Notes under the pieces: generated by a model | What the model saw: the letters and a program-made list of their open reading frames with translations, nothing else | Told to the model about the DNA's origin: nothing | The model's database searches: none | Assembly (NCBI GenBank): GCA_005800325.1 | Contig: SYFR01000388.1 | Coordinates: 1 to 42,250 of the forward strand | Source of the DNA: Myxococcales bacterium | GTDB taxonomy: Bacteria; Myxococcota_A; Polyangia; Polyangiales; Polyangiaceae | Direction of reading: 5' to 3' | Length of the DNA stretch: 42,250 nt | Program-made: the position numbers and the translations under genes | Shown here: positions 1 through 42,250 of the stretch, one piece after another | Position numbering within the stretch: position 1 is the first letter of the stretch | Layout of the letters: every line of letters starts with the position of its first letter

Positions 1-930
1 CGGGTGCACCAGCACGACGAGGATCTCCCGGTGGTGCTCGTGACCGGCGCCCCCGTGGTCGAGACGGCCGTCATGGCGCTCGATCACGGCGCGTACAAGT
101 ATCTCTTGAAGCCGGTCGCGGCGCCGCGACTCGAAGAGGTCGTGCGCACCGCCGTGCGCATGCGTCGCATGGCGGAGATTCGACGCGAGGCAGTGCGCGT
201 CGGCGGCGCGGCCCCGACCGACGACCTCGCCGACAGCTTTCGCCGCGCGATGGAATCGATGTGGGTCGCGTATCAGCCGATCGTCCGAAGAAGCGGTGAG
301 CTCTTCGGATACGAGGCGCTGCTGCGGAGCTCGGAGCCGAAGCTGCCGCATCCGGGCGCGGTCGTCGGCGCGGCCGAGCGCCTGAATCGCTTGAACGAGC
401 TCGGGCGCACGGTCCGCCACCGCGCGGCGCAGCCGATCGTTCGCGCAGACGACGGCGCGACGTTGTTCGTCAACCTGCACCCGCGCGACCTCGAGGACGA
501 CGAGCTGCTCTCACCCAACTCGGCGCTGGCGAAGATCGCGACGCGCGTCGTGCTCGAGATCACCGAGCGCTCGGCGGTCGACTCGGTGCAAGATCTCCGT
601 ACCAAGGTGACGCGCCTGCGCGAGGCGGGCTTTCGCATCGCCGTCGACGACCTCGGCGCCGGCTACGCCGGGCTCACGAGCTTCGCCTTGCTCGAGCCCG
701 AGATCGTGAAGATCGATCTGTCCCTCATCCGCGACGTCGATCGCATGCCGGTGAAGCAGCGGCTGGTCGAGTCGATCACCTCGCTGTGCCGCGAGATGAA
801 CATCATGGTCGTGTGCGAGGGCGTCGAGACCGAGGCCGAGCGCGACATGCTGCTCGACCTCGGCTGCGACCTCTTCCAGGGTTTCTACCTGGCGAAGCCG
901 GGACCCGCGTTTCCCACGTTTCGCTGGTGA
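1..930 (+). CDS. Response regulator (C-terminal part of REC) fused to an EAL-domain c-di-GMP phosphodiesterase; the 5' end lies outside the window
   Basis: The frame is open to the window edge. EAL-domain signature blocks are present: YQPIV...GYEALLR, FVNL, LEITE, DDLGAGYAGL, KIDLSLI, EGVETE, QGFYLAKP. The upstream YLLKP resembles the conserved REC lysine region. Confidence 0.85.
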   Translation, partial: RVHQHDEDLPVVLVTGAPVVETAVMALDHGAYKYLLKPVAAPRLEEVVRTAVRMRRMAEIRREAVRVGGAAPTDDLADSFRRAMESMWVAYQPIVRRSGELFGYEALLRSSEPKLPHPGAVVGAAERLNRLNELGRTVRHRAAQPIVRADDGATLFVNLHPRDLEDDELLSPNSALAKIATRVVLEITERSAVDSVQDLRTKVTRLREAGFRIAVDDLGAGYAGLTSFALLEPEIVKIDLSLIRDVDRMPVKQRLVESITSLCREMNIMVVCEGVETEAERDMLLDLGCDLFQGFYLAKPGPAFPTFRW

Positions 931-991
931 GCCGCGCGACGCGGTGCCGGCACGATTGCTCGCGCGCGCCGGCCTCGGGTAGAACCGCACG

Positions 992-2617
992 ATGACACAA
1001 GCACACGGGGGGCGCCTCGTCGCCAAGGCGCTCGCACGGCACGGAACGACGCACCTCTTCACGCTGTGCGGCGGGCACATCCAGGCCATCTACGACGGCT
1101 GCCTCGACGAGGGGATCCGCGTCATCGATACGCGGCACGAGCAGACCGCCGGGCACGCCGCCGACGGCTATGCGCGCGTCACTGGCAGGCCGGGCGTGTG
1201 CGCCGTCACGGCGGGTCCGGGCGTGACGGATGTCGTGACCGCGGTCGCCAACGCGCAGCGCGCCGGGATCCCGATGGTGGTGATCGGCGGCGCCGGTCCG
1301 AACCTGTTGCGCGACATGGGCTCGCTTCAGGACATGGATCACCTCGGGTTGATGCGCTCCATCACGAAGTTCTGCGTGAGCGTGCCGAGCACCGACCGCC
1401 TGCAGGAGTACGTGGACACGGCGTTTCGCATCGCGCAGGCGAACGTGCCGGGCCCCGTCTACCTCGAGATGCCGCTCGACGTGCTCATGGGCTACGCCGA
1501 CGACGCGGCGCCAGCCACACATCCGATCCCGCCGCCGCCCCGTCCCGCCGGGGATCCGGCCTCGATCGCGCAGGCAGCCGCGATGCTCGACGCCGCCGAG
1601 CGCCCCATGTTCATCGTCGGAGGTCAGCTGCGCTGGTCGCCGAAGCGCGACGCCTTGCGGCGCTTCGCCGACGAAGTGGCAGCGCCGTTCTTCTTGAACG
1701 GCATGGCGCGCGGAGGCCTGCCGCACGCGCACCCCGGGCTCATGACGCGCGCACGAAAGGCCGCGCTGGCCGAGACCGATCTCTGCTTCGTCTTCGGCAC
1801 GCCGCTCGACTTTCGCTTGTCCTACGGGCGCGCCATCAACGCCGGCGCCAAGCTCGTGCAGATCGATCTCGACGGGCAAGAGCCCGGGCGCAACCGCCGC
1901 GTCGATGTGGCCATCCACGGCGATACCGGCATCGTGCTCGAGCAGCTACTCGCGGCGTCGAAGAAGCGCGATTTCGCGTCGTGGCGTGCGCGGATTCGTG
2001 TCGCCGACGACGCATCGCGCGCCCAGATGGCCGCCGAGATGACGTCCGCCGACGACCCGCCGAACCCGCTCTTCGTGTGCGCCGAGATCGACGCGCGGCT
2101 CGGCCCGAACGACATCATCATCGGCGACGGCGGCGATTTCGTGGCGACCGCGGCGTACGTCCTTCGCCTGGAGTCGCCGCAGCTCTGGATGGATCCGGGG
2201 CCGCTCGGCACGCTCGGCGTCGGGCCGGGCTACGCGATGGCCGCCAAGCTGGCTCGCCCCGACGCGCGCGTATGGCTCGTTTACGGCGACGGCAGCTTCG
2301 GGCTGCACGCCCTCGAGTTCGAGGCGATGGCGCGTCAAGGGATCCCGGTCATCGGCGTGATCGGCAACGACGCGGCCTGGACGCAGATCCGCCGTGGACA
2401 AGTCGACATGTACGGCGCCGAGCGGGCCGTCGCGACCGGACTCGACTACACGCGCTACGAGAAGGTCGTCGAAGCGGTGGGCGGCTTCGGCCAGTGGGTC
2501 GAGCGCTCCCAGGATCTCGGGCCGGCACTCGACGCCGCGATCGCCTCGGGGAGGCCTGCGTGCGTGAACGTGAAGATCGCGTCCAGCGACTTCCGCAAAG
2601 GCGCCATCAGCGTCTAG
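992..2617 (+). CDS. Thiamine-pyrophosphate-dependent enzyme (acetolactate synthase large subunit / oxalyl-CoA decarboxylase / 2-hydroxyacyl-CoA lyase-like)
   Basis: 541-aa ORF. The N-terminus [22 protein letters not shown]...[30 protein letters not shown] is typical of the TPP pyrimidine-binding domain. The C-terminal block [32 protein letters not shown] is the TPP-binding motif. Substrate specificity cannot be determined by eye. Confidence 0.8.
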
Positions 2618-2678
2618 CTCGGCGCAGGCTCTCGACGAAACCTTCGTGCCCAGCGCGTCTCCGCGAGACTCGACCAGA

Positions 2679-3203
2679 ATGCGCCTCTCGTTCGCCGCAC
2701 CCAATCTGCGAGCGCTCGACGCGACCGGAAGCGAAGTGCTGTGTTGCACCAAGTGGCGCGGACGGGGCGACCACGACGGCGTCGCGAGCCTGTGCGACTG
2801 GCGCCTCTCGGGCGGCCTGTCGAAGGTGGTGCGGAGCGGCTTGTTCACCGGCAATTTCGGCGACACGTTGCTCGTCCCCGGGCGCCCGAAGCTCCCGTGC
2901 GACAAGCTCCTCGTCTTTGGCGCCGGGGAGCCAGGCGAGCTCGACGAGACGCGCTTTCGGACCTTGCTCGCGCGCATGCTCGGAGCCATCGCCGACCTCG
3001 CGGCACAGTCCGTCGTCATCGAGCTGCCGGGGCGCCAGTGCGAGCTCATCGCGCCGGAGCTCGCCGCCGACGTGTTGCTCGAGGCCCTGACCGCGTCCGG
3101 TGCCAAGAGTGAGCGGTGGACCTTGGTCGAAGACGCCGTGGCCCAGCGACGCATCGAGCAGCACATGGTCGAGGAGCGACGCCGCATTCGACACGCACCG
3201 TGA
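2679..3203 (+). CDS. Hypothetical protein (~174 aa)
   Basis: ORF 2646..3203 (GTG). I prefer the ATG at 2679 (MRLSFAAPNL...). The composition is protein-like rather than an Arg/Ala/Pro off-frame shadow. There is a faint resemblance to the non-catalytic N-terminal domain of M17 aminopeptidases, from memory and unverified. Confidence 0.4.
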   Translation: MRLSFAAPNLRALDATGSEVLCCTKWRGRGDHDGVASLCDWRLSGGLSKVVRSGLFTGNFGDTLLVPGRPKLPCDKLLVFGAGEPGELDETRFRTLLARMLGAIADLAAQSVVIELPGRQCELIAPELAADVLLEALTASGAKSERWTLVEDAVAQRRIEQHMVEERRRIRHAP

Positions 3204-3229
3204 GCCGGCCGCGGATTAGGATCCGTCGC

Positions 3230-4861
3230 ATGCGGGAAGATGCCCCGATATTCCGCTTCAATCGCGAGCGAGCGCACCTCTGTTCACTGACCGTGGCGCG
3301 CGTGTTGTCGCAGTTGACGGACGCGCTCCACACGCTGAACGACGCCTGCTACTTCGAGACGCGCCGCCTCGACGGGTCGAAGCGCAAGAAGGACAAGGAG
3401 CGCCTCCTACGCTGGCGCTGGCTCGCGCGGCAGCTCGCCAAGATGGGCGACGACGAGCGGCGCGCCGAGCTCGAGATCCTCGCCCGGGGCTACGTCGAGG
3501 ACATCGCGGGCAACTTCGATCCGCGCGTGTTTCGGGTGAGCGCGCGCATCCTGCCCTCGCTCGTCACGAGCCTCCTCGCCCCGCGTAAGATCCCGGCGCT
3601 CGCGCGCGAACCTGCAAAGCTCATGCGCCTCGACGCCCTCAAGGACGAGGTCAAGGTCGAGGGCGATCTCGCGGGGCTTCGCTCGCTCGCCGGCAAGGGG
3701 ACGCTCGTCTACGTGCCGACGCACTCCTCGAACATGGACTCGATCGTGTTCGGCTATGCGCTCGAGCGCGCGGGCCTTCCGCCGGCGACCTACGGCGCCG
3801 GAAAGAACCTGTTCACGAACCCGCTGCTCTCCTTTTTCATGCACAACCTCGGCGCCTACAAGGTCGACAGGCGCCTCAAGCATGGGCTCTACAAGGACTG
3901 CCTCAAGGCCTACTCCAGCGTCCTGCTCGAGAACCGCTACCACTCGCTGTTCTTTCCTGGCGGCACGCGCTCGCGCTCGGGCTCTGTCGAATCCAAGCTG
4001 AAGCTCGGGCTCATGGGAACCGGCATCGAGGCCTACACGCGGTCGCTGCTCGCCGGGCAAGAGCGGAAGATCTTCTTCGTGCCGTGCACCATCAACTATC
4101 TCCTCGCGCTCGAGGCCGAGACGCTGATCGAGGACTTCTTGAGCGACGCTGGGAAGGCTCGCTACATCATCGTCGACGACGAGTCGTCGCGCCTCTACCG
4201 GATCGCCGCGTTCGCGAAGAAGCTCCTCACGATGGAGAGCTCGGTCGTGATTCGCTTCGGCTCGCCGCTCGATCCGTTCGGCTCGCGGGTCGACGCCGAC
4301 GGCACGAGCTTCGACACGCGCGGTCGCGCCGTGGCTCCGAAGAGCTACGTCACCGGCCTCGACGGCGGGCTTCGCATTGACCCCGCCCGCGACGCGCAAT
4401 ACACGCGCGAGCTCGGCCGCGCCCTCGTCAAGAGCTACCGCGAGAACACCGTCGTCATGGCGACGCACCTCGTGGCCGCCGCGTGCTTCGAGCACCTCTT
4501 CGAGCAGGGCCGACGCGCCGACCTGTACACGACGCTGCGCATCCACGACGAGCGCATCCCGCGCGACACGCTCGCTCGCCTCGTGCTCGAGAAGAGGGAC
4601 CGCCTCACCGAGCTCGAACGACGTGGCGAGGTCGTCGTGGCCGCTCCGATCAGGGCCGCCTCGGGCGGGGACATCGTGGCGCAGGCCATGACCGCGTTCC
4701 GCGGCTATCACACGAGCCCCGTGCTCGAGCCGCGCGAGGATGGCATCGTGCTCGCGGATCCGCGCCTGCTCTTCTACTACCAGAACCGCCTCGCGCGGCA
4801 CGGCCTCGCCTACGACGCCGACGCGAGCGTTCCCGGCCGAGCCAAGGGAGGTGCCGCATGA
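3230..4861 (+). CDS. PlsB-like glycerol-3-phosphate / lysophospholipid acyltransferase (LPLAT superfamily)
   Basis: HX4D acyltransferase motif in YVPTHSSNMDSIVFGY, and an FFPGGTRSRSG block resembling PlsB block III. I prefer the ATG at 3230 (MREDAPIF) over the Arg-rich extension from 3116. Its stop overlaps the gpsA start (ATGA). Confidence 0.75.
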   Translation: MREDAPIFRFNRERAHLCSLTVARVLSQLTDALHTLNDACYFETRRLDGSKRKKDKERLLRWRWLARQLAKMGDDERRAELEILARGYVEDIAGNFDPRVFRVSARILPSLVTSLLAPRKIPALAREPAKLMRLDALKDEVKVEGDLAGLRSLAGKGTLVYVPTHSSNMDSIVFGYALERAGLPPATYGAGKNLFTNPLLSFFMHNLGAYKVDRRLKHGLYKDCLKAYSSVLLENRYHSLFFPGGTRSRSGSVESKLKLGLMGTGIEAYTRSLLAGQERKIFFVPCTINYLLALEAETLIEDFLSDAGKARYIIVDDESSRLYRIAAFAKKLLTMESSVVIRFGSPLDPFGSRVDADGTSFDTRGRAVAPKSYVTGLDGGLRIDPARDAQYTRELGRALVKSYRENTVVMATHLVAAACFEHLFEQGRRADLYTTLRIHDERIPRDTLARLVLEKRDRLTELERRGEVVVAAPIRAASGGDIVAQAMTAFRGYHTSPVLEPREDGIVLADPRLLFYYQNRLARHGLAYDADASVPGRAKGGAA

Positions 4862-5802
4862 CGCGCGCTCCGCGGAGCGCGACGATCGGCGTGCTCGGCG
4901 GCGGCCCGTGGGGCCTCGCCCTCGCCAAAGCCGCGAGCCGCGGAGGCGCGCGCGCCGTCCTCTATTCGCGCCGCGTCCCGGAAGATGCGCTGCCCGAGCT
5001 CCACGTGACGCGGGAGCTCGCCGAGCTCGCCGAGGCGCGCCTCATCTTCGTCGCGGTGCCTTCAGAGCTCGCACGACCCGTGTTGCGCGAGCTCGGCGAC
5101 CACCTCGACGGGAGCCACGTTCTCGTCCACGGCGTGCGAGGGCTCGTCGGGGAGGAGCTCGCCACGGTGTCCGACCTCGTGCGTGACGAGACCCCCGTTC
5201 GCCGAGTGGGTGCGCTCGGCGGTCCAGTGCAAGCCGACGAGCTCGACCTTGATCGCCCCTCGGCCATCGTCGTCGCCTCCGAGTTTCGCGAGGTCACGCG
5301 GGCCGTGCGCGCGCACCTCGAGAGCGAGCGCCTCCTCGTGCACGAGAGCCTCGATGTCCGCGGTCTCGAGTGGGCCTCGGCGCTCGTCGGCTGCCTCTCG
5401 ATCGGCGTCGGTTTCGCGCAGGCGCGGCCCGCCGTGTCGCCGGGCATGCTCGCCGCCCTCATCTCGCGCGCCGTGCTCGAGGCCGTGTCGATCGCGCTCG
5501 CGGCCGGCGGGCTCGAAGAGCGCACGTTTTACGGGCTCGGCGGCTATGGCGATCTGCTGGCATCGATGGCGCTGCCCAATCGCCCCGAGATGCTCCTCGG
5601 CCGCGCGCTCAGCGAAGGTTGCGACCTCGCGGGCGCGCGCGCGACTGCCAAGCTGCGTATCGAGGCGATCGAGCTCGTGCCACGCGTCACCGCGTTCGCC
5701 GAGCGACGTGGGCTGCGGTGCGATGTCTTCCGTGCGCTCTCGGCGATCCTCGACGGGACGGCCGAGCCCGCGAGCATCGTGCGGTCGCTGTTTGCCAACT
5801 AA
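4858..5802 (+). CDS. gpsA: NAD(P)H-dependent glycerol-3-phosphate dehydrogenase
   Basis: The N-terminal Rossmann motif IGVLGGGPWGLALA and the GGPVQADEL and GLGGYGDLLAS blocks are typical of GpsA. The ATG at 4858 overlaps the upstream TGA (ATGA). The longer ORF from 4483 is an Arg-rich off-frame extension. Confidence 0.85.
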   Translation: MTRAPRSATIGVLGGGPWGLALAKAASRGGARAVLYSRRVPEDALPELHVTRELAELAEARLIFVAVPSELARPVLRELGDHLDGSHVLVHGVRGLVGEELATVSDLVRDETPVRRVGALGGPVQADELDLDRPSAIVVASEFREVTRAVRAHLESERLLVHESLDVRGLEWASALVGCLSIGVGFAQARPAVSPGMLAALISRAVLEAVSIALAAGGLEERTFYGLGGYGDLLASMALPNRPEMLLGRALSEGCDLAGARATAKLRIEAIELVPRVTAFAERRGLRCDVFRALSAILDGTAEPASIVRSLFAN

Positions 5803-5820
5803 TCGGAGCTCGCTCCGATT
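5801..5820 (+). terminator. Possible stem-loop directly after the gpsA stop, between convergent genes
   Basis: aatcggag-ctcg-ctccgatt forms a perfect 8-bp stem with a 4-nt loop and starts inside the TAA stop. A second 6-bp GC stem (cgccgc-accc-gcggcg) lies at 5826..5841. There is no U-tract, so this is weak. Confidence 0.3.
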
Positions 5821-5868
5821 GCCCGCGCCGCACCCGCGGCGGCGCGAGCACGCGACGCGCTGAACGCG

Positions 5869-6543
5869 CTAGATGCCGCATTCGCTCGCGCACTTGGCCT
5901 GCACGCAGGACACGATGGCCTTCGTCGCGTCGCTGTCGTTCTTCATGGCGCAGTCGGCCATGCACATCGGGTCGCCATTGCAGCCTTGCGCGCACTGGAG
6001 AAACTCGAGGCATTTCGGCTCCGATTGACAGGCCTTGACCTCGTTGCCGCAGTTCGAAAATGCGCACGACTGGCAGTCGCCCTGACCGGAGCCGCCCTGG
6101 CCGCCACCGCCTGCGCCCGAGGTGCCGCCCTGGCACCCCTGAACGCATCCCGCGAGCTTGGGATCCGGCATGCTGCCAAGGATCGACGCGATGGCGGCGC
6201 AATCGGCGTCGAGCACGCACGCCGCCGGGCAGTCGGACGCCGGATCGGCGCAGTCGAGCGCAGGGATCTGCGAGCAGACGTTGCCGAAGCCGCACTCGTT
6301 GGCGAGCTTGTCGCACGCCTGGTCGCAGGTGCTGCCGCCTCCGGTCGTCGACGAGCTCGACGAGGAGCTCGTCACCGCCGTCGTGACCGCCGTCGAGGTC
6401 ACGGTAGCCACCACCATGCCGGGATCGCCGCCGCTGCCGCCCGAGCCGGAGCCGCTGCTCGCGAAGTCCGTCACCTCCGAGCCGCACGCGACGTGACCGA
6501 GGAAGAGAGCCGCAACACCGAGCACCGACAACGAACGAAGCAT
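5869..6543 (-). CDS. Secreted Cys-rich lipoprotein, function unknown
   Basis: MLRSLSVLGVAALFLGHVAC is a signal peptide with a lipobox Cys. A Ser/Thr/Gly linker follows, then a domain with about 22 Cys (hand count). I prefer the ATG at 6543 over 6573. Confidence 0.7.
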   Translation of the reverse strand: MLRSLSVLGVAALFLGHVACGSEVTDFASSGSGSGGSGGDPGMVVATVTSTAVTTAVTSSSSSSSTTGGGSTCDQACDKLANECGFGNVCSQIPALDCADPASDCPAACVLDADCAAIASILGSMPDPKLAGCVQGCQGGTSGAGGGGQGGSGQGDCQSCAFSNCGNEVKACQSEPKCLEFLQCAQGCNGDPMCMADCAMKNDSDATKAIVSCVQAKCASECGI

Positions 6544-6647
6544 GTGTCTCCTCCGCGAATGAGAGCCGCCCACGCACGACGCCAGGCCGGCCCAAGCCGG
6601 ACCTCAAGATACACGGCGGCCCCGAGCAACGGTAGCGCCGCTTGCAG

Positions 6648-9383
6648 TCACCGCGTGCGCGGCGGCCGAAGGAGGGCGATCTCCGGGTCGTCGGGATCGA
6701 GCCGTGAAAACTCGTCGACCACGCGCGCCGCCTCTTCGTGCTGGCCGAGCTCGACGAGCAGGCGGTGAAGCCCGAGCACCGCCGGCCGATGCATCGGCTC
6801 GAGCACCAGCGCGACCCGAAAGCACTGCTCGGCCTCGTGCACGCGGCCGGCCCGAGCGCACGCACGCGCGCCATTCGTCAGGGTCCGGGTCTCCTTCGTC
6901 CCCGGAGACAGCTTGAGGGCTCGCGCAAATGCCGTGACGGCTTCGTCGTTTCGCCCCGCCTCGAAATGCGCCTCGCCCTCGTCGTTGGCGCGATCGATCT
7001 CCGCGGCGTTCGCCATCGCGCGCGCCAGCTCTTCCGCGAGCTTTGCCACGCCCTCGAGGTCGCGGCCCTCATACAAGGCGTGCTCCGAGGCGACGAACCT
7101 CACGAGGCCGAGCCGCCCGTTGTGGTGTTGGTTCCTCATCTCCTCGGCGAGCTTTGCGAAATACGCGGGCCAGCAATTGCCCCACGGGATCTGCGGCGTG
7201 ACGTCGCTCTTGCGCATGAATTCGAGGAGCTTCGGGCGCGAGAGCGCGAGCACGCGGGGCAGGCCATCCTCCGCGATCTCGGCCTCGGGCCGCGTCCGCC
7301 TCTCGTCGCGAATGAGCGCGGTCGTCTCCCGCACGAGCTCGTCGCGGCGCAAGACGCCGACGTTTTCGCCAGTGACGCGGTAGCCGGCGACGAGCGCATC
7401 GAGGACGTGCAGCCGCGCATGGCGGAAAAACCTGAGCCATAGCTCGGTGTCGAACGCGAGCCGATGCGCTGGTTCGACCTTGCCGCCGGCCTGGTCCCAC
7501 AGCCGTCGTCGCCAGTAGGTGCTCTCTTGTTTAATGAAGGGCTGGCCGAAGCCCAGCTCGAGATGCTTCGTGCGCGCGTAGTAGGGGACCTCGACAGCGA
7601 CGCCCGTCAGCATGCCCTCGCTGTCCCACCCCGAGGGCCGCCCGGTGAGCCAATCGAGCTCCGGGTGCTGCTGAAAGGCCCACGCCATCTTCCACAGCGC
7701 CCCCGGGTGGAGCTTGTCGTCCGAGTTGAGCCAGCCCATGACGTCGCCGGTCGAGCGGGCGAAGCCGGCGTTGAGCGCGCTCGCGTGGCCGCCGTCCTCC
7801 GCGCTCTGCCAGTACGAGAGCTCGGTCGCGTGGCGCCGCAGGATCTCGATCGACGCATCCGTGCTGCCGCCGTCCATCACGATGTACTCGAGGTTCGGGT
7901 AGCCCTGCGCGAGCACCGACTGGATGCACTCCTCGAGATAGCGGCCCTGATTGTAGGAGGGCGTGACGATCGTGATGCGCGGGAGCTTGGCCTGGCGCGA
8001 GGTCACGACGCGCGGCGCGCGGGCTCGCAAGGCGGCCATCTCCGGCTCGTCGGGGTCGAAGCGCGCAAACTCCTCGACCACCCGCGCCGCGTCGTCGGGC
8101 CGCCCCGCCCGCGTGTAGAGGGCATGCAGGCAGAGCGCCGCGGACTTGTTCATGGGCGCGAGCTCGAGCGCGCCGCGGGCGTGGCGCTCGGCATCGTCGT
8201 CGTGCCCGAGCGCCGCCACCGCTGCGGCGCAATTTGCGAGCGTCCGCGTGTCGGACTCGTTCGGGCACTTCCCGAGGGCTCTCTCGAAACGCGCCAGAGC
8301 CTCTCGCGCCTGGCCGGCAGCGAGCAGAACGGCACCCTCGTCGTTGAGTCGCGCGCACTCGACCACGCGTGGGAGCACGCCATCACGGGCGGCGCGCGCC
8401 TCCTCCAGGTTCTCGAGCACTTGTCCATCGAAGAGCTCCAGCTCATCCGCGATGAACTGCACGACCTCGTGCTGGCCATCGGCGTAGTTGCCCTTGATGA
8501 GCCCCGTGAGCCCCCAGAAGTAGCGCTCCCAACCGCGGCCCCACGCCGGCGCTCGCTCGAGGCCAAAGTCGCGAGCCAGCGCCACGACTTCGCGGCGAGC
8601 GAGCCGGAGCACACGCGGAAGCGGCGACCGCGGCGCTCGGTCCTCCGCCGCGAGGGCGCGCTCGGCGAGCACGTGCTGGGCCGCGCGCATGCAGAGCTCG
8701 TCGTGGTTGAGCACGGCCAGGTTCGCGCCCGTGATCCGATAACCGCTCAGGAGCGAGTCGAGGATGTGGAGGCGCGCGCGGCGAAAAAAGCGCAGCCACA
8801 GCTCGGTGTCGAACGTCAGCCGCAGCGCGGGGTCGACCTGGCCTCCGGCCCGCTGCCAGAGGGAGCGGCGCCAGAACGTGCTGTCTTGCTGGATGAAGGG
8901 ATTGTCGAAATTGAGCTCGAGGTGCTTGCGGCGCGACAGCTGCGGAAGCTCGGGCGCGATCCAAGCGAGGCGGCCGTCCCCCTCCCAAATCGCGCTGCGG
9001 CCCGTCAGCCACTCGAGCTCAGGGTGTTGCCCGAACATCGCGGCGACCTTCCACAGCGCATAGGGCTGAAGCATGTCGTCGGAGTTGAGCCACGCCATGA
9101 TCTCCCCCGTCCCGCGCGCGAAGCCCGCATTGATGGCGCGCACCTGGCCGCCATCCGGGCAGCTCTGCCAGTACGAGAGGCGCGTCGCGTGCCTTTGGAT
9201 GATGTCGGCAGAGCCATCGGTGCTTCCGCCATCCATCACGATGTACTCGAGGTTCGGGTAGCCCTGCGAGAGCACCGAGAGCATGCACGCCTCGAGGTAC
9301 TCGGCCTGGTGGTACGAGGGCGTGACGATCGTGATCTTCGGCAGCGGCGGGCGCTTCGCGGAGATCGCAAGGGGTGAGGTCAT
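6648..9383 (-). CDS. Double-module family-2 glycosyltransferase: two tandem copies of (GT2 catalytic domain + linker + TPR-like helical region) in one 911-aa polypeptide
   Basis: The two copies are offset by 453 aa. Copy 1 reads KITIVTPSYHQAEYL...YPNLEYIVMDGGSTDGS...WLNSDD. Copy 2 reads RITIVTPSYNQGRYL...YPNLEYIVMDGGSTDAS...WLNSDD. Both C-terminal parts are Ala/Leu/Arg-rich TPR-like helices. Confidence 0.85.
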   Translation of the reverse strand: MTSPLAISAKRPPLPKITIVTPSYHQAEYLEACMLSVLSQGYPNLEYIVMDGGSTDGSADIIQRHATRLSYWQSCPDGGQVRAINAGFARGTGEIMAWLNSDDMLQPYALWKVAAMFGQHPELEWLTGRSAIWEGDGRLAWIAPELPQLSRRKHLELNFDNPFIQQDSTFWRRSLWQRAGGQVDPALRLTFDTELWLRFFRRARLHILDSLLSGYRITGANLAVLNHDELCMRAAQHVLAERALAAEDRAPRSPLPRVLRLARREVVALARDFGLERAPAWGRGWERYFWGLTGLIKGNYADGQHEVVQFIADELELFDGQVLENLEEARAARDGVLPRVVECARLNDEGAVLLAAGQAREALARFERALGKCPNESDTRTLANCAAAVAALGHDDDAERHARGALELAPMNKSAALCLHALYTRAGRPDDAARVVEEFARFDPDEPEMAALRARAPRVVTSRQAKLPRITIVTPSYNQGRYLEECIQSVLAQGYPNLEYIVMDGGSTDASIEILRRHATELSYWQSAEDGGHASALNAGFARSTGDVMGWLNSDDKLHPGALWKMAWAFQQHPELDWLTGRPSGWDSEGMLTGVAVEVPYYARTKHLELGFGQPFIKQESTYWRRRLWDQAGGKVEPAHRLAFDTELWLRFFRHARLHVLDALVAGYRVTGENVGVLRRDELVRETTALIRDERRTRPEAEIAEDGLPRVLALSRPKLLEFMRKSDVTPQIPWGNCWPAYFAKLAEEMRNQHHNGRLGLVRFVASEHALYEGRDLEGVAKLAEELARAMANAAEIDRANDEGEAHFEAGRNDEAVTAFARALKLSPGTKETRTLTNGARACARAGRVHEAEQCFRVALVLEPMHRPAVLGLHRLLVELGQHEEAARVVDEFSRLDPDDPEIALLRPPRTR

Positions 9384-9516
9384 CGTCGCGCGGGCTCATT
9401 GGTCGGGCGCGCGCGCAGGCTGCGTCACGCCGCTCGACGCGGGTGTAGCGGACCGTAGCGCGTCGATTCGTTGGGGGCGACGCCGATTGGCGCCGCAGCG
9501 TGCCGCGCCAGCGGCG

Positions 9517-10812
9517 TCAGGCTCGACCGTCACCGAGGACGAGGGCGCAGTTGTGCCCGCCGAAGCCGGCCGAGATCTTCAGCGCGTACCGAGCGCGAAG
9601 CGGTCGCGGCGCTCCCACGACGACGTCGATCGGACCGAGCTCGGGATCGAGCGTGTCGACGTTGATCGAGGGGTGCGCGACGCCGTCGCGGAGCGTGCAC
9701 ACTACAGTGATGGCCTCGACCGCGCCCGCGCCGCCGAGCAAGTGGCCGAGCATCGATTTCGTCGCCGACATCGGCACCGACGCGAGCCCGTCGCCGAAGA
9801 GCGCGCGCAGCGCCCGGATCTCCGCGGCGTCGCCCGCTACGGTCGAGGTCGCGTGCGGGTTCACGTAGCCGATGCGCTCGGGGCCGAGCCCGGCACGCTC
9901 GAGCGCCTGCCGGCACGCGAGCAGAATGCCGCGCCCGTCCTCGTGTGGCCGCGTGAGGTGCGCGCCGTCGCTGCTCATGCCGTAGCCGCACACCTCGGCG
10001 AGGATCTCGGCTCCGCGCGCCTCGGCGTGGTCCCGCGCCTCGAGCACGAGCGCCCCGGCGCCCTCGCCCATGACGAAGCCCTGCCGATCCGCGTCGAACG
10101 GACGGCTCGCCTTCGTGGGGTCGCCATCGCGTGAGCGTGCCAGCGCCCGCGCATTGCCGAACCCCGCGACGGTGTTGAGGCGCGTGGCGGCCTCGGCGCT
10201 GCCGACGATCATCAGATCCGCCAGGCCGGCTTCGATCATCAAGGCGCCGGTCGCGATGGCGTGCGTTCCGGTCGCGCAGGCGCTCGCGAGGTTGTAGCTC
10301 GGACCCATGAGCCCGTAGCGCATCGAGACGAGCGCCGTGCCGCTGTTGGGCATCACGCCCGGGATGAAGAACGGCGAGACGGCGCGCGGCCCGCGCTCGC
10401 GGCTCTTTTCGATCTGCTGCTCGAAGATGTCGACGGAGCCCTGCCCGGTCGACATGAGACAACCGAAGCGCGTGCGGTCGACCGGCGGCGCGAGCGCCGT
10501 AGCCGTGGCGCCGGGAACGTCCGCGCGGAAGAGCCCGCCGAACCCCGCCATGCTCATGGCCTCGGTCGCCGCCGCGAGCGTGAGCTGCGTGACGCGGCCG
10601 TAGATCTCGGTCTCTTTGCGCGAGAGGAGCCGCTCGCTCTCGAAGCCCTCGACCCTCGCTGCGACGTCGGAGCGAAGCGCGTCGGTCGGAAACTCGCGGA
10701 TGAACGACACGCCGCTCTCGCCGGCGAGCAGCCGTCGCCACGTGGTCGCGACGTCGAGCCCGAGCGGTGTGACCGCCCCCATGCCAGTGACGACGGCGGC
10801 CCGTCCCTTCAT
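9517..10812 (-). CDS. Beta-ketoacyl-ACP synthase II family (FabF/KasA-like elongating KS)
   Basis: Start MKGRAAVVTGMGAVTPLG. The active-site Cys lies in SACATGTHAI, and the His-His pair lies in NPHATST and KSMLGHLLGGAG. The ATG at 10812 overlaps the stop of the upstream desaturase gene (ATGA). The longer ORF to 11136 is an off-frame extension. Confidence 0.9.
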   Translation of the reverse strand: MKGRAAVVTGMGAVTPLGLDVATTWRRLLAGESGVSFIREFPTDALRSDVAARVEGFESERLLSRKETEIYGRVTQLTLAAATEAMSMAGFGGLFRADVPGATATALAPPVDRTRFGCLMSTGQGSVDIFEQQIEKSRERGPRAVSPFFIPGVMPNSGTALVSMRYGLMGPSYNLASACATGTHAIATGALMIEAGLADLMIVGSAEAATRLNTVAGFGNARALARSRDGDPTKASRPFDADRQGFVMGEGAGALVLEARDHAEARGAEILAEVCGYGMSSDGAHLTRPHEDGRGILLACRQALERAGLGPERIGYVNPHATSTVAGDAAEIRALRALFGDGLASVPMSATKSMLGHLLGGAGAVEAITVVCTLRDGVAHPSINVDTLDPELGPIDVVVGAPRPLRARYALKISAGFGGHNCALVLGDGRA

Positions 10813-11621
10813 CGCTGCGGACGCGCCTCGAGCGCAGCGCGCTGCGCGGAAAGCATCTCGTGGCGGCCGATGTTCAAGAACTTGAGCACCGGGAGGTAGA
10901 TCTTGCGAATGAAGAGATCGCGGTCGACGCTGCCCTCCGAGCGCATCTTGAGGATCCGCTCGTCGTAGTCGGGCACGAGGTCGACGCCGGGCATCTTGAA
11001 ATTGGCAAACACGAAGGCGAGGTCGGCGAGCGTGCCGGCGCGATCTTCCTCCAGCAGGGCCTCGGAGACGGCCTGATAGAAGCGCGTGTGCGCGATCTCG
11101 TCGCGAGCGATGTAGTCGTAGATCGAGAACAAGCACTCGTCGCCTTCGCGCTTCGCGTAGTCACGGTGCTTGCAGTAGATGACGAACGTCGCCTGCTCTT
11201 GAACGACTCCGTAGAGCGTCATCTGGCGCGCCGTCGTGAAGGGCGTCTCCCAGCGCTTCTCGGAGAGCGTGCGGTAGAGCTCGATCATCTGCGTGCGCGT
11301 CCGCTTGCCGGAGCGGACCAGGTACTCCCCGAGCGCCAGGGAGTGCTTGCTCTCTTCGTAGCCCCAGTTGGCCTGCCACCACGCGCGGCCGAACCAGTCG
11401 CGCACGACGTTGATGCCGCCCGCGACGTAGTCGGGCAGGTACATCTCGACCGAGGCGAACGTCTCCGCGCAGAGGGCGAGATCCTCGGGCGCGTCCGGGT
11501 TCACCTTGTCCCACGGAATGTCGTCGAAGACGCTCCAGCGCCGCTCGCGCTCGGCCTTCTCGAAAAACTCCATGTACGTGCGGTAGAGCCGCTCTTCGAG
11601 GTTCGTCGTCGGGTGGGCCAT
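10809..11621 (-). CDS. Soluble di-iron acyl-ACP desaturase family protein (DesA-like, ~270 aa)
   Basis: Two EXXH di-iron motifs (GYEESKHSLA and ARDEIAHTRF) plus candidate single Glu ligands (CAETFASVEMYLPDY, VVQEQATF). Size and layout resemble the soluble stearoyl-ACP desaturase / mycobacterial DesA family. Confidence 0.7.
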   Translation of the reverse strand: MAHPTTNLEERLYRTYMEFFEKAERERRWSVFDDIPWDKVNPDAPEDLALCAETFASVEMYLPDYVAGGINVVRDWFGRAWWQANWGYEESKHSLALGEYLVRSGKRTRTQMIELYRTLSEKRWETPFTTARQMTLYGVVQEQATFVIYCKHRDYAKREGDECLFSIYDYIARDEIAHTRFYQAVSEALLEEDRAGTLADLAFVFANFKMPGVDLVPDYDERILKMRSEGSVDRDLFIRKIYLPVLKFLNIGRHEMLSAQRAALEARPQR

Positions 11622-11728
11622 GGGTCAATCCTCGCTTCGGGGAGCTCGCGCGCCGCTCGTTCGTGCTCGCCGTTCGGCCGAGGCCGCTAGCGTCAGGCGA
11701 GTCGACGTTCAGCCGAGGGGGCTAGGCC

Positions 11729-11971
11729 TCAGACGAGCCGACGCTCGACGCGGCTGCAGAGGTCGCCGACCGTGACGATCTCGACCAGATCTTCGTCCGG
11801 GATCTGGATGCTGAGCTCGGTCTCCATCTCACCGACGATCTGCATCATCGAGAGGGAGTCGACGCCGAGGTCGGTGATGACGCTCGCGCGCGTGACGTCG
11901 TCGAAGCTGCGCTTGTCCACGCGCGCGGCGACGGTCTTGAACATGGGGAGGAGGTCGTGCTTGTCGGTCAT
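11729..11971 (-). CDS. Acyl carrier protein (stand-alone, 80 aa)
   Basis: The phosphopantetheine attachment motif LGVDSLSMMQIV is present, the size is typical for ACP, and a GAGGAA Shine-Dalgarno sequence lies about 6 nt upstream of the ATG. Confidence 0.85.
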   Translation of the reverse strand: MTDKHDLLPMFKTVAARVDKRSFDDVTRASVITDLGVDSLSMMQIVGEMETELSIQIPDEDLVEIVTVGDLCSRVERRLV

Positions 11972-12006
11972 TTCAATTCCTCACTAAGAAACTCGTGGTG
12001 CCGAGC

Positions 12007-12864
12007 TCAGGCATCCAGGCGCCGCAGCTCATACTGCGCGAGCGAGCTATAAAACTGGTCGAACGCGCGAACGCAAGTCGAGAGGTACCGGTCGTAGTCG
12101 TCGAAGACGTGGTCGCCCCACTCTTGGCGAATGCGCGCCTCGTGGAGGCGCATGCGGCGCAGCCACTCGGCCGTCGTGCGCTCGTAGTCGTGGCGGCGCT
12201 GCTTGACGGTGATGATTTCCCAGTAGGGGTTCACCGCTTGCACGATGTCTTCCAGGCGCGGATTCAGGCCGCCGGGAAAGATCACGTGCGTGCAGAAGTA
12301 GATGTCCTCGAGGTCCTTCTTGATGCGAGGGATCTTGTTGCGAAGGATCGTCTGCAGACCGAACCAGGCGCCCGGGTTCGTCACCTCGTGGCACTTCTTG
12401 AAATACGCGCGATAGATGTCGATCGCCTTGCCCTTGCGCGCCTCCTCGGGGGAGCAGAGGTGGTCCAACATGCAAATGGAAACGAGGGCGTCGAACTTCT
12501 CGGTCGTCTCCCATTTCATGAAGTCGGACTCGACGCACTCGACGCCGGGGAGCTTGCGGCGATTGACCTCTTCGGCCTGCGAGCTCGAGAGAGTGACGCC
12601 CACGGCGCGCTTCACGCTGCGCGACGTGGCGAGGTACTCGAGGCAGGCGCCCCAGCCGCACCCGATGTCGAGCACGCTCTTGTTCGCGGTGACCTTGGCG
12701 AAGTCGCTCAGGATGGAGAGTTTGTTGAGCTGCGCCGCCTCGAGCGACTGGTGCTCCGACTCGAACACGGCGCACGTATAGTTCATGCGCTCGTCCAGCC
12801 AGAGGCGGAAAAACTCGTTGGAGACGTCGTAGCTGACTTCGACCTCTTGCTTGTTGGATCCCAT
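12007..12864 (-). CDS. Cyclopropane-fatty-acyl / mycolic-acid synthase family (CMAS) SAM-dependent methyltransferase
   Basis: SYDVSNEFFRLWLDERMNYTCAVFE matches the CMAS N-terminal signature. VLDIGCGWGACLEYL is the SAM-binding motif I. The length of 285 aa is typical of the family. Confidence 0.8.
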   Translation of the reverse strand: MGSNKQEVEVSYDVSNEFFRLWLDERMNYTCAVFESEHQSLEAAQLNKLSILSDFAKVTANKSVLDIGCGWGACLEYLATSRSVKRAVGVTLSSSQAEEVNRRKLPGVECVESDFMKWETTEKFDALVSICMLDHLCSPEEARKGKAIDIYRAYFKKCHEVTNPGAWFGLQTILRNKIPRIKKDLEDIYFCTHVIFPGGLNPRLEDIVQAVNPYWEIITVKQRRHDYERTTAEWLRRMRLHEARIRQEWGDHVFDDYDRYLSTCVRAFDQFYSSLAQYELRRLDA

Positions 12865-12906
12865 GAATCGCTCCTCGGTTACGAACGTGTACGAGTGGGT
12901 AAGGGC

Positions 12907-14637
<1,731 letters not shown>

Positions 14638-14720
14638 CGGGCCTCCCGTGCCGCCGTGGCAGGCGGCCGGATAACACTGCGGGCGTCCTCTAGGCGAATT
14701 TTGGGCCAACGGGAATAGCG

Positions 14721-14810
14721 GCGATCAATCCAGAATAATTTCAATCATGTAGAGTAGAAACGCCGTTCGCGTGTCGAAAATTCGACACACCTGTGTGACC
14801 AAACTTCGAC
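14721..14810 (-). promoter_or_regulatory. AT-rich island (about 44% GC by hand count) upstream of the FAAL gene containing operator-like inverted repeats; probable promoter/operator of the lipid cassette
   Basis: gtgtcgaa-aa-ttcgacac (14771..14788) is an 8-bp inverted repeat. A cacac-ct-gtgtg repeat overlaps it at 14785..14796. TTCGACA is repeated at 14781 and 14805. On the minus strand TTGAAA lies at 14739..14744. No -10/-35 assignment is made. Confidence 0.4.
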
Positions 14811-14830
14811 AGGTGCCGCGGCCGCCAACG

Positions 14831-14948
14831 CAGGTGCGCTCAAGCGGCCGGCGGCGCGGGGATCGGCGGGAGCGCCCCGTTCGAAGAGCGGCGCGCGGCT
14901 CGCGGCAGGTGCGCTCAATCGGCCGGCGGCGCGGGGATCGGCGGGAGC
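14831..14948. repeat. 43-bp direct repeat (1 mismatch) with a 75-bp period; copy 2 is the 3' end plus stop codon of the lipoprotein gene and copy 1 lies in the downstream intergenic region
   Basis: Copy 1: 14831..14873 caggtgcgctcaaGcggccggcggcgcggggatcggcgggagc. Copy 2: 14906..14948 caggtgcgctcaaTcggccggcggcgcggggatcggcgggagc. Confidence 0.9.
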
Positions 14949-16024
14949 TCCTCGGCCGCGTAGCTGCGCGCGAGGCTGCTGCCGACGCCGGCACCGCTCG
15001 GGCTCGGCCCGAGGTAGACCTGCTCGGCCGTGAAGCTGCCTGAACCGCGGAGGACTCCCTCGTCATCCCGCGTCCACGCGGACTGGAGGTTGATGGCCTT
15101 CACGGTGATCGGCGGGCTCTGTACGACGACGTCGACCGGGAGGTTGCCGAACGAGTAGCCGCCGCCCTCGCTGTCGGTGACGCAGCCACGCACCGTGAAG
15201 CTATAGCCGGTAGGCGGCTCGAAGTTGGCAGAGAAGTCGACGTACCCGTCCGCCCCGCTCGTCTTCTCGGAGGGGGGGACGCACGCGGGCTCGGGATAGG
15301 TTCGGCACGCCTCGGTATCCTTGCAGGAGAGTCCGAGCGTCGAGCAATCGAGCGCGGGGTTGCGATCGCCGTTCGTGAACTGGCCGACGAAGTCTCCGGA
15401 GTCGGGATCGACACGGATGTCGGCGAGGAGCTGGATTTGCGCCGAGACCGGCTTGTCGACGTCGACCAGAAAGAAGTACGTGCCGCGCTCGGGAAAGGTG
15501 GTGGGCTTGACCTGGTCGCCGCAGCTGAAGGCGAAGCCGAACTTGATGATCTGGCGTACCTTCCAGGCGCGGCCGGCGTCGTCGGCGAGGCCCGAGTCTA
15601 CGACGAGCGCGAGCTGCGGGCCCACGGGCATCGTCTTCGACAAGGTGGCCGTGAAGACGCGCCTCGCTTCGTCGAGCTGCCCGAGTCCGCCCTCTTCGGT
15701 TTCGGGGTCCGAGCGGAAGAGCACGTCGAGCTCGGTCGCGGCATCCTCGTCCTGGTCGAACAGCCGGCCCTCGCCGTCGGTCTCGTATACGACGAGCTTG
15801 AACGCGAGCGACTCCGGCTTGATGGGCTCGCTGAAGGTGACCGTGAACGGGGCCGTCGGGTCCGGGAGCTGCCCCTCTACGAGGCCTTCGATCGCGACCG
15901 CCGGCGGCGCGTCGAAGGGGTCGCAGCCGGCGAGGGACAAGGCCGTGGCGAGGATGCAGGCACCGAGCGATGCTCCACGATGGGCGCCCCGCGTCGACGA
16001 GGCAAATGGGTAAGTGAAGATCAT
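14915..16024 (-). CDS. Lipoprotein, function unknown (possible Ig-like N-terminal domain)
   Basis: A signal peptide ends in the lipobox LSLAGC. The segment FTVTFSEPIKPESLAFKLVVYE resembles SbsA-type Ig-like domains (unverified). The C-terminal part contains several Cys. Confidence 0.65.
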   Translation of the reverse strand: MIFTYPFASSTRGAHRGASLGACILATALSLAGCDPFDAPPAVAIEGLVEGQLPDPTAPFTVTFSEPIKPESLAFKLVVYETDGEGRLFDQDEDAATELDVLFRSDPETEEGGLGQLDEARRVFTATLSKTMPVGPQLALVVDSGLADDAGRAWKVRQIIKFGFAFSCGDQVKPTTFPERGTYFFLVDVDKPVSAQIQLLADIRVDPDSGDFVGQFTNGDRNPALDCSTLGLSCKDTEACRTYPEPACVPPSEKTSGADGYVDFSANFEPPTGYSFTVRGCVTDSEGGGYSFGNLPVDVVVQSPPITVKAINLQSAWTRDDEGVLRGSGSFTAEQVYLGPSPSGAGVGSSLARSYAAEELPPIPAPPAD

Positions 16025-16098
16025 GGGCAGTCTCCGAAGCGGGCAGTGGGACGAGCTCGTAGGCAGTCAGCGAAGAGCAACTCGGCAGAACACATTGC

Positions 16099-17733
16099 TC
16101 AGTAGTAGAACGTCGTGCGGCCCTGAAGGAGGAAGCTGTTCACGGCGTCACCGTTCGCGTCCTCTAGCGCGTCTCCGGGGAAGAAGACGGCGCCTTCGAC
16201 GTCGAGCGCGAAGTGGTCGGCGAAGCGCCACTGGGCGCGACCGTCGAGCTCCACGCCGTAGAAGCTGCCGGGCTTGCCGCCGACGAAGTTCACGAGGTCG
16301 TCGTCGATGACAGCGCCGTCGCGCGCCTGGAGGCACGCGACCGGATCGACCACGGGGGCGGGCGCCCACGCGACGAGGACGCCGCCGCGGAGGAGCACCG
16401 ACTCGTGCGGCCGCACGTCGACCTGAGGAAAGACGGCGAAGGCGTCGGTGAAGGCGCCCATCGTGTCGACGCGCTCGGACGGAAACTTCGTCGCGCCGAG
16501 GCGCCTTGTAATCTCGGTGCCCGCGGACGACGCGCGCGCCGACTGCAGGCGCAGCACGTGCTCGAACATCAAGAGGCCGACGTTGTTGTCCTCGGCCCAA
16601 CGAAACTGGGTGAGCGGCGTGCTGGCCTGTGGGTCGCCGTCGCCGGATGCATAGTCCGTCTCGAGGTAGAGGCTGAAGAGCGGCTGGTCGAAGCGTACGA
16701 CCGCGCGCGCTCCGATTTGCCGGATCTCTTGCGCGACGACCGGATCGTTGTTGATGACCGCGTACGCATCGCTCACCTCCATCGTCTCGCCGAAGTTTCC
16801 CGCGACGTCGAGGCCGGCGCGCACCGGTCCGAACGTCGCCCAGACCTTTCCGCCCACCGTGTGAATGAGCGTCTCGTAGCTGGCATTGAAGCGATGTGCG
16901 TAGAAGCTCATGACCTCGAGGTCCGTTGCGACGCCGAGCTCCGGCAACGAAAAGAGCACCGCCGCCGCGACCTGATTGACGTCGTCGTCGTAGAGGATCG
17001 GACTGTCGGTCACGTAGCGGTCGTACATCGCCGCGACGCGCAGCCCCTCGTCCTCGCGCAGGTTGCGCTCGCTCTTCTCCTTGAACGCCTCGGCGGGCTT
17101 GGTCGCGAAGAGCACGCGGTCGACGCTGTCGCCGGCATAGGCGATGCCGAACCGGTTCTTGCGGCCGTCGCCGTCGGTGTTCTGCACGCCGAGGCCGATC
17201 CCCACTGCTTGGCGTCCGACGCGGAGCACGCCAATCGGCGTATTGACCTGTCCGAAGAGGCGGCGCACCGAGATCGCGTCGGCCTCGCAGAGCCCGAAGC
17301 CGTAGCCGCTCGGGGAGAGCGGGTCGCCGCCCTCGCGCAAGCGTATGCAAGGCTTGACGACGTTCGGATCGCGCGTCGATACCTGGAGCCCGCCGTTCGA
17401 TGAGGGGTCGCCGCCGAACGTCCCGTTGTCGCCGAAGAGAACGCCATCGAGGACGTCGAGCGAGGCGGTGAGCTTGACCTTCTCTTCGAAGTCGATGGTC
17501 CCACCGAAGCGCCCGCGGTGCTCGATGACTGCGTAGTTGCGCTGCGACTCCGTGTTCAGCGAGATGGGATCGACGTAGGTCGCCTGCGCGCGGTACTCCG
17601 CGTCGGCGACGACGCCCACGGCGCCGACCTCGTGGCGAACACCCGGCTTCTCCGGATCGGGGTCGGCCCATGGCTCGACCGCACGCGCCGGCGCCGTGAG
17701 GAGAAAGACTGAGATGGGTAAAGCTCTGCGCAC
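16099..17733 (-). CDS. Putative outer-membrane beta-barrel protein
   Basis: Signal peptide MRRALPISVFLLTAPARA. The protein is 544 aa with many Gly/aromatic alternating stretches, and the C-terminus GRTTFYY ends in an aromatic residue, as is typical for OMPs. I do not recognise a family. Confidence 0.6.
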   Translation of the reverse strand: MRRALPISVFLLTAPARAVEPWADPDPEKPGVRHEVGAVGVVADAEYRAQATYVDPISLNTESQRNYAVIEHRGRFGGTIDFEEKVKLTASLDVLDGVLFGDNGTFGGDPSSNGGLQVSTRDPNVVKPCIRLREGGDPLSPSGYGFGLCEADAISVRRLFGQVNTPIGVLRVGRQAVGIGLGVQNTDGDGRKNRFGIAYAGDSVDRVLFATKPAEAFKEKSERNLREDEGLRVAAMYDRYVTDSPILYDDDVNQVAAAVLFSLPELGVATDLEVMSFYAHRFNASYETLIHTVGGKVWATFGPVRAGLDVAGNFGETMEVSDAYAVINNDPVVAQEIRQIGARAVVRFDQPLFSLYLETDYASGDGDPQASTPLTQFRWAEDNNVGLLMFEHVLRLQSARASSAGTEITRRLGATKFPSERVDTMGAFTDAFAVFPQVDVRPHESVLLRGGVLVAWAPAPVVDPVACLQARDGAVIDDDLVNFVGGKPGSFYGVELDGRAQWRFADHFALDVEGAVFFPGDALEDANGDAVNSFLLQGRTTFYY

Positions 17734-17742
17734 GGCCCGACC

Positions 17743-18294
17743 CTACTTCCGATCGGGCTCGACCGCACCATGCCGTAGCCGAAGCTCTCTGCGACGTGCG
17801 GCGAGCTCGAGCCTCTGGTCGCGGCGCACCACCGCCTCGTCCCAGCGGAGCCGCTCTTCGGCGGTCTCGGCCACGAGGCGCGGGACGGCCGAGGGGCGCC
17901 CCTGTTCGTCGAGCGCGACGAACGTGAGGTAGGCGCTGACGGCGTGCGTGCGTGCGCCGGTGAGCATGTCCTCGGCCTCGACGCGGACGCCAATCTCCAT
18001 CGAGCTCTTGCCGACGTAGTTGACGAGAGCGCGCAAATTGACGAGCTGCCCCGCGCGAATGGGCGCCAGGAAATCGAGCTGGTCCATCGACGCGGTCACC
18101 ACGGCGCGGCGACTGTGACGCTGCGCCGAGAGCGCCGCGCAGACGTCGATCCAGCCCATCACGGTGCCGCCAAACGCCGTGCCGTGCGCGTTCGTGTGCT
18201 GCGGCATGACGATCTGATTCATCTCGACCGCGGTGTCCGAAGGGCGCCTCGCCGACGCGTCGGGCAGCGGGCTCTTCGTCGGGAGCGCGCTCAT
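17743..18294 (-). CDS. Hot-dog fold acyl-CoA thioesterase (YciA/BFIT-like)
   Basis: VMPQHTNAHGTAFGGTVMGWIDVCAALSAQRH...VTASMDQLDFLAPIRAGQLV...GKSSMEIGVRV matches the acyl-CoA hydrolase hot-dog pattern. The ATG at 18294 overlaps the upstream stop (ATGA). The ORF extension to 19275 is off-frame noise. Confidence 0.8.
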   Translation of the reverse strand: MSALPTKSPLPDASARRPSDTAVEMNQIVMPQHTNAHGTAFGGTVMGWIDVCAALSAQRHSRRAVVTASMDQLDFLAPIRAGQLVNLRALVNYVGKSSMEIGVRVEAEDMLTGARTHAVSAYLTFVALDEQGRPSAVPRLVAETAEERLRWDEAVVRRDQRLELAARRRELRLRHGAVEPDRK

Positions 18295-19229
18295 TGGGGC
18301 GACTCGACCGGAGCGCACGTCGACACGCCCGCACCGACGATTCGCATCCCGGTGTCGGGGATGTACGCGGTATCGACCGTGCCGTCGGAGGGGCGATAGC
18401 GATTCACGCGCGAGTTCGTGAAGCTCGCGGTGTAGAGATAAAAATCCCCGCCCCAGAACGAGAAGGCATACGCGTTCGGCACCTCGACCGTCGGCAAGGG
18501 GACGTTGCTCAGCGCGCCGGCGTTGGTTTTTCCGAGCTCCGCGACGACGACCGGTGACGTCGTAAAGAAGCCGAAAAGGCGCGCGTCTCCGGTGCCCGTG
18601 AGCTCCGCGGACTTGCCCGTGAGGCCTCCGGTGAAATTGCCTACCGGCTCGAGGACCTTGCCGTTGATGCGGCCAAGCTGCCCCGATGCGATGCCGGCGA
18701 CGAAGAGCGTCTCGGCGTCGGTGTCCACTGCGTCGCTCGAGAATCCCATTCCCAAGCGAGCCCAGGCGCCCGGGAGCTGCACGGCCGGCGCCGACTCGCA
18801 GGAGAGGTTCGCCAGATCGACGCGGAAGATCGCGCCTTGGAGATCGAACCCGTCGACGTAGTTGACCCACGCGACCGCGTCGCGCGAGACCGCCATCGAG
18901 TTCGGGAGCAGCCGAGTCGGGCAGCTCAGGTTCCCGAGCTTCGTGAGCTTCTTGTCCAATGGCGCGAAGCTGTAGATCTCGTTCGCGTCGGTGAGCAGGT
19001 AGACGAGCTTCGCGGCCTCGCTGCAATCGCTCGGGGTGCCGCTCGCGGTGCTCGTTCCGCCGCCGACTCCGGCCGTCAACGAGACGTCGCCACCGGCCCC
19101 CGTGTCGCCGCCGCCGACGTCGCCACTCCCCGTCGTCGAGGTTCCCGGCGGATCGTCGAAGTTGCTGCGCCGCGCTGCGGAGCACGCGACGCCGAAGAGG
19201 AGGAACGCGCCAGCCAGTCGTCGGTTCAT
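18291..19229 (-). CDS. Lipoprotein, function unknown
   Basis: MNRRLAGAFLLFGVAC is a lipobox signal. A Gly/Thr/Ser linker follows, then a ~240-aa globular part. The ATG is at 19229. The remainder of ORF 18291..20414 upstream is Arg-rich and overlaps the neighbouring gene. Confidence 0.7.
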   Translation of the reverse strand: MNRRLAGAFLLFGVACSAARRSNFDDPPGTSTTGSGDVGGGDTGAGGDVSLTAGVGGGTSTASGTPSDCSEAAKLVYLLTDANEIYSFAPLDKKLTKLGNLSCPTRLLPNSMAVSRDAVAWVNYVDGFDLQGAIFRVDLANLSCESAPAVQLPGAWARLGMGFSSDAVDTDAETLFVAGIASGQLGRINGKVLEPVGNFTGGLTGKSAELTGTGDARLFGFFTTSPVVVAELGKTNAGALSNVPLPTVEVPNAYAFSFWGGDFYLYTASFTNSRVNRYRPSDGTVDTAYIPDTGMRIVGAGVSTCAPVESPQ

Positions 19230-19339
19230 GCGGGTTGTACCTGGCCCGCATCCTACGTGCTGCGCCGGCCGACAAGAAGGGGCGTCATCAAGCGCGGCCG
19301 AGACGACAGCGGCCGAAACCGCTCTTCGAGTTGCCGACT

Positions 19340-20623
19340 TCAGCAGCCGGCCAGGAGGTCGCGAGCGAGCTCCGGCAAGCCGCCGAGCGCCTCGGCGACG
19401 CTCAGCGCCGCCTCCACGAACAGCAGCGTGAGCGAGATGCGTCCGGCGTGTCGCGTCGCGATCACCTGAAATCCTGGGGGCACGAGCACGGCGGGGACGG
19501 TGAAGGCATCCGTGACCGGGCGGCCGCCGAAGGTCGCGAGCTCGAGCGCTCCCGGGTTCGAGAACACGAACGAGCCGCGCTCGCCGCCGAAGGGGCGGCG
19601 CATCCCGTAGCTCTAGAGCGGAGCCGGGAGCCTTCGTGTGACCGAGAGCGCCGCGACCATCGCGACGTCGAGCTTCTCGCGCACGAGGTCCCGCCGCTGG
19701 GCGGCGAGGCTCTCCACGGCGCGGCGCTCGTCGAACAGCGCGTCGCGGTCGAGCTCGAGCATCATCATCGACAGGTTGTTGCCGAACATGCGCGCACGCT
19801 CGACCTTGGAATCGAGCGATACCGGGACGTGAACGAGGTAGTGGATCGGGCAGAGCGACCGCCGCAAGAGCGCGCGATCGAGCATGCGCGCCGAGGCCCA
19901 CAGGAGCACGCTCGTGTCCGAGAGGCTCGCGCGTTTTCGCAGCGACGCGGTGAACGCACGCGACTCCGACTCCGAGAGGCGCAGGCGCACGGCCCGCATC
20001 GCGCCCGGTTCGCGAGCCGCCGCCGGCCCGCACGCGCTTACGACCGGGCGGCGCGCCAGACGCATGACGTGCCGGAAATACCGGCTCGCGAACGCGTGGC
20101 GCTCGCGCATGCCCGCCGGGAGGAGCTCGTCGGAGGTCTTGGTGCGAAGCTCGCGAGCCGGAAGCGGTTCGTTGAGCGCCGCGCCGAGCGACGCGACGAG
20201 GCGGTTCGCGCCGTGCGCGTCGGTGAGCGGATGCAGCCACCGAAAGACAACGTGGTCGTGCCGCTTCCCGCGCAGTACGTGGAGCTGCCAGGTGGCCCTC
20301 GGCGGGAGCGGCTCGCCGATGAGCCCCACCGCAGCTTCGAGCAGCTCGGACTCGCCGTCGAGGTCGCTCGTGGTGACGAGCAGGCGCGACGCGCCGGGGG
20401 CTACCTGCTTCCACACCGGCGCGAGCGTACGGTCGAGCGACGGGTAGCGGCGCAGCTCGTCCATCCCATCGTCGAGCGCCCGCACGCGGCGGTCGAGCGC
20501 CTCGAGCTCGAGCCGACCGTCGAGCGCCAGGGCCAACGCGCAGTGGTTGCCCGAGAAGCCAGCGGCGCGGAGCTCTTCATGCCCGCGCAGGTGAAAGACG
20601 CCGACCGCACCGAGGGAAGTCAC
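19340..20623 (-). pseudogene. WS/DGAT- or condensation-domain-like acyltransferase interrupted by a single in-frame TAG (336-aa N-part, stop, 3 codons, 87-aa C-part)
   Basis: The N-part contains WLHPLTDAHG (an HXXXD acyltransferase motif). ORFs 19613..20623 and 19340..19603 share a frame, joined as ...RRLPAPL*SYGMRRPFGG... The C-part FSNPGALELATFGG resembles the WS/DGAT C-terminal NVPGP block. Confidence 0.5.
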
Positions 20624-20668
20624 AGGGCCCGTGTGTGCGGTAGCACGGCCGGCGCTGCGGTTGGTCGT

Positions 20669-23038
20669 CTAGCGGCCGAGCGCCTCGGCGCGATTCACGA
20701 TGCGCGGCGAGAGGAAGATGACGAGCTCGCTGCGCGAGTCGCTCGAGCGACGGCGCTGGAAGAGCACGCCGAGCACCGGGATGTCGCCGAGCACCGGCAC
20801 CTGATCGAGGTTGCGACCGGTGTTGCGGGTGTAGATCCCGCCGATGACCGCCGTGTGACCGTCGCGAACGATGAGGTCCGTCTCGGCCTCGCGTCGCAGG
20901 ATGGTCGGATCGCCACGCGCCGAGGTTTGGTTGAAGTCCGGCTCGTCGCGGTTGACGCGAACGTGCATCGAGACGCTGCCGTCCGCGGTGACGTGCGGAA
21001 TGACGAGCAGCTGCAGACGAGCCTCCTGGAAGACCGTCTGCACGCCCTGCGCGCTCACCTGTGAGAACGGGATGAGTGTGCCCTGGTTGATGCGCGCCTC
21101 GTGGTTGTCGAGCGTGAGGATGCGCGGGCTCGACACGACGCGCAGCATGCCTGCGGTCTCCGCCGCCGAGAGGCGCACGCGCAGCGACACGGAGTTGTCG
21201 ATGGAACCGAGCGTGAGGCCGAGCGCACCGCCGGCCCCGCTGCCGACGGTCGCGGGCAGGTTGACCGCGAAGTTCGGGGTCGGGATTTGCGGGTTGTTGG
21301 GCGAGAGACCGCCGGTCGGAGCCTGCTGGTCGTGGGCACCGCCGACCGCGCTGACGGCCGAGGGGAAGATGAGGCCCGTCTCGTTGCCGGTCGCCGGACC
21401 GAAGTTGAGATCGCCACCCCACTGGATACCTGCGTCACGCTGGAAGCGGCTCGTCGCCTCGACGATGCGAGCCTCGATGAGGACCTGCGGCGTCTGCGTA
21501 TCGAGCGCGCGGACGAGCTCCTCGACGCGGTTGAGGTTGCCCGCGACGTCTTGCGCGATGAGCACGTTGGTGCGCGCGTCGACCGAGAGTGTGCCGCGCG
21601 GCGAGAGCATTTCCTTGGCGCGCTCCTGCATGTCGCCGGCGGTCGCGTAGGAGATGGGGATGAGGCGAACCTCGAGCGGCTCGAGCTGCAGTCGGTTCCT
21701 GAGCTCCGCGACCCGAATCTCGCGCTCCTTGGCGAGGTCGGCCTGCAGCGCGATGCGCACGATGTTGCCGCGGCGCTCTTGCCCGAGCTTCTTCGCGCGC
21801 AGGATCGTATCGAGGGCCTGATCCCACGGCACGTTCGTCATGCGAATCGTCACCGAGCCCTCGACGTTGTCGGCCGCGACGACGTTGATGTTGCCGACGT
21901 CGGCGAGAATGCGAAATACGTTGTGGATGTCGGCGTCCTTGAAATCGAGGTTGACGCGCTTGCCGGAGAACCGGGTGCTGTCGTCGACCTGCATCGGCGT
22001 CGTCGGCAAGAAGGCGCCGGCCTTGTCGGGCTCCGACTGCCACTCGCCGTCATCGCCTGCGGTGCCATCGGCCGAAGCTGCGCGACCGGCCGAGGCCGTG
22101 GCGCGGCTGGCTAGCGGCTCCGCAAACGGAACCAGCGCATCGGTGCCGAGGCTCTTCGTTCGGCGCGCGGCGAGGCCGTCGGCGCCGAGCCCCGTGACCG
22201 CGGAATCTGCCTTGCCCCGCTTGAACACGTAGTGAAGCGCGTTCTGGTACCGCACGACCGCGCCGGTCACGCCCTCGACGTGATCCACGTCGACGAGGAT
22301 CTTGTCGCCGCGCACGTAGGTGGACAGCGCGCGGACGACGCCGCCGAGCGCTCCCGCGTCGAGCGTGCGCTCGAGCTCCTTGGGCAGGGTTGCGCCCGAG
22401 ATCTCGAGGAGCGAGCGCGTCGTCGACCGCTGCGTCGTCGCGTAGGTCGCGGCGCCCGCCACGTCGACGATGACGCGGTCTTGCCGCTCGCCACGGTCGA
22501 AGCGTACGTCGGCGATCGTCGCGAGCGATGCCTTGCTGGCCTTGCCCGTCGCGGCCGGCGCTTCGACCAGCGGGTCCTTCATCGGTGCGGTCTTGTCGGC
22601 CTCCCGCAAGACGATGCGTAGCCCGTCGGCCGCCGCCACGATGCGATATTCGGCGAACTTCTCGAGCTGGATGAGCACGCGCGTCGTGCTCGCACCCTCT
22701 TGCTCGAAGGCCTGGGTCATCACGCCGCCGACGACACCGCTGCCGTCGGTGATTGCCGTCTTCGCGGCGGCCACGACCGCGTCACGCAGGTCGATCACCA
22801 TGCGCTTGCCGCCCTGGGTCACCCGCGCGGAGTAGCTCGGCTCGCCATCGGTGCGGATGCTGACCTCGCTTCCGCCTCCCGGCGCAAGGAGTAGCTCGAC
22901 TGACGTAACGCGCCTGAGTGGCACCTTCGCAGTCGAGCTCTTGCTCGCCGTAACCACCAAGGCAATGGCCAAGAGCATCGTCATCAAGCGCACGACGCCA
23001 GGCGCACTTCGCGTCATTCCTACGGCATGGACACTCAT
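20669..23038 (-). CDS. pilQ: Type IV pilus secretin PilQ
   Basis: N-terminal AMIN-like repeats are followed by VNLDFKDADIHNVFRILADVGNINVV and a C-terminal secretin domain (VPVLGDIPVLGVLF). I prefer the ATG at 23038. A GTG at 23110 would overlap pilP by 14 nt. Confidence 0.85.
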   Translation of the reverse strand: MSVHAVGMTRSAPGVVRLMTMLLAIALVVTASKSSTAKVPLRRVTSVELLLAPGGGSEVSIRTDGEPSYSARVTQGGKRMVIDLRDAVVAAAKTAITDGSGVVGGVMTQAFEQEGASTTRVLIQLEKFAEYRIVAAADGLRIVLREADKTAPMKDPLVEAPAATGKASKASLATIADVRFDRGERQDRVIVDVAGAATYATTQRSTTRSLLEISGATLPKELERTLDAGALGGVVRALSTYVRGDKILVDVDHVEGVTGAVVRYQNALHYVFKRGKADSAVTGLGADGLAARRTKSLGTDALVPFAEPLASRATASAGRAASADGTAGDDGEWQSEPDKAGAFLPTTPMQVDDSTRFSGKRVNLDFKDADIHNVFRILADVGNINVVAADNVEGSVTIRMTNVPWDQALDTILRAKKLGQERRGNIVRIALQADLAKEREIRVAELRNRLQLEPLEVRLIPISYATAGDMQERAKEMLSPRGTLSVDARTNVLIAQDVAGNLNRVEELVRALDTQTPQVLIEARIVEATSRFQRDAGIQWGGDLNFGPATGNETGLIFPSAVSAVGGAHDQQAPTGGLSPNNPQIPTPNFAVNLPATVGSGAGGALGLTLGSIDNSVSLRVRLSAAETAGMLRVVSSPRILTLDNHEARINQGTLIPFSQVSAQGVQTVFQEARLQLLVIPHVTADGSVSMHVRVNRDEPDFNQTSARGDPTILRREAETDLIVRDGHTAVIGGIYTRNTGRNLDQVPVLGDIPVLGVLFQRRRSSDSRSELVIFLSPRIVNRAEALGR

Positions 23039-23096
23039 ACGAGTGCCACGGTACCGAGTGTGTCGCAGATGGCCTAAATAGTGACGCGAGAAACTG

Positions 23097-23681
23097 TCAC
23101 GAGCCGCCACGCGACTCGCCCGCCTCGTAGAGCGGCACGACGCGCGTCGTCGGCGGGATCTCCGGATGCGACACGTCCTCGCGCACGAAGACGATGTCGG
23201 TCGGCCGGATGCGATCGACTCGCCAGTTGATCGCGATCTCTTGTGCGTCGGTGCCGCCGGTGCTCACGAACTCCGCACGACCGACGAAGTCGCCGGTGTA
23301 CACGACCCAGCCGAAACCGGTCGCGTCGTCGAGCAACGCCCGTCCCTTCGCTCCGGAGATGAGCCCGACGAGCTTGAGCTCGTCCAGCGAGTACTGCGCG
23401 GCCTTCACCTTGCGCTGGTTGACGGCCAAGATGTCGTCCGTCGGCTTTTTGAAGAGGCTCGTGTAGTCGCGGAACGGGTCGCGCGCCTCGTCCGACTCCA
23501 CGAAGTCCGCCTCGATGAACTGAGCCCCGCTTTGGGCCTCTTCTTGTGACTTTTCTTCGGCTGCCGCGGCCGACGCGCTCGCGGCGGGGGCTCTCTCACC
23601 GAGGGACGGATCGACGGTCCCGCCTTCGCACCCGAAGGCGCCCGCGGCGAGGAGGGTCATGAACACGAGCGGTCGCTTCAT
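23097..23681 (-). CDS. pilP: Type IV pilus assembly lipoprotein PilP
   Basis: MKRPLVFMTLLAAGAFGC is a lipobox signal. The gene sits between pilO and pilQ, and its ATG at 23681 overlaps the pilO stop (ATGA). Confidence 0.75.
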   Translation of the reverse strand: MKRPLVFMTLLAAGAFGCEGGTVDPSLGERAPAASASAAAAEEKSQEEAQSGAQFIEADFVESDEARDPFRDYTSLFKKPTDDILAVNQRKVKAAQYSLDELKLVGLISGAKGRALLDDATGFGWVVYTGDFVGRAEFVSTGGTDAQEIAINWRVDRIRPTDIVFVREDVSHPEIPPTTRVVPLYEAGESRGGS

Positions 23682-24334
23682 TTGCCGGCGCCTCCGTGGC
23701 GATCCTTCTGCCCGCCTTCCGCGCCCGCCGCTCGGGAACGAAACGCGGTGGCCAGACACGTAACCTCGACGAGGACGCTCTCGCTCTGGGTGTTGCCCGC
23801 CTTCGCGGCGCCCGCGTCCTGGTGCACGGTGAGCTGAATGTTCTCCATGTTGATGATGCGGTCGACTTGGCCGATCCCGTAGAAGAACTTGGCGATTTGG
23901 TGGAATTTACCGACGAGCTTCAGCTCCATCGGCAGCTTCGCGTAAAACTGCTCGGCGACCTCGTCTTTCGGCTTCCAGCTCGCGAGCGTAACGCCGGAAA
24001 TCGTGGCCACGCTCTGCAGCGTCGAAAGGAACGTCGGCATCTCGGCCTCGTCCGGAAGCATCTTCTTTTGCTTTCGAGCGAGGGCCTCGTGGCGCGCCTT
24101 CTTCGCGAGGTCCTTGTTGTATTCACGCTTCGCGGCCTCGGCCTCATCGAGGCGTGCCCGCTGCTCGGCGAATTCTTGGGTCTTCTGATCGATACTCGTC
24201 GAGACCTCGCCGAAGAAGATCACGAAGTAGGCGGCCGCGGCCATGAGCATGAGCACGAAGCCGACGGTGACCTTGCCCGCGAGCGAGAGGCTGTCGAGGC
24301 CGCCGGTCGACTTGAGCTTGATCGGCGCAGCCAT
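23678..24334 (-). CDS. pilO: Type IV pilus assembly protein PilO
   Basis: A single N-terminal TM segment (VTVGFVLMLMAAAAYFVIFF) is followed by a coiled coil and a C-terminal ferredoxin-like part. It lies in the conserved position between pilN and pilP. Confidence 0.75.
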   Translation of the reverse strand: MAAPIKLKSTGGLDSLSLAGKVTVGFVLMLMAAAAYFVIFFGEVSTSIDQKTQEFAEQRARLDEAEAAKREYNKDLAKKARHEALARKQKKMLPDEAEMPTFLSTLQSVATISGVTLASWKPKDEVAEQFYAKLPMELKLVGKFHQIAKFFYGIGQVDRIINMENIQLTVHQDAGAAKAGNTQSESVLVEVTCLATAFRSRAAGAEGGQKDRHGGAGK

Positions 24335-24972
24335 CAGTATTCAACCTTCACTTCCAACGCGAACTGAACGAGATCGACCTCGTCGTCGTTGGCGCTCTGA
24401 GCTCCTTCGCGCAGCTTCACGTCATTGAAGTACCGCGAGAGTCTCAGGCGCTGGGCAAACTCGTAGACATCGCCGCCGTCGCGGGCGTTGCCCTCAAGGA
24501 CCACGGTTCGCTCATTTTCGTCGTATTTCGTCAGCCAGACGCGGCGGGCATCCCACCCTGCGTCGAAGACCGCGAGCGGGTTGTCCTGCTTCAGCTTGTC
24601 GAGCTTCGCCGCATCCGCTGTCGGGCCCTTGCCTTTCGTCAGAACGCGCGACAACTCGAGCAGCACGCTGGTCGGCCCCTTGCGCGCGCCCTGCAGCTTC
24701 GCGATGGCGCTCTCGCGAGCCTCGAACTCTTCGATGATTTTCTTGACGCGCGCGTGGTCTTTGACGAGCTCGTTGATCTCCGAGACCTGAGTCTGGAGCT
24801 TGCTGACCTCGGCCTGTAGCGCGGCGAGCTCTTCTTCTTTCGTCTGGTGAAAGAAGAAGAGGCCGATGACCTCGACGACGAAGACGCCGAGCACGACGAG
24901 CATCCAGGTCTGCCCGCCGTCGGCGGCGACACGACGCTCGGCGCCGTGGGGAAGTAGATTGACGCGAATCAA
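24334..24972 (-). CDS. pilN: Type IV pilus assembly protein PilN
   Basis: The N-terminus (M)IRVNLLP is the conserved PilN motif and is followed by a TM segment and a coiled coil. The TTG start overlaps the pilM stop (TTGA). Confidence 0.8.
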   Translation of the reverse strand: MIRVNLLPHGAERRVAADGGQTWMLVVLGVFVVEVIGLFFFHQTKEEELAALQAEVSKLQTQVSEINELVKDHARVKKIIEEFEARESAIAKLQGARKGPTSVLLELSRVLTKGKGPTADAAKLDKLKQDNPLAVFDAGWDARRVWLTKYDENERTVVLEGNARDGGDVYEFAQRLRLSRYFNDVKLREGAQSANDDEVDLVQFALEVKVEY

Positions 24973-26033
24973 ACCCGCTTCTCCTTCATCCGGCGCATGG
25001 CGAGCCCGAGTGCCACCGAGAGCTGCGATGCGCGCTGCCGGGCCAGCTCTTGATTGATGTCCTTCGAGTCGATGGGGATGCGCTCGAGCGGGGCAATCAC
25101 CTCGGACGCGAGGCGCGACCTGCGCTCGACGGCACTGGCGAGCTGGGGCAGGTTCGCCGTCCCGCCCGTGAGATACACTTTCGAGATCCGGTCCTCACCG
25201 CTCGTCGCGAGGAAGAAGTCGAGCGACCGCTGAATCTCCCCCGCGATCGAGTCGCACACGGTCTCGATGACCTGAAATACCTTCGCCGGGAGCGTGCTCG
25301 CGGCGAGCGGCTGCGCCGCGGCGCATTTCATCTCTTCGGCCTGCTCGAAGGGGACGCCGACCTGCTTCACGATTTGCTCGGTGAGGTAGGTGCCGCCGTT
25401 CGCCACGTCGCGCGTGAACGCGCTGCTGCCACGGGACACGATGTTGATGGACGCCTGCGTCGCCCCGACGTTGACGATGGCGAACGTCTGCTCGGGGGGG
25501 AGGCCGCGCGTGTATTCGAAGAGGTTCTGAATGGTGAACGCGTCGATGTCGACGACGAGCGGGCGGAGCTTGGCCTGACGCGCAATCTGGACGAAATCGT
25601 TGATTTCATCGCGCTTTGCGGCGACGAGAAGTAGGTCCATCTGCCCGGCCTCGGGGCGGCGCCGAAGGATCTCGTAGTCGACGTTGACGTCCTTGATATC
25701 GAAGGGAATGTGGTTCTCGGCCTCCCACTGGATCTGCTCGTCGAGCTCGGCGATCGTCATGATGGGGACCGTGATCTTGCGGCTGATCACGGACTGGCCG
25801 CTCACGCTCAGCGCCACGTCGCGCTGCGAAATCTTGTTGTCGGTGAAGGCTCGCTGGAGCGCCTCGATCACCGCCTGTGAGTTCATCACGTGACGATCGA
25901 CGATCGTCTGTGGCTCGAGCGGGCAGTACCCAAATTTTGCCAGTGCGAAGCCCGAGCGGGCTTCCTTGAGCTGGCAAATCTTGATGGACGTTGCCCCGAT
26001 GTCCACGCCGACGAGCGGCTTCCCTTCACTCAT
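24969..26033 (-). CDS. pilM: Type IV pilus assembly ATPase-like protein PilM (actin-like fold)
   Basis: MSEGKPLVGVDIGATSIKICQLK is a typical PilM N-terminus. The protein is 354 aa. I prefer the ATG at 26033 over the Cys/Arg/Pro-rich extension to 26156. Confidence 0.85.
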   Translation of the reverse strand: MSEGKPLVGVDIGATSIKICQLKEARSGFALAKFGYCPLEPQTIVDRHVMNSQAVIEALQRAFTDNKISQRDVALSVSGQSVISRKITVPIMTIAELDEQIQWEAENHIPFDIKDVNVDYEILRRRPEAGQMDLLLVAAKRDEINDFVQIARQAKLRPLVVDIDAFTIQNLFEYTRGLPPEQTFAIVNVGATQASINIVSRGSSAFTRDVANGGTYLTEQIVKQVGVPFEQAEEMKCAAAQPLAASTLPAKVFQVIETVCDSIAGEIQRSLDFFLATSGEDRISKVYLTGGTANLPQLASAVERRSRLASEVIAPLERIPIDSKDINQELARQRASQLSVALGLAMRRMKEKRV

Positions 26034-26218
26034 GGCGAAGCGCCTCCTCGCGCGACGGGACTGGCATGGAGGTGGTTTCAGGCATGGGCATGGCGAGCGG
26101 ATGGAACACGGGCGTGCTCGACGCGAAGCTTCGCACCCCTCGTGGGTCCCGGGCAAAAGTCCGCTTTACGCACGCGACGCGAAGCTCGACCCTCGAGTCT
26201 CTCGGCCTGCAGCTGTCC

Positions 26219-27391
26219 ATGGTTTTTTCGGCTCGCTCGTCGAACTTGCCCATGCCAAGCCCGACCGTAGCGCGCGACGATGTCCGGTGCTTCGCGGCGC
26301 GCTGGCTCCGGGCTGCCGCGCTCGCCCTCGTGTTCATGTTGGCGGCCGCGGCGTCGAGCAAGAGGGCGGAGGCCGCGACGACCGCGAGCGAGTTCACCCA
26401 CGTCGTCGAGCGGGGCCAGTACTTGAGCCTCATCGCGAAGCGCTACCACACGAGCGCCGACGCGATCCGGCGGCGGAACGCGCTCAAGAAGGGCGATGCG
26501 ATCAGACCGGGCACGACGCTGTTCATCGTCGAGACGACCGAGCACCGCGCCTGGCGTGAGCATCAAGACCGCAAGCTCGGGAAGTCGCACGCCGACGGGC
26601 GCCCGCCCGCGACGACTGAACCGACACCGCGCCCGCGACAGGCACGAGGTCAAGAGGCGCTTCGCTCGCGCGAAGGGAAGGACAGCTCGCGCGAAGGGAA
26701 GCGGAGCGCCAGCGGAGCCGGGAGCCTTGCCACGAACACGGAGCGCTACGCGCGGAAGCCGGCCCGGCGCGGACAGGTGACCGTCGCTCGGCAGGCGGAG
26801 GTGTTCCGCGGACAGCTCGTCGGAAAAAATGGGCAGCTGGTTCAAAAAGCGGCGGAGAAGCTCGACTGGCTGCTGCGTTCGGTGAAAGACGACGAGCCGC
26901 GAAAGATCGATCGTCGCCTGCTCAAGTTGCTCGCCGAGATGAGCGACCATTTCGGCGGCCGGCGCGTCGAGATCGTGAGCGGCTTCCGCCCATATTCGCC
27001 GAAGCAGTTCACGCGCAACTCGCGCCACAACCACGGCCAGGCGATCGATCTACGCATCGTGGGCGTGCCGAACATTGCGCTCTACGAGCACTGCGTCACG
27101 TTCGACCACGTCGGCTGCGGCTACTATCCGAACAGCCACTTCATCCACATGGATGTGCGCGACCTCAAGACGCGCTGGGTGGACTACTCGCGGCCGGGTC
27201 AAGCGCCGATTTATGCGCGCGGGGCTGCGCGGGATAGAGCGGTGGCCGCCGCGCGCGAGGGGGACAAGAAGCGCGTCGCCGAACCGCCGCCTGCTGCGAG
27301 CCAGCCGCCGAGCACGCCTCCTGCCGCCAAGCTCACGCCGAACGACGCCGGAGACGGCGAGCGAGACGACGACTTCGAGCTCGACGAATAG
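26219..27391 (+). CDS. Secreted LysM-domain protein with a C-terminal DUF882 / peptidase M15A-like (YcbK-type) domain
   Basis: LysM block: HVVERGQYLSLIAKRYHTSADAIRRRNALKKGDAIRPGTTLFI. C-terminal block: VSGFRPYSPKQFTRNSRHNHGQAIDL...GCGYYPNSHFIHMDVRD. A signal-like segment AALALVFMLAAAASS is present. The start is uncertain (26219 or 26252). Confidence 0.75.
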   Translation: MVFSARSSNLPMPSPTVARDDVRCFAARWLRAAALALVFMLAAAASSKRAEAATTASEFTHVVERGQYLSLIAKRYHTSADAIRRRNALKKGDAIRPGTTLFIVETTEHRAWREHQDRKLGKSHADGRPPATTEPTPRPRQARGQEALRSREGKDSSREGKRSASGAGSLATNTERYARKPARRGQVTVARQAEVFRGQLVGKNGQLVQKAAEKLDWLLRSVKDDEPRKIDRRLLKLLAEMSDHFGGRRVEIVSGFRPYSPKQFTRNSRHNHGQAIDLRIVGVPNIALYEHCVTFDHVGCGYYPNSHFIHMDVRDLKTRWVDYSRPGQAPIYARGAARDRAVAAAREGDKKRVAEPPPAASQPPSTPPAAKLTPNDAGDGERDDDFELDE

Positions 27392-27440
27392 CGCCTCGGT
27401 TCATTGGAATCGAGGTCCGCGCAATGCGATTGGCGTTGGC

Positions 27441-28655
27441 TCAGAGATCCGCGTAGGGATCGTCGCTCGTCGACTTGGGCTTCGGGGGCGGGCGCGGCAA
27501 GTTGACGGGCTTGGGCGCGGACGTCGCGGACGGGAGGGCCGTCGGCGCGGTATCGAAGTTGTAGTCGCGCTGCTTGCCGGCGTTGATGTCGGCCGGCTCA
27601 TCACCGCCGCCGCGCCGCTTCAGCGCAAGCGCCGCGATGGCCCCGACGAGCACGATCGCCACGACGCCGAGGAGGACCGTGACGGCGCTGCGCGAAGCAG
27701 CTTGGCTCGGCGGTGATGGCGGCAGGGGCGCGGCCGACGAGGGCTTGGTCATGCTCGGCAGCTCGACGGCGGCGGAGGGCAGCGCTTCGGCGGCGACGCG
27801 GGTTTGGTGCCAGGGGCTGTTCGTCGATGCGAGCGGATGCTCGGTGCTCGACGCGGGCGGCGCACTCGACGCAGCCGGCGCAGGTGCGAGCGGCGCGACG
27901 TGCGAGTAGGACGGCGCCTGCGTGCCGGGGTTGGCGCTCGGTGGATTGGCCGGCGGGATCACCGAGAGCGCGCGCGTCCAGGGACTGTTGGAGGACTCCG
28001 GTGGCGCGCAAATGCCTGCCGCCGGTTGGAACGCCGCAGCAGCAGCGGAGGCGAACGGAGCGCCGCTCGCGGACGCCCGCGTCGACGGCGGTGGCTCGAG
28101 CGCGGTGAGGAATGTGGCGAGTGGCTGCAGAACGCCGGGGCTCGCGAGCTGCGCCGGAGGCCGACGTCGCGCGCGACCGATCCCCCACGCCACACGGGAG
28201 TGATGCTGAGCCGGCAGCGCGGTGGCGCCGCCTGCGTGCGTGGACGCAGCGCGCGGCGCGAACGGAAGCGCAGCCGCCGTTGACACCGGAGGCATATGCT
28301 CCGGGGTATCGCCGGTCGCGACGTACGCGGCGGACGGGTCGTAGGCCATGCCGGCGGCGGCGTGCGGCGCGGCGACGAAGGGCAACGCCCCACCAGCGGG
28401 CGGCACGCCGGGCGGCATCGCGCGCGGCATGGTGGGCGCCATCCGGCGGTTGGGAGCGACCACGACCTTGGCCGACTCTTGAGCCGGCGCCGGCCGGGCG
28501 AGCGGCGGCGACAGCGACACGAACGCGCGGGCTTCGTCAGCGCCCACGCTCCCGGTCGGAACGCCCCCGTGGGGGGCTCTGCCCTGCGGCGCGTCTGCCA
28601 TGGCCGTCAGCAGGCGGCAGCTTACCAGAACGTGTTTCGCGAGGTGACGAAACAT
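27441..28655 (-). CDS. Pro/Ala-rich low-complexity protein with one C-proximal transmembrane segment
   Basis: This is the longest ORF in the region. TM segment: AVTVLLGVVAIVLVGAIAALAL. SNSPW occurs twice. The ATG at 28655 has GGGGA upstream. Starts at 28682 (GTG) or 28601 are possible. The coding status is less certain than for its neighbours. Confidence 0.45.
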   Translation of the reverse strand: MFRHLAKHVLVSCRLLTAMADAPQGRAPHGGVPTGSVGADEARAFVSLSPPLARPAPAQESAKVVVAPNRRMAPTMPRAMPPGVPPAGGALPFVAAPHAAAGMAYDPSAAYVATGDTPEHMPPVSTAAALPFAPRAASTHAGGATALPAQHHSRVAWGIGRARRRPPAQLASPGVLQPLATFLTALEPPPSTRASASGAPFASAAAAAFQPAAGICAPPESSNSPWTRALSVIPPANPPSANPGTQAPSYSHVAPLAPAPAASSAPPASSTEHPLASTNSPWHQTRVAAEALPSAAVELPSMTKPSSAAPLPPSPPSQAASRSAVTVLLGVVAIVLVGAIAALALKRRGGGDEPADINAGKQRDYNFDTAPTALPSATSAPKPVNLPRPPPKPKSTSDDPYADL

Positions 28656-28705
28656 CGAGGTCCCCGCAACGCGTGCGCTCACGGCGCGGCATCGGGTGAG
28701 CTGCT

Positions 28706-29617
28706 ATGGTCGGGTCCACCATGAGCGACGGACCGCCCCCGAATACGGCAGCTCGAGCGGCGCCTAGCGCTGAAGGGGATCGCGTGCTGCGCGCGATCAC
28801 CGACGACGACAACTTCCGCGTCATCGTCGCGGTGACGACGCGCACGGTCAAAGGCGCGCTCGAGGCGCAAGAGCCCTCCGGCAACGCGGCGCGCCACTTC
28901 TGCGATCTCGTGACCGGAGCCGTGCTCATTCGCGAGACGATGTCGCCCGCCTATCGCGTCCAGGCGATCCTGAAGGGCGCTGGCGGCGCGGGCATGCTCG
29001 TCGCCGACGCCCACCCGAACGGCCTCACGCGCGGGCTCGTTCAGCTCGGCAAGGGCGGTGACCTCGAGCTCGGGCACGGCAGCACACTGCAAGTGATGCG
29101 CAGCGGCCCCTCGGGAAAGACGTTTCGAAGCGTCGTCGAGCCGCCGACGAACGGAGCGGTGGCCGAGGCGTTGATGGCGTACTTGCAACACTCCGAGCAG
29201 GTCGTCAGCGTCATCGCGATGGGTACGCACGTCACCGATCGCGGCGTCGAGCACGCGGGCGGGTACGTCGTGCAGCTCGTGCCGGGCGCGTCGCGCGGCC
29301 CATTGATGATCATGACCGAGCGGCTCGCGGCGATGCCGTCGATCGGCGAATTGCTCGCAGATAGGCGCGGGGATGCGCTCGCCTTGCTCGATGAGCTGCT
29401 CTACGGGATGCCTTATGCACAGCTCGACGACACGAGCGTGCGCTACGGCTGTACGTGCGACGAGCATGCCGTGCTCGCGACGCTCGCGACACTGCCGCGG
29501 AGCGACATCGCCGAGCTCGCGAGCGCCGAAGAGCCGCTCGAGCTCAGCTGCGACTATTGTCGGGAGGCGTACCGTGTTCCGCCAGCGCAGCTACGCGGCC
29601 TCTTGGCGACGAGCTGA
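28706..29617 (+). CDS. hslO: Redox-regulated chaperone Hsp33
   Basis: The C-terminal zinc centre is present as CXC...CXXC (YGCTCDEHAV and LSCDYCREAY), and length and N-terminal domain are typical. An alternative ATG lies at 28721. Confidence 0.85.
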   Translation: MVGSTMSDGPPPNTAARAAPSAEGDRVLRAITDDDNFRVIVAVTTRTVKGALEAQEPSGNAARHFCDLVTGAVLIRETMSPAYRVQAILKGAGGAGMLVADAHPNGLTRGLVQLGKGGDLELGHGSTLQVMRSGPSGKTFRSVVEPPTNGAVAEALMAYLQHSEQVVSVIAMGTHVTDRGVEHAGGYVVQLVPGASRGPLMIMTERLAAMPSIGELLADRRGDALALLDELLYGMPYAQLDDTSVRYGCTCDEHAVLATLATLPRSDIAELASAEEPLELSCDYCREAYRVPPAQLRGLLATS

Positions 29618-29674
29618 CACGCGCGCGGCGCGCGATTGGTTGGCCCGCAAGCGGAACGGGATAAGAATCGACCC

Positions 29675-30547
29675 ATGCGATTTTGGTGCGCTGCGCTCGC
29701 GGCGCTCTCCGCTTGTGTGCCGACGACGACGTCGACGAGCGCGCCCGACGCGGAATACCGCAAGGGTGCAAGCGCGGCGGCGCCAACCCGCGCGTCGCAT
29801 CCCAAGGACGGTGCCGATGACGCGTCGGCGGTCGCAGCCCGAGGCGACGAGGCCACGCCGCCATCTGCCACTCTAGCCCCGAGCCTGGCTACGCCTGCGG
29901 CCGGCGCCGTCGAGAGCGCGTCCACGCCGGAGCCGGGCGCCTTGCTCGCCAAGCTGCCGGCGGGCACCGTGGTACTGCACGTCGGCGACTCGATGGGGGA
30001 CGCGCTAGGCGGCGAGCTGAAGCGCGAGCTCGAGGCGCGCGGCATTCGCAACATCGTCAGGTTCAAGGAGGCGACGTACATCCCTCAGTGGGCGAGCCGC
30101 TGGGACACGATGGGGTTCCGCAGTCTGCTCGCCGTTCACCAGCCGCAGCTCGTCATCATCACGCTCGGCGGCAACGAGCTCGCGATGCCCGATCCGAGCG
30201 TGCGCGCCGAGCCGATCCGCGAGATGGTGAAGGCGATCGGCGACCGCCCGTGCCTGTGGCTCGCGGCTCCGCTGTGGCCGAACGCGCCGAACACCGGGTT
30301 GCTCGACGTCATCCGAGCGAACTGCGCGCCCTGCACGTACGTCGACACGAACGCGCTCGTCGGGCGGATGAAGACGCTCGGCGACAAGGTGCACCCAACG
30401 CTACCCGAGCGGAAGCGCTGGGCGAACGCGATGCTTCGCTGGATGGACCACAACCTCGAGGCGAGCGCGACCCGGCCGTGGACCTTTCGCCAGCCGAGTG
30501 AGCTGCCTCCTCCCGGCGTGCCGATCGAGAGCGCGGCGGCAGAGTGA
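29675..30547 (+). CDS. SGNH/GDSL-family hydrolase lipoprotein
   Basis: MRFWCAALAALSAC is a lipobox signal. Block I is VLHVGDSMGD, block III is TLGGNEL, and block V is GDKVHPT (DxxH). Confidence 0.75.
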   Translation: MRFWCAALAALSACVPTTTSTSAPDAEYRKGASAAAPTRASHPKDGADDASAVAARGDEATPPSATLAPSLATPAAGAVESASTPEPGALLAKLPAGTVVLHVGDSMGDALGGELKRELEARGIRNIVRFKEATYIPQWASRWDTMGFRSLLAVHQPQLVIITLGGNELAMPDPSVRAEPIREMVKAIGDRPCLWLAAPLWPNAPNTGLLDVIRANCAPCTYVDTNALVGRMKTLGDKVHPTLPERKRWANAMLRWMDHNLEASATRPWTFRQPSELPPPGVPIESAAAE

Positions 30548-30643
30548 GCTGCCGAGGCCCCGCCGAAACGCGAGCGGCATCGATGCCTTCTGACGCGCGG
30601 CGGTGAGCCGCCGGCGTGCGCGCGCCGGTCGCGGCGGGCGAGC

Positions 30644-32194
30644 CTACTTGCCGCCGAAGCCGAACCCGCTGCCGCCGTGATAGCTACCGCCGCCGCCGCA
30701 GCCATCGCACTCGTCCAGGGCGACAATGAGTATGACGAAAGCGATGAGGATCGCCCATGTGATCCAGGTGGAAGAGCCATCGCCGCCGGGGAGCTTGAAC
30801 TTCCGCGGCGGCGGCGCGACGCCGAACGCGGCGAGCTCTTGCCGGTCGAACGGGACGCACCAGGAATAGTTGACCTCGCCGTCGCTCGACTCGCGGCTGA
30901 TCTTGCCGCCCGGGCCCGTGAGCTCGGTGGCGTCCACTTCGTCGCCCGCCTCGACGCGCCAGTAGAACTCGCCCACGACGCAGTCGACGCTCGCGCCGAC
31001 CATGTGCTTGAAGCTGTACGTCTTGCCGCGATAGAGCGCGCTCGAGCCCGCATCGACGACGTCGCCCGCTTCGATCGGCGTGACGAGCGACCACTCGCCA
31101 TCTTCGTCGACGAGCCAGCAATAACCGGCCGCCGCGCCGCCCCAGAGGAGGTACTCGGTCCACGCCGTGACCTCGCCCTCGTCGGTGCACGACCGGCGCA
31201 TGAACCCGCACACCGTGGTGCTCACGCCGCGCACGACGCCTTGCGCGCCGATCGGCAAGACCGGCGGAAACGGCGGGCGCGGCGACGGCCCGAGCGCGCG
31301 CAGAGCCCCCGCGGTCACGTCGCTCGCGGTGCCGCAGTATTGGCAAATGACGCGCTCGGCGGCCTGCGACAGGAGCGGCAGCGCAGCAGCGCACGTCGGG
31401 CAGTCGAGGGCCGTCGCCTGCGCGCCGGGCTGCTCGAGCGGCACGCCGGAGTCGGGCCGCAGCTCGGTCGGATCGAACCTCTTGCCGAGGAAGAGCACGG
31501 GCGGGGCCGAGCCGTCGCCGTAGTCGATGGTGCCGAAGCGGTCGCCCTGCGCGCTGATGTCCGCGTAGCGCGTGACGACGCCAGGGCGCGGCACTCCCGT
31601 CTGCGCGCCCTCGCCGCTCACGACGCGGCGCGCACCGACCTCTTGCACGACCCACGCTTCACCGCCGAGGTAGACGTGCGCGCCCGGACGGAGCTCGGCG
31701 GCACCTGGCAGGCGGTCGACCGCCGGAGTCTCGCGCGTCGCGTACCAGCGCCCCTGCGCATGAGCGAGCCACGCGTAGCTGCCGTCGTCCGGGAACGAGA
31801 CGAGGATCTCTTGCCACGGGGCGCTCGCGCGCTCGGCGCGGTCCATCTGCACGCGGCCCTCGACCTCGAAGCGGCGTCCGCCCCAGAAGCCGCCGGTGCC
31901 GACGACGAGCGGCGACGGAAGCTCGAGCAGCTCCGCCATGCGGCCGCTCACGTACAAGCCGCGATCGGTGCGCGCGACGACGGCGCGGCAATACGCGCAC
32001 ACCTGCGCTTGCGCGTTACCGAACTTGAAGACGATCGGCGCGCCGCAGCTCGGACACGGAGCCTGCCGATCGAGCGTCACGTCGCGGCATGGTAGTGTGC
32101 GGGCCCGATGATCCGCCACCCTATTCGCCAGCGTGGCAACGACGTGCTCGCCACTCACCCATGCGGGTGCGCCGCGCGGAGGCGTGCGCCGCAC
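30644..32194 (-). CDS. DUF4178-like protein with two zinc-ribbon + beta-rich modules and a C-terminal TM segment plus Gly-rich tail
   Basis: Zinc ribbon 1: CPSCGAPIVFKFGNAQAQVCAYC. Zinc ribbon 2: CPTCAAALPLLSQAAERVICQYC. Each is followed by a W/Y-rich module (WQEILV..., WTEYLLWG...). TM segment: WITWAILIAFVILIVAL. The start is uncertain; a GTG at 32080 gives MTLDRQAPCPSC. Confidence 0.6.
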   Translation of the reverse strand: MRRTPPRGAPAWVSGEHVVATLANRVADHRARTLPCRDVTLDRQAPCPSCGAPIVFKFGNAQAQVCAYCRAVVARTDRGLYVSGRMAELLELPSPLVVGTGGFWGGRRFEVEGRVQMDRAERASAPWQEILVSFPDDGSYAWLAHAQGRWYATRETPAVDRLPGAAELRPGAHVYLGGEAWVVQEVGARRVVSGEGAQTGVPRPGVVTRYADISAQGDRFGTIDYGDGSAPPVLFLGKRFDPTELRPDSGVPLEQPGAQATALDCPTCAAALPLLSQAAERVICQYCGTASDVTAGALRALGPSPRPPFPPVLPIGAQGVVRGVSTTVCGFMRRSCTDEGEVTAWTEYLLWGGAAAGYCWLVDEDGEWSLVTPIEAGDVVDAGSSALYRGKTYSFKHMVGASVDCVVGEFYWRVEAGDEVDATELTGPGGKISRESSDGEVNYSWCVPFDRQELAAFGVAPPPRKFKLPGGDGSSTWITWAILIAFVILIVALDECDGCGGGGSYHGGSGFGFGGK

Positions 32195-32232
32195 GCAGAG
32201 CTCGCCGTGGTGGCTCTGCTGCCGGCGTGACG

Positions 32233-33759
32233 ATGAGCGACCGCCGCTTCGTGTCGCCGACGCTGCTCGCCTGCGTCGTCGTGATCGCGACGAGCGGCAT
32301 CGTCTACGAGCTCGTGGCCGGCACGCTCGCGAGCTACGTCCTCGGGGACTCCGTCGCGCAGTTCAGCTTCGTCATCGGGCTCTACCTCTTCGCGATGGGG
32401 ATCGGCTCGTACTTGTCGAAGTTCATCGAGCACGCGCTGCTCGAGCGCTTCGTCGAGATCGAGCTCGCACTCGCGATAGTCGGCGGCTTCAGCGCCCCGA
32501 TCCTCTTTCTCATGTACACGGCGAGCGGGGCATTTCGCGCGACGCTCTACCTCGTCGTGCTCGTCATCGGCGCGCTCGTCGGCGTCGAGATCCCGCTCTT
32601 GATCCGGCTGCTGCAGTTCCGCCTCGATCTGAAGGAGCTCGTCGCGCGGGTGCTCGCGCTCGACTATGTGGGTGCCCTCTTCGCGAGCTTGCTGTTCCCG
32701 CTCTTGCTCGTGCCGCGCCTCGGGCTCCAGCGCACGAGCATGGCCTTCGGCATCCTGAACGCGCTCGTCGCCCTCGCCTCGACCTTCTTGTTGCCGACCG
32801 CGCACGAGAAAAAATGGCGCCTGCGGTTCTCGTGCGCCGTGACCGTGGCGGCGCTCTCGCTCGGCATGGTGATGTTCGAGCGCTTCGCGCTGCGGGGCGA
32901 GGCGACGTTCTTGGGCGCGCCGATCGCCTACGCGACGCAATCGCACTACCAGCGGATCGTGCTCACGCGGTCGCCGCGCACGACAAGGCTGTTCTTGAAC
33001 GGCAACCTGCAGTTCAGCTCCGACGACGAGCACCGCTACCACGAAGTGCTGGTTCACCCCGCGGTCGCCGCGCTCGGCCGCGAGCCCAAGAGCGTGCTCA
33101 TCCTCGGCGGCGGCGATGGGCTCGGGGCGCGCGAGGTGCTGCGCTACCCGAACGTCGAGCGCATCGTGCTCGTCGACCTCGATCCCGAGGTGACGAAGAT
33201 CTTTCGCGAGGTGCCGGTCGCGCGCGAGCTCAACCGAGACTCGCTCCACGACGCGCGCGTCACCATCAAGAACGAGGACGCCTTCGGGTTCCTCGAGACG
33301 TGCACGGACTCGTTCGATCTCGCGGTCGTGGATTTTCCGGACCCGGGAAATTACGCGGTCGGCAAGCTCTACACGCTGTCCTTCTATGAGCGGCTGCGCG
33401 AGCGCGTCGGCCCGCGCGGGGTCGCGATCGTGCAGGCGACCTCGCCGTATTTTGCGCGCGAGTCGTTCTGGACCATCGCCGCGACGATCGAAGCCGCCGG
33501 CTTTCGCACCCTCCCCTTGCACGTGCACGTCCCGAGCTTCGGCGAGTGGGGCTTCGTCCTCGCAGGCGGCGAGGGCATGGGCGCGCCGCGAGCGCTCGCG
33601 CTGCCCCGGGAGACGCTGCGTTTCCTCTCCGACGATGGCCTGCCGGGCCTCTTTCTCTTTCCTCGCGACATGGCGCCGATGCCCGCGAGCGTGAATCGGC
33701 TCAACGATCAGAAGCTCGTGTCGATCTACACCTCGGAGTGGGCCGATTGGCAGCGCTGA
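32233..33759 (+). CDS. speE: Membrane-anchored polyamine aminopropyltransferase (spermidine synthase-like) with a multi-TM N-terminal domain
   Basis: The N-terminal ~200 aa are hydrophobic (multiple TM segments). The C-terminal part, YHEVLVHPA...VLILGGGDGLGAREVL...VLVDLDPEV...DFPDP, matches spermidine synthase motifs. The ATG is at 32233. Confidence 0.8.
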   Translation: MSDRRFVSPTLLACVVVIATSGIVYELVAGTLASYVLGDSVAQFSFVIGLYLFAMGIGSYLSKFIEHALLERFVEIELALAIVGGFSAPILFLMYTASGAFRATLYLVVLVIGALVGVEIPLLIRLLQFRLDLKELVARVLALDYVGALFASLLFPLLLVPRLGLQRTSMAFGILNALVALASTFLLPTAHEKKWRLRFSCAVTVAALSLGMVMFERFALRGEATFLGAPIAYATQSHYQRIVLTRSPRTTRLFLNGNLQFSSDDEHRYHEVLVHPAVAALGREPKSVLILGGGDGLGAREVLRYPNVERIVLVDLDPEVTKIFREVPVARELNRDSLHDARVTIKNEDAFGFLETCTDSFDLAVVDFPDPGNYAVGKLYTLSFYERLRERVGPRGVAIVQATSPYFARESFWTIAATIEAAGFRTLPLHVHVPSFGEWGFVLAGGEGMGAPRALALPRETLRFLSDDGLPGLFLFPRDMAPMPASVNRLNDQKLVSIYTSEWADWQR

Positions 33760-35366
33760 GCCGGCGCCAGATGCTCTCGGCGCTCGGCCTCGGCTGGCTC
33801 GTCGACGCGTCGCTCCCGGCACGGCGCACCCTCGAAGGCGCGGTCGTCGGCGCCGATCTGCGCCTCGGGCACGCGCTGCGCGACGGCGTAGACCGCGAGC
33901 TCCCCCGCGCGGCACCCGAGCGCGCGGAGGTCGTCATCGTGGGGAGCGGCGTGAGCGGTGCGAGCGCTGCCTGGCGTCTCGCGGCGAGCGGCGTGGGAGC
34001 CGAGCTGCTCGAGCTCGAGCCCTTCGCCGGCGGCACGAGCGCGTGGGGCGAGGACGGCGTCGTGGCGCACCCGTGGGGCGCGCACTACCTGCCGGTGCCC
34101 GAGCCGACCGCGCGTGCGCCGCTGCGGCTCCTCGCCGAGCTCGGCGTGCTCACCGGTTGGGATGCGGCGGGCCGCGCGCTCTACGACGAGACGCGCCTCT
34201 GCCACGCCCCGGAAGAGCGCTTGTTTCACCGCGGCCGTTGGCACCGCGGCCTCGAGTCCGGCGACGTGCTGAGCGCCGCCGAGAAGGACGAGCTGGCGCG
34301 CTTCCACGAGCGCATGAGCGTATTTTCCGGTGCCGTGGGCGCCGACGGCCGGCCCGCGTTCGCGATCCCGTGCGCCGAGAGCTCGCGCGACGCCGCGTGG
34401 CTCGCGCTCGACGAGCTGACGATGGACGCATGGCTCGCGCGCGAGGGGTTCACCACGAGCTACCTTCGCTGGTACGTCGAGTACGCGACGCGCGACGACT
34501 TCGGCGCCGACCTCACGGACGTGTCCGCCTGGGCTGCGCTCCACTACTTCGCGTCGCGCCGGCAGCGGACCGAGCAGACCCTGCGCGGAAGTCGCTACCT
34601 CGTGTGGCCCGAGGGCAACGGCCGCCTCGTTCGCCACATGCTCGAGCGCTCCGGGGCGCGCCGGCGGCACCGCCACGTGGTGCTCGGCGTCGAGGCGACG
34701 CGCACGGGGGTCGCGGTCGAGGCGCTCGACGCCACCGTTGGAGAGGCTCCGGTGCTGCGGCGCATCGAGGCCCGCGCGGCCATCCTCGCCGTGCCGGGGT
34801 TCATCGCGGCGCGCATCGCGAGAGGCGCACGCGGGCTCATCGCGCGACCCGCATCTCCGTGGCTCGTCGCCAACCTGCACGTCACCCGGCCGGTCGAAGC
34901 CGATCGCGCGTGGGACTCGGTCCTCTACGAGGCGCTCGGCCTCGGCTACGTCGACGCCGGTCACCAGCGCATGGGCCTGTCCGAGCAGACGGTGCTCACC
35001 TATTTTCGCGCTTACGGCGGCGCCGAAATGGCCGCGACTCGAGGACAGCTCGCGGCTCGGCGCTGGGGCGAGCTCGCGGCGGACGTGCTCGTCGACCTCG
35101 CCGCGGCGCACCCCGAGCTCGGCGAGCAGACCTCACGGCTCGACTGCATGGTTTGGGGCCACGCGATGCCGCGCCCGCGCCCCGGATTCCTTCGCGCGAC
35201 GACGCAGCCGTTCGAGCCGGCGGTGCTCATCGCCGACCAGGTCGCCTGGGCCCACGTCGATCAGACCGGGCTCGCGCTCTTCGAAGAGGCGAACACCCAC
35301 GGCGTGCGCGCCGCCGAAGCGGTGCTGGCGCAGCTCGGCGTCGCGGCGAGCGACTCCTGGATTTGA
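33738..35366 (+). CDS. Tat-signal FAD/NAD(P)-binding oxidoreductase (amine-oxidase-like)
   Basis: The dinucleotide fold VVIVGSGVSGASAAWRLA is present, and LSRRQMLSALGLG is a twin-arginine motif. Retaining the RR requires a start upstream of the ATG at 33771; a GTG at 33738 does this and overlaps the end of speE by 22 nt. Confidence 0.7.
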   Translation: MGRLAALSRRQMLSALGLGWLVDASLPARRTLEGAVVGADLRLGHALRDGVDRELPRAAPERAEVVIVGSGVSGASAAWRLAASGVGAELLELEPFAGGTSAWGEDGVVAHPWGAHYLPVPEPTARAPLRLLAELGVLTGWDAAGRALYDETRLCHAPEERLFHRGRWHRGLESGDVLSAAEKDELARFHERMSVFSGAVGADGRPAFAIPCAESSRDAAWLALDELTMDAWLAREGFTTSYLRWYVEYATRDDFGADLTDVSAWAALHYFASRRQRTEQTLRGSRYLVWPEGNGRLVRHMLERSGARRRHRHVVLGVEATRTGVAVEALDATVGEAPVLRRIEARAAILAVPGFIAARIARGARGLIARPASPWLVANLHVTRPVEADRAWDSVLYEALGLGYVDAGHQRMGLSEQTVLTYFRAYGGAEMAATRGQLAARRWGELAADVLVDLAAAHPELGEQTSRLDCMVWGHAMPRPRPGFLRATTQPFEPAVLIADQVAWAHVDQTGLALFEEANTHGVRAAEAVLAQLGVAASDSWI

Positions 35367-35563
35367 CGACGAGGCACCACGGTCGCCCCCGATCCGGCGT
35401 GTGCCGCCGGCGCGCTACGAGGGCGTTCGCGGTTTCCCCAACTGCCGGTGCGCGCCGGGGGCCACGAGCGGCTGCGTCATGGCTGCAACGAACGCAGGCC
35501 CCTTCGAGCTAACATGACGGGTCGCCCACCCCGGGTCAGGAATCAGGAGCCAATCGCAGCCCC

Positions 35564-36556
35564 GTGCGCATCACCATCCGCTATCCCCTTGGCGCCGATC
35601 GCATGGTGCTCCGCACCTCCCTCGATTGGGACCGCGACGTGCTCCCAATTCAACAAGGTCCGGAGGCCGCCGTCTTCGACGTCGACTTCGAAGGCATCAT
35701 TCTCACCTTCAAGCCGTGTCTGTTGCGCGGACACGGGTTTCATTGGTCGCGCGGAACCGACTACGTGGTGAGCCAGCACGACCCCGATCCCGAGGTCTGG
35801 CCATTCTTCTTCGCCGAGCAACAAGGCAGGGTGAGCGAGGTGATGCACTTCGAGCGCGACGGCCAGAGGCACGCCGTGCGCGCCTACCTGCCCCCCGGCT
35901 ATGACGAGAACTCCCTCCGCACCTTCCCGGTCTTGTACATGCAGGACGGCCGCAACCTGTTCTTCCCAGAGGAGGCCTTCGGCGGCAACGAGTGGCAAGT
36001 CGACGAGACCATGGATCGGCTCGACCGAATGAACGCCGTGCGCAAGGTGATCGTCGTCGGCATCGCCCCGATCGACCGCATGAAGGACTACACGCTGCCA
36101 GGCTATGCCGCATATGCAGCGTTCGTCACCGGCACCATCAAGCCGGCCATCGACCGCGCCTACCGCACCCGCCGTGCCGCGGCAGACACCGTGGTGATGG
36201 GGTCTTCACTCGGCGGCGTCGTCTCGCTGTTTCTCGCCTGGCAGCATCCCGAGACGTTCGGCGGCGCCGCATGCCTCTCGAGCACCTTCGGCTACCAGGA
36301 CGATCTCTTCCAGCGCATCGCCAGCGAGCCGCGCCGAGCGATCCGCATCTACCTCGACAGCGGCTGGCCGCGCGACAACTTCGACGCCACCAACGCCATG
36401 CGCGATCTGCTGGTCCGCCGCGGCTACCAGCTCGGTGTCGATGTGCTCCAGTTCAGCTTCCCCGACGGCCTCCACTCGGAAGGCTCTTGGGCCGGTCGCG
36501 TCCACGTCCCCTTCCAGTTCTTCTTCGGCCGAGCCTGGGCGGCCTCGCGTAGCTGA
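35564..36556 (+). CDS. Alpha/beta-hydrolase 'putative esterase' family protein (enterochelin-esterase-like architecture)
   Basis: An N-terminal beta-rich domain is followed by YLPPGYDENSLRTFPVLYMQDG and the nucleophile elbow MGSSLGG. The start is GTG at 35564, with an alternative ATG 13 codons downstream. Confidence 0.7.
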   Translation: MRITIRYPLGADRMVLRTSLDWDRDVLPIQQGPEAAVFDVDFEGIILTFKPCLLRGHGFHWSRGTDYVVSQHDPDPEVWPFFFAEQQGRVSEVMHFERDGQRHAVRAYLPPGYDENSLRTFPVLYMQDGRNLFFPEEAFGGNEWQVDETMDRLDRMNAVRKVIVVGIAPIDRMKDYTLPGYAAYAAFVTGTIKPAIDRAYRTRRAAADTVVMGSSLGGVVSLFLAWQHPETFGGAACLSSTFGYQDDLFQRIASEPRRAIRIYLDSGWPRDNFDATNAMRDLLVRRGYQLGVDVLQFSFPDGLHSEGSWAGRVHVPFQFFFGRAWAASRS

Positions 36557-36583
36557 CGCCATTGTGCCCGAGGCGCGCGCGCG

Positions 36584-38026
36584 TCAGGCGAGCAGCTCGG
36601 AGAGGGCGCCCTCTGCCACGCGGAGCGGCCCCTCTTGGCCGAAGTCGTCGAACGGCTCGCACGTCAGGTGCCCGAGCGTGTTCCAGAGGTTCGAGAGCTG
36701 CCGGTGGGCGTCGCCCGCGCCCTCGCCGGGGAACACGACCGTGCGGCCACCCGTCCGCAAGCCGAGCGCCGAGCCCCCGAGCAGCAGCATGGGAAACTCG
36801 CGCGCTTGGCTGTGATGCTGCTCGCCGTTGTCGCCCACATACACGATCGCGGTGTGGTCGAGCATCGTGCCCCCGTTGACGTCCGGGGTCGCGAGGAGCG
36901 TGCGGGCCATGGTCGCGACCTCGGCGACCTGACGACGCGTGACCTCGTGAATCGCATCGCGATACGCCGCGTTCGAGCCCGATCCGTGGTGCAGCGTGTG
37001 CCGATCGACGTCCACGATCCCCTCGTAGTCGACGTTGAAATCGCCGCCCGTGCCGCAGCCGACGACGCACACGTTCGTGAGGCCCGCCACGAGCGAGGCC
37101 GTCGCGAGGCGCACCTGGGCGGCGAAGCGTTCGAGCGCCTGCGAAGAGGCGTACCGCGGATCCTCCGAGGGCCCTGGCGGACGAGCCGCCGCGAGCGTCG
37201 GCGCAAGCTCGAGCATGCGCGCATGCCGCTTCGAGAGCTCGCCGAACGATGCGAGGTACGCCTCGACCTTCGCCCGCTCCGCGCCCGCGGCCGGCAGACG
37301 GGCGAGCGCAGCCTGGGCGTCGGCGGCTCCAAAATCGAGGAGATCTCCGCGACGCTCGAAGGCCAGCGCCGACTCCGCCGAAGCCACCGATCCGAACAAG
37401 AGCTCATACGCGGTCGTCGGATGCAACAGCAGGGGGGCGCTCTGACCCTTGCCGTAGGCGCACGTCCCGAAGTCGAGCGAACGGGCGAGGCTCGAGCCGA
37501 CCCCGAGACGAACCGCATCGAAAGGTGCGGCTTTCCGGACCGAGTCGAGGCTCGCGAGACGGGCGTCGATCGTGGCGCCGCCCGCGACTCCCGCGACGGT
37601 TCGTGCGGAGCTGAGCGCTCCGTGCCCCGCGGAGTGCCCGCCGCCGACGATCTTCGACGAGAGCCCGAACACGACCGCGGCGTGCGACAGGAGCGAGGGG
37701 CCGCCGTCCGCGAGTGCCCCCAACGCGGGCGCCGTCTCGAGCCCTCCCTCCGCGATCAACGTCGAAGCGTGCCCGACGCGGTCGTACCACCAGCGAGCGT
37801 CCCCGATGGGTGCCGACGCGTGCGCGTCGATCGCGGCGCGCGCCGCCGTCGAGAGCATCGTGACGGGCTCGAAGCCGTTGCCTTCGATGACGAAGACGAA
37901 TCGCCGCGGCGTATCTGACTCCGCGCTCGCGATGCGGGACGCGAGCGGCGCCAGGATGGCACCCCCGCAGCTCACTCCGGCGGCGCGCAAGATGTCGCGG
38001 CGCGTGGGCCTCCACCGTGGGTTCAT
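36584..38026 (-). CDS. DUF1552-like protein with a Tat signal
   Basis: MNPRWRPTRRDILRAAGVSCGG is a twin-arginine signal. The protein is 480 aa. The ATG at 38026 overlaps the upstream stop (ATGA). The family call is from memory of the conserved DUF1592/DUF1552 gene pair. Confidence 0.6.
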   Translation of the reverse strand: MNPRWRPTRRDILRAAGVSCGGAILAPLASRIASAESDTPRRFVFVIEGNGFEPVTMLSTAARAAIDAHASAPIGDARWWYDRVGHASTLIAEGGLETAPALGALADGGPSLLSHAAVVFGLSSKIVGGGHSAGHGALSSARTVAGVAGGATIDARLASLDSVRKAAPFDAVRLGVGSSLARSLDFGTCAYGKGQSAPLLLHPTTAYELLFGSVASAESALAFERRGDLLDFGAADAQAALARLPAAGAERAKVEAYLASFGELSKRHARMLELAPTLAAARPPGPSEDPRYASSQALERFAAQVRLATASLVAGLTNVCVVGCGTGGDFNVDYEGIVDVDRHTLHHGSGSNAAYRDAIHEVTRRQVAEVATMARTLLATPDVNGGTMLDHTAIVYVGDNGEQHHSQAREFPMLLLGGSALGLRTGGRTVVFPGEGAGDAHRQLSNLWNTLGHLTCEPFDDFGQEGPLRVAEGALSELLA

Positions 38027-40494
38027 CGGTCCTCCTGGGCGAGCGTCCGGAGCTGAAAGACGTCGCTGGCGGCGAGCGTCTCGACCATGCGAAAGAAAGA
38101 GCCGGTCGCGTCGAGCGACGCTTCCATCGCGGCGAGCGCGCATGCGTCGCCCTCTGTCTCGTTGCGGCCCATGAAGTACCGGAACGCGTGCCGAATGAAG
38201 CACCTCCGCGCGCTCCGCGAGTCGGCCAGCACCTCCGCGAAGTCGAGCGCGCTCGACACGTCGCCCTGCAGGCTCGACTCTGGAGCGAGCGTGATCGTGC
38301 TCGCTCCGCTCGGCGCGACGGGCGTGCCCATGGGGCCGTGATCGAACGCGCGAAGGAACCCAGCGTGGTTGTAGATCTCGAAGGGATAGCCGAGCGGGTT
38401 CATGAGCAGGTGGCACCCCATGCACGTCGCCGAATCGGGGTTCGTCGATGGGTCCTCGACGCTCGTGACCAAGCGCGCGCGAGCCGAGAGCGACGGGTCG
38501 CTCGGCACGAGCTTGGCCTCGACGGAGACCAGCTCGAGCCCCGGAACGGTCTCGCAGAAGAGGCGCTCGCGAATCCATCGACCGCGATGGACCGCGCTGG
38601 CATCGTCCTCGAAATTGCCTCCGTGCGCGGCGAGCCATGCCGGATGCGTGAGGACGCCTCGCCGCTGGTCGTCCGGGAGCTCGACCCAGCGCCCAGCGAG
38701 GCTCTCCTCGACGATCTCGACTCCGTAGACGCGGGCCGTCGTCGCCGTGTTCTTCGCGATCGAGGTGCCACAGAGGCCGTTCGGAGCGCACCCGTCCGGG
38801 GGCTGGCAGTCATCGTCGTTCGCGCACGGCGGCCCCTTCGTGTTGACGACGGTCGACGGAAGTCGCCACTGGCGCGTGGTCATCAGCGTGCGGAAGACGT
38901 CCTCGCCGAGCTGATGGCTCTCGACCACCGCGCGCGCGATGGTGTCGTCGAGCTGCTCCACGAGCGTCGACTCGTGGCCGTAGCGGCCACTCTGAAGGTT
39001 GCTAAACCCTGAGGTCGTGGCGCTCGCGGTATCGGGCGTGTCGTACTCGCTCGTGCCGCCGGGAGTGTCCTTGAAGGAGGAACTCGCGCCCTCGTAGTCG
39101 AGCCATTCCCGGAAGAACTGGAGCATCCCCTCCGCAATCCAGAAGTCACCGCGCGCAGGGTAATTGGCTTCGTTTTCCTCGTGATCGAGATCGGGCCGCG
39201 CCGCATCCTGTCCACCCTGGTAGATGGCAAACAGCTCGCGGATCTTGGACGGCTCGAAGATCGTCCCGTCGTCGGCCGCGGCGCGCAGCGAGCTCATACG
39301 TCCGAGCTCCGCTTCGTAGTCGGGGTTCGTGGTGGAGAGCGCCGATACGCTCGTGGGCACTGGCGTCCCCGTGGGGTGCGAGCCGAGCATGTGGCCGAGC
39401 GCGAGCGCCATTTCGTCGGCGGTCAGACGCCGACGGTCGGCCGCGTCTCCGGCGAGTGGCTCGCCGAGCTCGCCGCGGAAGAGCGCTCCGACCATCAGGA
39501 ACGCCGCCTGCCCCACGTAGTGCAGTGACGGACGGCGCTTCGATGCATCCCCTTTTTCGGCGTCGAGGGTCGCCACCAACAACTCGCGCAGCCGCGTTTG
39601 CTCGTCGACGGTAGGCGTCCGTGCGAGCGTGCCCCGCCGTAAGAGCGCGTCTACGTAGTTGTCGATGCACGCGCTGCGCGCCTCGTCGGTCAACGCGGTG
39701 AGATCGCCGTGAATGCAGTTGAGCTCGGCGTTCTTGTAGACGCCCTTCAGGCGGTGACCGCGCGAATACCCGGCCGCACCCGCCCACGGATCCGCGGCCT
39801 CCCAGCTCGCCGGCGCCTCCGGGAGGGCGAGGAAGTACAGGTCGAGCGTCGTCGGGTCGACCGAGACGTCGCGCGCGTAGGTCGAATACGGGAGGACGTC
39901 CGGCGTCGTGAAGGGGTTGTCACGCGCCGTGGAACCGATCAAGGGATCGTCGACCGACTGAACCACCGCGTGCGTCCACTCGCGTCGTTCGACGCGGCGC
40001 AACCGGGCGGGCGAGGCGTCGACGGTCGGCGTCTCGCAGGCGAACACTCCCTCGGGATCGAGGTGGTTCGGGTCGTACACGTCCGACGGTGGAGGCAGCG
40101 CGTCGCAGGCGAGGCTGGCGCCCTCCGCGATCCACGCGCGGATCGTGTCTACCTCGGGGATCGGCGCCGCCTGGCCGAGCGGCATGAGCGGCCCCGCGGA
40201 GCGATCGCTCATGCGTCGGTAGAGCCAGCTCTCGTCGGGCTTGCCGGCTACGACGTGACCGGCGAGCGCCCCCCCGAGGACGGCGGCGCGATCGAGCACG
40301 AGCGCCGTGCGTGGGTTGTGCGGCAAGTGGCAACCGCCGAGCGCGCAGCGCTGTTCCAGCGTCTGGATGACCTGGCAGGCGAGCGGTGACGTCGAGGCAG
40401 GAGGCTCCGTCGCCGTGCCGGAGTCGTCGCAGTTCGCCAGCGGCACGACCAAGCCAACCAGCGAGACCCCCACGAAGAAGCCACGAACTCGCAT
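38023..40494 (-). CDS. Large lipoprotein of the DUF1592/DUF1588/DUF1585-type (Planctomycete cytochrome-c-like) family
   Basis: Lipobox VVPLANC. A canonical CXXCH (TCMGCH, nt 38410..38424) is followed by LMNPLGYPFEIYNHAGFLR. THPAWLAAHGG...AVHRGRWIRERLFC resembles the DUF1588 block. An N-terminal CALGGCH motif is also present. Confidence 0.6.
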   Translation of the reverse strand: MRVRGFFVGVSLVGLVVPLANCDDSGTATEPPASTSPLACQVIQTLEQRCALGGCHLPHNPRTALVLDRAAVLGGALAGHVVAGKPDESWLYRRMSDRSAGPLMPLGQAAPIPEVDTIRAWIAEGASLACDALPPPSDVYDPNHLDPEGVFACETPTVDASPARLRRVERREWTHAVVQSVDDPLIGSTARDNPFTTPDVLPYSTYARDVSVDPTTLDLYFLALPEAPASWEAADPWAGAAGYSRGHRLKGVYKNAELNCIHGDLTALTDEARSACIDNYVDALLRRGTLARTPTVDEQTRLRELLVATLDAEKGDASKRRPSLHYVGQAAFLMVGALFRGELGEPLAGDAADRRRLTADEMALALGHMLGSHPTGTPVPTSVSALSTTNPDYEAELGRMSSLRAAADDGTIFEPSKIRELFAIYQGGQDAARPDLDHEENEANYPARGDFWIAEGMLQFFREWLDYEGASSSFKDTPGGTSEYDTPDTASATTSGFSNLQSGRYGHESTLVEQLDDTIARAVVESHQLGEDVFRTLMTTRQWRLPSTVVNTKGPPCANDDDCQPPDGCAPNGLCGTSIAKNTATTARVYGVEIVEESLAGRWVELPDDQRRGVLTHPAWLAAHGGNFEDDASAVHRGRWIRERLFCETVPGLELVSVEAKLVPSDPSLSARARLVTSVEDPSTNPDSATCMGCHLLMNPLGYPFEIYNHAGFLRAFDHGPMGTPVAPSGASTITLAPESSLQGDVSSALDFAEVLADSRSARRCFIRHAFRYFMGRNETEGDACALAAMEASLDATGSFFRMVETLAASDVFQLRTLAQEDR

Positions 40495-40545
40495 CGCTCA
40501 TCAGTCTAGACCCATGACGGGCCACAACAACAGCGCAAACCCCCC

Positions 40546-40861
40546 GCATGGCCAGCTCAGCGTATGGCCAGCTCAGCGTATGGCCAGCTCAGCGCACGAC
40601 CAGCTCAGCGCACGACCACCTCAGCGTATGGCCAGCTCAGCGTATGGCCAGCTCAGCGCATGGCCAGCTCAGCGCACGACCAGCTCAGCGCACGACCAGC
40701 TCAGCGTACGACCACCTCAGCGTATGGCCAGCTCAGCGCACGACCAGCTCAGCGTACGACCACCTCAGCGTATGGCCAGCTCAGCGTATGGCCAGCTCAG
40801 CGTATGGCCAGCTCAGCGTATGGCCAGCTCAGCGTATGGCCAGCTCAGCGCACGACCAGCT
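40546..40861. repeat. Tandem array of a 16-bp unit: 19 complete units plus one partial unit
   Basis: There are three unit variants: g[t/c]atggccagctcagc (12 copies), gcacgaccagctcagc (4 copies plus the partial one) and g[c/t]acgaccacctcagc (3 copies). They are contiguous with no spacers. The last units overlap the stop codon of the 40845..41150 gene. Confidence 0.95.
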
Positions 40862-41150
40862 GCGCTTTGCCCTCCGTGCCACCAGTGAGCTGCTTTACCG
40901 AGATCTCGTATTGTCCCGCCTGGACCGAAAACGTGATGGGCGCGGCGGTCTGCGCCTCCCCCGTCGGCAGCTCGCGCAGCACGCGCTCGAGGATCACCTT
41001 CCCGCTCGGCGCGCGTACGCGCACTTGATATGGGGGCACGCCCGTCACGTACGGACGAAACACGAGCCGCACCGTCTTGCCCGGCGCGACGTCGCTCAGC
41101 GACTGGCACAGGATCTCGATCTCACCGTGATTCTCGATCGATGCCGCCAC
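40845..41150 (-). CDS. Small hypothetical protein (101 aa), paralog of the adjacent gene
   Basis: GTG start with AGAGG about 9 nt upstream. It shares RVLRELPTG, F(S/T)VQA and (V/I)KQL with the neighbouring gene. No signal peptide is present, and the alternating pattern suggests a beta-sandwich. Confidence 0.6.
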   Translation of the reverse strand: MAASIENHGEIEILCQSLSDVAPGKTVRLVFRPYVTGVPPYQVRVRAPSGKVILERVLRELPTGEAQTAAPITFSVQAGQYEISVKQLTGGTEGKAQLVVR

Positions 41151-41166
41151 GTCGCACGCCTCTCGG

Positions 41167-41475
41167 TCAAGTCACGATCAGGCGCGCGTTGCCGTCCACG
41201 TCGCCATAGAGTTGCTTGATGTGGACCTGATACTCGCCGCTCGCCTGCACCGTGAAGGCGAGCGGCGGCGCGCTCTGGGGGCTCCCGGTGGGCAGCTCCC
41301 GCAGCACGCGATCGACCACGACCTTGCCGGTCGGGTCCTTCACCTTGATGGTGAACGGCGGCGGCGCATCCTCGAAGCACTTGAAGACGATCTTCGCCTG
41401 CGCACCGACGGCCACCGACGCGCCCGCCTGAAGGATGCACTCGATGGCACCCGCGCTCTCAATCTTGGCTGGCAC
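41167..41475 (-). CDS. Small hypothetical protein (102 aa), paralog of the adjacent gene
   Basis: GTG start with AGAGGAA directly upstream. It is roughly 45% identical by eye to the 40845..41150 product, from which it is separated by 16 nt. Confidence 0.6.
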   Translation of the reverse strand: MPAKIESAGAIECILQAGASVAVGAQAKIVFKCFEDAPPPFTIKVKDPTGKVVVDRVLRELPTGSPQSAPPLAFTVQASGEYQVHIKQLYGDVDGNARLIVT

Positions 41476-41589
41476 GTTCCTCTAGTTCCTCGGCAGGCGC
41501 AGCCCGCCACGACGGAATTGTAGAGGGACCGCGCGAGGATGCCGAATTTGCCGCGAACGAGCGTCGCGCCCGAGGCTCGAACGCACCGC

Positions 41590-42250
41590 TCAGTCGCCCG
41601 TGCTCTGAACGGGTGACCAGCGTAGACGCGGCTTGCGAGCGGCACGCGCCTCATCGAAGCGGCCGAACGGCACGTCGTGAGGCGCCGTGCGCACGAGCTC
41701 CGGATCCCGGCGCGCCTCGGCGGCGATCGACCTCATGGCGCGCACGAACTCGTCGAGCGTTTGCTTGGTCTCGGTCTCGGTGGGCTCGATCATGAGCGAG
41801 CCCTTCACGACGAGCGGGAAGTACACCGTCGGGGAGTGGAAGCCGTAGTCGAGCAGCCGCTTGGCGACGTCGAGCGTCTTGATGCCGGTCTCCTTCTCGA
41901 GCGTCTCGTCGCTGAGCACGACCTCGTGCATGCATGGCTCGGCGCAAGCGATGTCGTACGCGTCCTTGAGCTGCGACCAGAGGTAGCGCGCGTTCAGCAC
42001 CGCGAGCGTGCTTGCCTTCGCGAGCCCCTCGCCGCCGAGCTCGCGAATGTACGTGTACGCGCGGATGAACATCCCGAAATTGCCCTGAAACGCGCGCACG
42101 CGGCCCACGCTCGCCGGTACGTGGTGCTCGAGCCGATAGCGCCCCCCCTGCTCGAGCAAGATGGGCTTCGGCTGAAACGGCGACAGCGCCTTGACGAAGC
42201 ACACGGGCCCTGCGCCCGGCCCGCCGCCGCCATGCGGAGTCGTGAAGGTC
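41590..42250 (-). CDS. gcvPB: Glycine dehydrogenase (decarboxylating) subunit 2, C-terminal part; the 5' end lies outside the window
   Basis: The frame stays open to the window edge (TFTTPHGGGGPGAGPVCFVKALSPF...). Conserved blocks FQGNFGMFIRAYTYIRELG, LDYGFHSPTVYFP and LMIEPTETE are present. Confidence 0.85.
   Translation of the reverse strand, partial: TFTTPHGGGGPGAGPVCFVKALSPFQPKPILLEQGGRYRLEHHVPASVGRVRAFQGNFGMFIRAYTYIRELGGEGLAKASTLAVLNARYLWSQLKDAYDIACAEPCMHEVVLSDETLEKETGIKTLDVAKRLLDYGFHSPTVYFPLVVKGSLMIEPTETETKQTLDEFVRAMRSIAAEARRDPELVRTAPHDVPFGRFDEARAARKPRLRWSPVQSTGD

Follow-up and report, generated by a model that had tools for sequence, protein, structure and literature searches.

Does a stretch of about 15 kb in which lipid and envelope genes follow one another on a single strand form one biosynthetic locus? 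The question is raised by contig SYFR01000388.1 (assembly GCA_005800325.1) of a Myxococcales bacterium of the Polyangiaceae, positions 1 to 42,250 of which (the window) were analysed. A first-pass annotation had read twelve minus-strand genes at 5869-20623 as a dedicated locus for an outer-membrane glycolipid. Third-codon-position GC frame analysis, translations and Pfam/NCBIfam searches bore out its gene list and order (Table 1), and Pfam also identified the plus-strand genes that converge on the run, which encode an RR-EAL protein, a TPP enzyme, an M17_N-like protein and a PlsB/GPAT-like acyltransferase and include gpsA. All twelve genes do lie on the minus strand, but the run does not start at 20623 as had been supposed, pilQ, pilP, pilO, pilN and pilM extending it upstream to 26156. 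Intergenic gaps within the twelve-gene run are -4 to about 280 nt. No sigma-70 promoters were found in a scan of 5700-20800; terminator-like sites in the same interval numbered seven against 6.6 expected, which is uninformative; and neither Rfam (gathering thresholds) nor a tRNA scan gave a match in the whole window.

Table 1. Coordinates of the genes and sites discussed in the text
Feature	Position	Strand	Remarks
Acyltransferase-like gene	19340-20623	-	In-frame TAG at 19613-19615
312-aa lipoprotein	18291-19229	-	
4HBT/YciA-like thioesterase	17743-18294	-	4HBT E 2e-18
Alginate_exp-like/TIGR04551 outer-membrane barrel (AlgE-like)	16099-17733	-	Pfam, NCBIfam
Partner lipoprotein of the barrel	14915-16024	-	LAGC lipobox
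Predicted FAAL (fatty acyl-AMP ligase), first cassette gene	12907-14637 (ORF lister: to 14709)	-	AMP-binding E 1e-67
CMAS/CFAS-family SAM methyltransferase, 285 aa	12007-12864	-	PF02353 E 2.5e-55
ACP, 80 aa	11729-11971	-	PP-binding E 1.3e-11
Soluble diiron acyl-ACP desaturase-like protein, 270 aa	10809-11621	-	PF03405 E 1.5e-18
FabF-like KS	9517-10812	-	ketoacyl-synt N and C domains
GT2-GT2-TPR protein, 911 aa	6648-9383	-	Pfam
Cys-rich secreted protein or lipoprotein	5869-6543	-	23 Cys in 224 aa
Five-gene cassette (FAAL/methyltransferase/ACP/desaturase/KS)	9517-14637	-	
Converging GPAT (PlsB-like) and gpsA	3116-5802	+	Pfam
Sigma-54-type -24/-12-like element TGGCCCAAAATTCGCCTA	14691-14708	-	54-71 nt upstream of FAAL ATG
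Perfect palindrome TGTCGAAAATTCGACA	14772-14787	.	64 nt upstream of -24 element

The comparison set comprised 93 related loci, 80 of them anchored on the desaturase (L001-L080; 42 Polyangiaceae-like species loci and 38 others), and across these the 15-kb block splits into pieces. The first-pass annotation had itself proposed following the block through related genomes as a unit present or absent, and had named independently distributed pieces as the outcome that would speak against it; because the block falls apart in this way, the reading of all 15 kb as a single dedicated locus is not supported. The part that holds together is a five-gene cassette of FAAL, methyltransferase, ACP, desaturase and KS, kept in essentially all of the 42 Polyangiaceae-like loci amid otherwise unrelated neighbourhoods. 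The ACP is present in 41/42 of these loci, the CMAS-family methyltransferase in 40/42, the KS in 39/42 and the FAAL in 36/42, the missing genes being accounted for by contigs that end inside the cassette. Co-direction by itself is weak evidence of clustering; only the five-gene core is clustered beyond chance, because it is conserved across genomes. The unit is not absolute, since one locus (L091) has the ACP (81% identity) and KS at a site from which FAAL, methyltransferase and desaturase are absent, and two others (L041 and L043) have, of the cassette, the ACP and desaturase alone.

The cassette is also harboured by Sorangium cellulosum So ce56 (NC_010162.1:3407764-3412950), flanked upstream by aspartokinase and a gliding-type ABC system and downstream by DUF255, OmpA, rnpA and yidC. 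Every one of the Sorangium species representatives among the matches listed carries it, at a syntenic site and in the manner of a core gene, and Sorangium has it without any of the envelope or sugar genes of the window. Other genes precede it in metagenomic relatives (AraC in one, AtuA/DUF4387 in another), and in several close relatives the KS is followed directly by gpsA. Cyanobacteria (Nostoc among them), Acidobacteriota, Thermoanaerobaculia, Methylobacter and a Burkholderiales MAG carry a FAAL-CMAS-(ACP)-Des version, and these cross-phylum versions form one clade in the desaturase tree. The KS of the cassette occurs in 0/38 of the desaturase-anchored loci that are not Polyangiaceae-like; in other phyla its position is taken by an alpha/beta hydrolase or an Aas-like acyltransferase. 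The neighbours of these distant cassettes (a patatin/NTE phospholipase, alpha/beta hydrolases and an Aas-like AMP-binding/PP/acyltransferase fusion) suggest a setting of lipid acyl-chain turnover. The cassette is so far uncharacterised: a literature search, with most subscription journals outside its coverage, returned no paper on it or on acyl-ACP desaturases in myxobacteria.

The genes around the cassette have histories of their own. The barrel scores 24.3 bits against PF13372, just below the curated cut-off of 25.2, and has 626 homologues, with precomputed PF13372 annotation on most of the matches listed. No alginate genes lie nearby, and the gene with which it is always paired encodes a lipoprotein of about 360 aa. 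This pair is kept in four unrelated contexts (L088, L089, L092 and L093), a full cassette adjoins it in 0/6 barrel-anchored contexts, and it adjoins the cassette only in L001-L005; barrel and partner lipoprotein (14915-17733) are an envelope module separate from the cassette. Within the sub-lineage to which the window belongs (L001-L005 and, in part, L091), the cassette has this pair immediately upstream of it, and the two may be functionally linked in that lineage. The thioesterase is found in L001, L003, L004, L090 and L091 with differing spacing, and the 312-aa lipoprotein only in L001, with a weak match in L088. A repeat search also revealed a 75-bp tandem duplication at the 3' end of a lipoprotein gene. 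On the plus strand, RR-EAL, TPP enzyme, M17_N, GPAT and gpsA form a conserved block (L082, L083), which is present in L090 together with acyltransferase, thioesterase, barrel, lipoprotein and Cys-rich protein, and with no cassette. Adjacency to GPAT and gpsA was discarded as a sign of a glycerolipid destination, because the block is a local backbone that persists in the cassette-free L090 and is absent near the Sorangium cassettes.

The acyltransferase gene is a probable pseudogene. Its eight homologues are 312-464 aa long and six of them span the position of the in-frame stop, where the intact ones have Tyr, Phe or Met. Read-through or recoding of the TAG was rejected; it is an ordinary stop here, since TAG ends six other genes in the window. 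The protein had been described as WS/DGAT-like, and that description survives at superfamily level only: a profile search (PapA5-named chain 8s6l, E 2.4e-6) and the condensation fold assigned to a homologue's model by fold search place it, by prediction, in the condensation/PapA5/WS_DGAT_C superfamily. The narrower label fell away, as Pfam gave no match at E<0.01 and none to the N-domain (WES_acyltransf), the WS_DGAT_C match is weak (E 0.066 for the window's protein, 9e-6 at best in its family), the motif 'LHPLTDAHG' is HxxxD only as opposed to the HHxxxDG of WS/DGAT, and the reading frame is interrupted. A single-sequence PDB search with the merged acyltransferase gave no meaningful match, so that the profile and fold searches were needed. 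The two GT2 halves of the GT2-GT2-TPR protein are an internal duplication (7335-7634 versus 8694-8993, 68% identity). Neither this gene nor the acyltransferase occurs in any of the 80 desaturase-anchored loci, and no GT2-GT2-TPR orthologue was found in any related locus; the gene is a lineage-specific insertion between the KS and Cys-rich genes. Mobile-element scars were sought as repeats around the cassette and GT2 gene, and no flanking repeats were detected. The Cys-rich gene is semi-conserved, downstream of the KS or beside gpsA, with weak orthologues in L005, L009, L014, L015, L081, L090 and L091.

The cassette appears to have a promoter region of its own. The FAAL, whose homologues are 576-580 aa in length, most likely starts at ATG 14637 rather than TTG 14709, and upstream of this start lies TGGCCCAAAATTCGCCTA, the single match to a -24/-12-like element in the window. 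Canonical sigma-54 promoters have GG at -24 and GC at -12 (TGGCACG-N4-TTGC). The pattern TGG-N7-T[TC]CGC was present within 300 nt upstream of FAAL in 35/41 loci against 0.013 expected, with a consensus of cCTGGCcCGaatTTCGCTTA in which TGG and TTCGC are invariant at canonical spacing; 33 Polyangiaceae loci have one copy each of the strict form, upstream of FAAL every time. The motif match makes this a putative sigma-54 promoter. The palindrome TGTCGAAAATTCGACA is likewise unique in the window (0.01 expected), a degenerate form, GWCGNANNTYCGWC, lies upstream of FAAL in 31/41 loci (0.007 expected), and it is a putative activator or operator site. Neither element recurs before other genes of the window, and sigma-54-like control suggests that the cassette is conditionally expressed.

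Activation, tailoring and elongation of an acyl chain had been proposed for the block, and the genes for these functions do lie at its centre. The best PDB matches of the first cassette protein are FAALs (3pbk, E 7e-100; FadD23/FadD32, about 1e-63 to 1e-77), those to acyl-CoA synthetases being far weaker (about 1e-37), and its top NCBIfam models are fatty acyl-AMP ligase subfamilies, all under trusted cut-offs; it is predicted to be a FAAL, nearer to FAALs than to acyl-CoA synthetases, with an ACP encoded two genes downstream. The ACP has its phosphopantetheine site, DSL, within 'LGVDSLS'. In the desaturase, the diiron ligands E53, E90, H93, E142, E175 and H178 (pattern E, ExxH, E, ExxH) are invariant among 20 homologues. 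In a fold search with its AF2 model (pLDDT 85), the 20 best PDB matches are acyl-ACP desaturases without exception (TM about 0.7, lowest E 3e-6), and the protein is about 70-90 residues shorter than the plant enzymes and near DesA2 in size. These features argue for membership of the soluble acyl-ACP desaturase family PF03405, with desaturation as the predicted activity. A 4-nt overlap between the desaturase stop and the KS start suggests that the two genes are translationally coupled. The KS scores 438.8 against NCBIfam PRK07314 (KAS II; cut-off 387) and 459 against the TIGR03150 fabF equivalog, under its cut-off of 493.75; with both domains (PF00109 and PF02801) and the Cys/His/His motifs 'ASACATG', 'HATST' and 'GHLLGG' in its translation, it is predicted to be of the elongating KAS I/II type (FabF/FabB/KasA).

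The methyltransferase matches PF02353 over its full length, contains the SAM motif 'DIGCGWG' and has UmaA, CmaA2 and MmaA2 as its best PDB matches. It aligns to residues 108-373 of 5z9o and 120-360 of 6bqc, both phospholipid CFA synthases, and thus consists of the catalytic domain without their N-terminal domain of roughly 100 residues; in this it departs from the Cfa type that acts on phospholipids. Five bicarbonate ligands are strictly conserved in non-plant cyclopropane synthases (C139, E239, H266, I268 and Y317 in E. coli; PMC3132707), a pattern from which the window's protein departs with C, D, Q, I and Y at these positions. The His-to-Gln change is present in all cassette-linked copies, every one of which has 'GLQ[TSAH][IV]', and in 122/135 informative nearest representatives, one of these Q-type proteins sitting inside a 2988-aa protein; Glu-to-Asp is seen in Polyangiaceae. 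With two ligands unlike those of bacterial cyclopropane synthases, it is uncertain what the methyl transfer yields. The glutamine was dropped as an argument against cyclopropanation: cotton CPS carries the same change along with C-to-S (PMC3132707), and since active plant cyclopropane synthases share H-to-Q, ordinary cyclopropanation is plausible. A branched or cyclopropanated chain, as had been proposed, is the natural prediction from a FAAL, ACP, desaturase, CMAS and KS in combination.

Given these results, we favour with moderate confidence the view that the 15-kb run following pilMNOPQ is a mosaic, its modules having been inherited separately, and that its sole conserved functional unit is the five-gene cassette, with its own sigma-54-like promoter and palindrome, serving acyl-ACP tailoring. 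The barrel-lipoprotein pair, thioesterase, acyltransferase, double GT2 and Cys-rich protein are neighbours of this operon and not members. The cassette would be an autonomous operon in which a free (salvaged) long-chain fatty acid is first activated as its adenylate by the FAAL and transferred to the dedicated ACP, the acyl-ACP then gains a cis double bond through the diiron desaturase, and the short methyltransferase adds a SAM-derived carbon to this double bond while the chain is still carrier-bound, giving a cyclopropane or a methyl- or methylene-branched chain. In Polyangiaceae the KS would then condense the tailored acyl-ACP with malonyl-ACP and pass it via housekeeping FAS II to membrane lipids; any elongation would rely on housekeeping enzymes, because no KR, DH or ER is encoded in the cassette. 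We infer these steps, and with them product, regiochemistry, destination and the role of the KS, from the family assignments shown above. The third step has a precedent in FshF, a CFAS-family enzyme able to use an unsaturated acyl chain that a FAAL has loaded and an ACP carries (PMC13548996).

Three other explanations were weighed against the mosaic. A single dedicated locus spanning 5869-20623, whose acyl chain would be modified, then esterified or glycosylated, and finally exported through barrel and lipoproteins to the outer membrane, would fit the single strand, the short gaps, the complementary functional categories and the adjoining barrel, lipoprotein and cassette of L001-L005; it is already contradicted by synteny, and we consider it very improbable, as GT2-GT2-TPR and acyltransferase are missing from every desaturase-anchored locus, the latter has a nonsense codon, the barrel pair (in four loci) and the backbone (in L090) occur without the cassette, Sorangium has the cassette alone, and the conserved promoter motifs are the cassette's own. 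An outer-membrane glycolipid as the product is accordingly not supported. The cassette could instead supply the starter unit of a specialised metabolite, for example a lipopeptide or polyketide, whose assembly is encoded at another place in the genome, much as FshA/E/F or JamABC do. JamABC follows the same logic of FAAL, stand-alone ACP and tailoring enzyme. This combination is typical of such pathways (PMC13548996), and the Q-type representative within a 2988-aa protein points the same way; we nevertheless judge a starter-unit role unlikely, since the annotated flanks contain no PKS or NRPS gene, the cassette is syntenic and core-gene-like in every Sorangium species representative among the matches listed, it is accompanied in other phyla by lipid enzymes (phospholipase, hydrolase and Aas-type), and its partner in Polyangiaceae is a FabF-type KS.

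A comparably low probability is given to an aerobic route to unsaturated fatty acids, in which desaturase and elongating KS are the working pair, the FAAL recycles, and the methyltransferase, like Cfa of E. coli, is an accessory that cyclopropanates to a minor extent or under stress. The desaturase/KS overlap, the ACP-desaturase pairs without FAAL or methyltransferase (L041, L043) and the H-to-Q change of active plant cyclopropane synthases (PMC3132707) are all compatible with this. However, the methyltransferase is as well conserved as the desaturase (40/42 loci, 66-93% identity) and is placed between FAAL and ACP, de novo synthesis of unsaturated fatty acids needs no dedicated FAAL or ACP, and the sigma-54-like promoter suggests conditional expression. 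Carrying the preferred tailoring cassette beyond the Polyangiaceae is more tentative, and on balance we would not expect it to hold in full: FAAL, Q-type CMAS, ACP and soluble desaturase may be a horizontally spread pathway that makes mid-chain cyclopropane or methyl-branched fatty acids from salvaged ones on a carrier, with a sigma-54 activator in Polyangiaceae switching it on and their own KS re-injecting the product into FAS II.

The speculative 15-kb glycolipid locus is thus replaced by a smaller, testable object: an operon of five genes whose regulatory sites are conserved, found in S. cellulosum So ce56, a genetically studied strain, and, in a four-gene version, in several other phyla. 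If the predicted tailoring is real, bacteria would have a second way to make cyclopropane or methyl-branched fatty acids, one that uses acyl-ACP instead of phospholipids and places mycolate-tailoring logic outside actinobacteria; Q-type methyltransferases would be candidates for remote alkyl-chain functionalisation. Should the wider, horizontally spread pathway exist, it would offer a genetic handle on mid-chain-methyl lipids to which no methyltransferase has been assigned. As one example, the cyanobacterial cassette would be a candidate for the vaccenate-derived 7-/8-methylheptadecane route, the methyltransferase of which was still unidentified in 2014 (PMC3903477). More generally, co-direction with complementary annotations is no evidence of a gene cluster in large high-GC genomes.

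Among known systems, the aryl-polyene and flexirubin clusters had been named as parallel in logic without a match. The run does mix KS, ACP, adenylating enzyme, thioesterase, methyltransferase, GT2 and envelope proteins on one strand as they do, and the absence of a match stands: of the hallmarks, which include two ACPs, Pfam results for 5869-20623 contain only one KS and one ACP, and the run has no KS/CLF pair, KR, DH, ammonia-lyase, LolA-like protein or RND exporter. A cluster of this type was rejected, and the parallel itself is an artefact of reading unrelated neighbouring modules as one. The JamABC/TtuABC terminal-alkyne cassettes combine an acyl-ACP synthetase or FAAL, a dedicated ACP and a desaturase acting on the carrier-bound chain, as here; unlike the present cassette, their desaturases are membrane-bound FADS-type enzymes that form terminal alkynes, and methyltransferase and KS are lacking. 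E. coli Cfa, L. acidophilus CFAS and plant CPS have a catalytic domain homologous to the cassette methyltransferase (E about 1e-22 to 1e-25), and the Cys, Ile and Tyr positions of the bicarbonate site are kept, but the cassette enzyme is encoded with its own FAAL, ACP and desaturase. In the actinobacterial BfaA/BfaB pathway, too, a SAM methyltransferase works on a double bond in mid-chain and a methyl-branched fatty acid results, oleic acid becoming 10-methyl stearic acid (PMC5660069); that system needs an FAD oxidoreductase partner, a gene not found in or beside the cassette, and the title of the report names no dedicated ACP or FAAL.

A similar logic is seen in the fischerazole system of Fischerella, in which the FAAL FshA loads free-standing ACPs (FshE, FshM) and the CFAS-family FshF modifies the tethered unsaturated chain (PMC13548996). 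The fsh desaturase is of the membrane type whereas that of the cassette is soluble, the fsh cluster has halogenases, PKS and NRPS and yields a lipopeptide, and FshF, likened to the cassette methyltransferase by description only, makes a vinyl branch by rearrangement; its authors note many uncharacterised homologues in several phyla (PMC13548996). The mycobacterial meromycolate toolkit differs in that its genes are dispersed and not in one compact operon, in having Pks13, FAS-II reductase and dehydratase genes and very-long-chain machinery, which the cassette lacks, and in the bicarbonate-ligand His that is Gln in the cassette, whose host is a Gram-negative member of the Myxococcota and whose sequence identities to it are at family level only. 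It nevertheless draws on the same five protein families (FadD32 FAAL, AcpM, KasA/KasB, DesA1/DesA2 and CmaA/MmaA/PcaA/UmaA): the FAAL matches the FadD32, FadD23 and FadD28 families, the KS gives a match, under the cut-off, to the KasA/KasB family model, and the desaturase model resembles DesA2 (TM 0.77 normalised by DesA2). By this likeness, tailoring in the cassette is presumed to take place on a carrier-bound chain.

The window has a G+C content of about 70%, so that raw ORF lists are mostly noise; frames were chosen by third-codon-position G+C with inspection of the translations, and families were taken from Pfam and NCBIfam. The first-pass annotation had treated the 15 kb of minus-strand genes at 5869-20623 as one candidate (glyco)lipid locus. 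Its gene list and gene order were right, as judged from Pfam, NCBIfam and the translations, and three points needed correction: the acyltransferase, the start of the run and the FAAL (fatty acyl-AMP ligase) start. Co-directional genes extend beyond 20623, the same-strand run going on through a complete type IV pilus operon (pilM-pilN-pilO-pilP-pilQ) lying directly upstream of the block.

Features of the window and their occurrence in 42 Polyangiaceae-like desaturase-anchored loci
Feature	Position	Strand	Basis	Loci
pilM, pilN, pilO, pilP, pilQ	26156-20669	minus	Pfam/NCBIfam	
Acyltransferase-like, 336-aa ORF then in-frame 87-90-aa ORF	19613-20623, 19340-19612	minus		0/42
312-aa lipoprotein	18291-19229	minus		1/42
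4HBT/YciA-like thioesterase	17743-18294	minus	Pfam/NCBIfam	3/42
544-aa barrel	16099-17733	minus	Alginate_exp and TIGR04551 matches	4/42
Lipoprotein	14915-16024	minus	LAGC lipobox	5/42
FAAL	12907-14637/14709	minus	Pfam/NCBIfam	36/42
CMAS methyltransferase, 285 aa	12007-12864	minus	Pfam/NCBIfam	40/42
ACP	11729-11971	minus	Pfam/NCBIfam	41/42
Acyl-ACP desaturase	10809-11621	minus	PF03405	
FabF-like KS	9517-10812	minus	Pfam/NCBIfam	39/42
GT2-GT2-TPR protein, 911 aa	6648-9383	minus	Pfam	0/42
Cys-rich lipoprotein	5869-6543	minus		
RR-EAL, TPP enzyme, M17_N-like protein, PlsB/GPAT-like acyltransferase, gpsA		plus, converging on the minus-strand run	Pfam	

The converging plus-strand genes form a co-directional block that is also kept in relatives. 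As listed, the M17_N-like ORF (2646-3203) and the GPAT ORF (3116-4861) overlap by about 88 nt, and the true GPAT start is therefore probably further downstream than 3116. Within the GT2-GT2-TPR gene the two GT2 halves (7335-7634 and 8694-8993, 1359 nt apart) are still 68% identical at the DNA level, which indicates an internal tandem duplication. The remaining genes of the window (26000-42250) are unrelated and encode LysM/M15 peptidase, Hsp33, a GDSL-like protein, DUF4178, a spermidine-synthase-domain protein, an esterase, a PSCyt3/PSD2 protein and the C-terminal part of glycine dehydrogenase.

To follow the block in related genomes, 80 species-representative loci were retrieved with an alignment of desaturase homologues (n = 20), together with 10 kb to either side, and every window protein was mapped on these by tblastn; loci with a desaturase at least 64% identical made up the Polyangiaceae-like set. 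Had the block been one unit it should have been kept or lost whole; it broke up instead into separately distributed pieces. The five genes from FAAL to KS (the cassette) stay together, and where a cassette gene is absent from the counts the contig ends inside the cassette. The KS is followed directly by converging gpsA in three loci (L002-L004) and in two Pfam-annotated metagenomic contigs (L082/L083), and in Sorangium cellulosum So ce56 the cassette at NC_010162.1:3407764-3412950 is flanked by aspartokinase and a gliding-type ABC system on one side and by DUF255, OmpA, rnpA and yidC on the other.

With the barrel as a second anchor six contexts were obtained. Four of them (L088, L089, L092 and L093) carry the barrel and its partner lipoprotein alone in unrelated surroundings. 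The fifth, L090, reads intact acyltransferase, thioesterase, barrel, lipoprotein, Cys-rich protein and then gpsA/GPAT/M17_N/EAL, with both the cassette and GT2 absent. The sixth, L091 (GCA_039027095.1, JBCCLB010000002.1), runs from pilOPQ through the thioesterase to the barrel, lipoprotein, ACP, KS and Cys-rich protein; its partial cassette (11070-16429; ACP 81% and KS 65% identical) follows the barrel-lipoprotein pair and is missing FAAL, methyltransferase and desaturase. A protein kinase and an opposite-strand 482-aa gene lie between this ACP and KS. In both L091 and another relative, L084, pilQ is followed by the acyltransferase or thioesterase-barrel region, so that the region downstream of pilQ is a conserved backbone. 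Of the original proposal, an acyl-tailoring core is upheld; the 15-kb unit, a glycolipid product and outer-membrane export found no support.

The acyltransferase ORF is split by a TAG at 19613-19615. A search of 5.8 billion proteins gave eight homologues of 312-464 aa, six of which cover 92-99% of the merged query. Judged from their alignment, the window copy either has a nonsense mutation or reflects a sequencing error, because the homologues read Tyr, Phe or Met at this position and TAG terminates six other genes in the window. The family profile matches chain 8s6l in its N-terminal HxxxD region (E 2.4e-6); the sequence file names this chain phthiocerol dimycocerosyl transferase (PapA5), and the structure library names it AzeD dehydratase. 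WS_DGAT_C matches were weak and occurred in three family members. The predicted model of homologue P0125 (pLDDT 70) has condensation-superfamily fold matches with E values of about 1e-12. Homologues follow pilQ (L084) or have unrelated surroundings (L086), and in the loci examined never adjoin the cassette.

Alignment of the lipoprotein-FAAL spacer with that of five related loci (L001-L005) revealed two conserved non-coding elements, each present once in the 42 kb window: TGGCCCAAAATTCGCCTA at 14691-14708 on the minus strand, and the perfect palindrome TGTCGAAAATTCGACA at 14772-14787. The first, promoter-like element has the consensus cCTGGCcCGaatTTCGCTTA across loci, with TGG and TTCGC invariant, and in 35 of 41 loci (0.013 expected) TGG-N7-T[TC]CGC occurs no further than 300 nt upstream of FAAL. 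The palindrome, GWCGNANNTYCGWC, was found 66-125 nt further upstream in 31 of 41 loci (0.007 expected). In 33 Polyangiaceae loci the strict promoter motif is present exactly once per 20-kb locus and always upstream of FAAL, whatever gene precedes it (L033 6955-6972 in So ce56). As the TGG/TTCGC spacing is that of the sigma-54 consensus TGGCACG-N4-TTGC, we infer a putative activator-dependent sigma-54 promoter. Sigma-54 or not, these conserved upstream elements show the cassette to be a self-contained transcription unit, with sites not common to the window's other modules. The FAAL start is likely ATG 14637 rather than TTG 14709, since the ORF from the latter overlaps the promoter-like element. 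Just upstream of the palindrome the spacer carries a second copy of the end of the lipoprotein gene (its last 19 or so codons and the stop), a 75-bp tandem duplication (14830-14897 and 14905-14972, 87% identity) that is possibly a trace of recombination where the modules join.

Among structures, the FAAL is closest in sequence to other FAALs (3pbk, E 7e-100), with acyl-CoA synthetases far behind. The DSL serine is present in the ACP, and the KS, whose start overlaps the desaturase stop, has both domains and readable Cys/His/His motifs. All six diiron ligands of the desaturase are invariant in the 20-homologue alignment, and the top 20 fold matches of its confident predicted model (pLDDT 85) are acyl-ACP desaturases. 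The methyltransferase aligns to the catalytic domain only of phospholipid CFA synthases, as do the mycobacterial enzymes whose substrates are carrier-bound chains. Its bicarbonate site keeps Cys, Ile and Tyr, with Gln for His (Q-type) in every cassette-linked copy and Asp for Glu in Polyangiaceae only. An exhaustive search placed 122 of the 135 informative nearest representatives in the Q-type, one of them inside a 2988-aa protein (P0308); four others among the nearest representatives (P0252, P0259, P0261 and P0264, about 580-614 aa) have two tandem CMAS-type domains. Read from sequence, the Gln is a subfamily mark that cannot tell cyclopropane from other outcomes, because cotton cyclopropane synthases have the same His-to-Gln change, together with Cys-to-Ser (PMC3132707).

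FAAL-CMAS-(ACP)-Des keeps its gene order in Nostoc, Aliterella, Pelatocladus, Acidobacteriota and Thermoanaerobaculia, whereas in Methylobacter and a Burkholderiales MAG the order is permuted. These loci beyond Myxococcota form one clade of the desaturase tree, with desaturase-only loci of Chloroflexota, Elusimicrobiota and Armatimonadota as outgroup. In the cassettes beyond Myxococcota an alpha/beta hydrolase takes the KS position, and neighbours include patatin/NTE phospholipase, an Aas-like AMP-binding/PP/acyltransferase fusion, membrane desaturase and fatty-acid hydroxylase. In Nostoc sp. C117 (L057, CP170991.1, 6619-15529) a membrane fatty-acid desaturase, fatty-acid hydroxylase, zinc alcohol dehydrogenase and alpha/beta hydrolase come after the cassette, and a large multi-PAS/GAF histidine kinase lies before it; a link to unexplained methyl-branched cyanobacterial lipids is possible. 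According to a 2014 report (PMC3903477), the methyltransferase for cyanobacterial 7-/8-methylheptadecane, which is made from vaccenate and SAM, had yet to be identified; the cyanobacterial cassettes are candidates for its source. Two high-GC MAGs (L041 9738-10825 and L043 9741-10801) have an ACP-desaturase pair directly after aspartyl-tRNA synthetase, with no FAAL or methyltransferase beside it.

For the cassette, the analyses show to which family and fold each protein belongs, that the catalytic motifs are intact, that gene order and promoter region are conserved, and that it is independent of its neighbours. In the pathway we propose, the FAAL would charge the dedicated ACP with a free fatty acid, the desaturase would give a cis-enoyl-ACP, and the methyltransferase would convert the double bond, on the carrier, to a cyclopropane or a methyl/methylene branch; there is precedent in FshF, which acts on a FAAL-loaded, ACP-tethered unsaturated chain (PMC13548996). 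The KS would then condense the tailored product with malonyl-ACP, passing it via housekeeping FAS II to membrane lipids. In other phyla, the phospholipase, hydrolase and Aas genes beside the cassette are consistent with a cycle of salvage, modification and reinsertion. That the cassette instead supplies starter units for an unlinked secondary metabolite seems improbable, and we give equally little weight to a plain aerobic UFA route with the methyltransferase as an accessory.

The interest lies in a conserved, regulated and experimentally accessible five-gene operon, not in the proposed 15-kb locus. Full-text searches found no description of the cassette; the fischerazole paper points out that several phyla have many FshF homologues yet to be characterised (PMC13548996). 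The mycobacterial meromycolate toolkit is the closest analogue in enzyme content, and the Fsh and JamABC cassettes are the closest in logic. The cassette belongs to none of these: its methyltransferase is Q-type, its desaturase is of a different type, and it is without PKS or NRPS and without Pks13.

Follow-up and report, generated by a model that had tools for sequence, protein, structure and literature searches.

A 16-bp tandem array apparently seeded from a gene end, stop codon included, in an uncultured freshwater Polyangia bacterium

Iterons are direct repeats of 17-22 bp, usually few and often spaced, that lie beside a rep gene, DnaA boxes and an AT-rich region. In Neisseria meningitidis, a TAAA tract upstream of nadA is a case of repeat-tract phase variation. 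To our knowledge, repeat-based phase variation has not been described in myxobacteria, and a literature search on tandem-repeat elements in Myxococcales returned nothing relevant. In Haemophilus influenzae, expression of hmw1A is inversely proportional to the number of repeats in a 7-bp repeat tract (PMC12721329), and the (ATCTTTC)n tracts of hmw1A and hmw2A act via a long 5'-UTR hairpin that is processed by RNase III (PMC12721329, PMC8262952). REP/BIME elements of enterobacteria are dispersed palindromes that fold into stable stem-loops (PMC3184786). The MIRU-VNTR elements of Mycobacterium tuberculosis have units of 40-100 bp with small ORFs inside, and form a dispersed family of about 40-50 loci (Supply et al. 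1997, as summarised in PMC3184786; PMC3635867).

We analysed a 42,250-nucleotide stretch of DNA (hereafter the window), which is ordinary chromosome of an uncultured freshwater Polyangia (Myxococcota) bacterium, with genes for an EAL response regulator, lipid synthesis, pilMNOPQ, Hsp33, a DUF4178 protein, spermidine synthase and an amine oxidase. On the minus strand, a 16-bp tandem array with a total length of 316 bp occupies positions 40546..40861. TRF reported it at 40548-40861 (period 16, 19.6 copies, 90% matches, 0% indels, score 446), and no other repeat in the window comes close to it in strength. Searching with the degenerate unit GCTGAGCTGGYCRTRC gave 20 contiguous matches from 40546 to 40865, as compared to a mean of 0.4 matches in dinucleotide-preserving shuffles, of which 0 of 100 reached 20. 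The array noted in the initial annotation, 16 bp by about 20, therefore exists. Start-to-start spacing of the units is exactly 16, without spacers; tabulated in the register of the gene that precedes them, they comprise 19 complete units, each with TGA at its end, and an 11-nt truncated 20th unit. Three variants are present, GCTGGTCGTGCGCTGA (B), GCTGGCCATRCGCTGA (A) and GGTGGTCGTRCGCTGA (C), and they form a graded series in which B reads TCGTGC, Ac CCATGC and At CCATAC, with C being B with a C-to-G change at position 2. We reproduced exactly the order first read from the sequence, A A A B C A A A B B C A B C A A A A A B(partial), which has a higher-order pattern of A..A B(B) C. The longest exact repeat inside the array is 71 nt. 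Short palindromes (TGGCCA, AGCT and GCTNAGC) can be seen directly within the units. With its head-to-tail arrangement, absence of spacers and a unit size within the range of ~10-100 bp, the array has the form of a minisatellite. It is not a CRISPR array, since the units are contiguous, at a spacing of exactly 16, and have no unique spacers between them.

Frame reading showed TGA in all three minus-strand frames of the array, each of which is closed every 48 nt, so that the array is untranslatable on the gene strand, as had been proposed. Translation of the plus strand, which has no stops in any frame, gave a 16-aa periodic peptide. The stop-free frames account for three plus-strand ORFs (40307-40888, 40548-41219 and 40564-41028), and we agree with the earlier view that these are spurious.

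The minus-strand gene order leading to the array is gcvPB (C-terminal domain), small1, small2, array, and the order of the three genes is kept in relatives. We use the name small2 for a 101-aa ORF (40845..41150, minus strand) characterized from the ORF list, its sequence, its homologues and Pfam, where it has a weak, sub-threshold match to MG2 (Ig-like). Homologue and synteny comparison identified small1 (41167..41475, minus strand; 102 aa) as a tandem paralogue with 45% identity to small2. The array had been placed between two genes; it does lie just upstream of the next operon, but it is not wholly intergenic, because the "partial B unit" (40850-40860) is coding, being the last codons of small2, which ends QLVVR*. 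The 3' end of small2 reads ...CAG CTG GTC GTG CGC TGA, the final 16 nt of which are the B unit and constitute unit 1, and the TGA with which the first full unit ends is thus the small2 stop codon (40847-40845). Six homologues of small2 share a conserved C-terminal region. The gene-end motif GTGCGCTGAGC is also found in the small2 orthologue (77% amino acid identity) of the Baikal-deep-G134 locus L006, which lacks this unit family; hence, the motif is ancestral and the array was seeded from the gene end, rather than the reverse. In addition, the founder unit is flanked by 5 nt of microhomology (GCTGG...GCTGG, 16 nt apart). We take these comparisons to show that tandem duplication of the end of small2, stop codon included, gave rise to the array.

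Since all units are in register with the gene end and encode L/V-x-x-R-stop, and since recombination between units evidently happens, recombination of unit 1 with later units could in principle swap the final four residues of small2 among LVVR, LAIR, LAMR and VVVR. We consider such cassette switching of small2 highly improbable: the exchanges would be conservative ones between hydrophobic residues, at a C-terminus that is itself poorly conserved, the B-type gene end is kept in all assemblies and in all three sequencing runs described below, and small2, as read from its sequence, has no signal peptide or other surface or antigenic sign.

The closest relative, Baikal-deep-G134 (L006/L015), is syntenic with the window on both sides of this region, with gcvPB, small1 and small2 on one side, and the amine oxidase, spermidine synthase, DUF4178 and Hsp33 genes on the other. 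Between the stop codons of small2 and the amine oxidase gene, the window has an extra block of ~5 kb that is absent from Baikal-deep-G134 and that consists of genes for DUF1588 and DUF1552 proteins and, as the third gene, a putative esterase (35564..36556, plus strand; assigned from Pfam and synteny comparison). In distant relatives, a convergent gene comes directly after small2, indicating that the ~5-kb block is an insertion in the window lineage. The array occupies the small2-side edge of this insertion. We found no direct or inverted repeats flanking the block beyond chance-level 14-26-mers, and we therefore rejected the idea that it is marked as a mobile element.

Baikal-deep-G134 has arrays of its own. 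At L006 5327-5407, 21 nt after the small2 stop, GCGCGAGTYGCATCAA (16 bp) is repeated 5.1 times, and the stop of the convergent gene is 22 nt further on; this array lies between convergent gene ends, and hence no promoter is needed there. Homology between its 16-mer and the window unit was rejected, as the best rotation gives 6-7 matches over 16 positions, fewer than the median of 8 in shuffles. A second array (L006 1816-1908; 17 bp, 5.5 copies) opens with the final 17 nt and the TGA of an ORF and reaches the next ATG, an architecture that is the same as that of the window array. With a 15-bp array of 6.5 copies in a divergent intergenic region of the same locus, the nearest relative has three 15-17-bp arrays in 10 kb. 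These are arrays of the same clade and the same size class as that of the window, with one orthologously placed after small2 and another built on a stop codon, but their units are unrelated to the window unit, they have ~5 rather than ~20 copies, and the orthologous array is between convergent genes. Repeats that include a stop codon recur elsewhere. In the window, a 35-bp repeat (11667-11743; 2.2 copies) starts within an acyl-carrier-protein gene, at its last codons and TGA, and a 75-bp repeat (14830-14972; 1.9 copies) takes in another gene's final 36 nt and TGA; in a further relative (L026 5294-5370), a 33-bp repeat includes the stop of the small2 homologue. Together with the L006 array, this recurrence supports the birth of the window array from a gene end.

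We surveyed gene 3' flanks in 24 related Polyangia loci, covering 193 kb, and detected tandem repeats in about 13% (25 of 167 in total; 19 of 147 for genes other than small2). The initial annotation had regarded such an array as unexpected in this lineage; the frequency of repeat-bearing 3' flanks and the three arrays of the nearest relative indicate otherwise. Repeats were found in the 3' flanks of 6 of 20 small2 homologues, as compared to the 19 of 147 for other genes (Fisher p = 0.086); when convergent neighbours sharing the same repeat were excluded, the comparison was with 15 of 143 (p = 0.026). These values are only suggestive of a hot spot specific to the small2 3' flank. Other clade arrays have 2-6.5 copies, and, judged from these loci, the window array with its ~20 copies is unusual within the clade only by copy number. 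The window array itself is absent from all other homologous loci: the 77% orthologue has the unrelated array described above, and distant relatives have none or other repeats. Lack of conservation at the orthologous site is what is expected of a VNTR.

The small2 protein is encoded on eight public contigs, three of which bear on whether the array is a short repeat inflated or invented by an assembler. Over 7.4 kb, the 61-kb MEGAHIT k141 contig L001 has exactly the sequence of the window. In an independent NCBI MAG contig (L003, GCA_005778345.1), the array is of equal length, with one SNP inside it (At-to-Ac in unit 14), and the contig differs from the window once more within 4 kb. The third contig, L002, breaks off inside the array, having matched its first 190 nt. 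An artefact might be suspected because short-read Logan contigs (k=31), from three freshwater-metagenome runs, break at both array edges. Nonetheless, the three independent contigs agree, and the contig sets of the raw runs contain internal junction contigs and raised A-A k-mer depth. Moreover, the 71-nt longest internal repeat is shorter than 141 nt, so a k=141 assembly can resolve the array. An assembly artefact, a concern raised when the array was first described, is thus exceedingly unlikely.

We compared the expected multiplicity of every 31-mer in the window array with contig depth and graph topology in runs X1-X3; the resulting allele sizes are estimates from k=31 contig topology and k-mer depth rather than from spanning reads. 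In X2 (flank depth 15.6), there is no contig with a B or C unit at ≥90% identity. The right-flank contig of X2 extends to 40821, while its counterparts in X1 and X3 stop at 40832, from which it follows that "At At B" is present only once in X2. The 16-k-mer A-A cycle is intact in this run and consists of a 31-nt node (depth 100) and a 45-nt contig (depth 77), i.e. 4.9-6.4 times the flank depth. This depth corresponds to about 6 At units and thus to an allele of about 7.7 units that has A units only. In X1 (flank depth 10.5), we identified an unbranched 86-nt contig reading Ac-B-B-Ct-At-At, where the window reads B-B-Ct-At-B. The contig aligns perfectly to both 40660-40738 and 40738-40793 and is hence non-colinear with the window; it corresponds to a 48-bp, 3-unit deletion between two 59-nt internal repeats. 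Given this deletion and A-A depths of 3.9, 3.0 and 2.0 times the flank depth, we estimate about 14-15 units for X1. A mixture in X1 of half long array and half short, pure-A array misfits the A-A k-mer depths, and a single allele of ~14-15 units fits better. X3 (about 4x depth) has another non-colinear contig, At-B-Ct-At-B, at a depth too low to interpret. Hence, the k-mer graph estimates are about 7.7 units (X2) and about 14-15 units (X1), as compared to 19.7 units in the assemblies. The copy-number polymorphism anticipated in the initial annotation thus appears to be real: copy number appears to differ between natural samples, and the array appears to behave as a VNTR in nature. A small2 search of JGI metagenomes for close strains returned only relatives at ≤54% identity and no extra alleles.

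An exact scan for two adjacent units, GCTGAGSTGGYCRTRCGCTGAGSTGG, gave 0 matches in 185,579 GTDB species-representative genomes and 0 matches in JGI metagenome contigs, and we found no further copies of the unit elsewhere in the 42-kb window; in these collections and in the window, there is thus no sign of a dispersed repeat family. An iteron- or operator-like array would involve cooperative recognition of the 16-bp unit by a protein, for example at the TGGCCA palindrome, and the regular 16-bp spacing of a palindrome-containing unit is the sole support for this reading. Plasmid and phage iterons have direct-repeat units of similar length, but the rep gene, DnaA boxes and AT-rich region that accompany them are absent from the window. 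More broadly, we detected no replication, partition, integrase or transposase gene in the 42 kb, nor a par, initiator or other mobile-element gene; the genes called are all chromosomal ones with housekeeping or envelope roles, and the GC content is 62-74% throughout, with no AT-rich region that could serve for unwinding. The suggestion that the arrangement is iteron-like is accordingly not upheld. Furthermore, the units are contiguous rather than spaced, the scans of the window and of the public collections gave no further occurrence of them, and their number and composition vary freely between samples. We consider a protein-binding function very unlikely.

The closest parallel among known systems is instructive for its likenesses and its differences. 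Both MIRU-VNTRs and the window array are head-to-tail repeats located intergenically between same-strand genes in a polycistronic region, and in both the repeat ends overlap the stop codon of a flanking gene (PMC3184786). Both are also absent from the homologous site of relatives, and both vary in copy number between strains. By comparison with the MIRU units, the window unit differs in that it is 16 bp long, does not permit translation on the gene strand, was found at one locus only and derives from a local gene end.

Between the array and the next start codon on the minus strand is a unique gap of 51 nt (40495..40545; GGGGGGTTTGCGCTGTTGTTGTGGCCCGTCATGGGTCTAGACTGATGAGCG), which we analysed by inspection of its sequence, by promoter scan and by comparison with homologous 5' regions. 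The array is directly upstream of the gene, as first described, with the ATG (40494) at a distance of 51 nt rather than 52 bp. Of the two downstream genes proposed, the DUF1552 (HXXSHH) partner is as expected (36584..38026, minus strand; 480 aa; from Pfam and genes called in L001), and its start overlaps the stop of the first gene by 4 nt. The 823-aa product of the first gene (38023..40494, minus strand) matches Pfam DUF1588 (PSCyt3) and DUF1585 (PSD2), not DUF1592. N-terminal comparison indicated that the ATG at 40494 gives a lipoprotein-type signal, MRVRGFFVGVSLVGLVVPLAN and then C, like that of homologues.

A distance of 51 nt separates the array from the first start codon of an operon that is on the same strand and encodes a predicted lipoprotein, the number of units appears to differ between samples, and the gap has no recognizable promoter or Shine-Dalgarno sequence, such that upstream sequence may matter. 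These properties could be those of a contingency locus, in which the array would be a 5' leader or intercistronic spacer, or would lie just upstream of the promoter, and gain or loss of units would tune expression of DUF1588/DUF1552. As in the hmw and nadA systems, a long, length-variable tract is immediately upstream of a gene for a surface protein or lipoprotein and outside the -35/-10 spacer. However, the units of those tracts are 4-7 bp rather than 16 bp, no stable hairpin is predicted here, and it is for hmw that expression has been shown to track repeat number.

We looked for signals that might drive the downstream operon. No Shine-Dalgarno sequence is present in the 51-nt gap, and a consensus scan detected neither sigma-70-like nor terminator-like sites there or in the array. 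By eye, the gap contains a weak TTGTTG-16-TAGACT-8-ATG; with 8 nt between this element and the ATG, an mRNA made from it would be leaderless. Two other readings by eye were discarded as too weak: a sigma-54 site (TGGC..N..GC), with spacing wrong by 1-5 nt, and TGGCCA-N16-TACGCT, which matches at 7 of 12 positions. The only sigma-70-like match within 40300-41700 is TCGGCA-17-TACAAT upstream of small1 (41517..41545, minus strand), identified by consensus match only; transcription from this promoter-like site might read through the array. Public RNA-seq runs searched for the window sequence gave no match. The closest DUF1588 operons (L038-L040, 63-68% identity) head their own transcription units and have no repeats upstream; a conserved TTGACG-N18-GACGCT and a ribosome-binding site, GGAGG, are no more than ~50 nt away from their start. 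The TTGACG-N18-GACGCT motif is absent from the 51-nt gap of the window. Nonetheless, the 316-bp array is wholly upstream of this gap, and promoter-like motifs in the homologous operons are start-proximal; hence, the array cannot lie between -35 and -10, and the proposal that slippage alters promoter spacing does not hold.

This position argues against a contingency locus, as do several other observations. The stable hairpin needed in the hmw system is not predicted (z = +1.8), the G-rich sense RNA is a poor Rho substrate, the homologous DUF1588 operons lack upstream repeats, and the arrays of relatives are located between convergent genes or at other gene ends, with no consistent regulated gene. 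On this analysis, tuning of the DUF1588/DUF1552 operon by unit number would be unlikely, and nothing shows that the array regulates it.

The array could alternatively act at the RNA level, in the manner of REP/BIME elements, as a terminator, insulator or exonuclease barrier at the 3' end of the gcvPB-small1-small2 transcript that parts the old operon from the inserted one. It begins exactly at the stop of the last gene of that operon, the operons of relatives all end there, facing a convergent gene, several relatives also have repeats in the small2 3' flank, and the units contain the short palindromes described above. The predicted RNA fold, however, is slightly less stable than that of shuffled controls on both strands (z = +1.79 for sense and +1.88 for antisense). 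A search with Rfam covariance models gave no match in the array, the sole match being a chance one (E = 0.95) outside it. On these grounds, we rejected a structured RNA. We also rejected a REP/BIME element or intrinsic terminator, for which a stable stem-loop on either strand and a terminator-like site were lacking; the array resembles REP/BIME in its site after a stop codon within a transcription unit, but differs in being at a single locus and in having a fold that is not better than chance. The sense RNA is 37% G and 28% C, and, being G-rich, is not a typical Rho loading region. Since no hairpin-plus-U-tract was found, and since the repeat units of relatives are unrelated in sequence and length, a role as a 3' element is improbable.

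We conclude that the array is probably a hypermutable minisatellite (VNTR) without dedicated function. Two features weigh against a neutral reading: the array adjoins an operon without a recognizable promoter or ribosome-binding site, and its ~20 copies are far above those of other clade arrays. We infer that the array is near-neutral from the absence of functional signatures, and the mechanism by which it was born and grew is likewise a reconstruction from the unit sequences. The last 16 bp of small2 and its stop codon, flanked by GCTGG...GCTGG, would have been duplicated by slipped-strand mispairing. The first copy would keep the correct C-terminus and stop codon, and, with the first copy intact, the duplication would therefore be invisible to selection. 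During growth, B would have given rise to Ac, and Ac to At, and C would likewise have come from B; multi-unit blocks (A..A B(B) C) would have been re-amplified or deleted by unequal recombination and slippage. At present, alleles of about 8 to 20 units may coexist in the lake population. The array would then be an untranslatable spacer between small2 and the recently inserted DUF1588/DUF1552 operon, whose transcription probably comes either from a promoter of its own in the 51-nt gap, close to the start, or from upstream read-through, and unit number would at most alter spacer length.

The array belongs to a known kind of bacterial repeat, the VNTR or minisatellite; what is new is this locus. 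Its points of interest are the stop-codon-anchored birth, the very different alleles estimated in one lake and the frequency of arrays in the Polyangia clade. For annotation, it is a warning, since it yields three spurious plus-strand ORFs and breaks short-read assemblies. It also marks one edge of a recent gene insertion of ~5 kb, and strains of this uncultured freshwater Polyangia lineage could be typed by it. A broader scenario, in which the array is a contingency locus tuning transcription or read-through into the newly acquired operon, and stop-codon-anchored 15-17-bp arrays are a clade-wide source of heritable expression variation in Polyangia, is a long shot; if unit number does control the DUF1588/DUF1552 operon, the finding would matter more, as this gene pair is widespread. 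On the reading that we favour, the locus is a clean natural example of the birth of a bacterial minisatellite, in which a duplication that includes a stop codon, and is thereby hidden from selection, can expand, diversify and contract.

The two small genes that precede the 16-bp array on the minus strand, small1 and small2, are tandem paralogues of ~101 aa (window 40845-41475). They also occur in L006, the contig of the closest relative (Myxococcales MAG Baikal-deep-G134), in locus L008 and in more than 20 other loci, and across Polyangia they are placed after gcvPB. Both proteins carry the invariant motifs PxGK..RV.R.LPTG and Q..P..F, and their sole Pfam match is a sub-threshold one to the Ig-like domain MG2. 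In the freshwater-metagenome run X1, a single Logan contig links window position 41094 to 41305, omitting 210 nt. This contig has a depth of 142, against ~10 for the flanks, it contains five additional letters, and its shorter side matches over 25 nt only. Its likely source is some abundant, unrelated organism whose DNA matches here by chance, rather than a fused small1/small2 allele.

In four further small2 homologues, independent tandem repeats lie immediately 3' of the stop codon. They are 25 bp x 3 in L032 (5336-5409), 33 bp x 2.3 in L026 (5294-5370), 22 bp x 2.2 in L020 (5310-5358), and an inverted pair of 7-bp tracts in L031 (1272-1404). The repeat units of these four loci are mutually unrelated. 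The Baikal MAG has three short-period arrays within 10 kb. One, 16 bp x 5.1 (L006 5327-5407), occupies the orthologous position after small2 and is flanked by convergent gene ends; another, 15 bp x 6.5 (8672-8769), lies in a divergent intergenic region. The third is a 17-bp x 5.5 array with unit AGCGGTGCATCCAGTGA (L006, SHZB01000031.1, 1816-1908), whose first unit is the final 17 nt of a 114-aa ORF, including the TGA, and whose far end reaches the ATG of the next gene on the same strand. Its architecture matches that of the window's 16-bp array; the unit sequences are unrelated.

Beside the window's array lies a ~5-kb block (35367-40545) with an esterase on the plus strand and DUF1552 and DUF1588/DUF1585 genes on the minus strand. 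The block is missing from the Baikal-deep-G134 locus, which is otherwise fully syntenic; we found no mobility genes and no flanking repeats for it. Public gene calls give the DUF1588 gene a GTG start and 816 aa (40473-40494 region). Starting at the ATG at 40494 instead yields 823 aa, with a positively charged n-region and a ~21-aa lipoprotein signal, in agreement with the homologues. Downstream of a homologous DUF1588/DUF1552 operon in a Sandaracinaceae MAG (L039, JAIBCE010000066.1), a 155-bp x 6.2 tandem array (9520-10484; TRF score 1699, 93% matches) continues up to the edge of the retrieved sequence.

The window's own organism has additional repeats. On L001, the assembly contig identical to the window over 7.4 kb, an 18-bp x 7 array (equivalently 36 bp x 3.6; 1592-1719) lies ~4.4 kb past the window's right end, where a called ORF of 236 aa begins, and may be a coding repeat. 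Within the window, a minus-strand 35-bp x 2.2 repeat (11667-11743) has a first copy that opens with the final two codons and TGA of an acyl-carrier-protein gene (80 aa, PP-binding). A duplication of 75 bp x 1.9 at 14830-14972, likewise on the minus strand, covers the end of a gene that matches Big_5 weakly: it contains that gene's last ~36 nt, the TGA and, as 3' flank, ~30 nt more. This is a further case of a duplication taking in a stop codon.
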